Source of the DNA: Patescibacteria group bacterium
GTDB lineage: Bacteria; Patescibacteriota; Minisyncoccia; Phycocordibacterales; Phycocordibacteraceae
Direction of reading: 5' to 3'
NCBI GenBank assembly: GCA_038064495.1
Contig: JBBTSZ010000002.1
Coordinates: 216,934-280,933 of the forward strand
Length of the DNA: 64,000 bases
Under the pieces are notes generated by a model, which saw nothing but the letters and a program-made list of their open reading frames with translations, ran no database searches and was not told the DNA's origin. A program made the position numbers and the translations under genes. Below are positions 1 to 64,000 of the stretch, in pieces. The first letter of the stretch is position 1, and every line of letters starts with the position of its first letter.

Positions 1-6
1 CTTTTT

Positions 7-1017
7 ATGAAAGTGAGATGGGCCGAGCGTCTCACCGAGCCGGACGATGAGACACAACTTCTTGCACTCATGCTGTGGAATGAAGCAAAAGAGCGGAGCA
101 TCACCGTCGAAGAGGTTCGCTTGTTCGGACTTCCTCGCAACATCTTTGTTGCAACACTCGCAAATGGCCGGCGTATTTCGTACGAAGGTATACCACTTCC
201 AGCAAGCTCGGTATCTCGAGTACCTTGGTTGGACGATAAGGAAAAGTTGAAGAAGGAATTTACGAAGCGTGGACTGCCGGTAGCGGAGGGTGGAACGGCG
301 CGAACACTTAGCGAAGCGAAGCGGATTTTCCGAAAACTTTCAGCTCCAGTGATTGTGAAGCCGTATTCTGGGTCTGGTTCACGTCACACGGTGCTTCACG
401 TAGATACGGAAGAAAAACTAAAAACAGCCTTTGAAATTGCGAAGCAGATTTGTCCGGCCGCAGTGATTGAAGAAGAACTCGTGGGGCCGGTCTATCGCGC
501 TACGGTGGTGGATGGCGTGCTTGAAGCAACGCTCAGACGGGACCAACCCCATGTGCTCGGCGACGGTATACATACGATAGAAACGTTAGTGAAAGCGGCC
601 AACGAGAATCCGAAGCGAAAGGGACCTTACTTCCACGAACTTTCACTGGATGCACTTGCTGACGAAGAACTTGCCTGGCAATCCCTTACTCGCACGAGTG
701 TACCGGAGAAGGAACAACGCGTACTCCTTCATCAAAAGATAAACTGGAGTGTGGGTGGTACCACGGCTGACGTCACGGACGATGTACATCCGGACAACCG
801 CGAACTTTTTGAGCGCGTTGCAAAGGAGCTCAAAGCGTCCATCGTTGGTATTGATTTCATCATTTCCGACGTCGCTCGCTCATGGAAGGAGACGGAGCGG
901 TGTGGAATTATTGAATGCAACTCCATGCCGTTTTTTGATAATCACCACTTACCGTTTGAAGGTAAGCCCCGTAATGTAGCAGCGAAAATCTGGGACATGA
1001 TAGAACGCTCTAAGTAA
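7..1017 (+). CDS. ATP-grasp domain protein, cyanophycin-synthetase N-terminal-like; may be 5'-truncated by the window edge
   Basis: Motifs VIVKPYSGSGSRHTV and GGTTADVTDDVHPDN resemble the CphA ATP-grasp domain. No Mur-ligase C-domain in the ORF. Confidence 0.55.
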   Translation: MKVRWAERLTEPDDETQLLALMLWNEAKERSITVEEVRLFGLPRNIFVATLANGRRISYEGIPLPASSVSRVPWLDDKEKLKKEFTKRGLPVAEGGTARTLSEAKRIFRKLSAPVIVKPYSGSGSRHTVLHVDTEEKLKTAFEIAKQICPAAVIEEELVGPVYRATVVDGVLEATLRRDQPHVLGDGIHTIETLVKAANENPKRKGPYFHELSLDALADEELAWQSLTRTSVPEKEQRVLLHQKINWSVGGTTADVTDDVHPDNRELFERVAKELKASIVGIDFIISDVARSWKETERCGIIECNSMPFFDNHHLPFEGKPRNVAAKIWDMIERSK

Positions 1018-2491
1018 GATTGTTTGTATAAAGCGTCGGTACAAGTTTCTCAGAGAGGCCAAGTACCGTTTCCATATCGCTATAGGTGAGCGCGGCGAGG
1101 TCAGATTCGCGTGCAGCACCGGCCACACTGACTCGATAGAGATCAGGATGCATGAGTGAGTGGGCTTCCTCAAGGGTGAGTTGTTCAGCAGCTTCTATAA
1201 AACGAGTCCAGGAAGTTTCGGTGCTGTAGAGAGCAAAATCTAACCCAGTAGCCGGTACATGTTTTCCATCAGCTTCCAGAAGGCCGATAATAAACTCCCC
1301 ACAGAGGTTTTTAGTGAAGTCGTCATCCGGAGCGGGAGGAAGTGAAAATACCTTTCGGTAGGCAAGTTCAAACTCAGTGAGATAGTTCACCTGACTAAAC
1401 CCTCCGAGGCATTTGAGCCCGTAATACTGAGAGAGAGTCATCAGGGAGAGCATCATGCTCGGAATCAGAATCTGTGCAGCCAAAAGTGCTCCAATACCTT
1501 CAGGCGTGAGAGGCACTACGTATGTTCCATCTGTTGAGACAAGCTCAGCGCCGTTCCGTATGAGTGCAATACGCGCTCGCGCACCTTCCGGTAGATACCA
1601 GAAATGAAAGGTCCCGCGGTGCTCCTTCCGCGAGAAGGCACTCGGTAGTCCATCAAACTCTACTTCAACCTTATTTAGGATTTCTGCGTCAAACAAGAAT
1701 TGATGGAGTTCGGTAGGAGCATCGAGATGGTGCTTCAGCAACAATCGTATACACACTTCTTCAATACTGAGCGTAATAAGTCGTGGAAGCCTCGTCTCAC
1801 TGAAACTGTTTTGCCAGAGTGCCTCGTTCGTTATCGTAATCTGACTTGCGAAGTTTGAAGCTGAGAGAGCTTCAGGTGTTCCGTAGATTTCTTGTAAAAG
1901 TGTACTCACGTTCTTGGTAAGTTTTGGACTGAGTCCCATGCTATTGAGGGAATGCTGCATGCGCTCAAGGTCCTGGGCAGTGTACGCACGAAAACGAAAC
2001 ACGGGGGAGAGGCGTTCAGAGGCAGGGAAGAAGTGGAGGCGATGCTCCGTTCCGAGTTCATCATGAAAAAGGAGCGAACGCGGAAAGGAAGAATTGCCCA
2101 GTGAGACATTACTACACGCAAGCACGAGGGTGTTTTCATGTGACGCTCTCGAAGCCTCTACCTGAGGACTCGCTGCAAGCAGATTGGCATGTACGAAAAA
2201 AGGGTGCATGAGAGGACCGTGATGGTCGGTGGTTGAAGCGTAGTAGTGTTCCGTGAGTTGTCTTTCAATACTTTCTCTCGCTTCCTTTCCGAGAAGTTCT
2301 TGGGTGAGAGCGGTAATTTCTGCAATACATTCTTCTTTTCGCTTCGCATCCGTGACTCGAGTATTCACCGCGTACCCTTTCGCATAGTCAAAGGCGCTCA
2401 TAGCACCCTTTGTTTCAAGTATCGTTTTCAAGACAGGCCGATTTTTGAGTACCGCGCTCCGTAGGCGCGTAAACTGTTCGGCAGAAATCAT
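1010..2491 (-). CDS. hypothetical protein (493 aa), convergent with and overlapping the end of the ATP-grasp gene
   Basis: Long uninterrupted ORF with protein-like composition; no family recognised. Confidence 0.5.
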   Translation of the reverse strand: MISAEQFTRLRSAVLKNRPVLKTILETKGAMSAFDYAKGYAVNTRVTDAKRKEECIAEITALTQELLGKEARESIERQLTEHYYASTTDHHGPLMHPFFVHANLLAASPQVEASRASHENTLVLACSNVSLGNSSFPRSLLFHDELGTEHRLHFFPASERLSPVFRFRAYTAQDLERMQHSLNSMGLSPKLTKNVSTLLQEIYGTPEALSASNFASQITITNEALWQNSFSETRLPRLITLSIEEVCIRLLLKHHLDAPTELHQFLFDAEILNKVEVEFDGLPSAFSRKEHRGTFHFWYLPEGARARIALIRNGAELVSTDGTYVVPLTPEGIGALLAAQILIPSMMLSLMTLSQYYGLKCLGGFSQVNYLTEFELAYRKVFSLPPAPDDDFTKNLCGEFIIGLLEADGKHVPATGLDFALYSTETSWTRFIEAAEQLTLEEAHSLMHPDLYRVSVAGAARESDLAALTYSDMETVLGLSEKLVPTLYTNNLT

Positions 2492-2641
2492 GAGGCCACT
2501 CTAGCACGCTCAATTGTGCTGTTGCGCTCACCCTTTGCGCCCTATATACTAAGGGGGTAGGTCGATTGCCAGCCAATAAATATTGGACGGCTTATTTTTT
2601 TGGCGTTATAGCCGGAAGTAAGCTGTTCTCCCTAAAACACT

Positions 2642-2772
2642 ATGGATGAGATGAACAATGACCAGGTTATGGGCGACGAGCAGGAGACTGCTGCCGCTAT
2701 GCCTGCAGAAGAGGCTATGGAGACCGAAGCGGCTCCTGAGGTCGCTGAGGAGACTGGCGAGGAGGCTGCATA
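2642..2772 (+). CDS. small acidic ORF (43 aa, MDEMNNDQVMGDEQET...), speculative
   Basis: Short ORF followed by a strong hairpin terminator; no clear RBS. Confidence 0.2.
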
Positions 2773-2793
2773 AGCCACTCGACAATCGAACAG

Positions 2794-2830
2794 AAAACCC
2801 GCACCTAGGTGCGGGTTTTCTGTTTTCTGG
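2794..2830. terminator. hairpin AAAACCCGCACC-tag-GGTGCGGGTTTT plus T-rich tail; bidirectional, between the small ORF and trxB
   Basis: Perfect 12-bp inverted repeat seen in the sequence. Confidence 0.6.
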
Positions 2831-2961
2831 CGTGAGTTGCGCGGGGATCAGAATCTTCCTATACAAGGCACGGGGAAGTATCCGAAGTAGGCGTATATGG
2901 TATACGACGGATGAGGGTGCTGGGACCCGTAACGAAGTAGAGAAAGATTCTGGCCATGTGC

Positions 2962-3909
2962 CTAGCGGGTCATGAGCCACTGGTAAATATCTTCCAAAGC
3001 CTTCACTGCATCTCCCGCAGCAATATTGTTTTGATGATAGAGCTCGTCGGTACAATCACCTGCAGCCCAGATGCCCGCAATGCTCGTGTGTTGGTTCTTT
3101 GGATCGGTAACGACACGGCCGACACTATCAAGTTCAAGGAAGTCTTTCGCAAAGTCAGTGTTTGGCATCACACCAATTTCTACGAACACACCTTCTACCG
3201 CGAGTGTGGTTTCAACACCTGAGTCGCGGTGCTTCACTTTGAGACCTGTTACAAACTTCTCACCGAGCACCTCGGTTGGCTCACTCTTATAGATAACCTT
3301 GAAGTTTGGATTCTTGGTAAGACGCTCCACCGTAATTTCGTCCCCTTTGAGTGCATCATGACGATGGATGAGCGTAACGCTCTTACAGTAGGCAAGGAGC
3401 TGAGCGGCCGTTTCTAGACCTGCGTTCCCGCCACCTACGACTGCGACATCAAGATCTGCATAGAGAGGTCCATCACAGGAAGCACAATAGGTGACTCCTT
3501 TGTTTTCAAATACGTCAGCACCCGGAATAGCGAGCTTCCTGCGAGCGGCACCAGAAGCAACAAGGACGGAACGTGCAGAAAGGACTTTCCCATCACGAGT
3601 GGTGACTTTAAAAGCACCGTTATCCTTCTCTAGTTTTTCCACTCGGTCACCTTCTACAACTTCTACAATCTCTCCTTTATATGCCTCAAGGTGTGTCTTG
3701 AAGGAATGAGCGAGCTCACTCCCGGGGATTTTAATCGTACCAATCCAGTTTTCAATTCCTTCTGATACGGTGGACTGTCCACCGATTTCTTCTGCTATTA
3801 AAACAGACTTGAGACGCTTACGCGCAGCGTAGACACCGGCGGACACACCCGCGGGTCCTCCGCCAATAATGATGAGGTCATGCATAGTCTCCCGAGTATA
3901 CCAAAACAC
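2962..3909 (-). CDS. trxB: thioredoxin-disulfide reductase
   Basis: GGGPAGVSAG FAD motif, CASC redox dicysteine, VVGGGNAGLE NAD motif. Confidence 0.9.
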   Translation of the reverse strand: MFWYTRETMHDLIIIGGGPAGVSAGVYAARKRLKSVLIAEEIGGQSTVSEGIENWIGTIKIPGSELAHSFKTHLEAYKGEIVEVVEGDRVEKLEKDNGAFKVTTRDGKVLSARSVLVASGAARRKLAIPGADVFENKGVTYCASCDGPLYADLDVAVVGGGNAGLETAAQLLAYCKSVTLIHRHDALKGDEITVERLTKNPNFKVIYKSEPTEVLGEKFVTGLKVKHRDSGVETTLAVEGVFVEIGVMPNTDFAKDFLELDSVGRVVTDPKNQHTSIAGIWAAGDCTDELYHQNNIAAGDAVKALEDIYQWLMTR

Positions 3910-3920
3910 TTTAGTTCTGT

Positions 3921-3969
3921 ATAAAAAAACAAAACCGCACCAGGGCTTACGTGAGTAAGGTGGTGCGGT
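3921..3969 (-). terminator. hairpin ACCGCACC...GGTGCGGT with A-run (T-run on minus strand) downstream of the 3994..4305 gene
   Basis: 8-bp stem with long loop and flanking poly-A/T. Confidence 0.5.
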
Positions 3970-3993
3970 CAGCGAACGATTTAGTGAGTTGGC

Positions 3994-4305
3994 TTAGTAT
4001 GCGACGGTCAGCCTTGCCTTCCGTTTATCATGGATTCCGCCCACAATGACGACGGCAGGAATCCAGGCCATGAAGGCGCCGTAGAAGGCGAGACCGAATT
4101 GACCAGTGGCGTAGCCGACGAGGAGTGCGATAATCAAGAGAACGGCAAGCGTCTTCATGATGAACTGCGATGCCTCTCCTTGTTCGCGATTCCAATCTTC
4201 AATCTCAGAAGTGCTCATTGAATTGCACATAGTACCGGTCCTTTTTTGAGGTTGCGGTGGGAACTCACCTAAGGTAATCATAGCATGAACGTATAGACTT
4301 GTCAA
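3994..4305 (-). CDS. small membrane protein, hypothetical
   Basis: Two hydrophobic helices (LAVLLIIALLVGY, AWIPAVVIVGGI). Confidence 0.4.
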   Translation of the reverse strand: MTSLYVHAMITLGEFPPQPQKRTGTMCNSMSTSEIEDWNREQGEASQFIMKTLAVLLIIALLVGYATGQFGLAFYGAFMAWIPAVVIVGGIHDKRKARLTVAY

Positions 4306-4477
4306 CTTTCTTATTAGAATTGGGAGGAAACACGGAAATCCATAAAAGAAAACTCCGCAAGGGGCTTTCAGAGCAGAGCGAGGAGTGTTAGTGCGGAAGA
4401 GTAGAGTAGTTGATCGAGCATGGTGTTTTGGTATTTCTATGCGTCTCCGCTATACCAAAACTCGAACGCGGAACTGA

Positions 4478-4503
4478 GAGAGCCACCGGCTGGGGTGGCT
4501 CTC
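4478..4503 (-). terminator. perfect 10-bp hairpin GAGAGCCACC/GGTGGCTCTC after the ftsZ stop
   Basis: Inverted repeat 30 nt downstream of the ftsZ stop codon. Confidence 0.5.
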
Positions 4504-4532
4504 GCTCTTTCGCACTTGCACTCCGAGTGGAG

Positions 4533-5819
4533 TTATTTCTTGTGGCGGCGGAGGAAACTTGGAATAGCCCCCCACGCCTCATCATCCTCCTGGGGAGTGG
4601 CTGATGCTGACGGAGGCGTAACTGATTTACCTGAAGGCGTCTCGTCACGAGGTTTCGGCTGTGCGGTCACAATAGGCTCCTCACGGCGCATAGACTCGCG
4701 AACGGGCTCATCCTCTGCCGGTGCGGGAGCAGGGGCCTCCTCGGAGTTGTGACGGCGCATAACGTCTCCAAAGATTTTACTCCTCGCATCCTCATCTTTG
4801 AGTGGCATAGCAAAGAGAGAACGCTCTACGCCCGTAACAGAAGAGGTGTCGCTGCTCTCAGACTCTGGGAAGCCAGTTGCAATAACAATGATGCGGATTT
4901 GGCCTTTCTTGAGCTTCTCATCACGCATGATACCGAAGATAACCTTCGCGTTTTTATCAACGGAGTCACCAATAACCTTGGCTGCTTCTTGAACCTCAAG
5001 GATGCCAAGATCGTCGCTACCCGCGACCACAAAGAGCACGCCCTTTGCACCTGCAATAGAGACATCAAGAAGCGGGGAATTAACCGCCATAGCTGCTGCG
5101 TCCTGAGCACGACGGTCTCCGTCGGCAATACCAATACCCATGAGTGCAGGTCCTGCTCCTTCCATGATGGCTTTGATGTCGTTGAAGTCAGTGTTGATAT
5201 CTCCCGGTGTGGTGATGATGTCGGACACACCCTCAACCGCCTGGCGAAGGATTTCATCACAAAGTGCAAATGCATTCTTTGCCGTCGTCTGTGCTTCTAC
5301 GATAGCGAGGAGCTTGTCGTTTGGAATGACGATGAAAGCATCTACTTCCTTCTTGAGTTCTGCAAGACCGCGTTCGGCAATTTCTTTACGCTGTGCTCCT
5401 TCAAACGAAAATGGCTTGGTGACCACCGCAACAGTGAGTGCACCAAGCTCCTTGGACATCTTTGCAACAACCGCGGCCGCACCGGTTCCGGTACCACCAC
5501 CCATACCGCAGGTGATGAACACCATATCTGAACCCTGGAGGGCTTCCTGAATTTCCTGACGCGTTTCTTCTGCTGCTCGGCGACCGAGTTCTGGATTCAT
5601 GCCGGCCCCAAGTCCGCGCGTGAGATTCTTACCAATGTGGATTTTCCGCTTAGCGAGTGAGCGGTGGAGATCTTGGGCGTCCGTGTTTATGGCAAGGAAT
5701 TCAACGCCTTTCACCTTGGAATTAATCATGTGGTTCACGGCATTGTTGCCAGAACCTCCTACACCTACCACGCGGATGCGTGCAAAAGTCTCGATCTCGG
5801 GTTCAACGCGCTTGGACAT
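4533..5819 (-). CDS. ftsZ: cell division protein FtsZ
   Basis: Tubulin signature GGGTGTGAAAVVA, VVGVGGSGNNAV, and a C-terminal disordered tail. Confidence 0.95.
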   Translation of the reverse strand: MSKRVEPEIETFARIRVVGVGGSGNNAVNHMINSKVKGVEFLAINTDAQDLHRSLAKRKIHIGKNLTRGLGAGMNPELGRRAAEETRQEIQEALQGSDMVFITCGMGGGTGTGAAAVVAKMSKELGALTVAVVTKPFSFEGAQRKEIAERGLAELKKEVDAFIVIPNDKLLAIVEAQTTAKNAFALCDEILRQAVEGVSDIITTPGDINTDFNDIKAIMEGAGPALMGIGIADGDRRAQDAAAMAVNSPLLDVSIAGAKGVLFVVAGSDDLGILEVQEAAKVIGDSVDKNAKVIFGIMRDEKLKKGQIRIIVIATGFPESESSDTSSVTGVERSLFAMPLKDEDARSKIFGDVMRRHNSEEAPAPAPAEDEPVRESMRREEPIVTAQPKPRDETPSGKSVTPPSASATPQEDDEAWGAIPSFLRRHKK

Positions 5820-5911
5820 AGGTACTTAATTAGCCACAAAAGATAATGGGGTAATGATACCAGGGCACGCAATTACGCAAATATTGACAAAAAACGCAAT
5901 AATATCGCTAT

Positions 5912-7078
5912 TTATGGCAAGAATTGCTTGATAAATCGCTCAAATGAACTTCCAAGCCCACTAAATTTATGTGTCTTCGGAGTTTCGGTGTCGCCGGTAA
6001 GGCCCCAGAGTGCAAGACCGTAGGCAACGGCCCACATCGCGTCGCGGACTTTACTATCGGGAGCAACGCGCATGTCTGCGGTGCGTGAGGGAAGTGAAAG
6101 TGCGTTTTTTGCAATATCAATAATAGAAGCCTGTCCGCTTCCACCTCCAGAAATAATAATGCCGGCAGGAAGCACCCCTTTGCGTCCGAGCACTTTCAAA
6201 TGTTTATCAATGAGTTCAAACATCGTGCGCACTCGTGAAGCGATAACTTCTTCCACTTTCTTTCGTGGATACATAGAACCGCCAAGACGACCAAGTTTGA
6301 GACGTTCTGCGTCTTCAAGTGACATCTTAAAACCGAGTGCAAGGTCATCGGTCACATTACTGGAGCCAACCGGGAACACTTTTACGGAAATCGGTACTCC
6401 TTCGTCGTGCACCACAATAGAAACGGTTTCAGAGCCAATGTTTGCAAGGACACAGCCCTTCATTTTCTGGTCTTTCGTGAGGATGACGTAGGAGCCCGCA
6501 AGTGGGGAAGCCATGCGGTCAATGACCTCAATATCAGCAGCTTCGGTGGCAAGCGTGAGCGCCTGCTCGTGCTGAGCAAGGCAGGTAACAAAAAGATAGT
6601 CGGCCTCAAGACGCGTACCCTTCATGCCATGGGGTTCGCCAAGTGATTTCACTCCGTCCACACGGAACTCAAGTGGGATTTCGTGGAGAATTTTTTTATT
6701 TAAAAAATTGGGGGCAGCTGCCTCACGTGCAGCTTCACGTGTCTTCTCAATATCAAGTTCGGTAATCTCCTGGTCAGCGCGAGAAATGATGGTGGTTCCT
6801 GAAGCACGAGTTTCATCAAGCGAGACGCCTCCAACAGCGAGGAACCCTTTCTTAATAGGAAAACGCGCCATCTGTTCTGCCTGGTGCTTTGCTTGCCGCA
6901 CACTTTGCGCGACGTCTTCAATATCTACCACATAGCCGTGGCGCATGCCGGACGTAGCCGCAAGACCGGTACCAATGATTTGAACACCCCCGCCTTCAGT
7001 AGCAGGGAGCTCCTCTATCACCACGACCTTCGTGTGATGCGTTCCGATATCAATGCCGGTCGTGATACGCCTTGCCAT
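5912..7078 (-). CDS. ftsA: cell division protein FtsA
   Basis: Actin-like ATPase; IDIGTHHTKVVV N-terminus; located upstream of ftsZ. Confidence 0.9.
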   Translation of the reverse strand: MARRITTGIDIGTHHTKVVVIEELPATEGGGVQIIGTGLAATSGMRHGYVVDIEDVAQSVRQAKHQAEQMARFPIKKGFLAVGGVSLDETRASGTTIISRADQEITELDIEKTREAAREAAAPNFLNKKILHEIPLEFRVDGVKSLGEPHGMKGTRLEADYLFVTCLAQHEQALTLATEAADIEVIDRMASPLAGSYVILTKDQKMKGCVLANIGSETVSIVVHDEGVPISVKVFPVGSSNVTDDLALGFKMSLEDAERLKLGRLGGSMYPRKKVEEVIASRVRTMFELIDKHLKVLGRKGVLPAGIIISGGGSGQASIIDIAKNALSLPSRTADMRVAPDSKVRDAMWAVAYGLALWGLTGDTETPKTHKFSGLGSSFERFIKQFLP

Positions 7079-7469
7079 CAGGAGGTACTAGATTAATAAA
7101 ACGCTGAAGCAGCGCGCGTTCTTGCTTATCCATTGTAGCGCTGTGTGACATCCCCTTCAAATGCAGTAAACCGTGGATAAAAAGAAAACCGACCATCGCA
7201 GTGTAGGAAAAGCCATAGGAGCGAGCTTGTGAGCGCGCTACCTCAGGACAAATGATAATTTCGCCGCTTTTTTTACCACTTTCGTACGACAGTACATTCG
7301 GAACGTACTCTTTATTCCGTAAACGTTTGTTGAGTGAGCGCGCTCGAACACGTCCGGCAAACACGAGTGACAACTCCCAACTAGGAAGCACGGCTTTGAG
7401 AGCCTTTTCGTACGGGAAGGAGGGAGTTTTTCCTTTCGTGAAGTTTCGAATATCCAATTCTGCTTTCAT
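7050..7469 (-). CDS. ybeY: rRNA maturation endoribonuclease YbeY
   Basis: HGLLHLKGMSH zinc-binding H..LH..G..H motif; overlaps the ftsA start by 29 nt. Confidence 0.8.
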   Translation of the reverse strand: MKAELDIRNFTKGKTPSFPYEKALKAVLPSWELSLVFAGRVRARSLNKRLRNKEYVPNVLSYESGKKSGEIIICPEVARSQARSYGFSYTAMVGFLFIHGLLHLKGMSHSATMDKQERALLQRFINLVPPDGKAYHDRH

Positions 7470-7493
7470 GTATTTTGAATGTGTCTACGCAGC

Positions 7494-7577
7494 TTCAGAT
7501 GCGAGGCGCGGGAAGCTGAGGAACGCAAACGTATTCAGTATACGATGGAGTGAGGAAGCGGGACCCGCAACAAAGCA
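7494..7577. repeat. copy A of a roughly 85-nt repeated element (ttcagatgcgaggcgc...tatacgRtg...gcaacaaagcag), directly 3' of rpsU
   Basis: Shares a 16-mer, a central motif and a 12-mer terminus with the element at 12565..12647. Confidence 0.6.
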
Positions 7578-7601
7578 GCTGGAGCTGCTAGGCATGTTCA
7601 A

Positions 7602-7862
7602 CTAGCGGCGGCCTTTCGTTCGTCTTGCTGCCGGATCAATCTTTCCGAGTTTGACGAGCTCGTTGTATTCTCGCTTGCGCTCACCGGAAACGAGGGCGCG
7701 AGCATGGTCTACGTTCTTAGACTTCTGTCGGATGTAGTAGCGCTTCTTGCGCATCATGCGCACGAGGTTAAGCCCCTGCGCCCTGCGGGAGAAACGGCGA
7801 ATAAGCGAGGCTGCGCTCTCGTTCTTACCGCGACGCACCTCAACGCGTGTAGCGTTTGTCAT
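7602..7862 (-). CDS. rpsU: 30S ribosomal protein S21
   Basis: VEVRRGKNES..LIRRFSRR...RKKRYYIRQKS matches the bS21 pattern V.V..NES..AL.RF.R....R.KR.Y.K.S. Start trimmed to the internal Met. Confidence 0.65.
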   Translation of the reverse strand: MTNATRVEVRRGKNESAASLIRRFSRRAQGLNLVRMMRKKRYYIRQKSKNVDHARALVSGERKREYNELVKLGKIDPAARRTKGRR

Positions 7863-7973
7863 ATAAGCAAGAGAATAGCATACGGAGGCCGTTTTCTGCA
7901 ACCAAGCCCTAAATTGACACAGTTAGTGAGATACAGCAGGATGCGGGAGGAAGCTCATTGTAAGGAGGAAACG

Positions 7974-8816
7974 ATGAATATAGAGAATCCAGGTCGGGTT
8001 TTCGACCTTTCCTACGTTCCTCCTCGCAAGAAGGGGAAGAACAAGAAACCACCTGAGTTGGTTTTTACGACAACCTTCAACCACGGTCAAAAGACGGAGG
8101 AATGCATTTTTGAGAGTCGTATCTTTGAACGCGTCTCACCAGAGATATATTTGAAGACAAAAACACATTGGTCAGGTCAGCAAGCTGATCTATTTCCAGA
8201 AGTTCACGGACGCGGGTTTGGATTTGGTGGATGCGGATATGTTGTTGAGGCTGAAGACTTCCGTGAATATCATCTGCCACTGACTCCAACAACGGTGTAT
8301 CACGTCGCACTCACCGTTCATGTTTTCAGCATGGCTCTTGACTGGGTCACCACTGACGAAATGAAGGCTGAAAATAAGTCGAATCGTTTTCAGTTACTTA
8401 CGTTCGAGACATGGTGTGTTGCAAACAGGCAAGCGGGATGGGGACATGCTGTCCACGGTTCTGTCTTCCCAGCTTTTCGTCGGTGGCTAACGCTCACTGC
8501 CGAGAAGATGGATGAGAATTCCTCAATTTCTGAGGCAGAAGCGACGATGCGTACGGTATACAACTATCTGGGACATCCACTGGGAATGGGTTTCAATGAC
8601 CAATGTCGTGCGCGCCTGTATACCGACGGACGCTTTATTCTTGAATGTCCGGGTGATGCCTGTGATGTGGCTATTTATCCTGATTCTGACTATGGAGCCG
8701 AATCCGATATACCCACACCGTTTAGTTGTCACAACCTGGATCATGCTTGGCAGCAGCTCATTCTGCTTTCCGGACTTGCTGTTTTGCACGAGCTTGCGGT
8801 GAAGGACCTCGGCTGA
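7974..8816 (+). CDS. hypothetical protein (280 aa); start set at MNIENPGR behind the GGAGGA RBS
   Basis: The upstream part of the longer ORF overlaps rpsU. Strong RBS gtaaggaggaaacgATG; terminator follows. Confidence 0.5.
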   Translation: MNIENPGRVFDLSYVPPRKKGKNKKPPELVFTTTFNHGQKTEECIFESRIFERVSPEIYLKTKTHWSGQQADLFPEVHGRGFGFGGCGYVVEAEDFREYHLPLTPTTVYHVALTVHVFSMALDWVTTDEMKAENKSNRFQLLTFETWCVANRQAGWGHAVHGSVFPAFRRWLTLTAEKMDENSSISEAEATMRTVYNYLGHPLGMGFNDQCRARLYTDGRFILECPGDACDVAIYPDSDYGAESDIPTPFSCHNLDHAWQQLILLSGLAVLHELAVKDLG

Positions 8817-8824
8817 AAACTCTC

Positions 8825-8855
8825 GCCCCGCGCAGTGCGTGGGGCGTTTTCTTTT
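8825..8855 (+). terminator. hairpin CGCCCCGCGCA/TGCGTGGGGCG plus TTTTCTTTT
   Basis: Stem-loop plus T tract immediately after the 8816 stop. Confidence 0.6.
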
Positions 8856-8873
8856 GCGTACATAAAAATGTAA

Positions 8874-8901
8874 GGCCCGGTCGTCGAATGACGACCGGGC
8901 C
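8874..8901 (-). terminator. perfect 12-bp hairpin GGCCCGGTCGTC-gaat-GACGACCGGGCC downstream of the 8912..9388 gene
   Basis: Inverted repeat seen in the sequence. Confidence 0.5.
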
Positions 8902-8911
8902 CATATTCAAT

Positions 8912-9388
8912 TCAGCGTATCCGATGATACAGACAGCCCACCCCATTTCCGACAATCGTCATGCCGAGTATGAAGAACAAAAAACCTTCATCGTGGATGT
9001 GGAGCGCAGCAAGCACCGGCCAGACCTTGTTCAGCCAGAAGACCAGAATAAGTGCGCAGGTGACTGAAAAGCTCACATACAGGATGGTTCGATTTTCGAA
9101 CTTCCGCTTGTATTGACCCTCGGTGGCTCTGCGCATGGCGAAAAAATGAAGGACTGCCGGAACGACGAGTCCGATAACAACCGGAATCTTCCAGTAGACG
9201 AGTGGTTCAGCTGTAGTTGCGAACAGGACCTTGATGATCCAGAAGGATAGTGCGACAACCATAAAACCAAAGCCGATAGAGAAGTGGCCGACTGCAGGTG
9301 TGATGCGATCGAGTAGTGAGGACCTTCTTGAAATGAGCATAATCCATCTCCCAGACACTACCGGACCCCGGTGTGTTTCTAGCGACAA
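8912..9388 (-). CDS. integral membrane protein, hypothetical
   Basis: Four predicted hydrophobic helices. Confidence 0.45.
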   Translation of the reverse strand: MSLETHRGPVVSGRWIMLISRRSSLLDRITPAVGHFSIGFGFMVVALSFWIIKVLFATTAEPLVYWKIPVVIGLVVPAVLHFFAMRRATEGQYKRKFENRTILYVSFSVTCALILVFWLNKVWPVLAALHIHDEGFLFFILGMTIVGNGVGCLYHRIR

Positions 9389-9418
9389 TTATACCCTCTT
9401 AAGTTATTTTGTCAAAAA

Positions 9419-10564
9419 TTACACAACCGCACGGAGTCGATCTATGAGTGAATCAAGTGGAATAAACGTTTCGGTGTGGGTAGAGCGCTCGCGCAGAATG
9501 ACGGAGCGTTCAAGGGCTTCCTTGCGTCCCATAATAAGGAGGTACGGAGGATTCAAATTGTCGGCAAAGCGCATTTGCTCGGTAAGTGACTCAATACCAA
9601 TGGCCTGGGTCATCGGAATGCGCGCATGACGAAGCTGGTCAGCCATCTTCATGCTTTCACGCTTTGCTTCCTCGCCAATATGTACGAAAACAAAACGAGG
9701 ATGTTTCGTTTCTTTCGGAGCAACGACCGCAGAACGTTCTTCGGTTGCAATATGAATGACCGCACCCACAGAAGAGAAACTGTTCTTAAAGAAATGCTTT
9801 GAAAGCTCAGTGTAGCGAGAGCCCCATGCCTGAATGGACGCATCGGTGAGTATTTCAAAACACGTTTCCGACCAGGACATGCCACGAGAAAGAATATCGG
9901 GTGCGAGTTCGTACGGCGTATCCGTTGCTTCAAGGTATTCAAGGACACCTTCAAAGTGTTTTCGGCTTGCTTCAGAGAGGTGATCCGTTGGGGAAGGAAT
10001 ATCGCATTCGAGTCCCTCACATTTCGTGAGGCGCTCAGCAGCCTCAAACACGTCGGTGCGTGCGCAGGTGACGCAATCAGCAGGAAGGATTGGTCCGTTC
10101 TTTCTGAAGAAGGTGGTGAGTTCGCGTGCAAAGCGACTTCGCGTCTCCTTGTCTCCCATAGAGTTGAGGCGAAGACGCGGCTCGTGTTTCGTGATGTCTC
10201 CAATGAACGAGCGCACCGCGCGAATGAGTACGGCGTCAGCAATCGCGTGGTCCACACCAAAGGCATGAAACTGTACGACGATGCCTTTCGGCGACGTGCG
10301 ACCCGGTGCAATGTTTGTGTGCCAGAGAAAGACGGGGGAAAGGGTAGACGGAGCAATACCGTTGTCGCGCATTTGCTTGAGAAGACCTGCGACATCGCGT
10401 GCTGCTGGGTCTAGCTTATCAAGGTTGATACTCTCAGGGTGAGCACCCTTAGTCTTCGTTCCTTTTTTCTTAGAGGAGAGTGAAGCAAGCGACGAGAACC
10501 CATAGTAATTTCCGACGGCATGTGCCCGGCGGAGTATGTCAGTTGGGCTCGCGATGGTACTCAT
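9419..10564 (-). CDS. histidyl-tRNA synthetase-like protein (HisS/HisZ family), divergent
   Basis: Motif-2-like QFHAFGVD, RGMSWSETCFE (like RGLDYYtgtvFE), and a C-terminal anticodon-binding-like segment FVFVHIGEE...YLLIMG. No clear motif 1. Confidence 0.45.
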   Translation of the reverse strand: MSTIASPTDILRRAHAVGNYYGFSSLASLSSKKKGTKTKGAHPESINLDKLDPAARDVAGLLKQMRDNGIAPSTLSPVFLWHTNIAPGRTSPKGIVVQFHAFGVDHAIADAVLIRAVRSFIGDITKHEPRLRLNSMGDKETRSRFARELTTFFRKNGPILPADCVTCARTDVFEAAERLTKCEGLECDIPSPTDHLSEASRKHFEGVLEYLEATDTPYELAPDILSRGMSWSETCFEILTDASIQAWGSRYTELSKHFFKNSFSSVGAVIHIATEERSAVVAPKETKHPRFVFVHIGEEAKRESMKMADQLRHARIPMTQAIGIESLTEQMRFADNLNPPYLLIMGRKEALERSVILRERSTHTETFIPLDSLIDRLRAVV

Positions 10565-11193
10565 TGCGGTTCGGTTACGGCGCCGGGTAGCGTGCCCACT
10601 TTGTTGAAAGGAAGGAGGCGCAGATACGCGCGTCCCATGATATTTGCTTTTGGTAGAGGGCCCCAGATACGTGAGTCGCTACTGCGTGGGCGGTTATCAC
10701 CCATGACGAAGTACTGTTCAGTACCAAGTGTGGTGTCCTGGGTGTACGTAGCGTCTTCAGCGACGACGTAGGACTCGTTCAAGGTCACCGTAGAACCATC
10801 CGTCTTGGTGACGGTGGTCTGCCCATGGTCTATGTGTACGGTCTCACCAGGTAGACCAATGATGCGCTTAATATAGAAGACGTTTGGGTCTCCCGGATAG
10901 CGGAAAATAATCACGTCACCACGTTTTGGTGCAGAAAAATGATAGGAGAACTCATCCACGATGAGATAATCAGAACTTTCAAACGTCGGATGCATTGATT
11001 CGCCTTCAACCACGAATGGTTGTGCGACGAACAAACGGATGGGGACGACGATGATAACAGCGAGAACGATGAACGTAAGAATCTCCTTGAACGCGCTCTC
11101 GAGGAACTTCATGTGAGGGTATTGTAGTCTTAGTTTTCTTTCCGTCAAATGTTGCGCTCGCGATGTTTGATTTTGTGGTACGCGTCGCCTCAA
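10561..11193 (-). CDS. lepB: signal peptidase I
   Basis: GESMHPTF (catalytic Ser box), GDNRPRSSDSRIWGP box E, N-terminal TM helix. Confidence 0.85.
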   Translation of the reverse strand: MRRRVPQNQTSRAQHLTERKLRLQYPHMKFLESAFKEILTFIVLAVIIVVPIRLFVAQPFVVEGESMHPTFESSDYLIVDEFSYHFSAPKRGDVIIFRYPGDPNVFYIKRIIGLPGETVHIDHGQTTVTKTDGSTVTLNESYVVAEDATYTQDTTLGTEQYFVMGDNRPRSSDSRIWGPLPKANIMGRAYLRLLPFNKVGTLPGAVTEPQ

Positions 11194-11376
11194 TCAGCGA
11201 CTCGGCACGCTCACTCTCGCTGCAACAAATGTGCTCGCAGCCGCCTTTCGGCTCGCACATTACCATGCTGTTGCAGCTGCGAGAGCCCACAAAATCAAAC
11301 ATCACTCGCTTCGGGGCACTGTCTATTGGACGCTTCAGTGAGACATGCTAGGTTCTAGCTAGAAAGGAGGCGTACA

Positions 11377-11538
11377 ATGTCTGACAATAAACGTACTCTG
11401 CAAGAAATTGCAGATGATTCCGGTCTCTCGAAGACTGAACTGACCAAACAAGCTATCAGTCTGCTTGCAAGCGCTGACACACCTGAAAAGCGTGCCCAGA
11501 TTATTAGGTTGGCAAGCAACGACTCTCTTGAAGAATAG
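11377..11538 (+). CDS. small hypothetical protein (53 aa, MSDNKRTLQEIADDSGLSK...)
   Basis: RBS gaaaggagg 7 nt upstream; followed by a perfect terminator hairpin. Not in the ORF track (<60 aa). Confidence 0.35.
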   Translation: MSDNKRTLQEIADDSGLSKTELTKQAISLLASADTPEKRAQIIRLASNDSLEE

Positions 11539-11557
11539 TTTCAATTTTGAAAACAAT

Positions 11558-11590
11558 GAGGCGGCCATGTGGCCGCCTCAAGTCTTTATA
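11558..11590 (+). terminator. palindromic hairpin GAGGCGGCCA-tg-TGGCCGCCTC
   Basis: Perfect 10-bp stem 20 nt after the small-ORF stop. Confidence 0.55.
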
Positions 11591-11843
11591 GTGCGGAGAG
11601 TATTTGCCCGTGGAGCCACGCCTTGGCCAACGTGGCTTGTGCATCGGTGAGTTCGGCTCGATGAACGAACTGCGCATTAATGCTTACCGCACGATCACCT
11701 TTCGTAAGGCGCGGGTTCGTCTCGAACCACCCGACGAAATCGTTAGTCGAAAAAATCCGGAGCTCAAAACGCTTTTCATCCGGTTGCACACCAGTACCTG
11801 ACCGCACGTATAGATCATGAGAAGCAAGATCTTTCATCACCAT
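11586..11843 (-). CDS. hypothetical protein (85 aa)
   Basis: ORF only; no recognisable family. Confidence 0.3.
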   Translation of the reverse strand: MVMKDLASHDLYVRSGTGVQPDEKRFELRIFSTNDFVGWFETNPRLTKGDRAVSINAQFVHRAELTDAQATLAKAWLHGQILSAL

Positions 11844-11913
11844 TCTCCCTGGAGCTATTCCAAAGTCTAAGTATAACAGTCACCGCGGACCCGTTACTAA
11901 ACGAAATGGTAGT

Positions 11914-12519
11914 ATGGCGGGAATGGCATACGTCATCATCGGTCTCGGAAATCCGGGAAAAGAATACGCAAAAACACGCCACAACGCGGGACGTATGGCG
12001 GCGGAGAAACTCCAAAAAGAATTTGGCTTTGATGATTTTGCGCTTCGTAAGTCGGCGCAGTCACTGGTGAGCGAAGGAGCGATTGAAGGCGAGAAAGTAG
12101 TGCTTGTTCTTCCTGAAGTGTTTATGAATCTTTCTGGGAAAGTCATTCCAAGTTTTGTAAAAAGCAAACCAGCTGCAAAAAAATTACTCATCATTCGCGA
12201 TGAGCTTGATATGCCACTTGGCACTATGAAAATGACCTTTGGACGGGGAAGTGGAGGACACAAAGGTGCTGAGAGCATCATGCGCGCACTCAAGACAAAA
12301 GAGTTTGCTCAAATCAAGATTGGTATTTCAGGATCCACAGCAAAAGGTAAGGTAAAGAAACCAGGGAGTGAAGAAAAAGTTATTAAGCACGTGATAGGGA
12401 AGTGGAAGCCGGAGGAAGAAACGAAACTCAGGAAGATGTTGAAAAAAACACAAGAAGCAACGGAACACTTCATTGCCGGAGACATAGAAAAAGCGATGCT
12501 CGTCGCGAATACAAAATAG
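11914..12519 (+). CDS. pth: peptidyl-tRNA hydrolase
   Basis: GLGNPGKEYAKTRHNAG N-terminal signature; C-terminal Lys-rich extension. Confidence 0.9.
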   Translation: MAGMAYVIIGLGNPGKEYAKTRHNAGRMAAEKLQKEFGFDDFALRKSAQSLVSEGAIEGEKVVLVLPEVFMNLSGKVIPSFVKSKPAAKKLLIIRDELDMPLGTMKMTFGRGSGGHKGAESIMRALKTKEFAQIKIGISGSTAKGKVKKPGSEEKVIKHVIGKWKPEEETKLRKMLKKTQEATEHFIAGDIEKAMLVANTK

Positions 12520-12544
12520 AAAAATGCCCCAATGGGGCATTTTT
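12520..12544. terminator. bidirectional hairpin AAAAATGCCCC-aat-GGGGCATTTTT between convergent pth and rpsA
   Basis: Perfect stem flanked by A/T runs on both sides. Confidence 0.7.
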
Positions 12545-12564
12545 CTATAGGACTCTCAAAAAAT

Positions 12565-12647
12565 TTCAGATGCGAGGCGCTGGCGAGGAGCGAAGCGAGT
12601 CGTATGTGCTATACGGTGAGCTGCTACCTGCGCCAGCAACAAAGCAG
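12565..12647. repeat. copy B of the roughly 85-nt repeated element, directly 3' of rpsA
   Basis: Same 16-mer ttcagatgcgaggcgc and terminal gcaacaaagcag as copy A at 7494..7577. Confidence 0.6.
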
Positions 12648-12671
12648 GTGAAGGATTTTTGAGAGGACTAC

Positions 12672-13799
12672 CTACTTCTTTTTTGGGTCGACATAGGTAA
12701 GTGTCATTCGCTGGTCCTTCGGCTCAAAGAGCGTGATGGTGAAGGGATAACTCTTGCCAAGTTCAAGTGACTCGCGTAATGCAGCAGGGGAGTCGAACTC
12801 ACTGATGTGGACGAGTCCAGCAACACCCTCCTCAATGGAAGCGAGTGCACCATGCTTGTTGTACTTGATGATGACACCGGAAACTTCCATACCCTTCTTG
12901 TAGCGATCGCTTGCGGTCTTCCATGGGTTCTCCTTGAGTGCCTTGATGGAAAGGGAAATCTTTCCGTCTTTGATCTCAATTACCTTTACGGAGACCTTGT
13001 CGCCAACGGTGAAGAGGGTACGAGGGTCTTCCACAAGGCCCCAATCAAGCTCGCTGATGTGCACGAGGCCTTCAAGACCCTGCTCGAGCTTTACGAAGAC
13101 ACCGAAGTCAACAGCTCCCGTTATCTCACCTTCAATCACGTCCCCAACTTGGTACTTATCAATGAGGTTTGCTTTCTCCTGCTCCTCGTCGCCTGCGCGC
13201 TCAGAGAAGATAAGTTTTCCTTCCTTAGCATCTGCCGTGATAATGCGGACCGGAAGGGCAACACCGACAAGCTTGAGAAGTTCTCCAAAGATTTTTTCTT
13301 TGTCTCCCTCAGGTACACGTGGGTAGTGCTCCTTAGCAAGCTGACTTGCTGGGAGGAAGCCCTGGATACCTTGCCATGAAAGGATGAGGCCACCTTTGTT
13401 TGCTTCTTCAACGGTGAGGTTGTAGACCACCTGTCCTGCGATAGCCTGTTCAGCTTCGCCCCAGATAGCAGCCTGACGAGCTTCCTTAAGTGAAAGTTCG
13501 ATGTAGCCATCAATGCCCGCAGCGTCAACGACTTTTGCCGTGATGAGGTCTCCTGGGTTTGCTTTACGAAGGACGTCAGCAGCGTTGAGGTACTCGCGAC
13601 CATAAATGATGCCGGTACCAAACGGTGGCAAGTCTACGTAGAGGCGTCCACGAACAAGCTCAATAATAGTGCCCTCCACCAAATCACCGGGACGCGGTGG
13701 GGTAGGGATGCTCTCAATAAGCCCCGCCATCGGGTGCTCAGGAGCAAGTACAATAGTGTTGACCACCAAAGGCGCGGCCTTCTTCTCTTCAGTTTCCAT
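12672..13799 (-). CDS. rpsA: 30S ribosomal protein S1 (short, about 4 S1 domains)
   Basis: Repeated S1/OB motifs (GDLVEGTI..., GDVIEGEI..., GMEVSGVI...). Confidence 0.8.
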   Translation of the reverse strand: METEEKKAAPLVVNTIVLAPEHPMAGLIESIPTPPRPGDLVEGTIIELVRGRLYVDLPPFGTGIIYGREYLNAADVLRKANPGDLITAKVVDAAGIDGYIELSLKEARQAAIWGEAEQAIAGQVVYNLTVEEANKGGLILSWQGIQGFLPASQLAKEHYPRVPEGDKEKIFGELLKLVGVALPVRIITADAKEGKLIFSERAGDEEQEKANLIDKYQVGDVIEGEITGAVDFGVFVKLEQGLEGLVHISELDWGLVEDPRTLFTVGDKVSVKVIEIKDGKISLSIKALKENPWKTASDRYKKGMEVSGVIIKYNKHGALASIEEGVAGLVHISEFDSPAALRESLELGKSYPFTITLFEPKDQRMTLTYVDPKKK

Positions 13800-13858
13800 A
13801 ATCTTTTATAGGGCGAAATTAAAAATTTCGCGTGTAGCGGGACTTTTGTGGAGGGTAT

Positions 13859-13894
13859 CCAGCCCCAGATTGAGAAAATCCAATCTGGGGCTGG
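13859..13894. other. perfect 14-bp hairpin CCAGCCCCAGATTG/CAATCTGGGGCTGG in the rpsA upstream region
   Basis: Inverted repeat seen in the sequence. Confidence 0.5.
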
Positions 13895-13970
13895 AGGTTA
13901 GCCCACACACGACTCGTCAGACGCTGTAAATGAACCTACGGAATATAGCAAAGAGTGAGGAAAATGAAAA

Positions 13971-13994
13971 GGCCCGGACGTAAACGTCCGGGCC
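13971..13994. other. perfect 10-bp palindromic hairpin GGCCCGGACG-taaa-CGTCCGGGCC
   Basis: Inverted repeat seen in the sequence. Confidence 0.5.
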
Positions 13995-14020
13995 TCCTGT
14001 GCAACCACACCCATTTTCAA

Positions 14021-14029
14021 GGGGGGGGG
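14021..14029. repeat. G9 homopolymer tract
   Basis: gggggggggc, in a noncoding context. Confidence 0.9.
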
Positions 14030-14550
14030 CGAAAAACGAGCAGGGAAGCACAAGCTCTTTGCTAGGCATTGGGCGCCGGCGATTTCCTAGATCGCGGCCG
14101 ACGCCGCCAGGCCGGCTGGTGAAGATGATGTGATCGCAGTATCCGCGCGATCGAAGCCACAAAAAAAGATTCCGTCGAAAACGACGATGTTCACGGTGAA
14201 CGCATCCTTCTTCTCCTCGTTCGAGTCCTGTCTTCCCGCACAGTTGCGGGCACCTGGACCAAGGCAAGTTACCACAACCTTTTTCCTTGTCAAGTAAGGT
14301 GTGGATAACTTTTATCGCTGAAACGAGATGGTGGGGGACTCAGCCGTAGGAATCTTATTCTAGGCTCTATTCCTTACATTGCACTACCTCATATACTCGT
14401 ACACGAGCTTGCAGGCATATGGTACTGCGCCACGTACACCGCGTTTCCTGAATAAAAAAGCGTTCCAACTCCCCTGCTAAAATCCCACTTCCGACTCCCC
14501 TATTTCTTTGGTTTTTGGCGCTCCGAAGACTCGTTTTTTGGCTTACTTTA

Positions 14551-14559
14551 TGCTATAAT
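14551..14559 (+). promoter_or_regulatory. extended -10 promoter element TGcTATAAT, 11 nt upstream of the 14570 start codon (leaderless or near-leaderless transcript implied)
   Basis: Exact TGnTATAAT consensus. Confidence 0.5.
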
Positions 14560-14569
14560 CCCCTTATAT

Positions 14570-15211
14570 ATGGTTATTACGCACCACGGCGGTCAGTGTT
14601 TCAAAGTCACCTTTGGTGACTTGACCCTTGTGTTTGACCCAATTTCTAAGAAAGGCTCCGTCCCAGCTGTTCGCTTTGGAGCCGACATCGCTCTTGTATC
14701 TCGCAATCATCCGAACATGAATGGTATTGAGGAAGTCTCATTTGGTGGCAAGGAGACGTTTGCTATCACGGGTCCGGGTGAATATGAGCACTCCGGCGTC
14801 ACTATCCAGGGCTTTTTGACCAAGAGTGAATACGACCTCCCGAAAAATCAGGACGAGGCGGTGAACACGGTGTACGCCGTAAATCTTGAAGGTATGACGC
14901 TCGTACACCTCGGAGCGCTCAACGAACCGATGCTTTCGCACGAAGCACGAGAAGCCATTGATGAAATAGACGTGCTCTTCGTACCCATCGGAGGCGATGG
15001 CGTCCTGGATAGTGCACAAGCGGCAAAGCTTGCCGTGACGCTTGAACCACGCATCATTATCCCTATGCACTGGAGTGGTATGGGCGCACCAAAGTCTCTT
15101 GAAGCGTATTTGAAGGAGGAAGGTGAAGGAGCCGAAAAAATGGATAAACTGACGCTCAAGAAAAAAGACACAGCAGACAAAGACGGTGCTATTATTGTAA
15201 TCACGCCTTAG
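14570..15211 (+). CDS. metal-dependent hydrolase, MBL-fold (UPF0173/YtkL-like)
   Basis: MVITHHGGQCFKV start typical of UPF0173; later motifs are MBL-like. Confidence 0.65.
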   Translation: MVITHHGGQCFKVTFGDLTLVFDPISKKGSVPAVRFGADIALVSRNHPNMNGIEEVSFGGKETFAITGPGEYEHSGVTIQGFLTKSEYDLPKNQDEAVNTVYAVNLEGMTLVHLGALNEPMLSHEAREAIDEIDVLFVPIGGDGVLDSAQAAKLAVTLEPRIIIPMHWSGMGAPKSLEAYLKEEGEGAEKMDKLTLKKKDTADKDGAIIVITP

Positions 15212-15213
15212 AT

Positions 15214-15573
15214 ATGGAAACTCGTCGCGTCCACGAAGTCGTCCATGGTCTCCGCCAGAAACCGGAGCATGTGCGGGAGCGCATTGCCCTTCTGACCGCT
15301 GCCGGTAGCACCCTTGTCGTTGCACTCGGTTGGTTCGGTGTCATGAGTACGACGGGAGCTTTTTCTCTTGCACCAAATCTTCCCGCAAGCGACATTGCGC
15401 AAACGAAATCAAGTGTGACTGACGAGACGAACTTCAAAGCGCTTCTTGGAGCTGCGGGAGCTGCGATGGGAGCAACTTCTACCGCGCCAAACATTAAAGT
15501 CGTTGATACCAAGTCCTACTCCACGCTTGATGCGCCAACCCCCCCGCAAGATCAGACCGTCATTCATTTTTAA
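15214..15573 (+). CDS. small membrane protein, hypothetical
   Basis: One TM helix (LLTAAGSTLVVALGWFGV); 3-nt spacing after the preceding gene. Confidence 0.4.
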   Translation: METRRVHEVVHGLRQKPEHVRERIALLTAAGSTLVVALGWFGVMSTTGAFSLAPNLPASDIAQTKSSVTDETNFKALLGAAGAAMGATSTAPNIKVVDTKSYSTLDAPTPPQDQTVIHF

Positions 15574-15709
15574 GAACATGCCTAAAAATTCCATCTGCTT
15601 CGTTATGGGTCCCCATCACCTCATCCGCCGTATAGCACATACGTCTACTTCGGTGACGTACCTATGCCTCGCATCTGGAGCTTTTTTGGCATGTTCTAGC
15701 TAGTTATTT

Positions 15710-18178
15710 ATGGCAAAGAAAGTTGAAGTAGAGGGAGTAGCACCCGAGCCACGCGTGAGCGTGATTGATCAGTCCATTGTGGCTGAGATGCGTTCTAGCT
15801 ATTTGGATTACGCAATGTCCGTTATTACGAGTCGTGCACTCCCAGACGTACGTGATGGATTGAAGCCGGTACATCGCCGCATTCTGTTTTCCATGAAGCA
15901 GAACGGACTCACCGCATCTGCAAAGTTTCGTAAATCAGCAACCGTGGTGGGAGACGTGCTTGGTTCGTACCATCCGCATGGAGACGTTGCGGTGTACGAT
16001 GCGATGGTGAAGCTTGCGCAGGATTTCTCTACGCGCTATCCACTCGTACTTGGACAGGGAAACTTTGGTTCCATTGATGGCGACCCACCTGCTGCGTATC
16101 GCTACACCGAGGCAAAGATGTCACGCATTGCTGAGGAACTCCTCAAAGACCTTGATAAGGAAACGGTTGAGTGGGCGCCGAACTATGACGGTAGTAAGAA
16201 TGAGCCGACCGTGCTTCCTGCCGCCATTCCAAATCTCCTTTTAAACGGCACCTTGGGTATTGCGGTTGGTATGGCGACGAACATTCCTCCGCACAACCTG
16301 CGTGAGGTGGTTGAGGCAACCATGCATTTGATAGAGAACCCAGACGCGTCGGTGGACGACCTCCTCAAGTTTGTGAAAGGTCCTGATTTTCCACTCGGTG
16401 CGATTGCGTTCAATCAGTCAGACATTAAGCACGCCTACACGACCGGTAAGGGTGGCGTGGTCGTACGTGGGGAAGCCGACATTGTGGAAGATAAGAAGGG
16501 AACGCAAATCATCATCACTTCCCTACCATTTCGTGTAAACAAAGCTGACCTCATTACCCGTATCGCAGACCTCGTGCGCGATAAGAAGCTTGAAGGCATC
16601 AAAGACCTTCGTGATGAGTCTGCGGCGGATATACGCGTGGTCGTGGAGATGAAGGGCTCAGCGCATCCACAAACGGTCTTGAACTCGCTTTACAAGCACA
16701 CCGAGCTAGAAAGCACCTTCCACTACAACATGCTCGCGCTCGTGGATGGCGTTCCGCAGACCCTCTCTCTCAAGGGCATGCTTGAGAATTTCATCGCGCA
16801 TCGTCAGGTGGTGGTGAAGCGTCGTACCGAGTACGACCTTCGGAAGGCAGAAGAGCGTGAGCACATTCTCCTTGGTCTCTCTAAGGCGCTGGACCATATT
16901 GATGAGGTCATTAAAATTATCCGCGCATCAAAGGACGTTCCGACGGCGTCTGCAGCGCTCATAAAAAAATTCGCTTTTACGCCTATACAGACGGCAGCCA
17001 TCCTTGCCATGCGTCTCCAGACACTTGCCGGTCTTGAACGCAAGAAGATTGAGGACGAGCTTGCTGAGATTCAAGAACTCATCAAGAGGCTCAAGAAAAT
17101 CCTTTCATCCCTCAAAAATATTCTTGACGTCGTGAAGGCGGAACTCTCGGAAGTTTCAGAGAAATACGGTGACGAGCGACGTACAAAGATAGTAAAAGGT
17201 GGCGTTAAAAACATTTCCGTAGAAGATTTGATTGCGGACGATGAGTCCGTGCTTGTACTTACTGCAGGTGGCTACGTGAAGCGTACGAATCCGGACGAAT
17301 ACAAAGCGCAGAAACGTGGCGGCGTGGGTGTGATTGATATGTCCACGAAGGAAGAAGATGTGGTAACACACTTCCTCGTAGCGTCTGCACACTCGGACCT
17401 CCTCTTCTTTACGGACAAAGGCAAGGCATATCAAACAAAAATGTATGACATTCCGGAGGGACGTCGCGCCACAAAAGGAAAGTCCATTATGAATTTCCTT
17501 CCGCTTGCGGCTGACGAAAAAGTAACGAGTGTCCTTCCGGTACCAAAGGGTGCAGCGCGTGACGCGATGAGTGTCTTTTTTGTAACGAGTGAAGGCGTCG
17601 TGAAGAAAGTGGAAGCAAAGAATTTTGCTGATGTACGTCGTTCCGGCATTATTGCGATTGCGCTCAAGGGTTCCGACAAGCTCGTTTCCGCGTCGCTTTC
17701 AGGCGATGGGGACTCAATGTCCATCGTGACGTCAAAGGGCCAGTCCATTCGTTTTGATGAGTCAGATGTGCGAGCAATGGGACGAACGGCCGCAGGTGTG
17801 CGCGGTATGACTGTCAAAAAGGACGATTATGTCGTTTCTGCTGAGGTGGTCTCTGGTATGGAGAAAGGAGCAACACTTTTGGTGATTATGGATAAGGGAT
17901 ACGGAAAGAAAACAGTACTGTCTGAATACAAGATTCAAGGACGCGGTGGTTCCGGTATCAAGACCGCCGAAGTAACTTCGAAGACGGGAAGTATCATTGG
18001 CGCGAAGGTCATTTCCGGTGACGTAGAAAAGGCAGAAGAGATTGTCGTCATCTCAAAGAAAGGACAGGTCATCCGCTGTTCTGCAGGAGAGATTCCTTCC
18101 CTATCACGCGCGACCCAGGGCGTGCGGATTATGAAGATGCGGGAGGGCGATTCGATCGCTAGTATGGTAGCGCTGTAA
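15710..18178 (+). CDS. gyrA: DNA gyrase subunit A
   Basis: Active-site region [24 protein letters not shown], 822 aa with a C-terminal beta-pinwheel region. Confidence 0.9.
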
Positions 18179-18222
18179 TCGCACCCTTCGTTTGCTTGTG
18201 CTAAAGTGCGCTCGGAAAGGAG

Positions 18223-18720
18223 ATGCACATGAGGAGAAAACGAGCTCCGGTGCGGGCGTGTGGCGGATGCACTGCCTGCTGCAAAACGCACGAGGTACGA
18301 AAAGTGCTGAAAAAGCCGCCAGGTGAGTGGTGCACGCACTGTGAACAAGGAGTCGGATGTCATATATATGAGACCCGGCCACAGCCATGCAAAGTCTATG
18401 AGTGTGCGTGGGCACAAGGACATGGAACCGAAGCGGAGCGTCCGGACAAATGCGGTGTCGTCGTTGATGTACAGAGAACACCGAATCAACATCTTGCTTT
18501 CGTTTGTATCTGGGAGGTTGAGGAGGGTGAAGTTGAGAAGGAGTACGCACAACAGCAACGGAAGTGGTATTTGAATCACGGCATGTGCGTACTGTTTGTA
18601 CGGTTACAAGGAAGCCGTACCGTGACTTTTCCGTTGGAAGTCCCATTCACGCAAGCACTGAAGGATGATTTTCTTGCGCTTGGGGTTACTCGTCTTCAAC
18701 GCTTGCAGCGAGTTGGGTGA
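18223..18720 (+). CDS. YkgJ-family Cys-rich protein (CxxCxxCC putative Fe-S/zinc-chelating domain)
   Basis: CGGCTACCK followed by further Cys pairs (CTHC, GCH, CKVYEC). Confidence 0.55.
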   Translation: MHMRRKRAPVRACGGCTACCKTHEVRKVLKKPPGEWCTHCEQGVGCHIYETRPQPCKVYECAWAQGHGTEAERPDKCGVVVDVQRTPNQHLAFVCIWEVEEGEVEKEYAQQQRKWYLNHGMCVLFVRLQGSRTVTFPLEVPFTQALKDDFLALGVTRLQRLQRVG

Positions 18721-18725
18721 ATAAC

Positions 18726-18757
18726 GGGCCGCCACTACCGGCGGCCCGTGTTATTTT
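18726..18757 (+). terminator. hairpin GGGCCGCC-acta-CGGCGGCCC plus TGTTATTTTT
   Basis: Perfect stem plus T tract just after the 18720 stop. Confidence 0.7.
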
Positions 18758-18765
18758 TACAGTAT

Positions 18766-18882
18766 GCATCCCGTTAGAAATCGCGGACGCTCATCTACAT
18801 ACAACATGATCGACATTTATAGAACTAATCGAGTGGGGTACGGAGGCACGAAGCTGTCCGCGTCCTATTTCTAACGGGATGC
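18766..18882. other. 117-nt element closed by a 16-bp perfect long-range inverted repeat (GCATCCCGTTAGAAAT ... ATTTCTAACGGGATGC) with an inner 7-bp helix; overlaps the annotated start of the downstream methyltransferase
   Basis: Seen in the sequence; a candidate structured RNA or cis-regulatory element. Confidence 0.4.
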
Positions 18883-19421
18883 ACCTTGCAGATCTCTTTA
18901 GTAATCCGACAAAAAACGTACTACAGATGGGGCTCACTGAAGGTATGAAAGTCGGAGACTTAGGCGCAGGTTCTGGACACTATGCGCTTGCCGCTGCACA
19001 TCTTGTGGGGCCATCCGGTCGTGTCTACGCGCTTGATGTCCAAGAAGATATCTTGAAGCACATCCGGGACGCGGCAAAAGAAAAAAAGCTACAGAATATT
19101 GAGACTATCTGGGGCGATTTCCAGTATCCAGGCGGTACGCGTCTTACCGATCATATTCTTGATGCGGTTATATTATCTAATACCCTGTTTCAAGTAGAAG
19201 AAAAACAAACGGCAGTTGCTGAAATGAGACGGATATTGAAACCGGGTGGCAAGGTGCTCGTATGTGACTGGGCCGGAAGTTACAGTGGTATGGGTCCGCA
19301 TCCCGAACACATTGTGTCAGAACATGATGCCGAAGAATTGTTCATCACGGCTGGTTTTCATAAGACGAAAACGTGGCGTGGCGGCCCACATCATTACGCA
19401 ATACTATTTATGTCTCCCTAA
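18879..19421 (+). CDS. class I SAM-dependent methyltransferase (start uncertain; alternative Met at 18927)
   Basis: Motif I VGDLGAGSGHYAL, post-I acidic ALDVQ, LKPGGKVLVCDW. Confidence 0.7.
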   Translation: MHLADLFSNPTKNVLQMGLTEGMKVGDLGAGSGHYALAAAHLVGPSGRVYALDVQEDILKHIRDAAKEKKLQNIETIWGDFQYPGGTRLTDHILDAVILSNTLFQVEEKQTAVAEMRRILKPGGKVLVCDWAGSYSGMGPHPEHIVSEHDAEELFITAGFHKTKTWRGGPHHYAILFMSP

Positions 19422-19448
19422 CAGGGAGACACGTGCTACCTTTTCTAT

Positions 19449-20747
19449 ATGAAGCCCTTTCAAATAATCACCATTTCTGTCTTCGCTCTGCTCGCGCTTG
19501 TGGGCCTCTTTCTCTTTGCCACCTTTAAAGGATTCGGCGGAGCAAAACCACTCGGAAATGTGATGATATGGGGAACACTCTCCGCTGATGCACTGCAGCC
19601 AGCACTCAACGAACTGAAACGAAATCACAAAGAGTTTGATAAGGTCGCTTATCTTGAACGAAACGAGAGCACGTTTGATGCTGACCTTGCCGAAGCAATT
19701 GCTTCAGGTACGGGTCCCGATATGATTATCATTACGCAGGAACAACTAACGGCAGAAATACCAAAGCTGTCCATTATTCCCTACGCTACGATTCCAGAGC
19801 GCACCTATCGCGATACCTACGTACCTATATATGAACTCTTCCTGGATCGTAATGGTACGTTTGGTGTTCCATTTGTCGTTGACCCGCTCGTCCTCTATTA
19901 CAACCGCACCCTACTCGCAAGTGGTGGTCTTGCACAACCACCAACAACCTGGGAAGCAGTCGTCGGACTCGCTCCCACGTTAACGAGAAAGAGTGATACC
20001 GGAGTCGTGAGCAGAAGCACCGTTGCTTTTGGCACGTATGAGAACATTCCAAACGCCAGAGCCATTATTTCCTTGCTTCTACTGCAATCGGGAAGTCAAA
20101 TAACCACCTACGGCACGCTCGGCATCACCGGCGCACTTGCTTCGGGTGGCTCTTCCGCTGCTTACAGCCTTTCTCCAGCTGAGTCAGCCGTCAGTTTCTA
20201 CACCCAGTTCGCTGATCCCGCTAAGGTGGTCTACTCGTGGAACCGCTCTCTCCCAAGCGCTCGCCAAGCATTCACTTCAGGGGACTCCGTGTTCTATGTG
20301 GGATTTGCCTCTGAAGCAGCCTTACTCAAAGCGACAAACCCAAATCTAGACTTTGATATGGCTCCGGTGCCTCAGCCTCAGACCGCACAAACAAAGACCG
20401 ACTATGGACTCGCCTATGCGTTCGCCATTCCAAAAGCCGCCAGTAATCCTGACGGTGCGTACAAGACCGCCCAGGCCTTAACGGCGAAGGATGAACTCTA
20501 CATTATTGCCGGATCGCTTGGCATGGCCCCTGCAAAGCGTGCCTTTCTGACGCCACAAACAAACGATATTTTTGCTTCGGTGTATTACCCAATGGCGATT
20601 ATAGCGAAAGGATGGCTGTCCCCAACGCCAGGCGTAACCGACGCAATTTTCACTGCTATGATTACGGATGTGATAAGCGGTCGCTCAAACGTGCATGATG
20701 CCATTAAGCGGGCAGATGATGCGCTCTCCGCCGCGTTTTCTCACTAA
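19449..20747 (+). CDS. extracellular solute-binding protein family-1-like lipoprotein/secreted protein; no cognate ABC permease or ATPase nearby
   Basis: N-terminal TM/signal, then SBP-like fold hints (MIWGTLSAD..., VPFVVDPLVLYYN). Confidence 0.5.
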   Translation: MKPFQIITISVFALLALVGLFLFATFKGFGGAKPLGNVMIWGTLSADALQPALNELKRNHKEFDKVAYLERNESTFDADLAEAIASGTGPDMIIITQEQLTAEIPKLSIIPYATIPERTYRDTYVPIYELFLDRNGTFGVPFVVDPLVLYYNRTLLASGGLAQPPTTWEAVVGLAPTLTRKSDTGVVSRSTVAFGTYENIPNARAIISLLLLQSGSQITTYGTLGITGALASGGSSAAYSLSPAESAVSFYTQFADPAKVVYSWNRSLPSARQAFTSGDSVFYVGFASEAALLKATNPNLDFDMAPVPQPQTAQTKTDYGLAYAFAIPKAASNPDGAYKTAQALTAKDELYIIAGSLGMAPAKRAFLTPQTNDIFASVYYPMAIIAKGWLSPTPGVTDAIFTAMITDVISGRSNVHDAIKRADDALSAAFSH

Positions 20748-20750
20748 ACT

Positions 20751-21266
20751 ATGCAAATTAAATGGCAAGAAGCCACCTCACTCATTCCACTTTTGCTCTT
20801 AGGTTTATGTAGCTTTACGTTTTCGGCTCAGGCTGCGGCAACAATTCCAGGCGTAATCTTTGAGAATGATCCTCCAGCGAAGACAACGGTTCTTCTGCCG
20901 TCTGCATCAACTCCCGCACCAACAAAACCAGCTACGCCAGGTGCAACTGGAGCCACTTCTCCGGGCGCGGCAACTGGCCAGACATCAACTCAGTCTGGTT
21001 CGCCAACAGGTCTCCAAAATCCGCTTCAGGCAGGAACACTTGAAGAGCTTCTTACTGCGATTCTTAAGGGCGTTGTAGCGATTGGTGCCATATTCCTTAC
21101 CTTTATGATTATCTATGTCGGCTTCCTCTTTGTAGCTGCGCGCGGGAACGAAGAAAAAATACGTGATGCGCGTCAAGCACTTGTCTGGACCGTGATTGGA
21201 GGACTCCTTTTGCTTGGTGCTGAAGCCATAAGTCTGGTCATTCAGTCTACGGCGCAAACGTTATGA
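20751..21266 (+). CDS. pilin-like paralogue P1: signal peptide, Pro/Thr/Ala-rich linker, two TM helices (VirB2/TrbC-like topology)
   Basis: Signal peptide plus the conserved two-TM module shared with the next four ORFs (..F..GF..V...GNEEK.R....L.W..IG). Confidence 0.55.
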   Translation: MQIKWQEATSLIPLLLLGLCSFTFSAQAAATIPGVIFENDPPAKTTVLLPSASTPAPTKPATPGATGATSPGAATGQTSTQSGSPTGLQNPLQAGTLEELLTAILKGVVAIGAIFLTFMIIYVGFLFVAARGNEEKIRDARQALVWTVIGGLLLLGAEAISLVIQSTAQTL

Positions 21267-21589
21267 GCCCCTTCACAAGACTGTTTTCGCTGCTTCCCGC
21301 ATTTCTGTTCGTACTCATTCCACTGCACAGCGCTTTTGCGGCAACTCCCACGTTTGAAGAGTGGGTAAATAACACTGCAGTTGGATTCGTTGATTCCTAT
21401 GTGATACCGCTCCTCTACGCAGTTGCGTTCCTTGTTTTTATGTTCGGTGCCTTTCGCTACTTCTTTACCGGCGGGGAGGAAAACAGGGAAAAGGGACGTG
21501 CTTTTCTCCTTTGGTCCATTATCGGCATGGTCGCAATATTTTCCGTGTGGGGCGTCGTGAATCTACTCCTTACTGCTCTTCCGCAGTAA
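21263..21589 (+). CDS. pilin-like paralogue P2
   Basis: AFLVFMFGAFRYFFTGGEENREKGRAFLLWSIIGMVAIFSVWGVVNLL module; signal peptide; 4-nt overlap with P1. Confidence 0.6.
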   Translation: MSPFTRLFSLLPAFLFVLIPLHSAFAATPTFEEWVNNTAVGFVDSYVIPLLYAVAFLVFMFGAFRYFFTGGEENREKGRAFLLWSIIGMVAIFSVWGVVNLLLTALPQ

Positions 21590-21638
21590 CGTGTATAACT
21601 GCTTGATTCACGCCAAGCGCTTGCTAGGCTTCATCTAT

Positions 21639-22319
21639 ATGACACATTTCCGTACCCTACTCACCGGCATTTCAGCTGTGGCGCTTCTGTTTATCGTTAA
21701 CGTTCCGCATGCCCTTGCACAAACAGCAACCAATAGCTCAGCACCCATAGACCAGCTGGGTCAATTCTTACAACAGTTCATTCGCTTTTTTGACCTCTAT
21801 CTGGTCCCGCTCATATTTGCACTCGCCTTCATCGTGTTCTTGTGGGGCGTCTATCGGTACCTCATTCTTGGTGCTGACAACGAGGAGAAACGTCAGGAGG
21901 GTCAAAAGTTCATCATGTATGGCCTTATCGGTTTCTTCATCATGATTTCAATTTGGGGGATTGTTAATTTACTTGTCGGTTCGCTTGGTTTCGGAAATGA
22001 TCAGCGTCCCAATCTTCCGACCTTCGGTTCACCCTCTCAATCAGGAAGTAACGGTTCAAAGATTCTTCCAAGCAGTCCGTCAGTAAACACGACTGGATCT
22101 GCCAATACGAGCGGAGGTTCTGTTACCCCGGGAAACACGTCTACAGACTGTCGTTCTGACGGTGTGTGTCCTGCTAACACCGTTTGTTCGTTTAGCGGTA
22201 CGCAAGCAGGGCAATGTATAACCACGAACCCTCAAGATTGTCGTCTTCCGAACACAGCCTGTCCTTCAGGATACGTGTGTAACGCAAACAATGGTCTCTG
22301 TAAATTGAATTCAATATAG
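21639..22319 (+). CDS. pilin-like paralogue P3 with a C-terminal Ser/Thr/Gly linker and an 8-Cys extracellular domain
   Basis: Module AFIVFLWGVYRYLILGADNEEKRQEGQKFIMYGLIGFFIMISIWGIVNLL, then CRSDGVCPANTVCSFSGTQAGQCITTNPQDCRLPNTACPSGYVCNANNGLC. Confidence 0.6.
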   Translation: MTHFRTLLTGISAVALLFIVNVPHALAQTATNSSAPIDQLGQFLQQFIRFFDLYLVPLIFALAFIVFLWGVYRYLILGADNEEKRQEGQKFIMYGLIGFFIMISIWGIVNLLVGSLGFGNDQRPNLPTFGSPSQSGSNGSKILPSSPSVNTTGSANTSGGSVTPGNTSTDCRSDGVCPANTVCSFSGTQAGQCITTNPQDCRLPNTACPSGYVCNANNGLCKLNSI

Positions 22320-22415
22320 AAACTGTTGTCCACAAAGCGAAAACGAGCCAATTGACGGAGGGGTGAGAATCGCTATGCTTAGAGGGAACCTACGTGGTTA
22401 TACTAATTACCTTAT

Positions 22416-22775
22416 ATGAAGAAACTCGGCTACACTCTCGCAGCTTTTGCCACGCCTTTTCTTGCGTTTGCACAGGTGCAAACCATTAATGACGCAGGTA
22501 GAATCGTGATTGATATCATTAACAATGTTGCGGTACCTATCGTATTCGCACTCGCCTTCATCGTCTTTATCTGGGGTATCTTTCGATACTTCGTTCAAGG
22601 AGGACACGACGAGGAAAAACGTGAAGACGGTAAGCAGCTCATGCTCTGGGGCCTCATTGGTTTCTTTGTCATGGTCTCGGTGTGGGGCTTAATCCACATC
22701 CTCATTGGAACCTTCAACTTGAACCCAGCTATTCCAAATTATCCAACCGCACCGTATACCACGAAAGGACGCTAG
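22416..22775 (+). CDS. pilin-like paralogue P4
   Basis: AFIVFIWGIFRYFVQGGHDEEKREDGKQLMLWGLIGFFVMVSVWGLIHIL; signal peptide ending AFA-QVQ. Confidence 0.6.
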   Translation: MKKLGYTLAAFATPFLAFAQVQTINDAGRIVIDIINNVAVPIVFALAFIVFIWGIFRYFVQGGHDEEKREDGKQLMLWGLIGFFVMVSVWGLIHILIGTFNLNPAIPNYPTAPYTTKGR

Positions 22776-22797
22776 TTTCCTATAGCACTCTCCTTGG

Positions 22798-22826
22798 AAA
22801 CCCGCGCAATCCTTGCGCGGGTTTCT
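22798..22826 (+). terminator. hairpin AAACCCGCGCAA-tcc-TTGCGCGGGTTT after P4
   Basis: Perfect 12-bp stem. Confidence 0.5.
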
Positions 22827-22841
22827 GCTATGATAGAGAGC

Positions 22842-23099
22842 ATGAATACAGAATTCAACGCATTTCTCGGTAAAGTTGAACAGGCTATTTTGAACCCACT
22901 CATCACGCTTTTGATACTGGCCGCGTTCGTGCTCTTTGTATATGGGGTCGTTGAATTCATTGCTGGAGCGGGAAATGATGAAAAAAGAAAGATAGGTCAG
23001 CAACATATGATATGGGGCTTCATTGGACTTGCCATTATGTTTGGTGCTAAAGGCATTGTGGCGCTTCTTGCAAGTACGTTTGGCGTTCCGGTCCCCTAG
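22842..23099 (+). CDS. pilin-like paralogue P5 (most divergent; no obvious cleavable signal)
   Basis: AAFVLFVYGVVEFIAGAGNDEKRKIGQQHMIWGFIGLAIMFG module. Confidence 0.5.
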   Translation: MNTEFNAFLGKVEQAILNPLITLLILAAFVLFVYGVVEFIAGAGNDEKRKIGQQHMIWGFIGLAIMFGAKGIVALLASTFGVPVP

Positions 23100-23156
23100 T
23101 ACATACAAAAAGGGTCCAATACGCGCGAGGCATACTGGACCCTTGAAAGGTACAAA

Positions 23157-23792
23157 TTAGAGCGAAGGACAAGGTGTACTACATTCGCTCGCTTCTTTTC
23201 TGAAACACACACGGGTCGTAAAGGCCTGCTCGTCCGCCGAACTGAAACGCTCGGCACTCATGTCAGGAACTTTACCCTCTGGTTTTGGAAACCAGTGAGA
23301 TTCATCCATGTCATGAAAACGACGATCCCGATAGCTCACGCTAATTTGCGATGGTGATGCGTTATCAACGCACATTGCATATCCGGGAACACCCTCAACG
23401 ACATCTGAGTACGTTCCGCGTGCAGGCACAAGGAGCAAACGCGTTGGTGGTGGAACCACCTCCGCAACTCTCTGGCCCGACGTTGACGGTACAGAGTGTC
23501 TGCTCGCCGTTAGCTCGCTAATCAACTGCTGTCCCTGGGGTTGCGTAAGGATAAACCAAATCGCAAATCCAAGGAGGGCAAGCACCACGAATTTCGAGGC
23601 ATTCATCCCGGAGGATGAATGCCCTCCACTTTCTCGACGCTGCACAACCGTTGGTGCAGGTGGAGTACTTGCCGAGACAGTTACTGCCTTCGGCTTCCTC
23701 CACCAGCCAAGTGCCCACCATCCGAATAAACCGATGACGAGCAGGAAGGCAAGCAAGGCAAGGTTACCGTTTGTTGCGGAAAACGCCGTCAT
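23157..23792 (-). CDS. membrane protein, hypothetical; second gene of the SPFH operon
   Basis: Two TM helices; 4-nt overlap with the upstream SPFH gene. Confidence 0.45.
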   Translation of the reverse strand: MTAFSATNGNLALLAFLLVIGLFGWWALGWWRKPKAVTVSASTPPAPTVVQRRESGGHSSSGMNASKFVVLALLGFAIWFILTQPQGQQLISELTASRHSVPSTSGQRVAEVVPPPTRLLLVPARGTYSDVVEGVPGYAMCVDNASPSQISVSYRDRRFHDMDESHWFPKPEGKVPDMSAERFSSADEQAFTTRVCFRKEASECSTPCPSL

Positions 23793-25198
23793 CTTTTTTC
23801 TCCTACTGGCTCAGGCTTCTCTGTTGCTCCCTCCGTTTTCAGGCCGAGACCAAAGAGTTTCCCAATGCTTGCGGCCTGCATGAGGCCACCGTCACCGAGA
23901 ATGGTCGCGTTTGCGCCCGGAATCGTTGCACGCGCAGTTTCAGCTGCGAGCACCTCGGAACCGTCCACGCTGATTGCTTCCATCATTTCCTTCATGCCTT
24001 CAGCTCGGCCCCGAAGGGGACCAGCTGCTTCTGCTCGGAGCGCCTTGCCCTTTGCTTCACCGACAACGACAATTGCATCAGCATCTGCCTTCGCAGCAGT
24101 CACCTTTGCAGTCGCCAGAAACGGAGCCATGGCTGCGTCACGTTGTGCCTTCGCGTATTCGTGCGACGGATTGATCTTCGTGACGTCAGCGTCGATGACC
24201 TGGATTCCCCAATTGAGGGTACGAGCACGGATGTGGTCATCCAAATGCTCGTTCAACTGGGCAAGCCCCGAAATGATGCCGTTGTAGTCCTTAGAAGCAA
24301 AGTCTTCGTTCAGGACTGCGAGTGACATCTTTTCGAGTTGACTTCGCGCTTCAGCAATCGTGCCAACGTTCGCAATGAACGTAGCAAGGTCAACAATTCG
24401 CCAAAAGACGAACCATATGACCCCAACAGACATTTGTGCCTGGCTCGAGCCATTATCGACGGTAAAACTCGTGTTGATAAACACTGGCTTCACCATGCCT
24501 TTCGGCGCTGGTATTTTTTCGTCGTTCCAATCAATGATGTCAGGTGGACCTGGCATATAGAACTCTTGCAAATCGCGGGGACCGCGCTTCAGGGTCAAAA
24601 TACCAGGAGGAACGAAGTGTGGACCCGCTCCAGTGTTCTTGAGTGCAATATCGTAGAAGTAGAACGAGGCAAGCTCGTTCGGCTTCACGACCCGAATGGA
24701 AAACGCCACATACAACAACGGGAAAAAGATAAACCAGAACCCGAGGTTGAAGTTGAGCGACCCGATAGTTCCTAGAATTGTGAACCAGGTCAGATACACG
24801 CCGAAGCTGATGCCGATAAGGGCGAACAGCATCGCTGTATTGATTTTGCGATATAGCGGCCTATTGAGTCGCACGAGGTCCATTTTTGGATTGGACTGGT
24901 CGCTTGCTTCAGGTGCAGAGTTCGTTGCCGAACCCTGATTCTGGAAGGCATTCTTCAAACGCCTCCCAGTCCATTTGGAAGCAGATGCGATTCCGCGACC
25001 AACCTTTGTTCCGGCGGCTCGGTAAAAGATGATACTCTTGCCGCCCCATTTTTTGATTTGTCTTCCAGTCCATTTTGCAGTGGACATTGCGCCACGCGCC
25101 AGTTGAGAACGAAATTTCCAACTTATTGCGCTGAACACAAGTCCAGCCAGAATCCAGACCATCCGTTCCATGGCCACATGAATGAATTGATCGAACAT
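23789..25198 (-). CDS. SPFH/band-7 (stomatin/flotillin-like) domain membrane protein
   Basis: N-terminal TMs; the core NWGIQVIDADVTKINPSHEYAKAQRDAAMAP...AKADADAIVVVGEAKGKALRAEA is typical of HflK/C-flotillin. Confidence 0.6.
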   Translation of the reverse strand: MFDQFIHVAMERMVWILAGLVFSAISWKFRSQLARGAMSTAKWTGRQIKKWGGKSIIFYRAAGTKVGRGIASASKWTGRRLKNAFQNQGSATNSAPEASDQSNPKMDLVRLNRPLYRKINTAMLFALIGISFGVYLTWFTILGTIGSLNFNLGFWFIFFPLLYVAFSIRVVKPNELASFYFYDIALKNTGAGPHFVPPGILTLKRGPRDLQEFYMPGPPDIIDWNDEKIPAPKGMVKPVFINTSFTVDNGSSQAQMSVGVIWFVFWRIVDLATFIANVGTIAEARSQLEKMSLAVLNEDFASKDYNGIISGLAQLNEHLDDHIRARTLNWGIQVIDADVTKINPSHEYAKAQRDAAMAPFLATAKVTAAKADADAIVVVGEAKGKALRAEAAGPLRGRAEGMKEMMEAISVDGSEVLAAETARATIPGANATILGDGGLMQAASIGKLFGLGLKTEGATEKPEPVGEKR

Positions 25199-25359
25199 TT
25201 CAATACTCCTCTTGAGTGTGTATTTTCAAAATCCTTGTATCTAATGGGTAGAATACACCTAAATAGTGGTTTTGTCAAGTTCACGTAGCACAGAAGAACA
25301 CCGTATATAGTGACTATCTAGCTGTGCTACGGACAGATTTCTGATAGGATGCAGTTATT

Positions 25360-25441
25360 GCCCAGGTGGTGAAATTGGTATACACGCCTGCCTTAGGAGC
25401 AGGTCCCTTCGGGGGTGGAGGTTCAAGTCCTCTCCTGGGCA
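25360..25441 (+). tRNA. tRNA-Leu (anticodon TAG), type II with long variable arm
   Basis: Acceptor GCCCAGG/CCTGGGC, anticodon loop CTTAGGA, T-arm GGTTCAAGTCC; hand-folded. Confidence 0.75.
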
Positions 25442-25451
25442 CACAAATAAT

Positions 25452-25474
25452 AAAAACCCTGCAGAGGGGTTTTA
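25452..25474. terminator. hairpin AAAACCCT-gcag-AGGGGTTTT after tRNA-Leu
   Basis: Stem plus T tract. Confidence 0.55.
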
Positions 25475-25485
25475 TTATTTAGGTT

Positions 25486-25680
25486 CCAGCTCGCACTACG
25501 TGGTCAGGAATATTTTCGCTCGTGGTCACAGATAATTTTCTGCTGAAAATTTCCGCGACCCCGCCTCAGCGCCGTCGCGCTTCCGGCTCGCACCTTGTGG
25601 TCACGAGTCACTAAGGACTTTGCTCCATGCATTCGCAAACTACTAAGTGCTCTCGACCCCGTCTCGGCACTTACTCCTGC
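25486..25680. repeat. two degenerate roughly 97-bp tandem direct repeats (ccRgctcgcacYWYgtggtcaSg ... cgaccccgYctc) between convergent tRNA genes
   Basis: 23-nt and 12-nt blocks recur with 97-bp periodicity. Confidence 0.4.
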
Positions 25681-25708
25681 CCCGCAGGCGTGCCTCCGAC
25701 CCGCACCA

Positions 25709-25740
25709 AAAGATAAAACCCCGTTAGGGGTTTTATCTTT
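25709..25740 (-). terminator. perfect 14-bp hairpin AAAGATAAAACCCC-gtta-GGGGTTTTATCTTT abutting the tRNA-Lys 3' end
   Basis: Inverted repeat seen in the sequence. Confidence 0.65.
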
Positions 25741-25816
25741 TGGTGCGCCCACCTGGGCTCGAACCAGGGACCTTATCCTTAAGAGGGATCTGCTCTACCG
25801 ACTGAGCTATGGGCGC
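25741..25816 (-). tRNA. tRNA-Lys (anticodon CTT), CCA encoded
   Basis: RC reads GCGCCCATAGCTCAGTCGGTAGAGC...anticodon loop CTCTTAA...GGTTCGAGCCC...GGGCGCACCA. Confidence 0.8.
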
Positions 25817-25882
25817 AAACTAACTCGCGTATCGGTACTACGCTATTCGCGATTATATAGTCTCCACCTCGTAGCGTCTAGG

Positions 25883-27040
25883 TCACTCCGCGTGTCGCTC
25901 AAGGTGGGAGGCAATGTGAGTCAGGACCACATACTCAGTCTCCTTATATTCAGAAGTACTCACCGTGCTTGCGATGTTACTTACTGAGTTTGCGTCCGTT
26001 GGAACGCGTGAGATGGCAACGACCGGGTCACCGATCGTAACATTTGGCACGTTTGATACATCGATACTCGTCATATTCATAGACACTCGTCCAACAATGG
26101 GACAGATGATTCCTTTAACGAGCATGGAGCCTTTGTTTGAAAGTCTACGGTCAATGCCTTCGTAGTAGCCAACGGGCACGGTGGCAACCTTCATATCGCT
26201 TCCAGTGGTGTACGTTGCGTTGTAACCAATTTTATCTCCCTCTGGAACGATGCGCAGTGAACTGATAAGTGAACGCACTTCAAGTACGGGTTTGAGTGGT
26301 GCACCTTGTGCTGGAGAAGTGTCAAAGCCATAAAGACCAATTCCAAGACGGACGATGTTTGTATCAGTCTCTGTTGCGAAGCGAACACCTTTCGTGGCAG
26401 CGATATGTTTCTCGGTGAGTGTAGGGAAGGCACTCATGAGTTCCGAGACCCCTTCCTTCCACACCTTGGTTTGGCTCGTCGTCACCGTCTCATCTTTTCC
26501 GTCTGCGTCTGCGAAGTGGGAACACACTCCAACGAGTTCAAGAAGTGGCTGGCCCTTCAGCGCATCCTCAGCATAAGAAAGTTCAGAGAGAGTAATTCCC
26601 TGCCGATGCATCCCGGTATCAAGCTTCAGATGGACACGAATAGGGCGCCTCGCAAGTGACGCGACTTTTTGCACCTGCGCGAGATCAACAAGGGTGAAAT
26701 CAACATGGGGAAGCCGACTTCGGGCGATATCCTCGGGCCGTACGTACCCCATAACGAGAATGCGTGAGCGGATACCATGACGCCGAAGGCGGAGCGCTTC
26801 GTAGTAGGAATCAACCACAAAGAAAGCGATGCGCTCCCTGTCTAAAAGACGAGCAACCGTTCCTATATCATGTCCGTAGGCGTTTGATTTAAGTACCGGA
26901 GCAAACGTAATTCCCGGATAGCGTTCCTGATACGTATGCAAATTATGAAGGAGATTTTCTTTTGAAATACCGACCTCAATCAAAGGTGTATAGCCGGTAA
27001 GTTTCCGGCGGATTTTTCGAAGTACAGTACGAAAAGACAT
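25883..27040 (-). CDS. alr: alanine racemase
   Basis: PLP-Lys motif VLKSNAYGHD; HLKLDTGMHRQG. Start trimmed to the internal Met because the longer ORF overlaps tRNA-Leu. Confidence 0.85.
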   Translation of the reverse strand: MSFRTVLRKIRRKLTGYTPLIEVGISKENLLHNLHTYQERYPGITFAPVLKSNAYGHDIGTVARLLDRERIAFFVVDSYYEALRLRRHGIRSRILVMGYVRPEDIARSRLPHVDFTLVDLAQVQKVASLARRPIRVHLKLDTGMHRQGITLSELSYAEDALKGQPLLELVGVCSHFADADGKDETVTTSQTKVWKEGVSELMSAFPTLTEKHIAATKGVRFATETDTNIVRLGIGLYGFDTSPAQGAPLKPVLEVRSLISSLRIVPEGDKIGYNATYTTGSDMKVATVPVGYYEGIDRRLSNKGSMLVKGIICPIVGRVSMNMTSIDVSNVPNVTIGDPVVAISRVPTDANSVSNIASTVSTSEYKETEYVVLTHIASHLERHAE

Positions 27041-27042
27041 AT

Positions 27043-27128
27043 TGGTACCGGGGGCGGGACTCGAACCCACACGACATCGCTGTCTGAGGTGTTTAAGACC
27101 TCTATGTCTACCATTCCATCACCCCGGC
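27043..27128 (-). tRNA. tRNA-Leu (anticodon TAA), type II
   Basis: RC: GCCGGGGTGATGGAATGGTAGAC...stem GAGGT loop CTTAAAC...GGGTTCGAGTCCCGCCCCCGGTACCA. Confidence 0.8.
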
Positions 27129-27154
27129 GTACGATATGACGATATCACAAATTG

Positions 27155-27172
27155 GAGGCCCGAGCGGGATCG
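27155..27172 (-). repeat. partial duplicate of the tRNA-Cys 3' end (gaggcccgagcgggatcg), 155 bp from the intact gene
   Basis: 15/15 nt identity with 27329..27343; no 5' half is present. Confidence 0.5.
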
Positions 27173-27327
27173 TGAGTACACTATCGGTCACAACTCTCAG
27201 TTCGTCGTCACTCACCTCGGTCGCGACCCCGCCTCGCGGTTTGACGTACTCGCCAAACATCGCTCCGGCTTACGATTCCCTGTCACTGCGTACGCAATGA
27301 CACCGTGCCTCTATTCGAGGATTCTAG

Positions 27328-27399
27328 AGGCCCGAGCGGGAATCGCACCCGCGCATCGAGGATTTGCAGTCCCCTGCGTTACTACTTCGCCATCGGGCC
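27328..27399 (-). tRNA. tRNA-Cys (anticodon GCA), U73 discriminator; unusual T-loop (TGCGATT)
   Basis: RC: GGCCCGATGGCGAAGTAGTAACGC...anticodon loop CTGCAAA...GGGTGCGATTCCCGCTCGGGCCT. Confidence 0.7.
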
Positions 27400-27421
27400 G
27401 AACTTTAGAATAGTAGCGCGA

Positions 27422-27745
27422 CTAGACGTCTTTGGAAATTTCGTCCAGGCGCTGTCGATTCTGTTCGCCAATGTCTGCCTCAAACTTGATGAACGGAAGC
27501 ATAGAGAAGCGACCATGCTTTTTGAGATACTCGCGGAACTCGTTTACATTACGGTTGAGGAAGGCGAGTGCATGAGGCATCTCATCAGACGGAAACACGC
27601 TCACGTAGATGGTAGCGAACTTAGGGTTACGTCCAAAGACAACACGGGTGGGTGTGATAAGGGTAGAGCGACCCGCCTCGCGAGCAATAAACTCACCAGC
27701 AAGCATGGTGAGTTGGGAAGCTGCTTTTTCATCGCGAAGTGTCAT
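27422..27745 (-). CDS. rbfA: ribosome-binding factor A
   Basis: LITPTRVVFGRNPKFATIYVSV resembles the RbfA KH-like core; located downstream of infB. Confidence 0.7.
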   Translation of the reverse strand: MTLRDEKAASQLTMLAGEFIAREAGRSTLITPTRVVFGRNPKFATIYVSVFPSDEMPHALAFLNRNVNEFREYLKKHGRFSMLPFIKFEADIGEQNRQRLDEISKDV

Positions 27746-27868
27746 ACGAGAGTGTGTTCAAAAATCTTCCCAGGCGCGGAGCGAACGAGGAACGGAGTGA
27801 GACGTATAGGTGATACGTTGAGCGAGTCCCGGAGTGAGCGACAAAGCATGGGGAGATTTTGGGACATA

Positions 27869-29374
27869 CTATGATTCCACCATGCGGAAGGCGACCAAAG
27901 TATCCCCACCCGCCACCTCAGCCTTAGTCTCAATTTGAAGACCAAACTCCCCTTCTGTGTGAATGTTTGTAACATCCGCGCGCGCCACCTGCAGGTTCAC
28001 GAGCTTGCCACGACCAAGGTCAATGCCACGTCGGTCAATCTTTACGAGGTCGTTAAGTGAGAGGGAACCCGATACCCATTTTGCGCCAAGCACTGATTTT
28101 CCACTTGCCGTACTAAACACTTTCAAAACTTTTGCCTCGCCGAGTATTTCTTCGGTGATGATGCGCGGAGCTGCTGCTAGCACCAATTTCTCAACCTGTT
28201 CCTTAAGGTCGTAAATGATAGAAAACGTGTCTATAGAAATCCCACTTCGCTCCGCAAGGTCACGCGCGGTTGAATCGGTTGGAACATTAAAGCCAATGAT
28301 GCGCGCGGTAGAGGCCACGGCACTTTTCACATCACCCTCAGAAACAGCACCAATGCCTTCTGACACAATGCGGATTGAAACGCGGTCGTGTGAAATTTTC
28401 GCAAGCTCATGCTTGATGGCCTCAACCGTTCCGGTCACGTCAGCTTTGAGCACGAGCGCAAGGGAAACCTTTCCTTCGGTTGGACCGTCAATCTGGGTAC
28501 GGAGAGGAACATTCGCGAGCGTGGTGAGTTTTTCAGCCTCCTTCTTTGAAGAGATCATTACGAACGGTGTGCCTGAAGGTGGGAGTGTGCTCCATCCAGC
28601 GATGCGTACTGGTTGACTGAGCGTTGCGGACGTAATACGTGCTCCAGCAAAGTTCTCAATGAAGCGCACAGGAGCGCTTGCTCCACCCGCAACCACAAAC
28701 GAACCGGTCGTGAGCGTACCGTTTTTAATGATGAGGGTTGCCGTGAGTCCTTGCTTCGGATCTTGTGAAGACTCAAGCACAAAGCCTTCTGCAGGCACAC
28801 CCCGGTCTCCCGTGAGTTCAGACAAGTCAGCGGTGAGGAGCACGAGGTCAAGCAGTTCCGGAACACCGTCTCCAGTCTTTGAAGAAACCCCGACATATGG
28901 AATGCTTCCACCCAGACCTTCCAAATAGATTTCGTGTTCAAGCGCGGAAACTTTTGCGCGCTCAATGTCTGCTCCTGCTTTATCTATCTTAGTGAAGGCA
29001 ACGACGACCGGAGTACCCGCTTCTACGGCCGCCTGATACGCCTCAATGCTTTGTGGTTTGATACCTTCCTCTGCCGCAATCACGAGAATGGCAACATCGG
29101 CTACTTTTGCGCCACGCGCACGAAGCGCACGAAAGGCTTCGTGTCCCGGCGTGTCCAGAAAGGTGATATTTCGCTCCACTCCTTCGTGGGTGTGCGATGC
29201 CTCATACGCAGAGACATGTTGCGTAATACCACCCGCTTCACTTGCGGTGACATTTGCCTTACGGATGTAATCAAGCAGGGAAGACTTTCCGTGGTCGATG
29301 TGGCCCATAACGGCCACGATAGGTGGGCGGGTTTCTAAGGCCATAATAGGCAAAGTAGACCACGGAGCTTGCAA
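27869..29374 (-). CDS. infB: translation initiation factor IF-2 (short form, no long N-terminal region)
   Basis: G-domain [26 protein letters not shown]; beta-barrel domains follow. Confidence 0.9.
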
Positions 29375-29403
29375 AAAAGCAATAAAACCGCCACTTTATA
29401 GAT

Positions 29404-30576
29404 ATGTTGGGGAAACCGAAACGAGTGTATCTAGACTGGGCAGCAAGCGCCCCTATAAGCGGGCGCGCCAAAAGCGTCCTCTCGGCTTCTCTTGGTGTCT
29501 TTGGAAACCCAGGCGCTCTCCACCAGGAGGCACAGGTTGCAAGAGTACTGCTTGAAGAAGCTCGGACGAAGCTTGCTCGCCTTGTAGAGGTGAAAGAAGA
29601 TGGCGTTATCTTTACTTCAGGAGCGACCGAAGCAAACGCACTTGCCATACTCGGTCTCGTTCGCGCAGAAGTACAAAAGGGCAGTCGACTTCCCCACGTG
29701 CTGTATCATCCGGGAGCGCACGCGTCGCTCGTTGGTTCAATAGCGATGCTTAAGGAAGGGGGTGTTGAGATTGAGGCACTACCCCTTAGTAAGGGAGCGG
29801 TTGATTTGGAAAAGCTTGTCACGACACTCAAACCAACGACCACGCTTGTCGTGCTTGAAGCGGTGTGTGGTGAAACGGGTATGGTCTACGACACCCGTGG
29901 TGTCAGGCGCGCGCTTGATGCCTACGCAAAGAAAACAGGTACCCGTATCTACCTGCATGTGGACGCGAGTCAGGCGCCCCTTACGCAGAATCTCACGCTC
30001 GCGCACCTTGGCGCTGACCTTGTCACACTAGACGCGCAGAAGGTGGGTGGGGTTCGTGGTATCGGTGCACTCCTGCTTCGTCAGCACATCACCCTTGTTC
30101 CACTCATGCGTGGCGGTGGCCAAGAAGGCGGACGACGTCCGGGAACTGAGAATCCGGTTCTTGCGCATGCATTTGTAACTGCACTCACTGAAGTGCAAAA
30201 GAATAGAGAAGTGTTTACGAAAGAAGGTACACGACTGCGTGCACACCTGACGAAACTGCTTACGGAGATTCCTCGGTTAGAGGTGAACGAGCATAGCGAG
30301 AACGTCCCGAACATTCTCAACATCTCACTTCTGGGTCGGGATACTGACTATGCGGTGATGCTTCTGGATGCTTCTGGATTTGCAGTTTCAACGAAGAGCG
30401 CGTGCGAGACAGACGAACAAGGTTCTCGCCCAGTTGCTCTCATGAAGGATACGGAACATGCAGAAACAACACTCCGTATTTCATGGGGTCCGGGAATAAC
30501 GGAAAAAGAACTTGTGCGCTTCGCCTCTACGCTTGTGGGTGTGACTCGGTTCCTGGACGAGAAAGCGTTATACTAA
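29404..30576 (+). CDS. cysteine desulfurase / class-V aminotransferase (IscS/NifS-like)
   Basis: LDWAASAP, FTSGATEANA, the PLP-Lys region TLDAQKVGGVRGIGAL, and a C-terminal ...SACE Cys loop. Confidence 0.8.
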   Translation: MLGKPKRVYLDWAASAPISGRAKSVLSASLGVFGNPGALHQEAQVARVLLEEARTKLARLVEVKEDGVIFTSGATEANALAILGLVRAEVQKGSRLPHVLYHPGAHASLVGSIAMLKEGGVEIEALPLSKGAVDLEKLVTTLKPTTTLVVLEAVCGETGMVYDTRGVRRALDAYAKKTGTRIYLHVDASQAPLTQNLTLAHLGADLVTLDAQKVGGVRGIGALLLRQHITLVPLMRGGGQEGGRRPGTENPVLAHAFVTALTEVQKNREVFTKEGTRLRAHLTKLLTEIPRLEVNEHSENVPNILNISLLGRDTDYAVMLLDASGFAVSTKSACETDEQGSRPVALMKDTEHAETTLRISWGPGITEKELVRFASTLVGVTRFLDEKALY

Positions 30577-30582
30577 CGACAT

Positions 30583-31344
30583 ATGAATCTAGAAGACCTG
30601 AACAAAAGCCAACTCCTCCTGCTCACGGTATTGGTGAACTTCGTGACCTCTATTGCGGTCGGTGTGCTGACTGTGTCACTCCTCGACCAGGCACCGCCTA
30701 CGGTCACTCAGACCGTAAATCGTATCGTGGACCACACAGTAGAAACGATTGCCTCCACGACGCCGATTCAGACCTTCATACCGATACCGTCTAAACCCAC
30801 AACGGTAGTGATTCATGATGAGGATCTGCTCACGGCAGCACTTGCTGCTGATGTTTCTCGAACTGTACGCCTCTATGTGAGATCAACCAGTACTCCTGCC
30901 GTTGCTATCGGCACCTATCTACCAAACGCACGTGCGGTTGCAACGGCAACAACGCTCGGTTTGCCACGAGAAATTATCGTCGCCTTTTCTGATGGTTCAA
31001 GTGCACCTGCATCTCTCTCACGTGCAGGAGCGACCCTCACCATTTACGGATTCTCCGACACGAGTGCACTGCCGAAAGTCCCGGTACCAAATCTCATCTC
31101 ACGTACGGACGTAAAGCAGGGACAGACGGTCCTTGCAATTGGAAGCGGCGGAAGTGCCTTTACCGGTATTGTTTCAAAGATAGACGACTTTATTCATACC
31201 AGCCTCATGAATATTCCGGTTGGTGCAGCCGCCGTCAGTAGTTCGGGCAATATCGTTGGTATCTCCATTGATGGAGCCGGCACGTTTGCAAGTGCCGACA
31301 AGATAACCATTCTTTTGAGTGCAACATCTTCGCCCGCAAAGTAG
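30583..31344 (+). CDS. membrane-anchored hypothetical protein, possibly a degenerate trypsin-like fold
   Basis: N-terminal TM; GQTVLAIGSGGSAFTGIVS is HtrA-like but has no obvious catalytic triad. Confidence 0.35.
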   Translation: MNLEDLNKSQLLLLTVLVNFVTSIAVGVLTVSLLDQAPPTVTQTVNRIVDHTVETIASTTPIQTFIPIPSKPTTVVIHDEDLLTAALAADVSRTVRLYVRSTSTPAVAIGTYLPNARAVATATTLGLPREIIVAFSDGSSAPASLSRAGATLTIYGFSDTSALPKVPVPNLISRTDVKQGQTVLAIGSGGSAFTGIVSKIDDFIHTSLMNIPVGAAAVSSSGNIVGISIDGAGTFASADKITILLSATSSPAK

Positions 31345-31357
31345 TATTACTTGATAT

Positions 31358-34030
31358 ATGCCTCCTTTCAAAAACTTCACCACCAAAGCAAAAGAAGCCA
31401 TTCGTAAGGCCCACGAACTCGCTATTGAGCGAGGTCAAAATCATGTAAGCCCACTTCACCTCCTTGCGGCCCTCATTCATCAGGAAGAAAGCATGGTGTT
31501 CTCAGTCCTTGACCGCATGGACATTGATACGATGCTTTTGGCTGACACCGTACTTGAAACCCTTGAAGCACCTGAGACAAGCGCAACTTTGTCGCCGTCG
31601 TACCAGCTCTATCTTACCCCAGACCTCGCTCAAGCACTTGAGTCAGCGGGAAAAGTAGCGGCACGCATGAACGATTCGTTCATTGGTACCGAGCATCTTT
31701 TTGTAGCAGTGCTTGAAAACCCTGGTCCAGCAACCGAAATTATCGGACGGTTCAAGATTGATGACGAAACCGTGATTTCCATCTTGAAAGAATTGAAATC
31801 AACCAAAGACGGACACACCGGCGAGCAAAAACGTTTTCGTGCGCTCGCAAAGTACACCCGTAACTTAACAAAGCTTGCGGCAGACAACGCGCTTGATCCA
31901 GTTATTGGTCGTGATCAAGAAATTAGTCGCGTGATTCAGATTCTCTCCCGTCGCACGAAGAATAACCCGGTTTTGATTGGTGAAGCAGGAGTCGGAAAGA
32001 CGGCGATTGCCGAGGGGCTCGCGGCGCGTATGGCAGCCGGAGACTTGCCGGAGTCTCTCAAAGGCAAGGAGCTCCTCTCCCTTGACCTTGGTCTCATGAT
32101 TGCGGGCACGAAGTACCGTGGCGAGTTTGAAGAGCGTATGAAGAGCGTGATGAAAGAAGTAGAAAAGGCGCAAGGCAAAGTCATCCTTTTTATTGATGAA
32201 CTCCACACGCTTGTGGGAGCCGGCGCCGCTGAAGGTGCGATGGATGCTTCTAACATGCTGAAGCCTGCCCTTGCACGTGGTGAATTCCGCATTATTGGAG
32301 CGACAACCCTGAAGGAGTATCAGCAACACATTGAAAAAGACACCGCACTCACACGCCGTTTCCAGCCGGTGTTTGTGAATGAACCCTCAGATGAAGACGC
32401 GGTTGCAATTCTTCGTGGACTGCGTGATAAGTACGAGCTCTTCCACGGGGTGCGTATTACTGACGGCGCGATTGTGTCTGCGGTAGAACTTTCCTCTCGC
32501 TACATCACCGACCGGTTCCTTCCAGACAAGGCCATTGATCTTATCGATGAGGCTGCGTCAGGTCTGCGTATTGCACTTGAGAACAAACCCCCCCTACTTG
32601 AAGAAACAGATAGACGTATTCGTCGTCTTGAAATAGAACGCCAGGCACTTCTGAAAGATATCAGCGGGGAACACGGAAAAGAGATTAAAGACCGTGTGAA
32701 GAAGATTGACCTCGAGGTTGCAGACCTGAAAGAAAAGACAGGCGAGCTAGAGCTCAAGTGGAAAAATGAAAAAGAAGTGCTCCACGCTATTCGTGAAATA
32801 AAAGGAGAGCTCGAGAAGCTCCGTGTACAGGCAGATAATGCCGAAGCAAGTGCGGACCTTGGTGTTGCGGCAGAGATTCGTTACGGACGCATACCCATGC
32901 TGGAAAAAGAACTTGATACCAAGATGAAGCGTTTGAAGACGCTCCAGAAGTCTCGTCGTGTACTCCACGAAGAAGTGACTGAGCACGAAATCGCCGGGGT
33001 CGTCTCTCGCTGGACCGGCATTCCCGTATCCAAAATGCTTGAGGAAGAGGCGGTAAAACTTGCTCGTATGGAGGAAGCACTTCGCGCAGCCGTGATTGGC
33101 CAGGATAAGGCCGTGAAAGTCATCACGGACGCGGTGAAGCGTTCTCGCGTGGGTATTGCAGACCCGAACCGTCCTATTGGCTCCTTCCTCTTTATGGGAC
33201 CTACGGGAGTCGGTAAGACCGAACTTTCGCGCAAGCTCGCTGAGTTTATGTTTAACGACACCGAAGCTCTCGTGCGGGTGGACATGTCTGAGTTTATGGA
33301 GAAGCACTCTATTTCAAAATTGATTGGTGCACCTCCTGGCTATGTGGGCTACGAAGAAGCGGGTAGCTTGACTGAGCGCATTCGTCATCGACCGTATGCC
33401 GTTATTCTCTTTGATGAAATAGAGAAGGCACATCCTGAAGTGTTTAACATTCTTCTTCAAGTACTTGATAACGGCCACCTCACAGATGGAAAGGGACGGA
33501 AGGTAAATTTCAAGAACACCATCATTGTGCTTACTTCAAATATTGGTGCTGAGTTTATCGATAGAATGGCGAACATTGGTTTCGGCGTGAGTTCAGGTGA
33601 TGACGTAGCTCAGTATGAACAAGTGAAAGAGAAAGTACTGGTTGCGCTCAAAGACCGATTCCGTCCGGAATTCCTCAACCGTCTTGATGAAATCGTCATC
33701 TTTGATGTGCTCTCTAAGGAATCTCTCGCAAGCATTGTTGAGAATCAAGTGAAGGACGTCGTGAAGCGTCTGTCTGGAAAACGCATTAACCTTTCCATCT
33801 CACCTGAGGTGCGTGCGTGGCTTGCTGACAAAGGCTACAACCCACAGTATGGTGCGCGCCCATTGAAGCGTGCGATTCAGGACAAGATTCTCACTCCTAT
33901 AGCTTCGCTCATGGTAGGCAAGGGCATCATGGAAGGAGGCACCGTAGAAGTTGTGATGAAGAATGGCGAGCCGCATTTTGAGGTGAAGAAGTCGGCAACG
34001 CGCGCAAAGAAAGTCCCGGTACGCGCCTAA
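31358..34030 (+). CDS. clpB: ATP-dependent chaperone ClpB
   Basis: Two AAA+ modules ([30 protein letters not shown]) with a long middle coiled coil; 890 aa. Confidence 0.9.
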
Positions 34031-34033
34031 GGC

Positions 34034-34741
34034 ATGGAAACTGAACAAAACGAGCGCCAGGAACTGGAGCAGCTTTCTCGCGAACTTGTTGATGAGGCAG
34101 TGCTTGTTGAATACAAACAGACCTACGATAACTATCACATCTCGTTTATTCCGAGCATGCTTGGAGCCGTACTCGTGTTCTCCGGGAATCTAGTCTACGG
34201 AAAACGTCCTTCCTATATGAAGTTTCGTGCGGTGGAGGTTATCGCACGAGTTCCCTATCATTCATGGAGCTCAGCGGCATACACACTCCTCACCATGTTC
34301 TACAGCAACGAGCAGAAAGCACTGAAGCTGTCTGAAGTCTCGCAATTCTCACGCATTGCGCAGGATAACGAAACCATGCACGTGGTGGTCATTTCTAAAC
34401 TAGCCTGTCTGGAACACCGCGTGAATTTTTTCGTACACACCCTTATTCCGATGATTTTTGCGTTCTTCTACTTCTGGGCTTCCTACATTTTGTATTTGAT
34501 TAACCGAAAGTATTCACTTGAGCTCAATTATTGTTTTGAGCAACACGCGTTTGATCAATACAATCAGTTTCTGAAGGAGAACGAGGAAGCGCTCAAAGGG
34601 AAGCCGATAGAGAGTGAATTTCTTTCGTGGTACGGCAGAAATCCCACCAACCAGTACGATTTCTTTATGGGCGTCCGGAATGACGAAATCATCCATCGTA
34701 ATATGTCGGCGCATGTGCTTCAGGGTCTGAAGAAGAAGTAG
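34034..34741 (+). CDS. alternative-oxidase-like membrane-associated diiron carboxylate protein (AOX/PTOX family)
   Basis: Four spaced iron-ligand motifs: AVEVIARVP, QDNETMHVVV (E..H), LELNYCFEQHA (E..H), RNDEIIHRNMS (DE..H); hydrophobic mid-region. Confidence 0.55.
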   Translation: METEQNERQELEQLSRELVDEAVLVEYKQTYDNYHISFIPSMLGAVLVFSGNLVYGKRPSYMKFRAVEVIARVPYHSWSSAAYTLLTMFYSNEQKALKLSEVSQFSRIAQDNETMHVVVISKLACLEHRVNFFVHTLIPMIFAFFYFWASYILYLINRKYSLELNYCFEQHAFDQYNQFLKENEEALKGKPIESEFLSWYGRNPTNQYDFFMGVRNDEIIHRNMSAHVLQGLKKK

Positions 34742-34760
34742 CAATACTCTCGGATGTTCA

Positions 34761-34894
34761 GTTTTCGGGCACGTGTCGCCTTGACCTGCGACAAGGCGTA
34801 CTCGCTCTCGCTGTGCCAGCTTGGCAATTCCGGTGCAGACTGTCTACGGCACCAGAATTGCCAAGCTGGCACAGCTCCGAGAGTCCCGAAAACC
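34761..34894. other. roughly 135-nt composite hairpin: a 25-bp near-perfect stem (34812-34836/34849-34873) extended by ctctcg/cgagag and outer ttttcggg/cccgaaaa pairing, plus a side hairpin CGCCTTG/CAAGGCG
   Basis: Seen in the sequence between the AOX-like stop and the rpmG start. Confidence 0.6.
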
Positions 34895-34963
34895 TAACAC
34901 CCTCGGTACCTGCCGTACTGGCCCTGGATTGCGGTACGGAGCGGGATTTGGTAAGGTGGGGCT

Positions 34964-35119
34964 ATGTCTCAAGAACGCCTTTTAAAGCTCCGCTCCACGA
35001 AGTCGGACCACGTCTATTTCAGCCGAAAGAACAAGAAGAAAGTAGAACGCAAGATTGAACTCAAGAAGTTTGATCCGACGCTCCGTGAGCGCGTTATCTA
35101 CAAGGAAGTGAAGAAATAA
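34964..35119 (+). CDS. rpmG: 50S ribosomal protein L33
   Basis: MSQERLLKLRSTKSDHVYFSRKNKKKVERKIELKKFDPTLRERVIYKEVKK matches the bL33 C-terminal LELKKFDP..R.HV.YKE. Not in the ORF track (<60 aa). Confidence 0.75.
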   Translation: MSQERLLKLRSTKSDHVYFSRKNKKKVERKIELKKFDPTLRERVIYKEVKK

Positions 35120-35173
35120 GAAAAGCCCCTTGGGGGCTCCTTTCTTTGTATACAAGCCACGATTCTATGCTAC

Positions 35174-35202
35174 TTGACATACACCTATTTTAGGTGTATT
35201 AT
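35174..35202 (+). promoter_or_regulatory. sigma-70-like promoter TTGACA-17bp-TATTAT with an 8-bp-arm palindrome (TACACCTA-ttt-TAGGTGTA) filling the spacer (operator-like)
   Basis: Exact -35 consensus and near-consensus -10; palindrome at 35180..35198. Confidence 0.55.
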
Positions 35203-35232
35203 ATTTACAGAACAAACGTAAGGGAATTCCAG

Positions 35233-35433
35233 ATGTATAGCTCTCAACGGTACCACTCGGACCTTCTAAAGGCCGTGAAGCCGGTACAGAAATCTGCTGC
35301 TGTCTTCGGGAAATCTCTCTCGAAGCTCGATCTTTTTAAAATCTGCATGCCGTGCCTTGTTATGGTCGCTCAGCTCGTATGGTTTTTCTATCAGTTTGCG
35401 TTCTTCACTGGACGCAGGCTTCTCAACTTCTAA
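35233..35433 (+). CDS. small membrane protein, hypothetical (66 aa)
   Basis: Start chosen downstream of the promoter; one hydrophobic helix. Confidence 0.3.
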   Translation: MYSSQRYHSDLLKAVKPVQKSAAVFGKSLSKLDLFKICMPCLVMVAQLVWFFYQFAFFTGRRLLNF

Positions 35434-35445
35434 AGGAGACTCAGT

Positions 35446-35727
35446 ATGGCTCGTGCGCCGTTACAGCAACGCCCTTCGATTCGCTCGAATTGGGTCCACT
35501 TCTTTCTCGGCTCGCCGAAACGCTTTCTATGGACCTGCTTCACAGTGTTCCTGATGCTTGTGGTGACTGCACCGAACGTGGCCGGAGCTCTTCTTGCCTA
35601 TGTTCTTACAGCTGTCACCAGGGCACTTGGACCTGCCGTGGGACCACTGTTCGAGATCGGAATTGTTTTGTGGGGATTCAAGATCATGTTCTCACCACTC
35701 CGGCCGAAGAGGGGAAATAAGCATTAA
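35446..35727 (+). CDS. small membrane protein, hypothetical (93 aa)
   Basis: RBS aaggagactcagtATG; two TM helices; terminator follows. Confidence 0.45.
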   Translation: MARAPLQQRPSIRSNWVHFFLGSPKRFLWTCFTVFLMLVVTAPNVAGALLAYVLTAVTRALGPAVGPLFEIGIVLWGFKIMFSPLRPKRGNKH

Positions 35728-35747
35728 CTGCAGGTTCGTCCGTAAGT

Positions 35748-35773
35748 CCCGCACAATTTGGTGCGGGGCTTTT
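35748..35773 (+). terminator. hairpin CCCGCAC-aatttg-GTGCGGG plus GCTTTT
   Basis: Stem plus T tract 20 nt after the stop. Confidence 0.6.
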
Positions 35774-35909
35774 ATGTATGTGCGGGTCCTATGGGACGAG
35801 ATTCGAACTGAGCTACGCAACCCTTTACTTAGCCCTTTAAGCTCTATATAGTTGCCACAGATATGTACCGAGCTGCGGCGGTACCGCGCATTCACTAGAG
35901 GAGGGGTCG

Positions 35910-36365
35910 ATGCATCTCATTTCAGGTTTTTTCTGCCAAAGGGACCGGAGTTACCATATCGGATTTGCTTCGGGAATCGGCGCAGTCGCTATGTCCAACG
36001 AAGATGTCGTCTCCGTATTCTTCGGCGGCTTTATCAGGCAGCACGACTCCGATCCGGAGGGCGTTCTGAGCGGTGCGATGTTCGATGATTATGGCCTGGC
36101 TGAGCTATCGGAAGTCGCCATAAGCGATAAGGACATTCGGTTCCGTAAACGATACTTGCGGCGTGGCGCTGAAATCCAAGGGCCGGCCATCGACTATGTG
36201 TTTCAACCTGCCGAGGACGACCCGAACACCTGGGTCGGCGAATATTTCATCGATTCAGGTGCAGGCGGGGAGGTAAAGGGACTGGCGCGCTGCGTCATTA
36301 CCGAAGTGAGCTCCCGACCATTCGGAGACGACCTGAAGAAGTTCGCTCTCGACAATGGATTCTGA
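35910..36365 (+). CDS. hypothetical protein (151 aa)
   Basis: RBS agaggagg 6 nt upstream. Confidence 0.4.
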   Translation: MHLISGFFCQRDRSYHIGFASGIGAVAMSNEDVVSVFFGGFIRQHDSDPEGVLSGAMFDDYGLAELSEVAISDKDIRFRKRYLRRGAEIQGPAIDYVFQPAEDDPNTWVGEYFIDSGAGGEVKGLARCVITEVSSRPFGDDLKKFALDNGF

Positions 36366-36427
36366 ATCAAGATCGCAAAAGGCGCTGGGGTCGATCCCGG
36401 CGCCTTTTACATTCCCTTGTTCGAAAG

Positions 36428-36498
36428 CGGGCCCACGAGGAATCGAACCTCGACTATCGGTTTTGGAGACCGATGTTCTACCACTAAACTATGGACCC
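36428..36498 (-). tRNA. tRNA-Trp (anticodon CCA)
   Basis: RC: GGGTCCATAGTTTAGTGGTAGAAC...stem TCGGT loop CTCCAAA...GAGGTTCGATTCCTCGTGGGCCCG. Confidence 0.75.
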
Positions 36499-36589
36499 AG
36501 GGCGAGGCACAGCCTCACGGTTACCTTAGCAGATTGGGGGGTGGGAACAAAGGTCTAGGAGAGCGCGAAGGGGAGGCTACAATGCTTGT

Positions 36590-37588
36590 ATGCGGAGATA
36601 TCTCCTTCCAGCGCTCCTTGCGCTCTGTATAGTGTTTCTGCCGAGTATTGCGTCAGCAGAGTCTAATGCAGGAATCTTCGCGCCAGTCATTTCTGACGTC
36701 TGCACGTGTCCAGGCACTGCTCCTGGTTTTGGATGCATTCTAGACACCATACAGAACCTTCTTAACCTCGGCGTCTCACTTTCAGCGATGCTTGCGGTGC
36801 TCATCATTGCCTACGCAGGTACCCTTCTCATCTTTAACCCAACCAAACCGGAGTACCGGACACAAGCGAAAGGCATGCTCGCGAATGTTGCCATAGGCAT
36901 GGTCATCGTACTCGCCTCCTGGCTCATCGTTGATTTTGTGATGAAGATTGTCTACAACCCCGGTGCGGTATTTTCGGGAAATGTTATTGGACCTTGGAAC
37001 GATATTCTTGGTGGTGGCGAGGCCTGTATTGTTGCTCAACAACTCGACACCATCTTTGATGGAAATCTAGTGACGACGCCGACGACCGATGTGGCTGCAA
37101 GTGGAGGTGTACTCACCAACTCTGGAAAAGGAGCTTGTAATGCAATAACGGTTGCACAAAGTGCCGCCGCAGGTGGAGCACGCATGTCCACACAGGAGGC
37201 GAACATTCTTGCCTGCGTGGCAGGTCCGGAAAGCCAATGTGGTGCAGTGTTACAAAACTATAATTGGAACGGCGCAAAAAGCTATCCACCTTCAACCGCG
37301 TACGGGCCCTTTCAGATTACACTCAAAGGAAACAGCGGCTGTTTTGAGAATGCAGCTTGCTATCAAGCCGCCGGTGTTAGTGGATCGCTAAACTGTGATG
37401 CAGCGTTTGATTCAAAAGGCTATGCAATTCCCGGTGCCAGGCTTGAACAGTGCAAGCGTGCCGCCGCGAACCTCACGTGTAGTTCGGTTGCTGCAGATTG
37501 TGTATATCGTAAGCAAGGTGCAAGTGCGTGGACAGCTGATAAAAGTAGTTCAAAGCAACAGGCGTGCATCTCTGGTAATGGAGGCTAA
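36590..37588 (+). CDS. pilin-like N-terminal module (signal peptide, CxCPG...GC, two TM helices) fused to a Cys-rich C-terminal domain with a possible lysozyme/lytic-transglycosylase-like motif
   Basis: The N-domain is paralogous to that of the 38156..39100 ORF. The C-domain has ...QEANILACVAGPESQCGAV...STAYGPFQI (E-S ... A.G..Q resembles the SLT/lysozyme-like signature). Confidence 0.5.
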   Translation: MRRYLLPALLALCIVFLPSIASAESNAGIFAPVISDVCTCPGTAPGFGCILDTIQNLLNLGVSLSAMLAVLIIAYAGTLLIFNPTKPEYRTQAKGMLANVAIGMVIVLASWLIVDFVMKIVYNPGAVFSGNVIGPWNDILGGGEACIVAQQLDTIFDGNLVTTPTTDVAASGGVLTNSGKGACNAITVAQSAAAGGARMSTQEANILACVAGPESQCGAVLQNYNWNGAKSYPPSTAYGPFQITLKGNSGCFENAACYQAAGVSGSLNCDAAFDSKGYAIPGARLEQCKRAAANLTCSSVAADCVYRKQGASAWTADKSSSKQQACISGNGG

Positions 37589-37597
37589 ACTACAACT

Positions 37598-38152
37598 ATG
37601 AAAAAGGCGCTCATCATCATTTCAGTCATACTCGTGCTTTTGCTTGTTGCCGGACTTGGTTACTATTTCTATACCCATACAAAGACCCCACAGGCGCCTG
37701 ATAGTACAAATACATTTCCGATCGGTGATATGAATCAAGGAGGTAGTTCAACCATGGTAATACCTGCTGAGGATGGAGGTAGCATCTCCACATTGGATTT
37801 CATACATAACAACGTCACGTTTGAAGATCCTGCGAATAAGGGCGACTACTATCTTGCCGGAAGTAATGACATTTGTAATCCAGACGGTACCTGTCCAAAA
37901 GCAGGCACGTCTACCCATTTCAATATTCTGTATTTCTCAGACTCTGGTTCTTTCGTCATAAGTCTTAATGAAGAACCACTTGGTCAGATTCGCAGAGAAG
38001 CAGAAGAGTATCTCATACAAACGCTTGGTATAACGCAAGAGCAAATGTGTAAACTAAACTACACCATCGGTACGACGTCATACATCAACGACACATTTGG
38101 AGGTGAGAATTTAGGATTCAGTTTCTGTCCCGGAGCAGTGAAGCTCCCTTAG
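37598..38152 (+). CDS. membrane-anchored secreted hypothetical protein
   Basis: N-terminal TM; 9-nt spacing after the previous gene; sits between two paralogous fusion genes. Confidence 0.4.
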   Translation: MKKALIIISVILVLLLVAGLGYYFYTHTKTPQAPDSTNTFPIGDMNQGGSSTMVIPAEDGGSISTLDFIHNNVTFEDPANKGDYYLAGSNDICNPDGTCPKAGTSTHFNILYFSDSGSFVISLNEEPLGQIRREAEEYLIQTLGITQEQMCKLNYTIGTTSYINDTFGGENLGFSFCPGAVKLP

Positions 38153-38155
38153 ACT

Positions 38156-39100
38156 ATGTGTAGATTCCTCATCCCACTTCTCGTCACGGTCTTCCTCATA
38201 GGAATACCACTCATGGCACAGGCTGCCGATACCAGTTTCTTTGGCCCTATCGTTCCGACACAATGTAATTGTCCGGGTGAAGCCCCGGGTCTTGGCTGCA
38301 TTCTTGAAAGCCTCCGGCTTTTGATGAACCTCATCATTTCCATCGCCTGTGTGTTCCTTACGCTCATCATTGCGTACGGTGGCCTCCTTTTCATGATGGG
38401 TGCGACGAACCCCTCGCAACGCGAGACCGGTAGGAACGTGCTCATCAACGGTTTCATCGGTATTGTCATCGTCTTGTCGGCCTGGCTCCTGGTTGATTTC
38501 ATTATGAAGCGTCTGTATAACTCAAACTCTTTCGGACCGTGGAACTCTATTTTGCTCGGTCAAGGAGAGCTCTGTCTGCATAAACAACAAACCGGAGAAA
38601 TATTTACTGGAAATATTGTAGTAACTCCAACCACAAACCCTGGTTCTGCGGGTGGGGCAGGTGGAAGTGGTGGGAGTGGTGCAAATTGTCCTGCCGCTGA
38701 CCCTGGAAGCATGGTTAACTTTCCAGCTTCAGCAACCTCAGGTGCGGCCGAGAAGGCAACTCCTACAACCGTGCAGAATTTCCTTGCCATGCGAGCTGCT
38801 GCACTTAAAGAAGGTATTGATTTAAAAGTAACGGATGGATATCGATCTGAGTCCGAACAAATAGCTCTGTGGGATAGATATGGGCACGACACCAGCCAGG
38901 CAGCTCGACCTTGTACGCTCGGAGGTGGTGGGTCAAATCACAACTCTGGAACGGCGGTTGACCTGACCGTCGGTTGTGCCAAGACGGATAGTTCGTGCAA
39001 CAGTCCACAGTACCGCTGGTTGAAGGCAAATGGTTCCAAGTGGAATTTTAGAAACGCACTTCCAACTGATACGGTGCACTGGTCGCCAAGTGGTACCTAA
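38156..39100 (+). CDS. pilin-like N-terminal module fused to an M15/VanY-type D,D-peptidase (LAS metallopeptidase) domain
   Basis: The N-domain shares CNCPGEAPGLGCILESL...IIAYGG...GIVIVLSAWLLVDFIMK..YN...FGPWN with the 36590 ORF. The C-domain has SNHNSGTAVDL (SxHxxGxAxD) and TVHWSPSG, preceded by a Gly-rich linker. Confidence 0.6.
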   Translation: MCRFLIPLLVTVFLIGIPLMAQAADTSFFGPIVPTQCNCPGEAPGLGCILESLRLLMNLIISIACVFLTLIIAYGGLLFMMGATNPSQRETGRNVLINGFIGIVIVLSAWLLVDFIMKRLYNSNSFGPWNSILLGQGELCLHKQQTGEIFTGNIVVTPTTNPGSAGGAGGSGGSGANCPAADPGSMVNFPASATSGAAEKATPTTVQNFLAMRAAALKEGIDLKVTDGYRSESEQIALWDRYGHDTSQAARPCTLGGGGSNHNSGTAVDLTVGCAKTDSSCNSPQYRWLKANGSKWNFRNALPTDTVHWSPSGT

Positions 39101-39966
39101 GTAAGATTTTCTAGAGAGAGTTTCCGAAGCCACGCTTTTTGGTGACGAGCATAGTGCCAGAGGCGTGATGAAAGAGTAGGTAAAAGGGAATCAAACGAGC
39201 GTTCACCACGGAGATACTCACCAATAATTTTATACTCAAGACCAAGTTCCTGTAGGCGCTCGTCTCCGACGTACGCGCGGACACGCTCCACCTCATCTAT
39301 AAGGCCTTTCTCAAGAGATTCCATCAGACGCTTGCGCAAGCGTGCTCGTAGTTCGTCACGTTCAGGATTAAGTACCACCCACCCCACCTCATAGCGAGGT
39401 AGAAGGGTGTCTCGCTCAGGCACACTCCCGTTTTCAGCAATAATTTCAAGAGCACGGATAAGGCGTCTGCGGTTTTTTGGGTCAAGACGTACGGCTCGTC
39501 GTGGATCTGCATCACGCACCCGATTCATTAATTCTTCATCGCTCACGGTTTCAAGCTCTCTCCGCAAATCCTCATTCTTTGGAATCTCGGCTGGAAGTCC
39601 GTAGATAAGCGCATCAAAATAAAAGTGTGTTCCTCCAGCAAGTATCGGTAGCTTGCCACGAGCAGATAACTCAGTAATGAGTTTGTCAGCGTCTTGCACA
39701 AAATCTCCTGCACTGTAGGTTTCTCTCGGGTCACGAATGTTAATGAGGTGATGAGGTATTCCATCCATTTCCTCTTTGGTGATTTTTTCAGTGCCGATAT
39801 CAAGCATCTGATATATCTGACGTGAATCAACCGATATAACTTCCCCGTCTAATTCCTTAGCAAGTGCAATAGCGCGTGCGGTTTTTCCTGAGGCAGTAGG
39901 GCCCACAACCGCAATAACCTTCAAAAGAGGATTTTTTTTGGTGGACCCTGGTTCCGGTGATATCAT
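39097..39966 (-). CDS. miaA: tRNA dimethylallyltransferase
   Basis: P-loop GPTASGKTA, SVDSRQIYQMLDIGTEK, HHLINIRDP. Confidence 0.85.
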   Translation of the reverse strand: MISPEPGSTKKNPLLKVIAVVGPTASGKTARAIALAKELDGEVISVDSRQIYQMLDIGTEKITKEEMDGIPHHLINIRDPRETYSAGDFVQDADKLITELSARGKLPILAGGTHFYFDALIYGLPAEIPKNEDLRRELETVSDEELMNRVRDADPRRAVRLDPKNRRRLIRALEIIAENGSVPERDTLLPRYEVGWVVLNPERDELRARLRKRLMESLEKGLIDEVERVRAYVGDERLQELGLEYKIIGEYLRGERSFDSLLPTLSSRLWHYARHQKAWLRKLSLENLT

Positions 39967-39995
39967 GGCCTAACTTCAGATAACGATACTTCCAT

Positions 39996-40661
39996 ATGAA
40001 CAAAAACAGCCAGAAAAGCAATTATTGCGAAGCGTGCGGAGATTTCCATGATGCCGGACACGACGGAGCCTCCTTTGTACAGATCGGGGAAGTCATTCCA
40101 GACTACGAGTTTGAAATCTTCCATAAGGACGACCAAAAGACGGTAAAGTTTTCTGACTATCGCGGCAAATGGCTCGTGGTGATGTTTTATCCGGGCGACT
40201 TCACCTTTGTGTGTCCAACGGAGCTTGAGGATATGGCAAAGCTCTATCCGAAGTTTCAAGAAATGAATACGGAAGTACTCTCTTTTTCTACGGACACGGT
40301 CTACGTACACAAGGCGTGGCATGACACTTCTGCCGCTATCAAACAGGTGAACTATCCAATGGGTTCAGACCCGTCTGGTAAGATTTCCTTTGCCTTCGGT
40401 ACGCTTATTGAAGGAGGAGATATGGCGCATACACCAGATGAAGGCCAGTCTCGACGCGGCACATTTGTTATTGACCCCTCGGGAGTGCTTCGTACGATAG
40501 AAATTCATGACAATAGCATTGGGCGGCGCGCAGGCGAAACACTTCGCAAGGTACAGGCAGCGCAGTACGTGGAGGCCCATCCAGGTAATGTCTGCCCGGC
40601 AAGTTGGGAGGAAGGCGACGACACACTGGAACCGGGCATGGATCTTGTAGGTAAGATTTAG
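39996..40661 (+). CDS. peroxiredoxin (AhpC/TSA family) with an N-terminal Cys/His-rich extension
   Basis: FTFVCPTE peroxidatic-Cys motif; WLVVMFYPGDF. Confidence 0.8.
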   Translation: MNKNSQKSNYCEACGDFHDAGHDGASFVQIGEVIPDYEFEIFHKDDQKTVKFSDYRGKWLVVMFYPGDFTFVCPTELEDMAKLYPKFQEMNTEVLSFSTDTVYVHKAWHDTSAAIKQVNYPMGSDPSGKISFAFGTLIEGGDMAHTPDEGQSRRGTFVIDPSGVLRTIEIHDNSIGRRAGETLRKVQAAQYVEAHPGNVCPASWEEGDDTLEPGMDLVGKI

Positions 40662-40856
40662 TGGAAGTAGTCCAAAATATCCGCCACCGTTGTTACGGAG
40701 CCTCTACATCTCCTTCACCGTACCAGCACGGTACGGCTCAGTCGATGTTTTCCCCGTGCCTAGGTGGCAAACATTTATGGAGCTACTTCAGTTGGAATTA
40801 TATTCAAGAAATCAAAGAAAAACGGCGGCCCATGGGGCCGCCGTTCGCGCATCGCA

Positions 40857-41525
40857 TTATGCATATTCGCGCGTGAGTTGATGCCAGTTTGCTTTTCCTG
40901 CCGGCAGGGGTGGTACTAATTCATTCCCGTCTGGCGTGAAAGGGTTTTCACCCTCTTGCCATGAGTTTGCTTCAAGTGTTATTAGCGACAATATGGAAAA
41001 ATCATCAAAAAATGTTTTTCCAGAACGATTGCAGATGGCTAGTACCTGAGGATACAAAATAGCTCCAGGTATTTCGCGTAGTATTACAGTTCTCAGCTCA
41101 CGGAGAGTACCTGCAGTTGAAATCGTGTCTTCAACCATCATGATGCGTTCGTCATCACGAAAGTGTGATGAAAAACGTTTATCGAAAACAAACACCTCGT
41201 TTGGTTTCTCGGCATAGGCATAGGTGGTATCGAGCATACTACTTGCTAGGTTGTACGAAAGTACAATGCCACCTTTGGCTGCGCCAACAATACGATCGAT
41301 AGCCCCGTGAGGCGGAGAAATCTTCCGAGCGAGTTCAGTACATGCTCGCCTGAAAAACCTGGGGTGTTCCGACACAATGAGACCACAATTGAAATACCCA
41401 TCTGAAATCAATCCTGAAGTGAGTCGGACATAAGGGCGCTCGGGGTTGCCATCGTGTTTCCAAAAGGCACCAAAACCTTTGAATGATTCGGTCCAATCGT
41501 GCTCAGTTCGCATTTCATCAAACAT
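40857..41525 (-). CDS. type I phosphoribosyltransferase (orotate PRTase-like)
   Basis: PRPP-binding motif IMMVEDTISTAGT. Confidence 0.55.
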   Translation of the reverse strand: MFDEMRTEHDWTESFKGFGAFWKHDGNPERPYVRLTSGLISDGYFNCGLIVSEHPRFFRRACTELARKISPPHGAIDRIVGAAKGGIVLSYNLASSMLDTTYAYAEKPNEVFVFDKRFSSHFRDDERIMMVEDTISTAGTLRELRTVILREIPGAILYPQVLAICNRSGKTFFDDFSILSLITLEANSWQEGENPFTPDGNELVPPLPAGKANWHQLTREYA

Positions 41526-41652
41526 ATCTTATCTCCCATAGGACAAATACCTGTGCCACCCTATCAGAAGGGTCTCATGCTGGCCAGCTCTATTAGTTTG
41601 TGCCGGGGGAGTTGGTACTCCAACGAGCTCTTATATATGCCTCACGAAATTG

Positions 41653-41733
41653 TGCCGGGGGAGAGACTCGAACTCTCAAGCCTTGCGGCAGCGGGTTTTG
41701 AATCCACCGTGTATACCATTCCACCACCCCGGC
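41653..41733 (-). tRNA. tRNA-Leu (anticodon CAA), type II; 4/5-bp anticodon stem
   Basis: RC: GCCGGGGTGGTGGAATGGTATAC...loop TTCAAAA...GAGAGTTCGAGTCTCTCCCCCGGCA. Confidence 0.65.
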
Positions 41734-41776
41734 AATTCCCTCATCCTACTCCACCAGGCACCACGGCGTAAAGCGA

Positions 41777-42784
41777 GTGAATGTTATACTGAAGGAAATG
41801 AGCGAGGGAAAATATACTGAACCAACGAAGTACGACTCCGTCTATTGGGTGGAGGTAAATCGTATTGTGCCCAATCCCTACCAGCCTCGTAAGGAATTTG
41901 ATGAGACCGCACTTAAGTCCCTCGCCGAATCCATTCGTCAGTACGGTATTCTTCAGCCGCTTACGGTTACGAGAAAGGAAGTAGAGAAAGAAGACGGTGG
42001 TCTACAAAGTGCGTATGAGCTTATTGCAGGTGAGCGTCGTCTTCGCGCGTCTAAGTTGATTGGTCTTAAAGAAGTTCCGGTGGTTATCCGTGTGGGTGAA
42101 CAAACCGACAAGATGAAACTTGAGCTCGCTATCATTGAGAACCTACAGCGTGAGGACTTGAATGCGATTGACCGCGCGGTTGCCTTTAATCAGCTCGCGC
42201 AAGATTTCGGACTGCAGCACAACGAGATTGGCGCGAAAATTGGCCGCTCTCGTGAATACGTTTCAAACTCCATTCGCCTGCTCGCACTTCCGGAAGCCAT
42301 TCAGCAGAGTGTTATCAACAAAGAAATCTCAGAGGGGCACGCACGTGCACTCCTCATGTTGAACGACCGTCCAGACGAACGCGATACGTTGTTTAAGGAA
42401 ATCGTCTTGAAGAAGAGTTCCGTACGTATGGTAGAACAGCTTGCGCGCCGTATCGCAACCGATAAAATCCGTAAGCATGACAAGACGCCGGAGATGATGG
42501 AGCTTGAGAAAAGTCTCACTGAGACACTTGGCACTCGAGTCCTCATTGAAAACAGACCGAACGGCGGAAGGGTATTGATTGAGTTCTTCTCACCTGAAGA
42601 TTTGTCACACATCGCCGCTATTCTTGCAGAGCGTAAAGAAGCTGAAGCGGCGATGAGTCCTGAGGCAACTGCTTCCACGGGTGACATGCCAATACACCCG
42701 AACACCACACAGCTCGAGCATGAAACGCCAGCTGAAAAACAACAAGAAGAGGATCTGTACTCAGTCAGTAATTTCGCCGTCTAG
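41777..42784 (+). CDS. parB: chromosome partitioning protein ParB; no adjacent parA
   Basis: ParB box LIAGERRLRAS, N-terminal GILQPL..V; C-terminal acidic tail. Confidence 0.8.
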   Translation: MNVILKEMSEGKYTEPTKYDSVYWVEVNRIVPNPYQPRKEFDETALKSLAESIRQYGILQPLTVTRKEVEKEDGGLQSAYELIAGERRLRASKLIGLKEVPVVIRVGEQTDKMKLELAIIENLQREDLNAIDRAVAFNQLAQDFGLQHNEIGAKIGRSREYVSNSIRLLALPEAIQQSVINKEISEGHARALLMLNDRPDERDTLFKEIVLKKSSVRMVEQLARRIATDKIRKHDKTPEMMELEKSLTETLGTRVLIENRPNGGRVLIEFFSPEDLSHIAAILAERKEAEAAMSPEATASTGDMPIHPNTTQLEHETPAEKQQEEDLYSVSNFAV

Positions 42785-42786
42785 GG

Positions 42787-44397
42787 TTACTTCACAGAAC
42801 GTTTCTTTGATACACGCTTCTTCTTTTTCTTTCCTTCTGGCTCGGGTGTCTTAGAGACGATTGGTTCAAGAGCATTTCTAATGTGTCGCCTGGCAAGTGA
42901 GGTCTTTGCATATTCCAGCCATTTTGAAGTTGGCTTTGCAGACTCTCGCGTGAGAATCTCTACCACATCCCCATTTCGGAGTTTCGTATCAAAGGAGACC
43001 AATTTTCCGTTCACTTTTGCTCCGTTCATATGGGCACCGAGGTCGCTATGTATTGCGTAGGCAAAATCGGCAGGTGTTGACTCCACCGGAAGGTCAATAA
43101 CGTCTCCGCGAGGCGTAAACACAAATACTCGATGCGAGAAGAAATCTGATTTCAAACCTTCTACAAAGTCGCCACTCGGCTCGCTGCTTGGATGCGCGTC
43201 AGCAAGCTCCGTGAGCCAGCGTGGAATATTTGTCTCCGCCTTTCCTTTTTTAGTTGTAGGTTCGGTCGTAGTGACAGCCCCCTTTCTAAAATTCAGAAGC
43301 GTCGGGAGAAGGTCGCGAATCCACGGAAAGGAAAGTCGCTGGAAAGCGCCCTTCGGAGCTTCTTTTCCCAGCAATTTGTAGGACATATGCGAGGCAATAC
43401 CGAACTGAGCTCGTTGGTGCATTTCCTTCGTGCGAACCTGTACTTCTACGATGCCGGCTTCAGGAGTGAGTACGGTGGTGTGCAAGGACTGATACCCGTT
43501 TGGTTTTGGGAACGCTATGTAGTCCTTAAACTCACCCGGCAGTGGCTTCCAGAGCGAATGCACAAGACCAAGCACGCTGTAGCAGTCGTCAATTGTCGGT
43601 ACGATAATCCGAAGTGCTGCGATGTCATGTATTTGGGTAATGTCGTCGTTCTTACGTTCAAGTTTCTTATGAAGACTCCACAAACCCTTCATGCGGATGC
43701 TACTGGTGAACTCTTTAATATCTTTTCGGACAAGCGCGTGACGGAGTTCTTTTTGCACCCGGGCAAGACCGGTCTCATTTTCCTTACTTTTTAGCTTCCG
43801 CACTTCAAGTGCGTGTTGGTAGGCGTCGGGGTCAACGACCGGGAACGAAAGGTCCTCCAGCTCCTTCTTCAAGCGTCCGATACCAAGGCGGTCGGCAATA
43901 GGTGCATAAATTTCAAGGGTCTCAAGCGCAATTCGTCTTCGTTTATGTTCCGGCACGTGCTCTATCGTGGTCATGTTGTGATAGCGGTCCACCAGCTTGA
44001 TGATGAGTACGCGCACATCTGCTGATGTGGCAACGAGGAGACGTCGCAGACTTTCTGCATGGCGCTCACCTCCCTGATATTTGTGCTTACCGAGCTTCGT
44101 TACACCCTCAACCAAGAACAGAATTTCCTTTCCAAATTCTTTTTCAATCTCCTCGGCAGTCACTTTTACGTCCTCAATCGCGTCATGCAAAAGGGCAGCC
44201 GCGATGGTTTCGCTATCCATACCAAATTCCGCGAGGTACTGTGCGACCGCTGCTGGGTGAAGGAAGTAGGGCTCACCCGAGTACCGGGTATGGCCCTCGT
44301 GCGCCTTTAGACCAAATGCGTAGGCTTTTTCTATAAGGGCGTGGCCCTCGGGAGTGCGGTCTTCTGCGTGCGCAAGAATCTCCTTGACGGTGGTCAT
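42787..44397 (-). CDS. bifunctional (p)ppGpp synthetase/hydrolase (RelA/SpoT homologue)
   Basis: HD domain AHEGHTRYSGEPYFLHP...LLHDAIED, synthetase domain, TGS and ACT-like C-terminus. Start trimmed to MTTVKEIL so that AHEG sits at residue 33 as in SpoT. Confidence 0.85.
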   Translation of the reverse strand: MTTVKEILAHAEDRTPEGHALIEKAYAFGLKAHEGHTRYSGEPYFLHPAAVAQYLAEFGMDSETIAAALLHDAIEDVKVTAEEIEKEFGKEILFLVEGVTKLGKHKYQGGERHAESLRRLLVATSADVRVLIIKLVDRYHNMTTIEHVPEHKRRRIALETLEIYAPIADRLGIGRLKKELEDLSFPVVDPDAYQHALEVRKLKSKENETGLARVQKELRHALVRKDIKEFTSSIRMKGLWSLHKKLERKNDDITQIHDIAALRIIVPTIDDCYSVLGLVHSLWKPLPGEFKDYIAFPKPNGYQSLHTTVLTPEAGIVEVQVRTKEMHQRAQFGIASHMSYKLLGKEAPKGAFQRLSFPWIRDLLPTLLNFRKGAVTTTEPTTKKGKAETNIPRWLTELADAHPSSEPSGDFVEGLKSDFFSHRVFVFTPRGDVIDLPVESTPADFAYAIHSDLGAHMNGAKVNGKLVSFDTKLRNGDVVEILTRESAKPTSKWLEYAKTSLARRHIRNALEPIVSKTPEPEGKKKKKRVSKKRSVK

Positions 44398-44626
44398 GTA
44401 GTACAAGATACTGCCAAAAGATTCGCTTGGGAAGAAAGGAATACGTAGCCATGCAAGTACAAATTCACGTGCATCAGTGCACGAGATGTGCAGGTGCACA
44501 CAGTATCGTTGACTGCAAAGCGCCAGAGTCTCCCTATCCATGGTCAGTACTCGGTCACCCCGCTGTCGGTGTGTACATCGGTCCGGACGGAGTTCATGTT
44601 GGAACTCCACCTCTGAAAAAGTAAAA

Positions 44627-44650
44627 GGGACTGCGCTCATGCGCAGTCCC
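44627..44650 (-). terminator. perfect 10-bp hairpin GGGACTGCGC-tcat-GCGCAGTCCC, with a T-run on the minus strand, after topA
   Basis: Inverted repeat 20 nt downstream of the topA stop. Confidence 0.7.
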
Positions 44651-44671
44651 TACTACGTTAGCGCTTGAGCT

Positions 44672-47065
44672 CTACGCTAAATAGCTTGCGGCAATCTCTG
44701 GAGTCATCTCCTCTGCCTGTTCCGATTCAGGAAGATAAATGCGGCGAAGACCTTTCTTCAGGAAGAAACCTTGTTTTGATTTATACAACGTGAGCATCTT
44801 TCCCGTCTTTGGATGCTTACCAATATCTTTCACAAGGTCTACACCCTTTGGCGGGCGCTTTGGTTCAGCAATAAGGGCGAGTGCTTCTTCAAGCGTAATG
44901 GTGTACGGGTCACCTTTTTTAATGGAACGGAATTCTCCATTGTGAGCAACAAATGGTCCAAAGCGCCCGGTGGAAGCGGTAATCACCTCACCGGTTTCCG
45001 GGTGCTTTCCAAGCGCGCGAGGAAGTGAAAGATACTTCACTGCGTCACTAAGAGTCACCGTCGTTGGGTCCATGCCAGTCGGTACACTTGCGCGCTTCGC
45101 GTTTATTTTTGGTTTTATCACTTTTTTCTTTTTTGGCTTACCGGCTTTGGTGAGCTCCACCGGAGCTTCAACAACAGGCTCACTTGGAAGCACCATTTCT
45201 ACATACGGACCAAAACGTCCAGTCTTCACATATATAGGAGCGCCGGTATCGGGGTGCATACCAATAGGCTCATCTGACTTAAGTTCACCACCATCCTCCT
45301 GTCGTGCACCAGTACACTCTGGGTAGCGTGTACAGCTCATGAAGATGCCACCACGTCCGAGCTTAAACTCCATCGCCGCGCCACAGATAGGACAGGGGAA
45401 TTCTACTGGAACGGCACCGAGCGATGTTGCTTTCGGGAGTGATTCCTTGTCGGCAATGGCTTTTGCAAACGGCGTATAGAAATCTCGGAGCGTCGGCTCG
45501 TACTCGCGCTCGCCACGCGCAATTTCATCAAGCTCGTCTTCCATTTCAGCAGTAAAGGAATCACTAATGTACTCAGCAAAATGTTCCTCAAGGAAACCAG
45601 AAACCACCATACCGGTTGCCGTTGGTGTAAGCGTGCGACCGGTCTTCTCTACGTACCCGCGGTCTGCGATGGTTTTCATAATGGATGCGTAGGTGGACGG
45701 GCGACCAATACCGCGCTTCTCAAGTTCCTTCACGAGTCCTGCCTCCGTGTATCGATTTGGCGGTTCGGTCTGTTTTTCTGTACTCGTAAGGTCTTTCAAA
45801 TTCGCACTCCGGCCAACCGTAAGCTTTGGCAGTTCAACGTCTTCACCACGAGCACGGGTATCAAGCGCAAGCCATCCCGGAAAGAGTACACGAGAACCAT
45901 TTGCAGAAAAGAGGGGAATTGCTTCTGATGCTTGAAGCTTTACTCCGGTGCGCTGTACTTTCGCGGCTGCCATCTGGCTTGCGAGTGCGCGAATACGAAT
46001 CAGCTCGTAGAGTTTACTTTCGTCACCGGTTGCGCCCGCATGTACTTTGCCTGGGTCAGTCGGACGCACTGCCTCATGTGCCTCCTGCGCGTTCTTGCTC
46101 TTCGTTTTGTACGTGCGAGCCTGCACGTACTCTGTACCAAACGAAGATTCCACGACACTTGCAAGGCGCGCTATCGCGTCCTTGGCAAGATTCACGGAAT
46201 CAGTACGCATGTAGGTAATATGTCCTGCCTCATACAGTTTTTGTGCGGCGCGCATAGTGCGGCTCGGCGAGAATCCAAGACGCGTAGACGAAACTTGCTG
46301 GAGGGTAGACGTGGTAAATGGGGGACGCGGATTTCGCTCCTCAGAGCGTTCCTGTATGTCGGCAATACTCCACGAGGCCTTCTTGCCAAGGGTGAGAATA
46401 CGCTGCGCCTCAGTCGCATTGTCAGGTTGCTCCACGCAACTTGCTGGGAAGGTGCCGCCGGAAGCTTCAAACAAGGCATCAAGGGTGTAGTAGGTAACGG
46501 GAATGAACGCCTGTATTTCACGCTCGCGTTCCGCAAGGATGCGGAGCGCGGGTGACTGTACACGCCCGGCTGAAAGTCCGTAACGGACCTTCTTCCAGAT
46601 AAGCCCGGAAAGGTCATAGCCAACCAAGCGATCAAGCACACGACGAGCCTCTTGTGCCTCGCGCATCTTTTGGTCAATGGTGCGTGGATGCGTGAGGGCT
46701 TCCTCTACCGCCTGTTTCGTAATCTCATGGAACACCACGCGCTTTGGGTCCTTGAGACCAACGGCTTGCTGGATGTGCCACGAAATAGCCTCTCCTTCGC
46801 GGTCAGGGTCGGTTGCAAGAAAGACTTCACTTGCCTTTCCTGCCGCTTTTTTGATTTTCTCAATCACGTCTCGTTTGTCAGGAGAAACGACGTATTTCGG
46901 CTTGAAGCCGTGCTCAATATCAACCGCGTCCTTGTTGCTCTTGGGAAGGTCACGCACGTGACCAACCGACGCGAGCACTTCATACCCACTGCCAAGGTAT
47001 TGACCAATAGTTCTCGCCTTTGCGGGAGATTCTACAATCAATAATTTCTTTCCGGTTGAAGCCAT
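44672..47065 (-). CDS. topA: DNA topoisomerase I
   Basis: TOPRIM LLIVESPAKA, active-site Tyr region, C-terminal Zn-ribbon (CPICG) and Lys-rich repeats. Confidence 0.9.
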   Translation of the reverse strand: MASTGKKLLIVESPAKARTIGQYLGSGYEVLASVGHVRDLPKSNKDAVDIEHGFKPKYVVSPDKRDVIEKIKKAAGKASEVFLATDPDREGEAISWHIQQAVGLKDPKRVVFHEITKQAVEEALTHPRTIDQKMREAQEARRVLDRLVGYDLSGLIWKKVRYGLSAGRVQSPALRILAEREREIQAFIPVTYYTLDALFEASGGTFPASCVEQPDNATEAQRILTLGKKASWSIADIQERSEERNPRPPFTTSTLQQVSSTRLGFSPSRTMRAAQKLYEAGHITYMRTDSVNLAKDAIARLASVVESSFGTEYVQARTYKTKSKNAQEAHEAVRPTDPGKVHAGATGDESKLYELIRIRALASQMAAAKVQRTGVKLQASEAIPLFSANGSRVLFPGWLALDTRARGEDVELPKLTVGRSANLKDLTSTEKQTEPPNRYTEAGLVKELEKRGIGRPSTYASIMKTIADRGYVEKTGRTLTPTATGMVVSGFLEEHFAEYISDSFTAEMEDELDEIARGEREYEPTLRDFYTPFAKAIADKESLPKATSLGAVPVEFPCPICGAAMEFKLGRGGIFMSCTRYPECTGARQEDGGELKSDEPIGMHPDTGAPIYVKTGRFGPYVEMVLPSEPVVEAPVELTKAGKPKKKKVIKPKINAKRASVPTGMDPTTVTLSDAVKYLSLPRALGKHPETGEVITASTGRFGPFVAHNGEFRSIKKGDPYTITLEEALALIAEPKRPPKGVDLVKDIGKHPKTGKMLTLYKSKQGFFLKKGLRRIYLPESEQAEEMTPEIAASYLA

Positions 47066-47132
47066 GTAAGGTATGCATAACGTGTATACCTATATATAGT
47101 CAAGTAAAGATTTCCGAAAAGCATATACAAAA

Positions 47133-47161
47133 GCCGCGGATTTCTGAAAAGAATCCGCGGC
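47133..47161 (-). terminator. hairpin GCCGCGGATT-tctgaaaag-AATCCGCGGC with flanking A/T runs
   Basis: Perfect 10-bp stem downstream of the 47178 gene. Confidence 0.6.
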
Positions 47162-47177
47162 AAAAGTGTGTTTTGCA

Positions 47178-47495
47178 TCATCCAGGAAAGTATCTTTTGC
47201 TCTCCCGGTAGCATGCTCGGCAAACCCACAGACCGATGATGAGGGTGTATATCACCACTGACCAAAAAATAGTCGGGTACTGGTGGTACGCGTCACCCAA
47301 GAGTGTGGTCACGACAATCAGTACCTGAAGTGGTGACAAAAACGTCAACACCATAGTCCGATGGTTACCATCTTCTGACGAAAGCCATTCCAGCTCTGGT
47401 ACACGCTCGTCAAGCTTGCTGGTGTAGAAGTACACGAACCAAAGAAGTAGTGCTGAAAGACACGTCAGATGAGAACGAATATTACGACGGCGCAT
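47178..47495 (-). CDS. small membrane protein, hypothetical
   Basis: Three hydrophobic helices. Confidence 0.4.
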   Translation of the reverse strand: MRRRNIRSHLTCLSALLLWFVYFYTSKLDERVPELEWLSSEDGNHRTMVLTFLSPLQVLIVVTTLLGDAYHQYPTIFWSVVIYTLIIGLWVCRACYRESKRYFPG

Positions 47496-47573
47496 AGCCA
47501 GTCCTTTCCTGGTTGTTGCGACAAAAAACGTATCTAGTATTTGTTATACACCCCAAAGATGATTCTTCAACCA

Positions 47574-48428
47574 CTAGAGTCTGCGCCAGGCGCCAAATTC
47601 TTCTTTTGCTATGCCTTTGAGTTCAAGGAGCACGAGTGCGGTAAGCGTGTCGCTCGCAGAGAGTCCTGAATCTCGAAGGAGCACGTCTTTGGCACAGGGC
47701 TCAGTGAGAAGGTTATAGAGAAGCAGTTCGTGTCCCTCAAGTGATGGAGTCTTAGTACGCGCCGTGTCCTCGCTCGGTGTGAGGTGGAGTGCTTCAAGAA
47801 TATGGAAGGAATCAGAAACGTGGGTTGCGCCAATACGTAAGAAGAGGTGAGAACCAAAACTGTGCACATCCCCAATGCGGTGCGGAACACAGAGGAGTTC
47901 TTTGTTGTATTCAGTCGCAAGACGTGCGGTTATCAGCGTTCCTGATTTTTCTCCGGCTTCAATAACGAGGACGGCGTCAGCAAGACCGACCATAATGCGA
48001 TTACGTGAAGGAAAGTCATATGCATGTGGTAGATAGTCCGGTTCGTGTTCCGAAAGAAGCGCGCCACCTGACGCGAGAATATCTTTCGCAAGGCCAAGGT
48101 TGGTGCGTGGGTAAAGCGCACGTTCGGCAAGTCCGGAACCAGGCACCGCAATCGTGTGGAGACCTGCAGAAAGTGCCGCGCGATGTGCCTCGCTATCCGC
48201 ACCAAGCGCAAGGCCCGACACGATTGAAATCGGATAGCCGGAGAGGTCCGAAATAAGTTTATGGCAAGCTTCGCGTCCGTAGTTCGTCAGTGCACGACTT
48301 CCCACCACGGCGAGCAGTTTTGTACCGGCAGGTGGAAGCGTCCCGGAAAGCCAGAGGCTTTCCGGCGGGTCAGGAATCTGTGAGAGTCCTCCCGGGAGCG
48401 CTTCAAACGATACCTCGCGGATATCCAT
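47574..48428 (-). CDS. dprA: DNA processing protein DprA (Smf)
   Basis: Rossmann-like LAVVGSRALTNYG...IVSGLALGADSEAH...TIAVPGSGL; conserved dprA-topA synteny. Confidence 0.8.
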   Translation of the reverse strand: MDIREVSFEALPGGLSQIPDPPESLWLSGTLPPAGTKLLAVVGSRALTNYGREACHKLISDLSGYPISIVSGLALGADSEAHRAALSAGLHTIAVPGSGLAERALYPRTNLGLAKDILASGGALLSEHEPDYLPHAYDFPSRNRIMVGLADAVLVIEAGEKSGTLITARLATEYNKELLCVPHRIGDVHSFGSHLFLRIGATHVSDSFHILEALHLTPSEDTARTKTPSLEGHELLLYNLLTEPCAKDVLLRDSGLSASDTLTALVLLELKGIAKEEFGAWRRL

Positions 48429-48454
48429 ATGGTCAGTATAGTATAGTGAAGTAC

Positions 48455-49723
48455 ATGCTCGATATTCATTTTATTCGCGAGAATGCGGACCTGGTGAAGG
48501 CCGGCGCTGAAAAAAAGAGGATACCGGTTGATATTGACCGACTCCTTTCACTTGATGACTCCCGCAAGACGCTTCGCGGGGAGCTTGACGATAGACGTGC
48601 CGAACAAAACCGCGCAAGCGGAAACATTGCGAACGCCCACGGGGAAGAGAAAGAAAAGCTTCTTGAGGCCATGCGTCATGTGAAGCAAGGGATGGCCGAC
48701 ACGGAAGAGAAGTACAAAGAGGTCATGAAAGAGTGGCAGGAGCTCATGCTCACGGTGCCAAACATTCCGGATATGTCCGTGCCGGAAGGTGAAAGTGATG
48801 CGGATAACACCGAGGTAAAAGTCTGGGGTGAAAAACCGACCTTTGATTTCACCCCGATGAATCACGTGGACTTGATGACCAAACTCGGGATGGCTGATTT
48901 TGAGCGTGGTGCGAAAGTCGCTGGCTTCCGTGGCTACTTTCTGAAAGGAGACGGTGTTCTGCTTACCAACGCCGTCTGGCAACTCGCACTCAAACACTGG
49001 ACTAATAAAGGTATGGTGCCACTCATGGCGCCCTCACTCGTGCGCCGTGAGACCTTTATGGGTACCGGGTATCTCCCGCAAGGAGAAGAAGATTTATATA
49101 AAACACAGGACGGTGAATATCTCGCAGGCACAGCTGAAGTTGCAGCCATGGGGTATCACATGGACGAAACCCTTGAGATGGGTGATCTCCCCGTGAAGTT
49201 CCTTGCCTTCTCACCGTGCTTCCGTCGTGAGGCAGGTGCTCATGGTAAAGATGTACGAGGCCTCATCCGCGTACATGAATTCTTTAAATGGGAGCAGGTA
49301 GTACTCTGTGAGGCTTCCCACACTACGTCTGTAGCGCTTCACGAAGAGCTTAATCGTAACACCGAAGAATTCATCGAGCTCCTCAACATTCCGTATCACA
49401 CTGTCGTGAACTGCGGTGGGGACCTTGGTCTTGGTCAAGTGAAGAAATATGACATTGAGCTTTGGGTACCGGGAGAAAACACCTACCGAGAAATAAGCTC
49501 AGCCTCCTATTTCCATGATTTCCAAACACGCCGTTTGAACATTCGGTATCGTGACGCGGAAGGAAAGATGCAATTTGCGCATTCACTGAACTCAACAGCC
49601 ATACCAACACCGCGCATTCTCGTGTCCATCATTGAAAATTATCAACAGCAGGATGGCACGATTCGTGTGCCAGCCGCACTCGTCCCGTATGTCGGAAAGG
49701 AGATCCTGGGACATTCAGTCTAG
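48455..49723 (+). CDS. serS: seryl-tRNA synthetase
   Basis: N-terminal coiled coil; class II motifs FRREAG..., GLIRVHEF, and an active-site Arg region. Start trimmed to MLDIHFIREN. Confidence 0.9.
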   Translation: MLDIHFIRENADLVKAGAEKKRIPVDIDRLLSLDDSRKTLRGELDDRRAEQNRASGNIANAHGEEKEKLLEAMRHVKQGMADTEEKYKEVMKEWQELMLTVPNIPDMSVPEGESDADNTEVKVWGEKPTFDFTPMNHVDLMTKLGMADFERGAKVAGFRGYFLKGDGVLLTNAVWQLALKHWTNKGMVPLMAPSLVRRETFMGTGYLPQGEEDLYKTQDGEYLAGTAEVAAMGYHMDETLEMGDLPVKFLAFSPCFRREAGAHGKDVRGLIRVHEFFKWEQVVLCEASHTTSVALHEELNRNTEEFIELLNIPYHTVVNCGGDLGLGQVKKYDIELWVPGENTYREISSASYFHDFQTRRLNIRYRDAEGKMQFAHSLNSTAIPTPRILVSIIENYQQQDGTIRVPAALVPYVGKEILGHSV

Positions 49724-50657
49724 TCCGCGGGCGTCTGCGCCTGTACGAAAACCGACACCGGTACGTGTCCAGCGCGTGGTTGATGTGCGTCCCACACGTA
49801 CCGTATCTCGTCCTCAGGCACCCGCGCGAAGAGTCATAGGCAAAGGACCGGTGGTACCTCTTCGCCTCCGTAGAAAGTCTGCGAAGCGGAAGCTGTTGAT
49901 GCTCGGGGGTATCGGGATACTCATGCTTCTTATCTTGGGAGAAATCTTGCTTTGGCAATCATTCTTCCGAGTACAGACCATTCAGGCAGAAGGACCTGAG
50001 GCAGAAGAACTCAAAGCATATGTACTGTCGGAACTGTCCGGTACGCACTACGGCATTATTCCAAAAAGCTCCATTTTCTTTCTTCCCGAGAAAGAACTTC
50101 GCGCCAGCATCCTTGAGCATTTTCCGGAAGTACAGGCAGTGACAATAGCGCCCTCAGGACTAACCATACTGACCGTTACCACCACCCATCGCGCGACGGT
50201 ATTTTGGTGGTGTGGTATTTCTTCGCTCACACCGGAAGCGAGTTGTTACCAAGCAGATACGGAAGGAACTATTTTTGCACCCATACCTCCCGAGGATACC
50301 GTTGCCTCAACAAGCATGCTCAAACTGTATGCACCACTTCAGTCTTCACCACTTGCCTCTTCGTCACCTATCGGCGCTCGTATGGAGGACGCGAAATATG
50401 TTCCGCATGTGCTTGAATTTGTGAAGGCAATGCGCGCCCTTGGGGCAGATATAACGCACGTAGATATCCGCCAAGATGAAGCAGATCTCTTCACGAAAGG
50501 CGGAACTCGCATTACGTATGTTATGGGTCGTGAACAACAGGCAGCAGCACTCGCAGTAACTGCCTTTCCTAGTTTCAATTTGAATAACGGCTCACTCCTG
50601 TATGTTGATTTGCGCTTTGATTCCAAAGTCTTTTTCAAGAAGAAGGATACTAAATAG
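49689..50657 (+). CDS. FtsQ/DivIB-like cell division protein (start uncertain)
   Basis: Basic cytoplasmic N-terminus, a single TM (LLMLGGIGILMLLIL), then a POTRA-like beta region. Confidence 0.45.
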   Translation: MSERRSWDIQSSPRASAPVRKPTPVRVQRVVDVRPTRTVSRPQAPARRVIGKGPVVPLRLRRKSAKRKLLMLGGIGILMLLILGEILLWQSFFRVQTIQAEGPEAEELKAYVLSELSGTHYGIIPKSSIFFLPEKELRASILEHFPEVQAVTIAPSGLTILTVTTTHRATVFWWCGISSLTPEASCYQADTEGTIFAPIPPEDTVASTSMLKLYAPLQSSPLASSSPIGARMEDAKYVPHVLEFVKAMRALGADITHVDIRQDEADLFTKGGTRITYVMGREQQAAALAVTAFPSFNLNNGSLLYVDLRFDSKVFFKKKDTK

Positions 50658-50686
50658 ACTTGGTTATCTGATAAAGCCAGGGTAGT

Positions 50687-51676
50687 GTGCATCACATGCA
50701 ATCGTTTTGGAACAAACTAGAAAAACCATTCTTCGTCATGGCACCCATGGCGGACGTCACGGACCCTGCCTATCGCAAGCTCATAACGGAGTATGGAAAA
50801 CCGGATATCACCTGGACCGAGTTTGTGTCTGCAGATGGTCTCTACGCTACACGTGAAAAGAAGGGGATGAAGGATGAGGAGAACCCCCTCATGCGTGATT
50901 TTCTGTTTACCAAAGGCGAACACCCCATCCTTGCACAGATTTTCGGTAGTAATCCGGACACGATTCGCTACGCATCACTTCTTGCTCGCGACCTAGGCTT
51001 TGACGGCGTGGATATCAATATGGGTTGCCCGGATCGTTCCATAGAGAAACAGGGAGCCGGTGCTGCCATGATGAAGCATCCAGAAAAGGCAGCGGCCATA
51101 ATTGCTGCAGCAAAAGAAAGTAACCTCCCAGTTTCAGTGAAGACCCGTATCGGCTACAACGTACAGGAAATTGAAACTTGGATTCCAACGCTCCTCAAAG
51201 AAAATCTTTCGGCGCTCACGGTGCACCTGCGTACCCGTAAGGAAATGTCACTCGTGTCGGCACACTGGGATGTTGCGCAGCGTGTTACAGAGCTCCGTAA
51301 CGTCCATGCTCCAGACACACTTTTGCTCGGGAACGGGGACGTGACCTCTCTCGTTGACGCACGCAAGAAAGTAGCCGAGTCGGGTTTTGATGGCATCATG
51401 CTTGGTCGTGCTATCTACGGAAATCCGTGGGTGTTTACGGGCAGGGTACCAAGTGACCTTTCGCCAAGAGAGCGGCTGGAAGCACTCCACAAACTTGCGA
51501 CGTACTTTGATGAACTACGACCACAGAAGTCCTTTCATTTGCTGAAAAAACACTTCAAGGCCTTCGTGCAGGGATGGGAGGGTGCATCTGAGCTTCGGCG
51601 TGAGCTTATGGAAACGGAGACAATTGGCGACCTGCAAATAAAGCTTACCGACGCTATTCAAGAACAGGCTCCGTAA
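50687..51676 (+). CDS. tRNA-dihydrouridine synthase
   Basis: FVMAPMADVTD, GVDINMGCP, and a catalytic Cys region. Confidence 0.85.
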   Translation: MHHMQSFWNKLEKPFFVMAPMADVTDPAYRKLITEYGKPDITWTEFVSADGLYATREKKGMKDEENPLMRDFLFTKGEHPILAQIFGSNPDTIRYASLLARDLGFDGVDINMGCPDRSIEKQGAGAAMMKHPEKAAAIIAAAKESNLPVSVKTRIGYNVQEIETWIPTLLKENLSALTVHLRTRKEMSLVSAHWDVAQRVTELRNVHAPDTLLLGNGDVTSLVDARKKVAESGFDGIMLGRAIYGNPWVFTGRVPSDLSPRERLEALHKLATYFDELRPQKSFHLLKKHFKAFVQGWEGASELRRELMETETIGDLQIKLTDAIQEQAP

Positions 51677-51708
51677 GCAGAGCGTGGTAAAATCGTCCTA
51701 CCTAGACT

Positions 51709-52737
51709 ATGGCTCATCAATCGCTGTATCGTGCGTATCGTCCAAAAACCTTTAAAGAGGTGGTAGGACAGAACCACGTTACCGAACCCCTTCAAGAGCA
51801 GATAGCAACAGGAAAGGTCGCTCACGCCTATCTCTTATCAGGCTCACGAGGACTCGGAAAAACCTCCATCGCGCGCATCTTTGCGCGCGAGCTCGGCACG
51901 AGCGATAAAGATCTCTATGAAATAGACGCAGCGTCTGCAAACAGTGTGGACGATATTCGTCAGCTCACGGAAAACGTCTATACTCTTCCGTTTGAGTCAA
52001 AATATAAGTTCTATCTTTTGGACGAGGCACACATGCTTTCCAAAGCCGCGTGGAATGCTTTTTTGAAGACGCTGGAGGAACCACCAGCCTACGTAATTTT
52101 TGTACTCGCCACGACCGAGCTTGAAAAAATACCTGACACGGTGCGCTCGCGCACCCAAGTGTTTGAACTGAAGAAACCTACACGTGTCGGCCTGAGCAAG
52201 CTTATTAGTGAGGTCGCAAAGAAAGAAAAATACACGATTGAACCAGGTGCTTCAGAGCTCATCTCACTTCTTGCCGAAGGTTCCTATCGTGATGCACTCT
52301 CTATTCTTGAGAAAGTCTTTTCCGTTTCAAAAGATAACAACATTAGCCTTACTGAAGCGGAATCTGCGACAGGTGCGCCCAAGCGCGCACTCGTTCTCGC
52401 GTTGGTGAACGCCCTTAGTGAGGGTTCAGCTGAAAGGGCACTAACCGCAATCCGGAAGGCAAGTGAAGGTGGCGTAGATATGCAGTTGTACCTCACGCTT
52501 CTACTTGAAGCACTGCGTACCGTGCTCCTGTTTCGTCACGCTCCGGAGCTTCGTGCAGAGCTTAAGACTGAGCTCGGGACAGATGAATACACCGAGCTTG
52601 AAGCACTCGCAAACGAAAAAGAGTCAAAGATTACTCACACGACCCTGCTCGCATTTCTAAACGCCGCAAGCACGATGCGCTACTCACCCATCCCAGCGCT
52701 CTCGCTTGAACTTGCGGTGTACGACGTCACATCATGA
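51709..52737 (+). CDS. dnaX: DNA polymerase III subunit gamma/tau (short form)
   Basis: YRPKTFKEVVGQ, P-loop GSRGLGKTS, SRTQ sensor; 342 aa. Confidence 0.75.
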   Translation: MAHQSLYRAYRPKTFKEVVGQNHVTEPLQEQIATGKVAHAYLLSGSRGLGKTSIARIFARELGTSDKDLYEIDAASANSVDDIRQLTENVYTLPFESKYKFYLLDEAHMLSKAAWNAFLKTLEEPPAYVIFVLATTELEKIPDTVRSRTQVFELKKPTRVGLSKLISEVAKKEKYTIEPGASELISLLAEGSYRDALSILEKVFSVSKDNNISLTEAESATGAPKRALVLALVNALSEGSAERALTAIRKASEGGVDMQLYLTLLLEALRTVLLFRHAPELRAELKTELGTDEYTELEALANEKESKITHTTLLAFLNAASTMRYSPIPALSLELAVYDVTS

Positions 52738-53651
52738 CCAAGCTATCAGCCGGACTCGCAATCCTTCTGACACTCGTGGCGTGCGCCACGCTCGGCACCA
52801 CCATCTATGTATATGGAGTTCCCCAGATATCTCGTTCATTGTTTGAAAAACCGTGCCGTGATCCGATAGCCATACGCATAGAAAGTATTGACCCCAAGTT
52901 TAATCTCACAAAAGGTGAGTTAGTCACGGCGCTGACTGCTTCTATGAAGCTGTGGAATGAAGTAGCGGGTAAAGCGGTGTTTACCTACGAACCTGATAAT
53001 GTGCACGCATTACCGATTCGCCTCGTGTACGACGCTCGCCAGCAGACGGTAGCGCTTGGGCAAGCAATAGATTCAACAGAGGCACGACAAATGGAATCAC
53101 GTGCACATATTGAGTCACTCCAGTCAGCGTATGAAAAAGCGACCGCTGAGTATAACCAGCAACTCCAAGCATTTAATGAGGAAGCAAATGCGTACGAGAA
53201 TGAAGTGAAGACCGTGAATGCACAGGGTGGAGGGAATGCTGAGACTGTAAAAAGATTAAATGCAGAACAAGTACGACTTCAACAAGAGCAAAAAGAATTG
53301 AATAAGCAAAGTGCGGCATTGAAGGCACAGGGCGATGCGCTCAAAAAAGAAATTGCCGCATTCAATGCGTCGGTAAAAGATGTGAACTCAGTGGTGCAAG
53401 CCTTTAATTCGCAAGCAGGAGGAGATTTTGAAGAAGGGCAGTACACCAAGGACGCGTCTGGAGCGCGCATCGCCATCTATGCGTACAAAACAAAAGATGA
53501 ACTACTGCACTCACTCGCGCATGAACTGGGCCATGCACTTGGTCTTGAGCACAACAATAATCCGGCATCCATCATGTATCCCTACAACAAGAGTGGGACG
53601 AAGGTGAGTAGTGACGATATTGCGGCACTCAAGAAAGTCTGCGGTAGCTAG
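52734..53651 (+). CDS. matrixin-like (M10) zinc metalloprotease lipoprotein with a central coiled coil
   Basis: Lipobox LVACAT, HELGHALGLEH (HExxHxxGxxH) plus Met-turn SIMYP. Confidence 0.6.
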   Translation: MTKLSAGLAILLTLVACATLGTTIYVYGVPQISRSLFEKPCRDPIAIRIESIDPKFNLTKGELVTALTASMKLWNEVAGKAVFTYEPDNVHALPIRLVYDARQQTVALGQAIDSTEARQMESRAHIESLQSAYEKATAEYNQQLQAFNEEANAYENEVKTVNAQGGGNAETVKRLNAEQVRLQQEQKELNKQSAALKAQGDALKKEIAAFNASVKDVNSVVQAFNSQAGGDFEEGQYTKDASGARIAIYAYKTKDELLHSLAHELGHALGLEHNNNPASIMYPYNKSGTKVSSDDIAALKKVCGS

Positions 53652-53693
53652 TTGCTCAACAAGCGTCTATCAGGCAAAGTAGGAAGGTGCTAT

Positions 53694-53767
53694 TGGGAGA
53701 TCGTCTAATGGTAGGACAGCGGCCTTTGAAGCCGTGAATCTAGGTTCGATCCCTAGTCTCCCAGCCA
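53694..53767 (+). tRNA. tRNA-Gln (anticodon TTG), U1:A72, CCA encoded
   Basis: TGGGAGATCGTCTAATGGTAGGAC...stem GCGGC loop CTTTGAA...GGTTCGATCCCTAGTCTCCCAGCCA. Confidence 0.8.
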
Positions 53768-53825
53768 GAAATTTATAAAAAAGCCGCCCGGAGCGCGGCG
53801 AAGATACTCCGGGCGCTTCAGGCGG

Positions 53826-54272
53826 TTAAGCAGCAACGATTCTAGAACCGACGCTTTTGAGATGTGCACGAGTGGCATCGGAAATAGTTCCGACAGTCCC
53901 GCCCTCGATTGCAAGTGGGAACTGCTTGATGAGTTCGACGAGTCGAGTCGGGTCAGTACACCGATTGATTTTGTGCCAGCCTTTCTTTTTCGGGACGGAT
54001 GCACCACCAGTGATATGCGGACCCTTGTAGCCGATAGAGACATGGGTCCCACGGTCAGAAACAGATGTCAGCTCCGCGCGGTCATAGCCGTAGACCTTTC
54101 CGTTTGGATGCTCAGAGTCGACCCAGATGGTTGCGCCTGGCTCAAACTTTGCGAGTTCTTCTGCAGGAATGCATTCAAAGAGAGCCCCGATATCCTTGTT
54201 CCTGAAATCCGTCCAGTGGTTGCTGTATATGACTTCGCTCGGAAGTTCTAGGTGAGGTGTTTGGTCTGTCAT
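53826..54272 (-). CDS. hypothetical protein
   Basis: ORF; a hairpin CGCCCGGAG...CTCCGGGCG lies downstream. Confidence 0.4.
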   Translation of the reverse strand: MTDQTPHLELPSEVIYSNHWTDFRNKDIGALFECIPAEELAKFEPGATIWVDSEHPNGKVYGYDRAELTSVSDRGTHVSIGYKGPHITGGASVPKKKGWHKINRCTDPTRLVELIKQFPLAIEGGTVGTISDATRAHLKSVGSRIVAA

Positions 54273-54498
54273 CGCTACACTCCATGTTTGAGATTTCAAT
54301 TCCTGTTGCGGGTGCTACAGGGCGTCTGCGTTGTCTATAACACAGTTATTTGAGTAAGTAAAAAGGTTCCAATATAGCCCCAGACTGTCAGCTAACTTTA
54401 GTATGCAAAATAAAAAACCTGTCCGTAAAGACAGGTATTTTTGGCCAATGCCCGATAAGAACTTCCTTGTACAAACTACTTACAATTTACTTGTGAAC

Positions 54499-54858
54499 TT
54501 AATCTCTATCATTTAGCCAAAGTTTAAAGGCTTTCATGCGAGATGTCAGATTCTTCATTTCCCACCGAAAATAATCATTGGAGCCGGTTTCAAAGGGATT
54601 CTTCCACTCAGGATGGTCAAATTCAAAAATACCTCTTAAAGAACGCTCCGTGTCCGTTTTCTTACCAGCCTCCTCAAAGTCTTTGTGGAGGGTATTCTTC
54701 CAGCCGGAAGACGGTCTTCCCGCGCGTATTTCACGAAGCATCATTCTAGCTGCAAGCTTGGCGTTTTGCCTAGCTACTTGATTCTTAAATGCGGCGGTTT
54801 CTGTGAAATCAGGGTTCGACTCCGGAAGATTAGGATCTTTGGACTCTTCATCGCTCAT
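54499..54858 (-). CDS. hypothetical protein (119 aa)
   Basis: ORF only. Confidence 0.4.
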   Translation of the reverse strand: MSDEESKDPNLPESNPDFTETAAFKNQVARQNAKLAARMMLREIRAGRPSSGWKNTLHKDFEEAGKKTDTERSLRGIFEFDHPEWKNPFETGSNDYFRWEMKNLTSRMKAFKLWLNDRD

Positions 54859-54979
54859 ATCGGACCTCCTTATTTGTCCAAGATATTTATATCACAAAAA
54901 CTTGGTTTGTCTATGTTACTGAGAATAAATACGTTCCAACATCGTCCCAGACTGCCAGCAATGATGCTATTGTTTTTTA

Positions 54980-55336
54980 ATGCTCAAACACAACCTCTAC
55001 GCCACACCCTTTGCAAAGGTCTATCCGTACTACGTTGCTAAGGCGGAGAGAAAAGGACGCATAAAAGCGGAAGTTGATGAACTCATTCGTTGGTTAACGG
55101 GATACACCGAGAAAGGATTTGAGACACAACTGAAGAAGCAAACAAGCTTTGAAGACTTCTATACCAAGGCTCCAAAGATGAACCCTTCACGCAAACTCAT
55201 CACCGGTGTGGTGTGCGGTATACGGGTGGAAGAAATTGACGACCCGCTCATGAAGGAGATTCGATATTTGGATAAATTGATTGATGAGCTCGCAAAAGGA
55301 AGGGCGATGGAGAAAATCAAACGGGAAGCAACGTAA
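54980..55336 (+). CDS. DUF2200-family conserved protein
   Basis: [25 protein letters not shown]...[31 protein letters not shown] matches my recollection of DUF2200. Confidence 0.5.
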
Positions 55337-55438
55337 ATCGGTGAACGTAGTGACAATAAAAAAGGTTCCAACATTGACCCGGACTCTAATAAAAAGGGAC
55401 GAGCACTAGGCTCGTCCCCTTCAAAAAATCCAGTAACT

Positions 55439-55747
55439 CTAGCCGGCGTTTGAGAACTCCATCATTCCTGTTCTTTTCTCAGCATTGTATTCAACGAAGA
55501 TGAAATTGAAGGGAGGAAGTCTGGGTTCTCTCCAGGCCGACGATGACAAAATTCCACCAAGCTTATAATTTGGACCTTGGCAAGTGACGAATGCAAAGTT
55601 CAAAATCTGCAAACGAAACAGAATCGGGCCACATTCTGGAAGAAAGATGGTGAAAGTAGCAGTAGCACCAAGATTGCGAGCTGTAAAGGCGTGCTCTAAA
55701 TCTCGCACGCCAGGACCATTCGTGATATGTAGCTTGGGATAAGTCAT
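55439..55747 (-). CDS. hypothetical protein (102 aa)
   Basis: ORF only. Confidence 0.35.
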   Translation of the reverse strand: MTYPKLHITNGPGVRDLEHAFTARNLGATATFTIFLPECGPILFRLQILNFAFVTCQGPNYKLGGILSSSAWREPRLPPFNFIFVEYNAEKRTGMMEFSNAG

Positions 55748-55890
55748 AAAGACTTCCTATACGTAAAGAGCATTACGTTAAACATAAAGAGTAACGCAAG
55801 CTATCAGACCACCTGACAGCTAAGACACACTACGTTATAGCTTTAGTAAGTCAAACAGTACGTTCGTCTCCGGTTTGGTACACTGTTCGT

Positions 55891-56283
55891 ATGGAAAAAG
55901 TGCCAGCAGATTTAAAAAAAGCACTTAGTGCTAAACCCTCAGTAGAAGCAAAATGGAAGGACCTCACACCAATTGGGCGGAGGGACTTCATCACCTGGAT
56001 AGAAGGAGCTAAGCAACCGAAAACACGCAAGCGCCGTATAGAAGTAACCCGTAGCAAACTTCTGAGCGGACAGAGGCGTCCGTGCTGTTACGCTGTCGTA
56101 CCAATGAATCTCTACAAAGCACTCGGCACTTCACCCAAGGCAAAAGCGACGTGGAAGACGCTTACCCCGGACGCACGTCGCGACTTTGTGGCTTGGATAG
56201 ACGAAGCGAAAGACTCAGATACGAAGGGACTTCGGATAGATAAAACGTGCGTACTCTTGGCTGCGGGGAAACGCCGTCCTTAA
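55891..56283 (+). CDS. YdeI/OmpD-associated family protein (internal duplication)
   Basis: Two repeats of KW(K)DLTP..RRDF..WI..AK....R.RRI. Confidence 0.5.
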   Translation: MEKVPADLKKALSAKPSVEAKWKDLTPIGRRDFITWIEGAKQPKTRKRRIEVTRSKLLSGQRRPCCYAVVPMNLYKALGTSPKAKATWKTLTPDARRDFVAWIDEAKDSDTKGLRIDKTCVLLAAGKRRP

Positions 56284-57116
56284 GAACCTTTCGTGCGGTA
56301 GTGCTTCAGATAGGCAACGATGATGAAGCTGATGATAACGAGCAGTGACCAGGACGTTATCTTTCCAAAACCCACAAGCGTCCACACGTGAAACTGGTCA
56401 GGATATTTCCATGCGCCGAAATAGGTGGAGATATTCTCCGCAATCCATATAAAAAGAGCAATGAGAACAAACGCAAGATTCATAGGCAGCCATCTTCGCT
56501 CCCGAACGACGGTGAAGTAGACGCGTGCTCTGAAAAATACAACAAAGACCAAGAACATAAGCACATAGCGGAAGTCGTACAGAAAGTGATGCGTGAAGAA
56601 ATTTATATAAATGAGCACAGAGAGCACGAGGAGTAGGAAATAGTTGGGAGCATGCGCAAGCGAGAGCTCCATATACTTCCACGACAGGCTGATATAGCTC
56701 CCGACTGCCGCATACATGAAGCCGCTGAAGAGTGGCACGGTCGCTATTTTGAAAAAGCCTTCCTCTGGGTAACTCCACGAACCAATAGCCGGATTCGTTT
56801 TATACAGCTCAAGCATGAAGCCAATGATATGAAAAAGGAATATAACCTTAATCTCGTGGAAGGTTTCAAGTTTGAATACATACAGCACGACTTGAATAAG
56901 AATCGCTGAAAGGAAGAGAAAATCGTAGCGGGGAAGTCCAAATAAGGGGAGGTAGTTGGATAGAAATAAAACTACGAAAAAAGAGCCTGCGAATATGCAG
57001 GCTCTTGCCTGCTTCATTCCAAATGTCCAGAATTCATGGCCTACATTCCTGAGAGCGCGGAGCATAGCTATTAAAACAGTATAAAGCTGAATGTGGTTCC
57101 ACATATATTCAACCAC
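56280..57116 (-). CDS. polytopic membrane protein (DUF817-like)
   Basis: 7-8 hydrophobic helices; Phe/Tyr-rich. Confidence 0.5.
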   Translation of the reverse strand: MVEYMWNHIQLYTVLIAMLRALRNVGHEFWTFGMKQARACIFAGSFFVVLFLSNYLPLFGLPRYDFLFLSAILIQVVLYVFKLETFHEIKVIFLFHIIGFMLELYKTNPAIGSWSYPEEGFFKIATVPLFSGFMYAAVGSYISLSWKYMELSLAHAPNYFLLLVLSVLIYINFFTHHFLYDFRYVLMFLVFVVFFRARVYFTVVRERRWLPMNLAFVLIALFIWIAENISTYFGAWKYPDQFHVWTLVGFGKITSWSLLVIISFIIVAYLKHYRTKGS

Positions 57117-57177
57117 AAAAAGAAAACCGCCCTCTCGTTGAAGCGAAAGTTTGGTTTTCGTTTCGCCGAGTGGGCGG

Positions 57178-57591
57178 TTATAGATTCAGTGTCGCGTGGA
57201 TTTCATCGAAATGAGCCAGCAATTTTTCAGCTTCCTCAAATGAGGCTTGCTTACACAAGACAGCTTGTTTCAAGCGAACTCTTTGCGGAATCAGATACTC
57301 AGTGACAAGCTCTGGGGACGTCAGTCTCATCATTTGGCGCGACGTGCACGAGTGTTCGTTGATATCAAACTCGTACCATTGCTCCTGTTCCCTCATGTCG
57401 TCAAGTGAACGGATACGGAACTTTTGATTTTCCGTATCAACTTCAGTGATGATGGCAGGGCAATCCCATCCAGACATGCTGGTGATACCGCTGTACCACA
57501 GAAGTCGCCCAACCTGCACATGTTTCCCAAGGAGAGGTTCTTCAATCAAAATTGCTGAACCGTCAACCGGATTTCTAACGGTGAGTGTCAT
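57178..57591 (-). CDS. hypothetical protein (137 aa)
   Basis: ORF only. Confidence 0.4.
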   Translation of the reverse strand: MTLTVRNPVDGSAILIEEPLLGKHVQVGRLLWYSGITSMSGWDCPAIITEVDTENQKFRIRSLDDMREQEQWYEFDINEHSCTSRQMMRLTSPELVTEYLIPQRVRLKQAVLCKQASFEEAEKLLAHFDEIHATLNL

Positions 57592-57696
57592 GTGTGTTCC
57601 TTTCCGTATCGCACATCTGAACGCACTGTTATATAGAAAATGTCGATTGTCAAATAAATACAGCGTATTGGTGTCCGCTGTAACAAATAAGGTCGC

Positions 57697-58260
57697 TCAC
57701 GACGGAGCGACCTCAAGGTAAAACGGCAGTATTGGCTTACAAAGTTGTTCAAAAGCACGAAAGGGTTTGACAAGCTCGCCTCGAACGACGCGGCATCCTT
57801 CGTACCGACCACCGCCAGCACTGTAGGCGATGGCCTGCCTACCATTCCATTCGATACTCTTGAAATCATATTTCGATAGAAACGCACGGGTAGCTTCAAG
57901 AATATTGTCCGGCACGATTCGTACATCTTCAGCCATTTCCGCAACCTGTTCAAGGAACGTAGTGCGGACACGTCGAGCATCCCGGGAGGCACGAGTCGTG
58001 AAAAGATTAAAATTCTTGCCATAGATGAAGAGTACGTCTCTGTCAACAAAACGTTCACAGGTATGGAATCGCATGCTCGGAATCGTTTCCAATAAGGTCT
58101 TCAAAGATTCGTCACTTGGCAGAAGTGGTGTTGCCCGGGGCGGATAGATGGCATACAGATACAAGAATCGCTTCCGTATCTTTCCCCAAGCTTTTTTCAC
58201 ATACCGGTACTCTGCACGCTCGGGACGTGCCGCTATTCGCGCAATTTTCTCGTGTCGCAT
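57697..58260 (-). CDS. hypothetical protein (187 aa)
   Basis: ORF only. Confidence 0.4.
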   Translation of the reverse strand: MRHEKIARIAARPERAEYRYVKKAWGKIRKRFLYLYAIYPPRATPLLPSDESLKTLLETIPSMRFHTCERFVDRDVLFIYGKNFNLFTTRASRDARRVRTTFLEQVAEMAEDVRIVPDNILEATRAFLSKYDFKSIEWNGRQAIAYSAGGGRYEGCRVVRGELVKPFRAFEQLCKPILPFYLEVAPS

Positions 58261-58376
58261 GGCACATCTCCTATGTTGTAAAAGGTCAGGTTCGTGGCAA
58301 GCATACTCCTCGGTTTTCTAATGGCAAGAAAGAACCGCCGAGCGAAAGCTCGGCGGTCTTGATTTTGCGGCGCGCG

Positions 58377-58736
58377 TCACAGGAAACGAAGCTCGCCAGG
58401 ATAACTTTGACCAACACTGAGTTGAATAATCCAACCTTGTTCAGTATGTTGAAAGCCGGTTATCGGGATTCCTGAGAAGAATTTTTCTGCGACAGACAAT
58501 TTGAGAAACCCATCATCAGAAAGACTTACCTCGCTGATTGTTCCAGTCCACTTATTTTCTCTCTCGCTGAGTATTCGGATGAATTCGTACCTTCTTCCCT
58601 TCAGTTGCTCGTACCCACCTGACACCCCGGCTTTTTGAAGTGCGCAGATCATACGTTCGGCTGCTTGCCGAATGCTTTCAATGTCACTTGGCGATTTCGA
58701 AACCCCGCCTATCGGGGTACGTATACCGGTATCCAT
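58377..58736 (-). CDS. hypothetical protein (119 aa)
   Basis: ORF only. Confidence 0.4.
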   Translation of the reverse strand: MDTGIRTPIGGVSKSPSDIESIRQAAERMICALQKAGVSGGYEQLKGRRYEFIRILSERENKWTGTISEVSLSDDGFLKLSVAEKFFSGIPITGFQHTEQGWIIQLSVGQSYPGELRFL

Positions 58737-58822
58737 TTCTTCCTCCTTAAAGTTTCCTTTGGCAAGCTACCACAATTTAAAAAAGGTCGCGATATGTGGA
58801 AAGCGCCTGCTATGATATCTGC

Positions 58823-59347
58823 ATGACAACTAAGATGCCGGTACCCATCGTTGAGAGCGCAGAAAAAAGGAGAAATACGATACGTAGCTTTAAGGCCAAG
58901 GCGAATGATAAACGCACTACCTCTGACAAGATTGCGGACCTCCTTACCGAATCATTCGGTACGGTTGCGTTCCTCGTCATTAACGCATTCTTCTTCGGAG
59001 GATGGATTTTATGGAATACCGGGAATATTCCAGGACTCACTCCTATAGATCCCTTCCCGTTTGGACTCCTCACCATGGTCGTCTCACTTGAGGCCATTTT
59101 TCTCGCCATCATCGTCCTTATTTCACAAAACAGGGAAGCAAGAATTGCGGAGCTTCGTGAAGAAGTAGAACTCTACATCAACACCTATGCTGAGAATGAA
59201 ATTACGAAAGCCATCTACCTCATGACCCTCATCCTTAAAAAAGACGGCATAGATATTTCCAAGGACGAAGACCTGAAGGAAATGCTTGAAAACATTGATA
59301 GCGAAGTGATTGAACAGGAACTAGAGAAGCAGCTAGCACAATTCTAG
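58823..59347 (+). CDS. DUF1003-like membrane protein
   Basis: Two TMs (TVAFLVINAFFFGGWILW; LLTMVVSLEAIFLAIIVL) followed by a coiled-coil tail. Confidence 0.5.
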   Translation: MTTKMPVPIVESAEKRRNTIRSFKAKANDKRTTSDKIADLLTESFGTVAFLVINAFFFGGWILWNTGNIPGLTPIDPFPFGLLTMVVSLEAIFLAIIVLISQNREARIAELREEVELYINTYAENEITKAIYLMTLILKKDGIDISKDEDLKEMLENIDSEVIEQELEKQLAQF

Positions 59348-59439
59348 TTACGGGAACGTACTGCTTGACATAGTCAGCATTTCATAATCTAATCTACATT
59401 AGACCACATCGCGTGGCAGATTTATTTGGAGAGCAGAAA

Positions 59440-59586
59440 TGTCTCAGGGTTCACATTCCACCTTCTCGTGGCGCATGTTTTTTGGCGTTGCCCTTGTCGG
59501 ATTGTTGTTGGTCGGGCTGTACAACCAGATCGCCATCAACCTGGAAAATATGAAAACTAATGCTGCGGAAGCAGCTGAACAATAAG
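59440..59586 (+). CDS. small single-TM protein (48 aa), speculative
   Basis: RBS ggagag; TM GVALVGLLLVGL; followed by a terminator. Conflicts with a junk-like minus-strand ORF. Confidence 0.3.
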
Positions 59587-59634
59587 CCAAAACAACGTAA
59601 GATATGAGTTGTGGCTCCCAAGGCCAAAAAACCT

Positions 59635-59665
59635 GTCCCCACCCAAGCGGTGGGGACTTTTGTAT
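59635..59665 (+). terminator. hairpin GTCCCCACC-caagc-GGTGGGGAC plus TTTTGTAT
   Basis: Perfect 9-bp stem plus T tract. Confidence 0.65.
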
Positions 59666-59672
59666 ACAAAAA

Positions 59673-59692
59673 GGCCCCGCGGATGCGGGGCC
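59673..59692 (-). terminator. hairpin GGCCCCGC-ggat-GCGGGGCC with a T-run on the minus strand, after the 59706 gene
   Basis: Perfect 8-bp stem. Confidence 0.55.
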
Positions 59693-59705
59693 TGATAGGC
59701 GAAAG

Positions 59706-60005
59706 TTATGCTGCCACTTGCGCGAGATGGATTGGATACGCTTTTCCGACAAGCTCAAGTGCCTGCTCTTCAGTAAACCCTGCGCCCACATGAGCAAGAA
59801 AGAGTTTCCTTTGTCGGCATGCGTATTCCTTCAAGAATCGCTGGTGGCGGGTCTCAGGTGTTACAAGCGCTTCAAGAAGCGCTGCCTCTACCCAGGCAAC
59901 CTGGCTCACACCACGATTCTTTGCGGCTTCGCGCGTTTGTGTCACCACATCACTTGAAATACCGCGCATCGTCCATTGGCACGTTCCGTCAGATTCCGTT
60001 TTCAT
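59706..60005 (-). CDS. hypothetical protein (99 aa)
   Basis: ORF only. Confidence 0.4.
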   Translation of the reverse strand: MKTESDGTCQWTMRGISSDVVTQTREAAKNRGVSQVAWVEAALLEALVTPETRHQRFLKEYACRQRKLFLAHVGAGFTEEQALELVGKAYPIHLAQVAA

Positions 60006-60152
60006 GTTCAGCTCCTCTCGGGTCTAAGCGGAACCATAGCACGGCACATGAGTCACTCCAATTGAGCCGTGCTTCCCACTTTTGGCCGGATACGGTAGGG
60101 TGTCTCCAGATTTACTGTACAAATTACACTCAAGCAAAGAAGGGAATCGAAG

Positions 60153-61472
60153 ATGAACGTTGACGCAGCGACTGCCGATCGGCAGACAGCAAAGTACCGT
60201 CTCGGCCGGATGTTGACGGAAGGAAAGACAAAGAAGCTTCATGAAGCGAAGGACAAGCCCGGGATTGTTATTGTAATTTCCAAAGACGACATTACTGCCG
60301 GCGACGGCAAGAAGCACGATATTATTGTAGGCAAAGCTAACCTTGCGACCGAAACGACCTGCAACGTTTTTGAATTGCTCAAGGCGTGCGATATTCCAAT
60401 CGCTTACATTGAGCGCGATAACGTAAACTCGTTTATTGCCTATCACACTGACATGCTTCCGTACGAAGTCGTCGTCAGGCGTGAGGCGCACGGCTCATAC
60501 CTGAAAAGCTATCCGCATTTGCAGAAGGGACATCTTTTCCAAAAGCTCGTCGTGCAGTTCTTCCTGAAAACGAAGGACCGTCGCTGGAAAGAACACACGC
60601 TTGTCTGCGACGACCCCCTGATGCTGCATCGGGAGGGTGCGGGCAAGATTGAGCTCTATAATCCTGCGGAGTCACTCCGAGGCCAGAAACCCTTCCTCAT
60701 CCTCGACGAGATGGAAGTGTTCGGGTATGCCGAGGAATGGCATTGCTTCAAGGAAATGCAATCAATTGCTACCAAGACGTTCCTCGTGCTCGAGCGAGCC
60801 TGGGAGCTCGAAGGCGGCAAGCTGGTCGACTTCAAGGTTGAATTTGGTTTTGACCCGACGGGAAACCTGGTTCTCTCAGATGTTATCGACAATGACTCGT
60901 GGCGCGTGGTTGAAGACGGCGCGTATCTCGACAAGCAAGTCTATCGAGATGGTGGAGACATCAAGGAGGTGGCAAACAAGTACGAGCGCGTCGCCAACAT
61001 CACCAGTCGTTTTCGCCTCCCGAGTCAGCGCATCATCCTATGGTGCGGCTCTGAATCAGATGTCACCAAGCCATTTCATGATGCGCTTGGGGGCTTCCGA
61101 GATTTACTGACCGAGGTGGTGTGCTCAGCACATAAGGAGCCGCAAGCTGCAGTCTCTATTATTCAGAGCACGGTGCATGCGTATCCAAACTCGGTTGTGA
61201 TTGCCTACATCGGCAGAAGCAACGGGGCTGGCCCCATCCTGTCAGCGCAATCAACGGTACCGGTCATTACGGTGCCTGCGAGTGTGAAGGACTTTCCGGA
61301 TGATGTGTGGTCTTCACTTCGTGCACCAAGTAAGGTGCCGGTGATGACCGTGCTTGAGCCGACGAATGCCGTGCTTGCTACACTGCAAATTCTTTCGGCT
61401 CGAAATCCTCGCATCTATGCGCATTTGCGCCAAGAAGTGGAAACTCGTTTGATTAACACTATCCCACTGTAG
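60153..61472 (+). CDS. bifunctional SAICAR synthetase (PurC-like) / AIR carboxylase (PurE-like) fusion, PAICS-like arrangement
   Basis: The N-domain LTEGKTKKLHEA...GKANLATETTC..FELL resembles PurC. The C-domain RIILWCGSESD...VCSAHKEP...AYIGRSNGAGPILSAQSTVPVITVP resembles PurE. Confidence 0.65.
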   Translation: MNVDAATADRQTAKYRLGRMLTEGKTKKLHEAKDKPGIVIVISKDDITAGDGKKHDIIVGKANLATETTCNVFELLKACDIPIAYIERDNVNSFIAYHTDMLPYEVVVRREAHGSYLKSYPHLQKGHLFQKLVVQFFLKTKDRRWKEHTLVCDDPLMLHREGAGKIELYNPAESLRGQKPFLILDEMEVFGYAEEWHCFKEMQSIATKTFLVLERAWELEGGKLVDFKVEFGFDPTGNLVLSDVIDNDSWRVVEDGAYLDKQVYRDGGDIKEVANKYERVANITSRFRLPSQRIILWCGSESDVTKPFHDALGGFRDLLTEVVCSAHKEPQAAVSIIQSTVHAYPNSVVIAYIGRSNGAGPILSAQSTVPVITVPASVKDFPDDVWSSLRAPSKVPVMTVLEPTNAVLATLQILSARNPRIYAHLRQEVETRLINTIPL

Positions 61473-61572
61473 TGTTTGAAGACCTTGCCCGCCGCGTTAT
61501 GCGGCGGGTTTCTTTTTACCAATGAAAAAGCCCTGACAGAGAGCCGAGGCTTTCTCATCAGAGCTGTGCGAA

Positions 61573-61848
61573 TTACGCGAGGAGCGGACACTCCAAGTAG
61601 CATTTTCCGCCAATGCGAGAGGTGAACAGAATGTCATGATCGCGAAAAACACGAACGTGCGCTTTTCCTCTTGCGGCATTCCATTGCTGGAAATCAATGA
61701 GCACCATGTCTCCAACTCGGAAATTGCGTGTCTCAGGGAATTCATCAACTCGAAATCCGATTCTGGTATGGTCATCAAGCGTGATAAAACGGTCACCTTC
61801 CCGAACTTCAATCTCTTGTATCGGTTCGTACACGTGAACTATCGACAT
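61573..61848 (-). CDS. hypothetical protein (91 aa)
   Basis: ORF only. Confidence 0.3.
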   Translation of the reverse strand: MSIVHVYEPIQEIEVREGDRFITLDDHTRIGFRVDEFPETRNFRVGDMVLIDFQQWNAARGKAHVRVFRDHDILFTSRIGGKCYLECPLLA

Positions 61849-61947
61849 GTGAGCCTCCCTTGTTCTCTAACCGAAACGTACCACGTATCGCACCATAGCA
61901 AAAACGCGCGCAGTGTATACTGCGCGCGTCTGTCTCTGTTCCGAGAG

Positions 61948-62163
61948 CTATCGGTGAAGAGGTCGACCGCCATGTTTCGGACAAAGTGCAGAATTCACAT
62001 GAGTTTCGTTTCCACACCGTGTTCCTGACTTCGGATCGATCTCTCGACATCCAACAACGAACCTTGGCGCGCCTGTGTTCTTGCTCCGTTTTTCACGAAA
62101 TCCATTACTGATTGATTGTCCGTGCTTTAATCTGTCGTGCTGGGCGTCTGAAACCTTCGGCAT
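61948..62163 (-). CDS. small Cys/His-containing hypothetical protein (71 aa)
   Basis: Strong RBS aaaggaggcagccATG; start trimmed to MPKVSD. Confidence 0.4.
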   Translation of the reverse strand: MPKVSDAQHDRLKHGQSISNGFREKRSKNTGAPRFVVGCREIDPKSGTRCGNETHVNSALCPKHGGRPLHR

Positions 62164-62210
62164 GGCTGCCTCCTTTCTTTGTTCCAGAAATAGCATACTA
62201 CAGCTAAAAA

Positions 62211-62232
62211 GAAGCCGCCTCCAGGCGGCTTC
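62211..62232 (-). terminator. hairpin GAAGCCGCC-tcca-GGCGGCTTC with an A/T run
   Basis: Perfect 9-bp stem downstream of the 62243 gene. Confidence 0.6.
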
Positions 62233-62242
62233 AGGGGCGTCA

Positions 62243-62560
62243 TCACTGTACTCGTTGTAGATCGTCTATTTCCTTTTGGAGAAGTGCAAGCGTGCCTTCC
62301 AAACGAGTCTTTTCGTCAAGGAGTGGTTTCAGGTACTCCTTCACAACACCGTGTTCCTTAATAATCTTGAGCCGCTCTGCCATAAATCGCTCATGCTTTC
62401 GTCTGTTTTCCTCAATCATTTCCTCTGGGGTTGGGCCACCGATTATAAAATCCGAGCAGAATTCGCGCCTCTGTCTCAGATACTGTATGGCGAATTCCGC
62501 TTTTTCCATTGCAGTCAATTTCGGCAGAGTGAACGCAACAGTTGTTACTTTCCCTGACAT
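62243..62560 (-). CDS. hypothetical protein (105 aa), predicted coiled coil
   Basis: ORF only. Confidence 0.4.
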   Translation of the reverse strand: MSGKVTTVAFTLPKLTAMEKAEFAIQYLRQRREFCSDFIIGGPTPEEMIEENRRKHERFMAERLKIIKEHGVVKEYLKPLLDEKTRLEGTLALLQKEIDDLQRVQ

Positions 62561-62629
62561 ATCTCCGTCCTTTCCTCGTTACATCTAGCCAAGACCATAT
62601 CAGGCAAGGGAGAGGGTGTAAAACAAGAA

Positions 62630-62652
62630 GCCGCCCGACGTAGTCGGGCGGC
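62630..62652 (-). terminator. hairpin GCCGCCCGAC-gta-GTCGGGCGGC with an A/T run
   Basis: Perfect 10-bp stem downstream of the 62661 gene. Confidence 0.6.
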
Positions 62653-62660
62653 TGCGCGTG

Positions 62661-62915
62661 TTACACGCGGTGGATTCGGTATTCAACACCGATTCCCATA
62701 TATCCGTTCAAGCGCGGAATGATGTTTTGAGTGTGGAAGTAGGTCATTTCCGCGACATCCTGCAAGCGCTTCATTTCACACAGACGAGCGGGAAAATAGA
62801 CATCCACACCACCAACGAAATCCGAGCGGTCAGCACGAAAGATGGTTCCGTTGTGGCAACGATGTTCAAACGGTTTGTCATTGAGAAACCGTTCAGCGAT
62901 AGCCGTTACACTCAT
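62661..62915 (-). CDS. hypothetical protein (84 aa)
   Basis: Strong RBS caaggaggacaccATG. Confidence 0.45.
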   Translation of the reverse strand: MSVTAIAERFLNDKPFEHRCHNGTIFRADRSDFVGGVDVYFPARLCEMKRLQDVAEMTYFHTQNIIPRLNGYMGIGVEYRIHRV

Positions 62916-63069
62916 GGTGTCCTCCTTGCATCCATATAACCAAAAGAAAACCCGGCTCTCGCCGAGAACGAATGTATCTGAGCCTCCTACTGTTCAAAGT
63001 CCTTTGAGGTTATACCGTAATAACATGCGTGAGTCAATATATACGTTTTCCACAGTTATAAGGTGTGTT

Positions 63070-63376
63070 GTGCTTTTTATCTCGAAAGCATATATTCGCA
63101 GAGGAGTGAGTAGGAAGAGACCAAAAAGCATTGCAAGCGCGGCGATGTATGGCAATTCCCGAACGGGTAGGTCGCAGCGTAGCGGCTGCCTATAAGGATC
63201 CAGTCCAGTGCTTTCCTGATAAACCAGTGTCCAGATGGAACTGCAGTATTAGGCTGGTGACAGACAAAAAGACTTGAGTAGGACGCTTTTGGAACCGTCC
63301 GAACATGGGAGGGCAACCTTCTAAGGCTAAACCTGCTCACTCCACTAACTGCCCCCTTGGGGCGGTTTTCTTTTTT
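63070..63376 (+). ncRNA. candidate sRNA or cis-regulatory leader: putative promoter TTGTGC-17-TATATT (63069-63097) to the intrinsic terminator CTGCCCCC-ttg-GGGGCGG plus T8 (63349-63376); class unknown
   Basis: About 450 bp free of credible ORFs; internal hairpins (e.g. GGACG...CGTCC); strong terminator 20 nt before the yjjX-like start. Confidence 0.3.
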
Positions 63377-63395
63377 GTCCTGATATACTCCAGAC

Positions 63396-63929
63396 ATGAA
63401 AATCGGCGTAGGTTCCAAGAATCAAACAAAAGTAAATGCTGTGCGTACCGTCCTTGCGGGCTACCCTTTGTTTGCAGACGCGGAAGTTTTTCCGGTAGCT
63501 GTTCAAGTGGAGGAATTCGGTCATCCAAAAAGTATTCTTGAAACAGTTGAAGGAGCTATTGATAGAGCCAAACAAGCCTACGAAGGAAATGATTACGGTT
63601 TTGGTATTGAGGGTGGCCTCATAGAGATTCCAAAAACTAAAACAGGTTACATGGAAATCGGCGTGTGCTGTATCTATGACGGAGCACAAACGCATATCGG
63701 ACTGTCGCCTGCGTTTGAGTGGCCTTCGAAGGTTCTCGATGGGATTTTGAACAAAGGACTTGATGGTAGTCAGGCTGTTAAGGCAGCTGGGCTCACTGTG
63801 GAAGATAAACTTGGCGAAGGTCAGGGGATTATTGGGGTACTCACGAAAGGACGAACATCCAGAACAGAACAAAATGCTATTGCCATACGAATGGCATTGA
63901 TACACCTAGAGAACCCTGAACACTATTAG
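63396..63929 (+). CDS. non-canonical purine NTP phosphatase (YjjX/ITPase, Maf-Ham1 superfamily)
   Basis: MKIGVGSKNQTKVNAV N-terminus typical of YjjX. Confidence 0.65.
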   Translation: MKIGVGSKNQTKVNAVRTVLAGYPLFADAEVFPVAVQVEEFGHPKSILETVEGAIDRAKQAYEGNDYGFGIEGGLIEIPKTKTGYMEIGVCCIYDGAQTHIGLSPAFEWPSKVLDGILNKGLDGSQAVKAAGLTVEDKLGEGQGIIGVLTKGRTSRTEQNAIAIRMALIHLENPEHY

Positions 63930-64000
63930 TTGAGTTTCTGGTGCTACTATTTATGTATGAAACTAGCGCTTGCAGTTCTCGTGGTCATACTCCTTCTTGG

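Follow-up and report, generated by a model that had tools for sequence, protein, structure and literature searches.

An alternative-oxidase-like diiron protein of Patescibacteria that appears to represent a third lineage of the AOX/PTOX superfamily

Introduction

A protein of 235 amino acids (aa) encoded in the genome of a Patescibacteria group bacterium is, from sequence comparison, a member of the alternative oxidase (AOX)/plastoquinol terminal oxidase (PTOX) superfamily that appears to lie outside both characterised subfamilies, in a distinct third lineage. Conservation extends to the fold, to all catalytic residues and to the helices that bind the membrane. We favour, with a probability of roughly 60%, the reading that this protein is a monotopic quinol:O2 oxidoreductase, an oxygen sink that conserves no energy and runs on acquired quinone. 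In this reading, quinol as electron donor and water as product are proposed by homology, and the origin of the quinone and the physiological role from the context.

The usual picture of the CPR bacteria, or Patescibacteria, is one of fermenting anaerobes that have no electron transport, but many Paceibacteria live and grow where oxygen is present. A conserved O2 reductase of just one subunit, found in at least 268 species, would offer these organisms a simple and common way of dealing with oxygen. Public pipelines already label genes of the lineage described here, termed clade A below, as 'alternative oxidase'. We found no paper on AOX or PTOX in Patescibacteria, CPR or Parcubacteria in the searchable literature, and no treatment of either enzyme in a 2025 study on oxygen-related genes in CPR. 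What we rate as new is a familiar catalytic machinery in a distinct, uncharacterised lineage and in an unusual physiological setting.

The gene and its genomic context

The AOX-like gene lies in a 64-kb window, the whole stretch of DNA analysed here (Table 1). Its ATG begins 3 nt downstream of the clpB stop codon (34028-34030), so that the original prediction of an alternative-oxidase-like diiron protein encoded directly after clpB is borne out for the position of the gene, with the identity of ClpB confirmed by Pfam; the adjacency is lineage-specific, though. The gene is the last of a co-directional, close-packed string, in which it follows an iscS-like gene, the gene for a 253-aa unknown protein and, in third place, clpB, and the string is presumably co-transcribed. 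A hairpin downstream of the AOX-like gene, followed next by rpmG, may act as terminator or stabiliser of this string. The hairpin occurs once in the window, is missing in a syntenic relative (L041) and belongs to no Rfam family; its sub-threshold Rfam matches to miRNA precursors were discarded as an artefact to which any long hairpin gives rise.

Table 1. Coordinates of features in the 64-kb window, counted from its first nucleotide.
Feature	Position	Strand	Remarks
TrxR/AhpF-like flavoprotein, 315 aa	2962-3909		oxidative-stress gene
UbiE/COQ5-like methyltransferase, generic	18879-19421		far under every NCBIfam cut-off
iscS-like gene	29404-30576	+	first of string; from Pfam/ORF spacing
Gene for 253-aa unknown protein	30583-31344	+	second of string; from ORF spacing
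clpB, 890 aa	31358..34030	+	Pfam AAA_2, AAA_lid_9, ClpB_D2-small, Clp_N
AOX-like gene, 235-aa ORF	34034..34741	+	ATG start; Pfam AOX match; clade A, Paceibacteria type
Hydrophobic helix, residues 36-56	34139..34201	+	Kyte-Doolittle mean 1.54; model helix 38-55; AOX alpha-1 counterpart
Helix-1 ligand motif, K63-F-R-A-V-E68-V-I-A-R-V-P-Y-H-S-W	34220..34267	+	profile alignment to TAO
First ExxH ligand pair, N112-E113-T-M-H116	34367..34381	+	TAO E162/H165 equivalents
Hydrophobic helix, residues 132-157	34427..34504	+	Kyte-Doolittle mean 1.59; model helix 132-156; AOX alpha-4 counterpart
Third ligand and predicted catalytic Tyr, F168-E169-Q-H171-A172-F-D-Q175-Y176	34535..34561	+	alignment to TAO
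Second ExxH ligand pair, N216-D217-E218-I-I-H221-R-N	34679..34702	+	TAO E266/H269 equivalents
Hairpin, near-perfect, 27-nt arms	34810..34875	+	about 70 nt past AOX-like stop; z = -6.9
AhpC-like peroxiredoxin	39996-40661		oxidative-stress gene

The Pfam family PF01786 (AOX) matches the protein at E=1.9e-8, with a score of 34.7 bits where the gathering cut-off is 22.7, and the alignment pairs residues 61-225 with profile positions 53-211 of 216. The match is thus far beyond chance. It is the sole Pfam match in the protein, and an NCBIfam scan returned none.

The AOX-like ORF is a real, native and vertically inherited gene, because the whole neighbourhood is syntenic with that of one other species (L041) at the divergence ordinary for its neighbours. 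In L041, where the gap between clpB and the AOX-like gene is 7 nt, ordinary genes share 60-74% identity with their orthologues and the AOX-like protein 61%, with ClpB, AhpC and L33 at 85-90%. The difference between ClpB (90%) and the AOX-like protein (61%) raised the idea that the latter gene had been swapped into the clpB locus; with neighbours at 60-74% this idea was rejected, because ClpB, AhpC and L33 merely evolve slowly. The GC content at the gene (0.49-0.50) equals that of the remainder of the window, and purifying selection on the family is strong, with 43 positions conserved in at least 98% of the 233 aligned members of clade A.

About 60 ORFs of the window were scanned with Pfam, which identified housekeeping genes together with CPR-typical proteins carrying T4SS-pilin domains. 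No respiratory complex, quinone-biosynthesis gene or quinone reductase was found in the 64 kb, in agreement with the earlier description of a CPR-like window free of respiratory genes.

A conserved diiron active site

Conservation of the active site was assessed in alignments of 27 close homologs (A1), 56 superfamily representatives (A2) and 233 members of clade A. The sole columns that are invariant among the 56 superfamily sequences are E68, N112, E113, H116, E169, Y176, D217, E218 and H221. All of these, comprising the six iron ligands (E68, E113, H116, E169, E218 and H221), Y176, N112 and D217, are also present in 233 of the 233 clade A members, as are K63, A71, R72, P74, Y75, W78 and H171. 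Careful alignment thus reveals loss of none of the iron ligands, a finding that speaks for the assignment originally made.

A superfamily-wide profile reaches the trypanosomal AOX (TAO) among PDB sequences at E=1.5e-13. In the resulting alignment, E68 corresponds to E123 of TAO, E113/H116 to E162/H165, E169 to E213, and E218/H221 to E266/H269; outside the ligands, K63 is paired with R118, H171 with E215, A172 with A216, Q175 with T219 and Y176 with Y220. The roles of the aligned TAO residues are those described in the TAO structure papers, namely those of iron ligands and, for Y220, of the catalytic tyrosine. Y176 is the seventh residue past the third ligand Glu, which is the position of Y220 in TAO. 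The ligand Glu residues are spaced 45/56/49 here and 39/51/53 in TAO (E123, E162, E213 and E266).

All motifs quoted in the original prediction are present in the translation, as AVE68VIARVP, NE113TMH116VV, FE169QH171A and RNDE218IIH221RN. Its reading of them as four ligand motifs stands for the single Glu and for the first and last ExxH pairs, and needs correction for the third, described as E..H: in the E / ExxH / E / ExxH arrangement of AOX ligands, E169 is all that the third helix supplies. H171 falls outside the six TAO ligand positions and is a PTOX-like His.

The inhibitor/quinol pocket of TAO is one which we take, after Shiba et al. (2013), to be lined by R118, L122, A216 and T219. Its equivalents (R118 to K63, L122 to V/I67, A216 to A172 and T219 to Q175) are either kept or conservative swaps, and are invariant in clade A. 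The substrate specificity of clade A may nevertheless differ, because the changes from T219 to Q and from E215 to H at pocket positions are clade-specific. Judged by alignment, the AOX/PTOX diiron active site is intact, catalytic tyrosine included.

Predicted fold and membrane association

An AlphaFold2 model computed from the A1 alignment has a mean pLDDT of 87.8 and a pTM of 0.87. In a Foldseek search of the PDB with this model, the best 14 matches are all TAO chains (probability 1.00, TM 0.51-0.57, 11-14% identity). Below TAO the probability is at most 0.15, with COQ7 at 0.15 and bacterioferritin at 0.12-0.15. Among viral models (BFVD) the best matches are cyanophage PTOX proteins (E=1.2e-6 and 5.5e-4, TMt 0.65-0.70, 23-24% identity). 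The RMSD of these fold matches, 8-10 Å, is high, so that structural details differ.

In place of the one hydrophobic membrane-association segment noticed originally, two hydrophobic helices are found, at residues 36-56 and 132-157. Both lie where AOX has its membrane-binding helices, and the structural alignment of the model to TAO runs full length. A monotopic insertion in the manner of AOX is the consistent reading of this predicted topology, because two bilayer-crossing helices would split the four ligand helices across the membrane.

These comparisons also bear on the family to which the protein should be assigned. The four-helix-bundle diiron carboxylate core is shared with COQ7, rubrerythrin and bacterioferritin, which differ in having neither the membrane helices nor the catalytic Tyr context of AOX and PTOX. 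Ferritin-like diiron enzymes such as COQ7, desaturases and N-oxygenases carry out hydroxylase- or oxygenase-type chemistry, and this counts for a reading, whose hydroxylase form the original prediction had already raised, in which the protein would be no terminal oxidase. It would instead use its two irons to hydroxylate, oxygenate or desaturate a lipophilic compound, for instance a lipid, a quinone precursor or an isoprenoid obtained by scavenging. A few members are named 'demethoxyubiquinone hydroxylase (Coq7 family)' by JGI, and the window does hold a generic UbiE/COQ5-like methyltransferase, far below NCBIfam cut-offs as it is. We nevertheless regard this reading as improbable: neither COQ7, rubrerythrin nor any other ferritin-like family claims the protein in Pfam or NCBIfam, the Foldseek probability for COQ7 is 0.15 as against 1.00 for TAO and PTOX, there is no variation in the catalytic Tyr specific to the oxidases or in any ligand of the AOX/PTOX set, and no biosynthetic operon surrounds the gene in 82 loci inspected.

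A lineage outside AOX and PTOX

An exhaustive search of 1.84 billion representatives with a profile yielded 452 matches at E<=1e-3, and the 56 full-length ones that were aligned fall into three motif groups (Table 2). The 235-aa protein belongs to group A. Group C is PTOX, as one of its members matches 99 cyanophage records named 'plastoquinol terminal oxidase' at 39-43% identity. The canonical AOX signatures LETVAGVPG, NERMHL and LEEEA are absent among the 56 sequences.

Table 2. Signature motifs and ligand Glu spacing in 56 aligned full-length matches.
Group	Motifs (in order of the four ligand helices)	Spacing
A (clade of the 235-aa protein)	KFRAVEVIARVPYHSW / QDNETMHVV / ELNxxFExHAxxQY / RNDEIIHRNxS	45/56/49
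B (unnamed sister)	LELxARVPYQxW / QDNEQWHL / FEDHAEHEY / DERxH	45/57/47
C (PTOX type)	LETIARVPYF / NE(L/M)HHLLIM / ExHAxxTYDxFL / IRxDExEH	39/52/>=64 in most (50-105)

Profile comparisons by hhalign relate clade A to clade B with a probability of 99.9% (E=1e-34, 33% identity), to PTOX with 99.8% (E=1.3e-27, 29% identity), and to a TAO fragment with 2.9%. By tblastn the 235-aa protein matches the PTOX of Synechococcus phage S-N03 directly (25.7% identity, E=4e-4). No match to TAO among PDB sequences was obtained at E<=10, either with the single protein (phmmer) or with the clade A profile. In a neighbour-joining (NJ) tree, a crude distance method here applied to Poisson distances over 199 columns with TAO as root and 100 bootstraps, clade A is recovered in 100/100 replicates, clade B in 72/100 and A+B in 100/100, with A+B apart from the PTOX-type group.

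The placement outside the AOX and PTOX subfamilies therefore derives from the motif table, the profile comparisons and the NJ tree, and clades A and B together are nearer to PTOX than to AOX. The AOX/PTOX name first given to the protein thus holds at the level of the superfamily, with the refinement that its nearest characterised relative is PTOX, not AOX, and that its lineage is probably separate from both.

With PTOX (IMMUTANS) of cyanobacteria, cyanophages and plastids, the 235-aa protein shares the Pfam family, the six ligands and the catalytic Tyr, as well as 'ARVPY' past the first Glu and 'E-x-H-A' at the third; its short length is similar to that of the cyanophage and cyanobacterial proteins. 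It differs in that NETMHVV stands in place of NE(L/M)HHLLIME, and that the residue before the catalytic Tyr is Q and not T (QY versus TY). The gap between the first and second ligand Glu is 45, compared with 38-43 (one at 46) in PTOX-type sequences, and that between the third and fourth is 49; in 33 PTOX-type sequences the latter ranges over 50-105 and in 27 of these reaches at least 64, so that the extended segment found there in PTOX is not present. Clade A also forms its own clade in the NJ tree, outside the PTOX-type group (A+B 100/100), and its host is a non-photosynthetic CPR bacterium without a plastoquinone context.

AOX proper (mitochondrial, TAO and proteobacterial) has the fold in common with the 235-aa protein, together with one-to-one correspondence of ligands and Tyr, a similar helix-5/helix-6 spacing and, presumably, a monotopic membrane arrangement. 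The signatures LET(V/I)AGVPGM, NERMHL, LEEEA and RADEAxH are, however, replaced by VEVIARVPYHSW, NETMHV, FEQHA and RNDEIIH, identity to TAO is 11-14%, and TAO is reached solely via the superfamily-wide profile.

The nearest relative of clade A is clade B, also named 'alternative oxidase', which has nearly equal ligand spacing and is distinguished by the signatures NEQWHL, FEDHAEHEY and DERxH. Clade B hosts are free-living bacteria, many of them menaquinone producers. Because clade B is likewise unstudied, it offers no functional anchor for clade A.

Distribution of the two clades

Homologs of the 235-aa protein form 1114 clusters at 90% identity, named, where a name is given, either 'MAG: alternative oxidase' (Patescibacteria group, Paceibacterota, Minisyncoccota, Minisyncoccia) or, by JGI, 'ubiquinol oxidase'. 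With each species represented by a single genome, a scan identified clade A carriers in at least 268 GTDB species. The carrier genomes listed are Patescibacteria in 80 of 80 cases, including Nomura-, Kaiser-, Yonath- and Adlerbacteria, Paceibacteria and Minisyncoccia; a few of these 80 bear labels that are evidently generic or wrong.

A small offshoot of clade A, at 44-56% identity to other members, is found on archaeal contigs. On one (P0122) the gene adjoins rpoH-rpoB''/B'-rpoA'/A''-L7Ae-nusA-S12, and on another (P0292) it adjoins L11, S27ae and a GatE-like gene. Because the remaining relatives of the P0122 gene are all bacterial, the direction suggested is a transfer from Paceibacteria to an ultra-small archaeon.

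Clade B is much the larger of the two and comprises over 5100 clusters at 90% identity. It carries the name 'alternative oxidase' in Acidimicrobiales, Mycobacteriales and Solirubrobacteraceae (Actinomycetota), and it is present in Rokubacteria, too. Clades A and B would thus be two large uncharacterised prokaryotic lineages beyond the two textbook subfamilies.

One earlier survey reported a single CPR match to AOX and attributed it to transfer from Proteobacteria (PMC9540462). Following that attribution, the gene could be a recently transferred passenger or an assembly contaminant, from Proteobacteria for example, without an adapted role. We consider this very improbable, and the attribution itself unsupported, because clade A is large, monophyletic and not similar to proteobacterial AOX: it is recovered in 100/100 NJ replicates, spans its 268 or more species without being nested in proteobacterial-type AOX, and shows none of the proteobacterial-type signatures in the 56 aligned sequences. 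The 43 highly conserved positions, the GC content and the synteny with L041 at ordinary divergence likewise weigh against a passenger gene.

Putative function as an oxygen sink

In the mechanism that we propose, a four-helix bundle would hold a two-iron centre (E68, E113/H116, E169 and E218/H221) beside a redox-active Y176, and the helices 36-56 and 132-157 would dip the enzyme into one membrane leaflet. By analogy with AOX and PTOX, membrane quinol would supply the four electrons by which O2 is reduced to water, and no protons would be pumped. In the Paceibacteria cell the protein might then act as a one-enzyme oxygen sink and redox valve; it is because the lineage apparently possesses neither a respiratory chain nor quinone synthesis that an acquired quinone is invoked, probably taken from the host or the surroundings. 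Such a sink could help fermentative episymbionts to tolerate oxic habitats, and growth of Kaiser- and Nomurabacteria in oxic incubations (PMC12577380) fits this role. The AhpC-like and TrxR/AhpF-like genes of the window, and a Fur/PerR-rubrerythrin cluster around one clade B gene, count for the oxygen-sink reading as context. Its weak link is the substrate, which sequence comparison can at best suggest.

A quinol-dependent oxidase had been described as unexpected in such a genome. This judgement holds less strictly, because operons for the cytochrome bo3 ubiquinol oxidase have already been reported in soil Saccharibacteria, Doudnabacteria and Parcubacteria without quinone biosynthesis, and proposed to be an adaptation to oxic habitats (PMC8407418). 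These bo3 oxidases pose the same physiological puzzle, that of a quinol-dependent O2 reductase in a genome without quinone biosynthesis. They are, however, unrelated multi-subunit, proton-pumping haem-copper enzymes, whereas the 235-aa protein would be a single diiron enzyme that cannot conserve energy. The question of where a quinone-less symbiont obtains its quinol is thereby sharpened, with consequences for how dependence on a host is understood and how cultivation is attempted. As the enzyme is small and can readily be expressed, the hypothesis lends itself to direct testing.

A further, more tentative proposal, which we think possible though rather doubtful, is that clade A and its sister clade B constitute a third functional branch of the superfamily. 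In Paceibacteria, and in a few ultra-small archaea that would have acquired it, the enzyme would dispose of oxygen on its own, fed by quinols taken from the membrane of the host or by another donor, neither ubiquinol nor plastoquinol, such as menaquinol. If true, this would provide a one-protein 'respiratory chain' for supposedly obligate fermenters, would account for how these organisms persist in soils, lakes and groundwater under oxic conditions, and would imply a direct metabolic dependence on host quinones.

Gene neighbourhoods and the electron donor

The electron donor might alternatively be no quinone at all, as the original prediction had also suggested. The protein would then keep the fold and reduce O2 at its diiron centre purely as an oxygen scavenger, drawing its electrons from, for instance, a thiol system, a protein resembling rubredoxin, or a soluble reductase linked to flavin or NAD(P)H. 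This would accord with a window that has no quinone pathway or quinone reductase, with the general lack of quinone biosynthesis in CPR genomes (PMC8407418), and with pocket residues unlike those of both AOX and PTOX (Q175 for T219). Gene neighbourhoods provide two further points in its favour: one clade B relative adjoins rubredoxin and rubrerythrin genes, and in 10-11 of 82 loci a riboflavin kinase gene lies downstream at a distance of about 1 kb.

The same neighbourhoods also supply an argument to the contrary. When 1511 ORFs from these 82 loci, covering 10 kb on each side, were clustered, no conserved redox partner, dehydrogenase or quinone gene was found to recur within 10 kb of the gene, and no soluble partner is conserved beside it. 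The membrane helices and pocket-lining positions, for their part, are strictly conserved, as a lipophilic substrate that enters from the membrane would require. To our knowledge, moreover, the characterised members of the AOX/PTOX superfamily all use quinols. We therefore judge a non-quinone donor to be unlikely, and retain the quinol:O2 oxidoreductase as the preferred reading.

The recurrent neighbours in the 82 loci are housekeeping genes (pilM/N, ruvX, ruvA, L19, murC-like and uppS), and a two-TM protein of about 155 aa is divergently adjacent to the gene in about 10 of them. Four loci have clpB nearby, two directly adjacent and two more within 4 kb; because adjacency is thus lineage-specific (2/82), the pairing of clpB with the AOX-like gene does not extend as an operon across the family. 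An enrichment of genes for stress and redox functions near the gene was considered and dismissed, since their presence in 17 of the 82 loci is at about chance level by our own rough estimate of chance. A DHO_dh gene is near in only 2 of the 82 loci (L006 and L010, from one genome), and it was not assignable to the quinone-dependent class, with NCBIfam scores all far below cut-off. For the deep-branching members P0125, P0126 and P0142, the flanking sequence was too short to inform on gene context.

Individual loci have neighbours of some interest, none of them general. L001 carries GroESL and HtpX, L004 a PQQ-type GSDH with AhpC and MsrA, and L006 a DprE1/ALO-like flavoenzyme in addition to its DHO_dh, while the clade B member mentioned above sits amid a cluster of Fur/PerR, rubrerythrins, rubredoxin and MsrAB.

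Relatives of the oxidase gene

The clade of the window oxidase (clade A) includes a small sub-branch encoded on two archaeal contigs (L089, protein P0122; L093, protein P0292), where the neighbouring genes are split archaeal RNA polymerase genes, L7Ae, S27ae and a GatE-like gene. These archaeal-type neighbours imply that the oxidase gene moved between Paceibacteria and an archaeon, possibly a DPANN-like one.

Clade B, the sister clade within the AOX/PTOX superfamily, has more than 5100 clusters and appears to be uncharacterised. In Acidimicrobiales, Mycobacteriales and Solirubrobacteraceae its members carry the label 'alternative oxidase'; the clade also occurs in Rokubacteria. One member (P0149, locus L088) lies within an oxidative-stress cluster encoding Fur/PerR, four rubrerythrins, rubredoxin and MsrAB.

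Several related metagenome-assembled genomes, including those of loci L041 (JBLNCF010000017.1) and L065 (CAYZYJ010000007.1) and many 'uncultured Candidatus Saccharibacteria' binchicken MAGs, are titled Bacillota, Gammaproteobacteria or Saccharibacteria. Since L041 is syntenic with the Paceibacteria-like window over ~17 kb, these submitter taxonomy labels look unreliable.

Gene neighbourhood of the oxidase gene

Upstream, clpB belongs to a tight co-directional string (see table), which is kept in L041; its 253-aa protein has a hydrophobic segment at the N-terminus and gave no family match. The string would bring together Fe-S or sulfur mobilisation, ClpB and a diiron oxidase. Downstream, the 222-nt spacer between the AOX-like gene and rpmG has a folding energy of -110.8 kcal/mol (z = -6.9) and contains a near-perfect hairpin, which has no second copy anywhere in the window, matched no Rfam family and was not found in L041, where the spacer is just 44 bp. 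The role of the hairpin may be that of a terminator or of an RNA stabiliser; alternatively, it may mark the footprint left by a small inserted element. The adjoining L33 ORF is so short that length filters easily overlook it.

In a subset of Paceibacteria (about 10 of the 82 related loci compared), the oxidase gene is preceded, at a distance of 50-80 bp, by a divergently oriented gene for a conserved ~155-aa protein. This protein carries two paired hydrophobic helices at the N-terminus, has no Pfam match and is absent from the window.

Features of the window and of related loci (L-numbers)
Feature	Position	Remarks
IscS/NifS-like cysteine desulfurase and 253-aa protein	29404-31344	upstream of clpB, same string
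Hairpin	34810-34875	in spacer 34742-34963; 27-nt arms, 12-nt loop
Ribosomal protein L33 (rpmG)	34964-35119	51-aa ORF; Pfam E=1.2e-10
Terminator-like hairpin	35124-35138	after L33 ORF
T4SS_pilin-domain proteins (five)	20751-21266, 21263-21589, 21591-22319, 36590-37588, 38156-39100	
Apparent PurC-PurE fusion	60153-61472	439 aa
~155-aa divergent neighbour (examples)	L025:9439-9900, L070:9448-9909, L042:9463-9921	

Other genes of the window

Surface or pilus genes such as those for the T4SS_pilin proteins are typical of CPR. In the last of the five, the T4SS_pilin domain is joined in one protein with a VanY D-Ala-D-Ala carboxypeptidase domain. The copies adjoining the oxidase gene evolve fast, as they share just 36-38% identity with their L041 orthologues. 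Elsewhere in the window, SAICAR synthetase (PurC) and AIR carboxylase (PurE) domains are encoded within one ORF.

Follow-up and report, generated by a model that had tools for sequence, protein, structure and literature searches.

A conserved Patescibacteria operon joining predicted cell wall hydrolases to a VirB2-like pilin module

Background

A very large part of all bacterial diversity belongs to the Patescibacteria, and those that have been cultivated live attached to other cells. The locus described here raises the question of why such an organism should carry two neighbouring genes in which a pilin-like membrane module is joined to different putative peptidoglycan hydrolases, and whose wall these proteins might cut. 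Published work on the VirB2-like pilin arrays of this group (Wang 2023, PMC10633639; Quinonero-Coronel 2025, PMC12102498) indicates that the arrays are essential in the sole genetically tractable Patescibacteria species (PMC10633639) and that most genomes with VirB2-like pilins are without a recognisable VirB1 wall hydrolase (PMC12102498). Hydrolase-fused pilins are unmentioned in the main text and two supplementary files of the 2025 array survey, the latter containing no VanY or SLT_3 entries (PMC12102498), and we found no paper on pilin-hydrolase fusions in the PMC open-access subset or bioRxiv.

Results

A three-gene operon

The window (the whole stretch of DNA analysed, 64 kb) contains three consecutive ORFs on the + strand, on which all features given below also lie: gene 1 (ORF A, 36590-37588, 332 aa), composed of a pilin module and a lysozyme-like head; gene 2 (ORF B, 37598-38152, 184 aa); and gene 3 (ORF C, 38156-39100, 314 aa), composed of a pilin module and an M15/VanY head. 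The spacers measure 9 bp between ORF A and ORF B and 3 bp between ORF B and ORF C. ORF calling recovered all three genes where the original prediction had placed them, and a hydrophobicity scan found one N-terminal transmembrane (TM) segment in ORF B, the small TM protein expected between two paralogues. The paralogy is equally clear, given that residues 1-167 of ORFs A and C align with 44% identity (E 3e-46), and beyond these residues there is no significant similarity, in keeping with the predicted difference between the C-termini. The motifs quoted for the N-terminal module (CTCPGTAPGFGC / CNCPGEAPGLGC and WL.VDF.MK..YN...GPWN...C) and for the heads (SNHNSGTAVDL, HWSPSG and PES...AYGPFQI) are all present in the sequence, and the three-ORF architecture is far beyond chance.

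The operon is chromosomal and belongs to a Patescibacteria genome of Paceibacteria type, from an ultra-small bacterium; database matches place the source in the Patescibacteria/CPR, as the suggestion of a CPR-like organism had it. Exact public matches exist for ORF A (P0001, 'MAG: pilin') and ORF C (P0058, 'MAG: D-alanyl-D-alanine carboxypeptidase family protein'), both from 'Patescibacteria group bacterium'. A promoter and terminator scan gave background-level results, tRNAs were the sole matches in an Rfam scan, and GC content shows no anomaly.

The shared N-terminal module

Both N-terminal modules exceed the gathering score (GA) of the Pfam T4SS_pilin family (PF18895, 26.6 bits), with ORF A scoring 42.9 bits over residues 52-117 and ORF C 39.2 bits over residues 56-116, which bears out the proposed resemblance to VirB2-like pilins. 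Matches to NCBIfam NF045849 are weak (26-27 bits against a cut-off of 40), while for TrbC/VirB2 (PF04956) ORF A scores 16.7 bits, below the GA of 27.9, and ORF C is unlisted. The pilin family to which the module belongs has about 11,000 relatives.

A signal peptide followed by two TM helices, as originally proposed, was recovered in both proteins by the hydrophobicity scan, with hydrophobic stretches at residues 2-25, 54-85 and 94-123 in ORF A and at 1-26, 45-84 and 93-121 in ORF C. In both, the first stretch resembles a signal peptide and ends in AxA; in ORF A the predicted signal peptide covers residues 1-23 (36590-36658, ...SIASA|ES), its cleavage site being placed by the AxA motif (-3,-1 rule) alone. 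The mature module of ORF A (36659-37090) comprises a CxCPG...GC box, helix 1 (residues ~54-82), a basic loop (83-95), helix 2 (~96-122) and a GPWN...C146 neck. An AF2 model of this protein (mean pLDDT 83) places the helices at 47-82 and 87-121, and ORF A has 57 homologs, mostly full-length. In the family alignment W136 and C146 never vary, and C40 hardly does. The corresponding module of ORF C (38225-38650, residues 24-165) also matches PF18895 and is 44% identical to that of ORF A. Both inter-helix loops are net-positive (K+R 3 in ORF A and 2 in ORF C, against D+E 1). Cysteine counts are even in ORFs A, B and C, outside the signal peptides and one TM cysteine of ORF C, which fits oxidised extracytoplasmic domains.

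The hairpin is under strong constraint. The frequency of the majority residue in helix 2 (0.66 in ORF A, 0.77 in ORF C) equals or exceeds that in the catalytic heads (0.61 and 0.70), whereas it is only 0.36 in the plain TM anchor of ORF B, and the hairpin consequently looks like more than an anchor. Neither protein has the size of a small stand-alone pilin (~70-100 aa when mature), since the mature forms would measure ~309 aa (ORF A) and ~291 aa (ORF C). A Foldseek search of the PDB with the ORF A model returned nothing below E 5, the best pilin structure being 8dfu at E 6.6, a level at which fold searches cannot separate this hairpin from generic hairpins.

Two predicted wall-cutting heads

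The head of gene 1 (37127-37585, residues ~180-332) contains ten cysteines, the candidate catalytic pair E214-S215 and the segment STAYGPFQI. Three independent lines of evidence, together with the invariance of E214 and S215 in 53 sequences, uphold the earlier description of this head as lysozyme-like, and it can be assigned to the lysozyme fold. E214 aligns with E35 of human lysozyme, and the second catalytic Asp of GH22 (D52/D53) is absent, the aligned position being a nearly invariant Ala (Ala237). The head encoded in the window itself has no match at any threshold to the Pfam lysozyme models PF00062, PF01464 and PF18896; among family members, 9/30 match PF00062 (best E 1e-3) and 3/30 match PF18896 SLT_3 (best 4.3e-5), and a relative from the same head cluster (P0148) narrowly passes the gathering score for SLT (21.8 against 21.3). 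A single catalytic Glu without the second Asp makes a lytic-transglycosylase-like or goose-type chemistry likelier than the retaining c-type mechanism. Judged by these residues, gene 1 would encode a putative glycan-strand cleaver, and both its activity and the bond cut are predictions.

In gene 3, a Gly-rich linker (38651-38737, residues 166-194, reading ...PGSAGGAGGSGGSGANCPAADPG...) leads to a LAS/M15 zinc-peptidase head (38738-39097, residues 195-314), which matches Pfam VanY (PF02557) at 54.1 bits over residues 202-304, against a GA of 25. Its motif residues are R230 (the substrate-binding Arg), S260-x-H262-x2-G-x-A-x-D269 and D305-x-x-H308, and none of R230, S260, H262, G265, A267, D269, D305 and H308 varies among 41 family members; the M15 zinc ligands looked for in this head (H-x6-D ... 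H) are thus all present and unvarying. The head also contains two conserved Cys pairs, the disulfide pairings here being predicted from cysteine counts and conservation only. Its best solved relative is the L-alanyl-D-glutamate peptidase of phage A500 (Ply500, 2vo9, E 5e-7), followed by YodJ, the LdcB homolog of B. subtilis (4ox3, E 1.5e-3), and its best PHROGs matches are endolysins. Weak NCBIfam matches of ORF C are to VanY-A, DdpX, VanXY and LdcB. VanX, VanY and LdcB are D-Ala-specific enzymes with a catalytic Glu in an E-x-x-H motif; in ORF C, however, an invariant Asp occupies that place, three residues ahead of the final His (D305-T-V-H308). Of the original assignment to an M15/VanY D,D-peptidase, the M15/LAS family with an intact zinc triad therefore stands, whereas the label 'D,D-peptidase' is not established, because the nearest relatives are phage L-Ala-D-Glu endopeptidases and the motif is D-x-x-H rather than E-x-x-H. 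We regard the head of gene 3 as a predicted LAS/M15 zinc peptidase that would cut the peptide stem, activity and bond specificity again being read from residue conservation and relatives.

The partner protein

ORF B begins with a TM anchor (residues 1-28) followed by a Ser/Thr/Pro-rich linker and a conserved ectodomain with four cysteines, ending in NLGFSFCPGA..LP, in which no known inhibitor fold was found. Nothing corresponding to ORF B follows gene 3. Going by synteny alone, we suppose that ORF B may regulate or inhibit the lysozyme head, or act as its scaffold.

Distribution and exchange of heads

The pairing of a pilin-lysozyme gene with ORF B is nearly invariant across 70 species-level genomes: the former lies immediately upstream of an ORF B homolog at 55/60 species loci, with miaA next to the operon in 65/70. 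This pairing and this adjacency mark the unit as core and vertically inherited. Only 15/68 loci have a third gene, and sister genomes fill its slot with CHAP/NlpC-P60-like and other heads; the conserved unit is consequently gene 1 plus ORF B, with the VanY gene as an exchangeable, accessory third member.

The original prediction had considered the fusion unusual and undescribed, and proposed that other Patescibacteria be searched for the module and its fused domains catalogued. Such fusions are not rare (pilin+VanY occurs in about 80 clusters and pilin+lysozyme-like in about 55); the second part of the claim holds to the extent that we found no paper on the fusion, although the proteins are auto-annotated in databases. 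Clustering of the C-terminal regions, with 30 residues trimmed off so as to exclude the shared neck and the Gly-rich linker, yielded at least seven head classes. All heads that can be assigned are wall hydrolases, with significant matches for lysozyme/SLT and VanY and weak ones for CHAP, NlpC/P60 and M15_3/Hedgehog-like heads. When isolated, heads of classes s146, c7 and c5 give weak Pfam matches (to M15_3/Hedgehog, NlpC-P60 and CHAP, respectively), and those of c2, c3 and c4 give none. Profile searches against PDB sequences produced chance matches only for c4 and c2, and a sub-threshold Hedgehog/LAS match (E 0.1) for c3. Links between head classes in hhalign are modest (vany-s146, probability 44%; c4-s146, 35%; c7-c5, 60%), and the H-x6-D...H motifs seen by eye in c2, c3, c4 and s146 are for this reason candidates only.

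Near-identical modules carry different heads. A protein of class c4 (P0142) and one with a VanY head (P0133) are near-identical over residues 22-160 and then diverge, and three further pairs show 79%, 73% and 90% identity limited to their first 150-175 residues, with differing heads; the N-module therefore behaves as a carrier for swappable heads. Moreover, within one genome the N-modules of genes 1 and 3 resemble each other more closely (51.8% identity, reaching 84-90% in two genomes) than they do between genomes (38.1%), which suggests either a shared genome-specific partner or gene conversion.

Genomic neighbourhood

Five plain PF18895 pilin genes (101-171 aa) lie at 20751-23099, 14 kb upstream of the operon in the window, and at one related locus (L077) a plain pilin array comes immediately after the pilin-lysozyme gene and ORF B. 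No VirB4, VirB6, VirD4 or virB3 gene is found among the ORFs of the 64 kb window, nor do eight related loci, taken with 10 kb of flank on each side, show any T4SS machinery gene in their gene calls. The neighbours of the operon are housekeeping genes (clpB, miaA, prx, parB, relA, topA), a setting that fits an ordinary envelope-maintenance role equally well. Genes for alanine racemase, FtsZ and FtsA are encoded, pointing to peptidoglycan synthesis and FtsZ/FtsA-based division.

Discussion

Our preferred explanation, to which we give an even chance, is that the hairpin couples interchangeable wall-cutting heads to a T4SS-type pilin system, so that the wall is cut locally. The products of genes 1 and 3 would be exported by Sec, their first ~165 residues forming a VirB2-like helical hairpin, of which the N-terminus and the neck after helix 2 face outwards and the basic loop inwards; by the logic of this topology, the C-terminal heads would project from the external membrane surface into the wall. 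There the head of gene 1 would cleave glycan strands and that of gene 3 the peptide stem, with gene 2 supplying a membrane-anchored partner that accompanies gene 1 as regulator, inhibitor or scaffold. The hairpin would act as a shared, exchangeable carrier rather than a passive anchor, tying the heads to a T4SS-type pilin system, and both glycan and peptide bonds would be cut where the apparatus passes through the wall, which may be the cell's own and possibly that of an attached cell. Against a coupling to a pilus, it must be said that the label 'pilin' is a predicted annotation, and that to our knowledge polymerisation has been demonstrated for no Patescibacteria VirB2-like protein.

Several alternative hypotheses may explain the same operon. 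Walled bacteria generally need hydrolases to enlarge their walls, and the proteins could be housekeeping autolysins that reshape the producer's own wall as the cell grows and divides, the hairpin being a passive two-TM tether recruited from an abundant gene family and no pilus or T4SS being involved. The fixed position among housekeeping genes in 65/70 species loci, the lack of T4SS genes in the window and within ±10 kb of eight related loci, and a genome equipped for peptidoglycan synthesis and FtsZ/FtsA division all agree with this; a mere tether, however, would not lead one to expect a helix 2 as conserved as the active-site domains when the genuine plain anchor of ORF B is poorly conserved, N-modules that resemble each other more within than between genomes, rapid exchange of the third-gene head for unrelated peptidase folds (which core housekeeping enzymes do not usually show), or the contiguity of the pair with a plain pilin array at L077, and we consider the autolysin hypothesis rather doubtful. 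Somewhat less probable still is a contact-dependent effector/immunity system, a sharpened form of the surface apparatus suggested originally, in which the pilin module would serve to traffic or display polymorphic wall-degrading heads, a T4SS-type apparatus would present or release them onto a host or competitor, and ORF B would be the cognate inhibitor, shielding the producer's wall against the lysozyme head. Antibacterial T4SSs of Xanthomonadales deliver peptidoglycan hydrolases accompanied by immunity proteins, and a conserved N-module with variable enzymatic C-terminal heads and a small adjacent gene follows the logic of polymorphic toxins. The recombination of heads on a conserved module (identity of 73-90% confined to the first 150-175 residues) and the co-occurrence of ORF B with the lysozyme gene, directly downstream of it in 55/60 species loci, point the same way, as does the anchoring of ORF B with its domain outside, where an immunity protein against a wall hydrolase must act. 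Cultivated Patescibacteria are, furthermore, obligate epibionts with essential T4SS pilin arrays (PMC10633639).

Two further alternatives concern the peptidase more closely. ORF C might be a D-alanyl-D-alanine carboxypeptidase that trims pentapeptide stems in a VanY/LdcB-like wall maturation, instead of a lytic endopeptidase, as its Pfam VanY match, the weak NCBIfam matches to VanY-A, DdpX, VanXY and LdcB, and the conserved SxHxxGxAxD motif and R230 would allow. We think this improbable, as the phage A500 endopeptidase (E 5e-7) is well ahead of YodJ (E 1.5e-3) among solved relatives, D305 takes the place of the Glu of VanX, VanY and LdcB, the top PHROGs matches are endolysins, and CHAP/NlpC-P60-like and other heads occupy the same slot in sister genomes. 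The resemblance of the ORF C head to phage endolysin peptidases, and the succession of three small membrane proteins, could also recall the remnant of a prophage lysis cassette, with a membrane-tethered endolysin, a holin-like TM protein and an endopeptidase. Such an origin has next to no probability and is effectively refuted by synteny, the operon occupying the same chromosomal slot in 65/70 species; additionally, neither ORF A nor ORF B matches any PHROGs family, there are no flanking phage genes, GC content is not anomalous, and the N-module comes from the large pilin family.

Returning to the coupling of heads to a pilin system, a bolder version, which we hold to be unlikely, would make the hydrolase-headed pilins minor or priming subunits forming a 'drill bit' at the tip of a monoderm T4SS-type pilus. 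Headed subunits incorporated first would end at the tip, which would digest its way across two walls, first the producer's and afterwards the host's, while ORF B would restrain the lysozyme head on the producer's membrane and recombination would exchange the third-gene head so that it suits the peptidoglycan chemotype of whichever host is at hand. If true, wall lysis would here be linked to a secretion pilus in a way not previously known, and the operon would offer molecular access to the question of how hosts are breached by CPR epibionts.

More generally, the operon may be how Patescibacteria open a wall, their own or that of a host, and one large clade joins predicted wall hydrolases to the pilin module itself. 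The candidates for such a role are now specified as two heads, one putative regulator and their catalytic residues. The extended CxC...GPWN...C pilin module can serve as a bioinformatic marker for more such proteins, and the head families without assignment, as well as one ectodomain of new fold, are thereby flagged as probable wall-active proteins.

Comparison with known systems

VirB2/TrbC pilins and the VirB2-like arrays of Patescibacteria share with the operon proteins a signal peptide, two hydrophobic helices and a short basic loop. However, mature VirB2-like pilins have ~70-100 residues, as against ~310 and ~290 here, where a Cys box and a GPWN...C neck lengthen the module, which also bears an enzymatic head, and the genes do not adjoin virB4. 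In monoderm bacteria, the wall is opened for the T4SS by Gram-positive VirB1-like hydrolases such as PrgK (pCF10), TraG (pIP501) and CwlT (ICEBs1), likewise membrane-anchored extracytoplasmic enzymes for glycan and peptide cleavage. Each of these is a single polypeptide with one N-terminal TM and two catalytic domains, encoded inside a T4SS operon, whereas here the predicted activities are split over two hairpin proteins with a conserved third partner, and no T4SS operon lies nearby.

With regard to the heads, that of gene 1 differs from GH22 lysozyme in the nearly invariant Ala at the second Asp position, and from GH22, SLT/GH23 and SLT_3 (PF18896) alike in its ten cysteines, its different C-terminal half and its bacterial, membrane-tethered setting. 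The head of gene 3 has in common with the M15 LAS peptidases Ply500 (2VO9), LdcB/YodJ (4OX3) and VanY the zinc triad (SxHxxGxAxD plus the final His) and the substrate Arg, yet departs from VanX, VanY and LdcB in its D-x-x-H motif, and from the group as a whole in its two conserved Cys pairs and its fusion to a pilin hairpin through a Gly-rich linker.

The principle of grafting a pilin module to a functional C-terminal module, by which a filament system displays an activity, is known from modular type IV pilins, namely PilB and PilC of Streptococcus sanguinis (PMC8179133). Those proteins belong to an unrelated pilin class with a class III signal peptide, as opposed to a VirB2-like hairpin, and carry adhesin or lectin heads with polymerisation shown (PMC8179133), whereas the heads encoded in the operon are predicted wall hydrolases. 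Finally, the effectors of the Xanthomonadales X-T4SS, like polymorphic toxins, combine a conserved trafficking part with variable enzymatic ends and a small envelope-located partner gene. X-T4SS effectors have peptidoglycan hydrolase payloads linked to a T4SS, and their trafficking signal is a C-terminal XVIPCD domain recognised by VirD4; in the operon, by contrast, the conserved part is an N-terminal pilin-like hairpin, the window contains no VirD4, and the role of ORF B as an inhibitor is putative.

A pilin-like module shared by two genes of one operon

Three ORFs lie head to tail on the forward strand, namely ORF A (36590-37588, 332 aa), ORF B (37598-38152, 184 aa) and ORF C (38156-39100, 314 aa), and since the gaps between them measure only 9 bp (A-B) and 3 bp (B-C), we consider them to form one operon, with tRNA-Trp (36427-36498) as its upstream and miaA (39097-39966) as its downstream neighbour, both on the reverse strand. 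The original prediction that ORFs A and C are paralogs with a common N-terminal module is upheld: residues 1-167 align at 44% identity (E 3e-46), no significant similarity was detected past residue 167 by pairwise alignment, and every motif cited in that prediction is found in the sequence. Each of the two fusion proteins has an identical counterpart among public MAG proteins.

The proposal that this module (hereafter the N-module) is pilin-like stands at the level of sequence profile and two-helix topology. Pfam T4SS_pilin (PF18895) matches the N-modules of A and C at 42.9 and 39.2 bits, respectively, above its gathering threshold (GA) of 26.6, while sub-threshold matches exist between ORF A and TrbC/VirB2 (PF04956), and between both N-modules and an NCBIfam pilin-like conjugal transfer family of Mycoplasma ICEs. 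A hydrophobicity scan reveals a signal-peptide-like stretch with an AxA end, followed by two hydrophobic helices joined by a short net-positive loop, and the AlphaFold2 model of ORF A places helices at residues 47-82 and 87-121. However, structure searches did not confirm the pilin fold as such, the best pilin match being the Aeropyrum conjugation pilus (8dfu, E 6.6); helical hairpins resemble many structures in searches of this kind. A positive loop on the inner side of the membrane would put the N-terminal Cys box, as well as all residues past helix 2, on the outer side. Extracytoplasmic cysteines are even in number (4+10 in A, 4+4 in C, 4 in B), C146 and W136 of the N-module are invariant and C40 is nearly so, a pattern that fits a disulfide-stapled neck, the pairing of which we infer.

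Putatively catalytic, exchangeable heads

The C-terminal domain (head) of ORF C matches Pfam VanY (PF02557) at 54.1 bits, and eight of its residues (R230, S260, H262, G265, A267, D269, D305 and H308), invariant across 41 family members, correspond in sequence to the SxHxxGxAxD...H zinc site of LAS/M15 enzymes. Among solved structures, the closest is that of the L-alanyl-D-glutamate peptidase from phage A500 (2vo9, E 5e-7), followed by YodJ, the Bacillus subtilis LdcB homolog (E 1.5e-3). VanX, VanY and LdcB carry Glu as the acid preceding the last His, whereas ORF C carries Asp (the invariant D305). Given this substitution and the nearest relative, the database name ‘D-Ala-D-Ala carboxypeptidase’ is insecure, and a stem-peptide endopeptidase appears at least as likely.

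Heads borne on the N-module fall into a lysozyme-like class (that of ORF A), VanY and several further clusters (c2, c3, c4, c5, c7 and s146). Those that can be assigned are, judged by homology, wall hydrolases; significant matches underlie the lysozyme/SLT and VanY assignments, and weak matches those to CHAP, NlpC/P60 and M15_3/Hedgehog-like domains. Motifs resembling H-x6-D...H were seen by eye in the unassigned c2, c3 and c4 heads, and BLAST aligns that of c4 onto the VanY zinc site, but profile searches with these three heads did not confirm them.

Similar modules are found joined to different heads. The database proteins P0142, with a c4 head, and P0133, with a VanY head, fill the same position in two genomes; their sequences are near-identical from residue 22 to residue 160 and divergent beyond. 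Likewise, with genes numbered 1 to 3 in the order A, B, C, gene 3 of locus L063 (c4) is 79% identical to gene 3 of L074 (c5) over the first ~175 residues only, and gene 3 of L006 (c4) is 73% identical to that of L023 (c2) over 150 residues. Comparable relationships exist within single genomes, between genes 1 (lysozyme) and 3 (c7) of L025 (90% over 175 residues) and between genes 1 and 3 (c3) of L066 (84% over 158 residues). Indeed, the modules of genes 1 and 3 share a mean identity of 51.8% within a genome versus 38.1% overall, which points to gene conversion, to repeated duplication or to co-adaptation with a partner that both modules share.

Distribution and synteny

The combination of PF18895 with PF02557 occurs in approximately 80 clusters and the lysozyme-headed form in approximately 55. 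The fusion is already in databases under automatic names, and is a common domain combination in one clade as opposed to a unique oddity. A profile search with the N-module recovers 10,952 cluster representatives at a cut-off of E <= 1e-3, of which 114 also pass E <= 1e-30; among the top 150 matches, almost every protein is 300-450 aa long with the module N-terminal, suggesting that the extended module almost always bears a head.

Scanning species-representative genomes with an ORF B profile yielded 70 loci, annotated with local HMMs, most of them labelled Parcubacteria, Paceibacterota, Kaiserbacteria, Adlerbacteria or Nomurabacteria. The ORF B homolog is immediately preceded by a pilin-module gene in 57 of the 60 loci with enough upstream sequence, and this gene bears a lysozyme-like head in 55 of these 57. 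A third pilin-module gene is present in only 15/68 loci, with heads of class VanY (2), c3 (5), c4 (2), c2, c5, c7 and s146 (1 each) or unclassified (2). Consequently, the conserved core is the pair of pilin-lysozyme gene and ORF B, to which the window adds its VanY gene as an accessory third member; eight longer loci follow the same pattern. The cassette is adjoined by miaA in 65/70 loci, and clpB was seen upstream in 37.

In L051 (7001-8979 and 11527-12849), ORF B is present as a tandem duplicate, next to which comes a pilin-module gene whose head is unclassified; 2.5 kb further downstream is a gene for a large serine recombinase, and the locus lacks miaA. Typical Paceibacteria synteny (clpB ... 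cassette ... miaA, parB, relA, topA) is also seen on several contigs (L029, L033, L039, L056, L077 and others) whose titles read Saccharibacteria, Demequinaceae, Bacillota or Bdellovibrionales; mislabelling or mis-binning of these MAG contigs is likely.

Other forward-strand genes of the window deserve mention. Directly after clpB lies an alternative-oxidase-like di-iron protein (34034-34741; PF01786, 34.7 bits, GA 22.7); L008 has a weak match at the equivalent position, and L056 has one by BLAST. A respiratory chain is generally absent from Patescibacteria. Between a class-V aminotransferase (NifS-like) gene and clpB, a 253-aa ORF without a Pfam match (30583-31344) is conserved in place in 28 of the loci retrieved. 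The C-terminus of a 305-aa protein (52734-53651) is of the matrixin/M10 zinc-protease type (PF00413, 40 bits).

Relation to pilin arrays

Five plain PF18895 pilin genes (101-242 aa) stand in tandem on the forward strand at 20751-23099 (20751-21266, 21263-21589, 21591-22319, 22416-22775 and 22794-23099, the third with a Cys-rich C-terminal tail), directly after a gene for an SBP_bac_1 solute-binding protein (19449-20747, same strand). This array matches the ‘VirB2 arrays’ of Patescibacteria, yet no T4SS machinery gene was found among the ORFs of the 64-kb window: those of at least 600 aa are gyrA, clpB, relA/spoT and topA only, and the other large ORFs are housekeeping genes or lack a Pfam match. 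In the divergent locus L077 (2379-9684), whose ‘Bdellovibrionales’ label probably reflects an error of binning or labelling, genes follow one another in the order SBP_bac_1, bipA, pilin with a weak SLT_3 match (pilin-lysozyme), ORF B homolog and several plain pilins, one of which is an ORF of 360 aa that contains the pilin repeat twice; this arrangement joins as one cluster the two loci that are separate in the window. Four database proteins (P0263, P0266, P0270 and P0276) carry 5-16 tandem pilin hairpin copies per polypeptide (P0266, 1775 aa, has 16 matched stretches); such ‘polyproteins’ are unexpected, as a subunit must insert as a two-helix hairpin.

Interpretation

Sequence comparison establishes a conserved operon encoding two putative extracytoplasmic wall hydrolases on VirB2-like hairpins together with a conserved partner, in which catalytic residues are intact, heads recombine and the hairpin is constrained. 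The most likely reading, which we hold with about even confidence, is that the hairpin couples wall-cutting heads to a T4SS-type pilin system, such that glycan and peptide bonds would be cut locally, where the pilin apparatus crosses a wall; the heads may then supply the ‘missing VirB1’ function.

Alternatively, the fusions could be housekeeping autolysins on a passive anchor, which we regard as rather unlikely. With ORF B as an internal control, majority-residue frequency is 0.36 in its plain TM helix versus 0.62 in its ectodomain, whereas helix 2 of the hairpin reaches 0.66 (A family) and 0.77 (C family), equalling or exceeding the catalytic heads (0.61 and 0.70, respectively), and G103, W111, D115 and M118 in this region are invariant or nearly so; the hairpin thus appears to be under constraints needless for a passive tether. 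Somewhat more doubtful is a contact-dependent effector/immunity system in which ORF B would act as the inhibitor, an idea that overlaps the original prediction of an apparatus for attacking a neighbour's wall. That ORF C is a plain DD-carboxypeptidase would agree with its database name, but is improbable given an endopeptidase-type nearest solved relative and Asp, not Glu, before the last His. A prophage lysis remnant, scarcely credible, was rejected on synteny and PHROGs.

We found no mention of hydrolase-fused pilins in the papers on Patescibacteria pilin arrays that were consulted, including two supplementary files of a survey, nor any description in the literature searched of an extended VirB2-like module as exchangeable carrier of wall-hydrolase heads, of the strictly conserved pairing of lysozyme-pilin and ORF B, or of a recombining third slot. 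Related known kinds are T4SS-associated wall hydrolases and modular pilins (PMC8179133).

Follow-up and report, generated by a model that had tools for sequence, protein, structure and literature searches.

The DNA that follows tRNA-Gln in the 64,000-nt stretch analyzed here (the window), from a groundwater (Hainich) Parcubacteria/Patescibacteria genome of the candidate phyla radiation (CPR), is very probably a hypervariable genomic island that runs from 53768 to window-equivalent position 70755. With moderate confidence, we further read it as a tRNA-seeded additive island with an array of site-specific cassettes at its tRNA-proximal end, delimited by copies of a short motif, M. Such an array looks like an undescribed integron-like way of gathering genes.

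Sharp conserved flanks around hypervariable content

On the left, a syntenic block (ParB-RelA/SpoT-TopA-DprA-SerRS-x-Dus-DnaX-M10) ends at two genes followed by the tRNA that forms the proximal anchor of the island:

51709-52737, + strand: dnaX (Pfam), conserved left flank
52734-53651, + strand: M10-type lipoprotein (Pfam), conserved left flank
53694-53767, + strand: tRNA-Gln(UUG)

ARAGORN and Rfam both locate the tRNA gene at the island edge, where a previous annotation made from the letters only (the sequence-only reading) had put it. The order of the left flank is kept in nine relatives (L083-L088, L090, L091, and L208) at 71-83% amino acid (aa) identity overall (DnaX, 67-77%; M10, 33-55%), and tRNA-Gln comes directly after M10 in 9/9 relatives with the flank. 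Beyond the tRNA, gene content is different in each of the nine: the only window genes that recur within 10 kb downstream are those for DUF2200 (one genome) and OmdA (six genomes). Comparison with related genomes, which the sequence-only reading had proposed as a check, therefore gave a shared left flank up to tRNA-Gln and a downstream block whose gene order is not conserved, and it upheld the call of a genomic island or tRNA-adjacent accessory region.

Its extent, given as 53694-63000, has to be revised. Since synteny restarts only at window-equivalent 70756, at a conserved 358-aa gene (67-80% identity in L084, L087, and L208) with the same RluD-like and sigma-factor genes behind it in these three relatives, the island is ~17 kb long here and reaches ~70755, past the window end. 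The interval from the tRNA to this right anchor measures 16,988 nt here versus 4,987, 5,034, and 6,682 nt in the three relatives, and the intervals have almost no content in common. Five contigs from other samples terminate at or inside tRNA-Gln.

A repeated motif in the tRNA-proximal segment

Three 35-nt direct repeats, overlooked by the sequence-only reading, organize the first four genes. The motif, M (~35 nt, AAGGTTCCAACATCGTCCCAGACTGCCAGCAAT), was picked up by a direct-repeat search (M1) and by pattern, nhmmer, and PWM searches; the window holds three copies, at 54358, 54925, and 55359, versus 0.00 expected in the pattern search. The proximal ~2 kb is best read as single-gene cassettes g01, g02, and g03/DUF2200, plus g04 by the last site:

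53783-53799: terminator hairpin of g01, directly after tRNA-Gln
53826-54272, - strand: g01, candidate cassette 1, 148 aa, no family
54358-54395, + strand: M1, core AAGGTTCCAATATAGCCCCAGACTGTCAGC; nhmmer 33.8 bits, PWM 35.9 bits
54417-54436: bidirectional hairpin between M1 and the 3' end of g02
54499-54858, - strand: g02, candidate cassette 2, 119 aa, no family
54925-54963, + strand: M2, TACGTTCCAACATCGTCCCAGACTGCCAGCAAT; nhmmer 41.9 bits, PWM 47.8 bits; the best copy
54980-55336, + strand: g03, candidate cassette 3, DUF2200 (Pfam), 118 aa
55359-55389, + strand: M3, AAGGTTCCAACATTGACCCGGACT...; nhmmer 25.7 bits, PWM 28.2 bits; begins 22 nt past the g03 stop and is the most degenerate of the three
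55396-55418: terminator hairpin of g04
55439-55747, - strand: g04, 102 aa, no family; the last unit adjoining a recognizable motif

The g01 protein forms a singleton cluster (AF2 pLDDT 41), and the g02 gene order is repeated in L211, a contig of a second strain. A TGn-type extended -10-like element lies 6 nt upstream of the g03 ATG, and homologues of the g03 product, 73-83% identical, are spread over several phyla; the one in L083 lacks M.

A profile search (E<0.05) found 38 copies of M in nine genomes, all intergenic and all inside the island. Every copy (38/38) is on the tRNA strand, although the - strand carries ~30% of the genes, and the orientation is constant regardless of the strand of the neighboring gene. 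Exactly one called gene occupies 27 of the 37 M-to-M intervals (median 478 nt), and the units so bounded, of 0.15-1.3 kb, hold one gene apiece. Elsewhere in the 2.29 Mb of DNA searched with nhmmer there was no significant match, and the PWM found none in the other 72 kb of the window's genome; L083, L090, and L205 lack M altogether. M2 and copies in L088 agree over 31 nt without a mismatch (100% identity), as against ~70% for core genes at the DNA level. The conserved part of M is a single contiguous 30-nt block with no dyad symmetry and no conserved hairpin (RNAalifold, 0 pairs in 20 copies). For a tyrosine or serine recombinase, a core site of this kind would be unusual.

M weakens away from the tRNA in L084 (E-values 4e-10, 0.008, 0.97, and 1.4), where the weak copies coincide exactly with the stop codons of RibD_C, OmdA, and the gene after it; over all copies the decay with distance is a weak trend (rho -0.29, p 0.07).

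At the sequence level, M resembles the end of tRNA-Gln and changes with it. The last 14 nt of tRNA-Gln(UUG), CCTAGTCTCCCAGC, are similar to the 3' part of M, and both the tRNA and every M are followed by variable sequence to the right of CCAGC. L212, an independent contig that a DUF2200 homologue led to and whose upstream context differs, carries nine copies of M at E<0.05 and two weaker ones, from 0.7 kb after tRNA-Gln(CUG). In both clades, the last 14 nt of M match those of the resident tRNA at 11/14 positions; at all three positions that differ between the two tRNAs M varies as well, in two cases to the same base, a covariation that spans two tRNA types and three variable positions. Among the seven window tRNAs, tRNA-Gln gives the best local alignment to M, a modest similarity with a shuffle p of ~0.02 before correction for the seven. 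We propose the tRNA-Gln(UUG) 3' end as a candidate primary (attB/attI-like) site. A downstream repeat of this 3' end, which the sequence-only reading had suggested looking for, is thus present in diverged form as M, and three relatives (L083, L087, and L090) have plain partial copies of 53-57 nt, 28-105 nt downstream of the intact gene. Shorter partial copies occur in L083, L085, and L205-207; we count the partial copies as support, as integrase-type scars.

M adjoins or overlaps the stop codon of upstream + strand genes. Because its orientation is fixed, it abuts stop codons, and its spacing to the downstream -10-like element varies (13-20 nt), M has the features of a boundary site rather than of a promoter, and on balance we take it to be a recombination site. 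Alternatively, M might be a cis-regulatory or architectural element (a promoter, an operator, or a UP-like or termination/insulation signal) traveling with the genes of an ordinary fast-evolving lineage-specific region, in which turnover would come from homologous recombination in the flanks and illegitimate recombination after DNA uptake. We consider this unlikely, but it deserves serious weight: the arrays have no linked recombinase, M lacks dyad symmetry and is found 25-100 nt before many + strand starts, the conserved genes of the right flank include one for an ECF-type sigma factor, DprA is encoded in the left flank and CPR bacteria are thought competent, and most of the island is free of M. 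On the other hand, M is oriented by the tRNA rather than by the neighboring gene, faces a terminator in reverse-strand units, keeps no constant distance to -10-like elements, and is confined to the tRNA-Gln island in 2.3 Mb. It also tracks the tRNA 3' end, something not to be expected of a regulatory site.

Distal genes, hairpins, and base composition

The sequence-only reading implied a uniform island. Instead, the ~2 kb by the tRNA form a repeat-bounded array and the remainder consists of miscellaneous variable genes, the metabolic PAICS-like g12 among them; ~15 kb of the island, including most of the interval first delimited, is without M. The variability of these ~15 kb could stem from ordinary recombination. 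Downstream of g04, the window contains:

55891-56283, + strand: g05, two-domain OmdA/YdeI (Pfam)
56280-57116, - strand: g06, DUF817 (Pfam); distal, no motif
57127-57146, 57690-57713, and 58334-58357: hairpins among g06-g10
57178-57591, - strand: g07; distal, no motif
57697-58260, - strand: g08; distal, no motif
58377-58736, - strand: g09; distal, no motif
58796-59347, + strand: g10, DUF1003 (Pfam); distal, no motif
59635-59657 (for +) and 59672-59693 (for -): face-to-face terminator pair in the g10/g11 gap
59706-60005, - strand: g11, 87-99 aa, no family, no Pfam/PADLOC match
60153-61472, + strand: g12, PAICS-like SAICAR synthetase + AIR carboxylase (PurC-PurE fusion; Pfam), 439 aa
61488-61508: terminator of g12
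61573-61848, - strand: g13, small, no family; hairpin 61904-61929
62243-62560, - strand: g14, small, no family; hairpin 62211-62232
62661-62915, - strand: g15, small, no family; hairpin 62629-62653
63396-63929, + strand: g16, NTPase_I-T (DUF84, ITP/XTPase family; Pfam), still within the variable segment

The 16 open reading frames claimed earlier correspond to 16 called genes in 53.8-63.9 kb, mostly small, in the strand order - - + - + - - - - + - + - - - +; its nine strand switches bear out the frequent changes of orientation. The size range of 48-278 aa did not hold, as the 439-aa g12 had been missed. Pfam agreed with all four domain calls (DUF2200, E 4e-50; OmdA/YdeI, 6e-34; DUF817, 2e-92; DUF1003, 7e-23), and ten further proteins have no family in Pfam, NCBIfam, PHROG, or PADLOC, in line with the view that most lack a recognizable one.

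Among the island genes, g05 alone is found again in most relatives (tblastn identity, 35-56% in L083-L087 and L091 and 51% in L212); in L084 and L086, its homologue has decayed copies of M on its flanks. No counterparts of g06-g10 were found at the loci of any relative, and the g08 family comprises only 22 clusters among 1.84 billion representatives. Likewise, g16 has no counterpart at the relatives' loci; the independent L212 island has a 68% homologue in its distal part. The g12 gene was likely acquired horizontally. Its best PDB matches are animal PAICS (4ja0, 1e-59; 2h31, 5e-55; bacterial PurC, 8e-26), its closest homologues (61-67%) are nearly all from Xanthobacteraceae/Hyphomicrobiales, with one from Kaiserbacteria, and no neighbor genes are shared between g12 and these homologues.

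Terminator-like sites number 38 in 50-64 kb versus 15.2 +/- 4.2 in shuffles. In 53768-63400 we counted 10 perfect GC-rich hairpins of 8 bp or more (1.04 per kb), whereas the remaining 54 kb hold 17 (0.31 per kb). The ten bear out the earlier count of at least six; several have T-tails on both strands, as that count had also noted. Per gene the figures are ~0.63 here and ~0.35 elsewhere, and the excess largely reflects many short single-gene units. One of the terminators called earlier (56981-57006) sits inside the DUF817 gene, and insulation by hairpins is a trait of reverse-strand and distal units rather than what organizes the region. Composition is atypical only at 53-57 kb (GC 0.45-0.46 versus 0.50; tetranucleotide z 2.7-4.0), which coincides with the cassette part of the island, and is normal from 59 kb on; the compositional deviation proposed as a check is thus confined to the former.

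A possible route of cassette capture and its closest known relatives

We infer that a recombinase supplied in trans would join the M of a small circular cassette to the tRNA-Gln 3' end, with the crossover in or immediately after the shared ...CCAGC. The likeliest enzyme would be a tyrosine integrase whose gene lies elsewhere or on a transient element. Against this route, no recombinase was found among the window ORFs tested, in agreement with the earlier remark that the window has no integrase, or in the Pfam calls for any island locus. A crossover at the tRNA-adjacent CCAGC would place each new cassette next to the tRNA and displace older ones outward. Distal M sites would then decay while distal genes are retained, lost, or replaced, which would account for the mixed, motif-free set of genes from g05 to g16 and beyond. 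Each unit would have its own promoter and each reverse-strand unit its own hairpin terminator, hence the insulated look. No excised circle, empty site, or identical cassette plus M in two arrays was observed.

The tRNA-seeded additive islands of Prochlorococcus driven by tycheposons (Hackl et al., bioRxiv 10.1101/2020.12.28.424599) are alike in many respects. They belong to a streamlined genome and begin directly at a full-length tRNA gene, their flexible genes are small, and partial tRNA copies mark past integrations; the tRNA is thought to be the entry point of newcomers, which displace older material outward, most islands have no integrase at a given time, and heterogeneity peaks beside the tRNA. 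Here, in contrast, the boundary is a distinct 35-nt site that follows the tRNA only in its last 14 nt, each unit is one gene of ~0.5 kb instead of a multi-kb element with integrase and replication modules, arrays hold up to 9-11 sites, the host is a CPR bacterium, and an integrase-bearing element was not found.

M might also represent old att repeats of one or a few decayed classical integrative elements (prophage, ICE, IME, or CIME) that came in at tRNA-Gln and have since shed their integrase and mobility genes. The location beside a tRNA, the partial duplicates of tRNA-Gln in relatives, the ~70% likeness of M to the last 24 nt of the tRNA (allowing a 5-nt insertion), and the tandem accretion with partial tRNAs documented for Prochlorococcus islands (same preprint) would agree with this. 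We nevertheless consider it improbable: the unknown proteins of the window have no PHROG match, neither they nor the Pfam calls of the loci include a phage, conjugation, replication, or integrase gene, and one-gene units of 0.15-1.3 kb are far below any autonomous element. Moreover, neutral scars would diverge, whereas M is kept near-identical in its own non-tRNA form, in up to 9-11 copies per array.

CIMEs are integrase-less, att-flanked elements that pile up in tandem beside ICEs/IMEs at one att site and rely on an integrase provided in trans. In these features the cassettes would be alike; however, CIMEs are multi-kb ICE decay products, single or paired, whereas here there are many minimal one-gene units and one site common to the clade. 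Xer-dependent dif modules (pdif)/IMEX arrays also consist of small gene modules bounded by short sites (~28 nt) and use a host-encoded recombinase. Their dif-like sites have two inverted arms, a 6-nt spacer, and alternating orientation on plasmids, whereas M lacks this symmetry, keeps to direct orientation throughout, and is linked to a tRNA gene.

A defense island or toxin-antitoxin cluster, the function earlier suggested for these small unfamiliar genes beside a tRNA, is very improbable. Two L208 cassettes encode HTH_3/MqsA-antitoxin-like proteins, the N terminus of g11 looks ribbon-helix-helix-like by eye, and the cyclase domain of a CHASE2-cyclase outside the window matches Pycsar PycC models. 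Yet PADLOC gave no significant match for any of the 16 window proteins (best E 0.004, on a coiled coil), no paired toxin-antitoxin layout was seen, g11 stands alone without a partner, and the cyclase belongs to a FecR-CHASE2 signaling pair that lacks a Pycsar effector. Throughout the arrays, those cassettes that are annotated code for binding proteins and small enzymes (DUF2200, RibD_C, NUDIX, HIT, glyoxalase, peptide deformylase, DAGK, YCII, and cupin).

Functionally closest are integrons and CALINs (intI, attI, attC), which share a polar array of mostly one-gene cassettes of ~0.5 kb, each closely trailed by a recombination-type site in one orientation, with a primary site at the proximal end and content that is highly variable between relatives and mostly without assigned function. 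A canonical integron cassette array without integrase (CALIN), to which the direct-oriented, mostly single-ORF units, the site close behind the ORF, and the lack of an adjacent integrase would correspond, can be practically dismissed, since M is linear and unstructured, without the R''-L''/L'-R' imperfect palindrome of the folded attC or the GTTRRRY core, is one contiguous block where attC has two short conserved ends and a variable center, and since intI is absent from every locus. The proposed primary site also differs, being the tRNA-Gln 3' end rather than attI, and the units have their own promoters, ~30% of the cassettes being reversed with their own terminators.

The hypervariable segment downstream of tRNA-Gln

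The window lies within a 397-kb Hainich groundwater contig (0.1-μm filter fraction; ENA ERZ1292619), and the identical sequence is present in the NCBI MAG "Patescibacteria group bacterium". Its closest DnaX homologs are 67–77% identical and are labeled Parcubacteria, Paceibacterota, or Minisyncoccia; the DnaX neighborhoods of the closest relatives (loci L083–L088, L090, L091, L205, and L208) served as our comparison set. L090 and L091 are true relatives that were added by aligning M10, the M10-type lipoprotein gene between DnaX and tRNA-Gln, against metagenome contigs, and the remaining 78 M10-matching loci hold distant homologs without DnaX, tRNA-Gln, or the ~35-nt repeated motif that we call M. 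Common to nine relatives are ParB, RelA/SpoT, TopA, DprA, SerRS, an unknown gene, Dus, DnaX, M10, and tRNA-Gln(UUG), and the core proteins of this left flank are 71–83% identical. In L205, a SnoaL-like gene replaces M10 and the tRNA-Gln is a variant.

Downstream of tRNA-Gln lies a sharply bounded hypervariable segment that is seeded by this tRNA, and its content is unique to each genome compared. Of the 16 window genes and the eight that come next on the source contig, only DUF2200 (78%, in L083) and OmdA (35–56%, in six genomes) recur within 10 kb of the tRNA. The right boundary, left undefined by a sequence-only reading of the window, does lie outside it and is now placed at window-equivalent 70756, where a 358-aa gene begins. 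This anchor gene is 74%, 67%, and 80% identical in L084, L087, and L208, respectively, and is followed, there and in the window contig, by an RluD-like gene, small genes, and an ECF-type sigma factor. The variable interval measures 16,988 nt here versus 4,987, 5,034, and 6,682 nt in L084, L087, and L208, with essentially no content in common except OmdA. The same reading had proposed a tRNA-adjacent accessory island at 53694–63000, and that proposal stands because no clade-wide conservation of gene order was observed: the order after tRNA-Gln differs in every relative. The island is real and not an artifact, because its order repeats in at least five contigs of several assemblies and in a second strain. 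The second strain, which carries a variant g02 protein (P0243), has the genes in unchanged order, with the array in no alternative form. In different samples, five contigs (L089, L206, L207, L209, and L210) stop at or inside tRNA-Gln, L209 at position 55 of the tRNA and L210 at position 28, suggesting that differences between strains in the island break assembly from short reads there.

Sixteen genes (g01–g16) lie within 53.8–63.9 kb of the window, downstream of tRNA-Gln(UUG).

Island features in the window (coordinates, strand, description)
53694–53767, +, tRNA-Gln(UUG)
53826–54272, −, g01, 148 aa
54499–54858, −, g02, 119 aa
54980–55336, +, g03, DUF2200, 118 aa
55439–55747, −, g04, 102 aa
55891–56283, +, g05, OmdA/YdeI
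56280–57116, −, g06, DUF817
57178–57591, −, g07, 137 aa
57697–58260, −, g08, 187 aa
58377–58736, −, g09, 119 aa
58796–59347, +, g10, DUF1003
59706–60005, −, g11, 87–99 aa
60153–61472, +, g12, 439 aa, SAICAR-synthetase/AIR-carboxylase fusion (PurC-PurE)
61573–61848, −, g13, 91 aa
62243–62560, −, g14, 105 aa
62661–62915, −, g15, 84 aa
63396–63929, +, g16, NTPase_I-T

The change of gene character noted after tRNA-Gln is real, since genes elsewhere in the window mostly encode 200–900 aa. All four earlier domain calls (DUF2200, YdeI-like, DUF817, and DUF1003) were reproduced; the earlier gene list was incomplete, as it lacked the g12 fusion. Most of the genes are indeed family-less: 10 proteins fall into no Pfam, NCBIfam, PHROG, or PADLOC family (best PHROG match among them no better than E 0.009), and all 10 are singletons at 90% identity in a collection of 15 billion proteins. 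The g08 family comprises only 22 clusters among 1.84 billion representatives, and single-sequence AlphaFold2 models of g01 and g08 reached a pLDDT of 41. The suggested compositional deviation was found only at 53–57 kb (GC 0.45–0.46; tetranucleotide z 2.7–4.0), composition being normal from 59 kb onward. Terminators are enriched as claimed, with 38 terminator-like sites versus 15.2 ± 4.2 in shuffles, and the density of perfect GC-rich hairpins (at least 8 bp) is 1.04 per kb in the island stretch versus 0.31 per kb elsewhere. The small window genes are monocistronic, each with its own terminator, and the hairpins are such private terminators, belonging to monocistronic units that are distal or on the reverse strand.

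The M site and its relation to the tRNA 3′ end

A repeat search returned a 27-nt direct repeat at 54360, 54927, and 55359 (three matches in a pattern search versus 0.00 expected), which extends to M (copies M1 at 54358, M2 at 54925, and M3 at 55359) with the consensus tA.AAAgGTTCCAACATCGTCCCAGACtGCCAGCaata. In a profile search over 2.29 Mb, significant matches were confined to these islands, and in relatives M occurs only downstream of tRNA-Gln, always on the strand of the tRNA; three relatives lack it. In the final count, nine genomes hold 38 copies at E<0.05, every one on the + strand, with exactly one called gene in 27 of the 37 intervals and a median interval of 478 nt. Scored over 73.9 kb of the window's genome, the three copies reach 28–48 bits, and no other position exceeds 9.4 bits. 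Between genomes, copies reach 100% identity over 31 nt, though the core genes of these genomes are 66–72% identical at the DNA level.

M touches or overlaps the stop codon of the + gene before it, often with TAG or TAA within its A-rich lead, and the next + gene begins 25–100 nt after M, behind its own TGn/−10-like element. With a − strand gene next, M is followed in turn by a hairpin terminator, the gene, the promoter region, and the next site. The window accordingly reads tRNA, hairpin-g01(−), M1, hairpin-g02(−), M2, g03(+), M3, and hairpin-g04(−). The site is asymmetric and its conserved part is one contiguous block. Neither dyad symmetry nor a conserved structure was found (RNAalifold, 20 copies, 0 pairs), and single-sequence folds had no hairpin in common.

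Several identities for M were considered. A promoter (sigma-70, ECF, or sigma-54, judged by eye) was dropped because the spacing from M to the −10-like element varies (13–20 nt) and the orientation of M ignores the strand of the gene. A dif/Xer site, attC, CRISPR repeat, or DNA-uptake sequence was set aside given the absent dyad symmetry, the gene-holding intervals of 0.15–2.8 kb, and the restriction to a single locus. Rfam gave no match to M at a permissive threshold, its sub-threshold matches being terminator hairpins, and nothing similar was found among plasmids (PLSDB) or phages (INPHARED). An exact 19-mer of M, TTCCAACATCGTCCCAGAC, had 34 matches in IMG/VR, one unrelated and 33 in a single conserved GC-rich phage/prophage gene (contigs L171–L203); the match is coincidental and no viral link, a pitfall for exact-word searches for M.

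The 3′ end of the tRNA itself resembles M. Of the seven tRNAs in the window, it is tRNA-Gln whose local alignment to M scores best (shuffle p ~0.02, uncorrected). An independent contig with an unrelated context (L212; CTP synthase upstream), found through an 83% identical DUF2200 homolog, carries tRNA-Gln(CUG) at 1417–1488 and, from 0.7 kb downstream of it, nine M copies at E<0.05 and two that are weaker, every one on the + strand and with one to three small genes between copies. The 5′ two-thirds of M, GTTCCAACATCGTCCCAGA, is identical in the window clade and L212.

Last 14 nt of tRNA-Gln and of M
Window clade (UUG): tRNA CCTAGTCTCCCAGC, site CCCAGACTGCCAGC, 11/14 match
L212 (CUG): tRNA CCTAGTTCCGCAGC, site CCCAGATCCTCAGC, 11/14 match

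The UUG and CUG tRNA ends differ at three of 14 positions and M differs there too, at two of the three to the same base, a covariation that rests on two tRNA types. To the left of CCAGC the sequence is constant, and to the right it is variable after the tRNA and after every M, which is the pattern expected if strand exchange occurs there. M is clade conserved, direction fixed, intergenic, confined to the hypervariable segment, and related to the tRNA 3′ end.

The proposed search for a downstream repeat of the tRNA 3′ end had a split outcome: a plain copy is lacking and a diverged one exists as the last 14 nt of M. A strict search (25 nt and 17 nt, at most three mismatches; window plus 7.5 kb beyond) found no repeat, and the relation became visible only once M had been found independently. 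The window genome has only M sites and no plain partial tRNA copy. Partial tRNA-Gln copies of 53–57 nt are present in L083 (12383–12437), L087 (12220–12272), and L090 (11191–11247), where they run from position 17/18 in the D-loop to the 3′ end and lie 28–105 nt after the intact gene. Shorter fragments occur in L083, L085, and L205–L207 (15–20 nt in L205, at 11631–11650 and 11789–11803). The partial copies are classical integrase scars at this tRNA, with almost nothing left between the repeats.

Proposed capture of cassettes and its relation to known systems

We suggest that M is the attachment site of minimal one-gene cassettes, which a recombinase acting in trans would insert at the tRNA 3′ end or between existing sites. 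Older cassettes would shift outward and lose M, and the motif-free distal 15 kb (from g05 to the 204-aa gene before the anchor) may be older or differently acquired. M quality falls with distance from the tRNA as a weak overall trend (rho −0.29, p 0.07). In L084, E-values away from the tRNA run 4e-10, 0.008, 0.97, and 1.4, with the weak copies coinciding precisely with the stop codons of RibD_C, OmdA, and the gene after it. DUF2200, OmdA, and NTPase_I-T follow one another in the same order in the distal portions of both the window island and L212, which fits retention of old cassettes. No recombinase was linked to any array examined, and neither an excised circle nor an empty site nor an identical cassette at a second location was observed.

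In location and dynamics, the region most resembles the tRNA-seeded additive islands described in Prochlorococcus (bioRxiv 10.1101/2020.12.28.424599). It shares with them a full-length tRNA alongside and a content that varies between related genomes (tRNA after M10, nine relatives). The copies of the tRNA 3′ end measure 53–57 nt in L083, L087, and L090, whereas the window genome has only M (11/14). Among ~12 island loci examined, none held an integrase-bearing element specific for tRNA-Gln.

In cassette architecture, the closest likeness is to the integron, which likewise has sites in a single orientation (38/38 here) and mostly one-ORF cassettes (27/37). The attC sites of integrons are imperfect inverted repeats (R''-L'' ... 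L'-R') with a GTTRRRY core that fold as a hairpin, and intI next to attI and the array is required for an integron and absent in CALIN. M differs in lacking a folded attC structure (0 pairs, 20 copies). We therefore rejected a canonical integron or CALIN, there being neither attC structure nor IntI. Phage_integrase was absent from Pfam calls within 10 kb at nine loci and from the ten window ORFs tested. A classical integrative element (prophage, ICE, or IME) was likewise rejected: it would need an integrase and mobility genes flanked by att repeats, and the loci contain no Pfam families for phage, conjugation, or replication genes and M has no similarity in PLSDB or INPHARED.

We regard the region as an island probably built by site-specific recombination; integron-like capture is a stronger claim that is still to be proven. 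To the full proposal we assign slightly less than even confidence: in this Parcubacteria clade, gene capture would be integron-like but differently built, with the tRNA-Gln 3′ end as entry site, one-gene cassettes carrying a linear ~35-nt site whose 3′ end co-evolves with the tRNA acceptor stem, and an unlinked recombinase that inserts and excises them, yielding a shared, exchangeable accessory pool for ultra-small, host-dependent cells. Full-text literature searches found no description of such arrays in bacteria of the candidate phyla radiation (CPR), and the M array, an organizing feature of the island, has no published description that we could find.

CPR/Patescibacteria have tiny genomes and a large share of small proteins without known function. 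To our knowledge, few mobile elements have been recognized in them, and their ways of acquiring and exchanging genes are poorly understood. If the proposal is true, it would provide a concrete mechanism for CPR accessory-gene flux, make the M profile a searchable marker that pulls cassette genes from metagenomes, mean that the integron principle was invented a second time on another site architecture, independently, and explain the assembly breaks at tRNA-Gln in these organisms. Even on a conservative reading, what had been an anonymous patch of hypothetical genes is now a flexible island delimited at both ends and defined by comparison.

Island cargo and further features

Across the arrays, the annotated cassettes (DUF2200, RibD_C, OmdA, NUDIX, HIT, glyoxalase, peptide deformylase, YCII, DAGK, cupin, NYN, and ASCH) are small enzymes and binding proteins. 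The DUF2200 protein g03 has 73–83% identity to homologs from Mesorhizobium, Ignavibacteria, Verrucomicrobia, and other MAGs, a conservation unusual for a 118-aa protein without an assigned function.

The suggestion of a defense region found no support, as PADLOC gave nothing significant for all 16 window proteins. A toxin-antitoxin locus was rejected too: the window genes are monocistronic with their own terminators, include no toxin or antitoxin Pfam family, and form no adjacent co-oriented pair of toxin and antitoxin. L208 has two HTH_3/MqsA-like genes. On the source contig past the window (L170 10562–13513, window-equivalent 63957–66908), the distal island holds a FecR-like gene followed by a nucleotide cyclase with a CHASE2 sensor, probably a signaling pair. 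The cyclase domain matches Pycsar PycC models (PADLOC, E 7e-30), with no Pycsar-type effector adjacent.

The PurC-PurE fusion g12 is PAICS-like, its best PDB relatives being insect and human PAICS (1e-59 and 5e-55) versus 8e-26 for bacterial PurC; among solved structures, animal PAICS is much closer to it than either bacterial PurC or PurE. It points to an inter-phylum transfer, apparently by exchange with Alphaproteobacteria, because nearly all of its nearest sequences (61–67%) come from MAGs of Xanthobacteraceae/Hyphomicrobiales, with one Candidatus Kaiserbacteria in addition, and they have no neighbors in common. About 2950 such fusions were found at E≤1e-10. As a synteny anchor in GTDB genomes, the fusion retrieved 80 loci, almost all alphaproteobacterial and with unshared neighbors, and it was dropped as informative only on horizontal transfer. 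An isolated two-step purine enzyme is odd in a CPR genome. The island of L083 contains a complete cyo/cox-like operon (14987–19752; COX_ARM, COX1, COX3, COX4_pro, and the UbiA heme O synthase) between OmdA and a 111-aa gene. These two genes are adjacent in L087 and L091; therefore, this Parcubacterium gained a respiratory oxidase as cargo of the island.

Two gene-free gaps in the window, each with strong terminators on both sides, may hold small unannotated genes or sRNAs. The first (61904–62232) encloses an uncalled 82-aa ORF (61948–62196, −) between its hairpins (61904–61929 and 62211–62232). The second (62916–63395, 480 nt) has outward-facing terminators at 62951–62966 (−) and 63347–63367 (+). 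A 19-nt inverted repeat (55847–55865/59354–59372; 89% complementary, 3.5 kb apart) encloses g05–g10 and is at about chance level for 10 kb. Elsewhere in the window, 36590–39100 encodes two neighboring T4SS_pilin-domain proteins, one of them fused to a VanY D-Ala-D-Ala carboxypeptidase domain.
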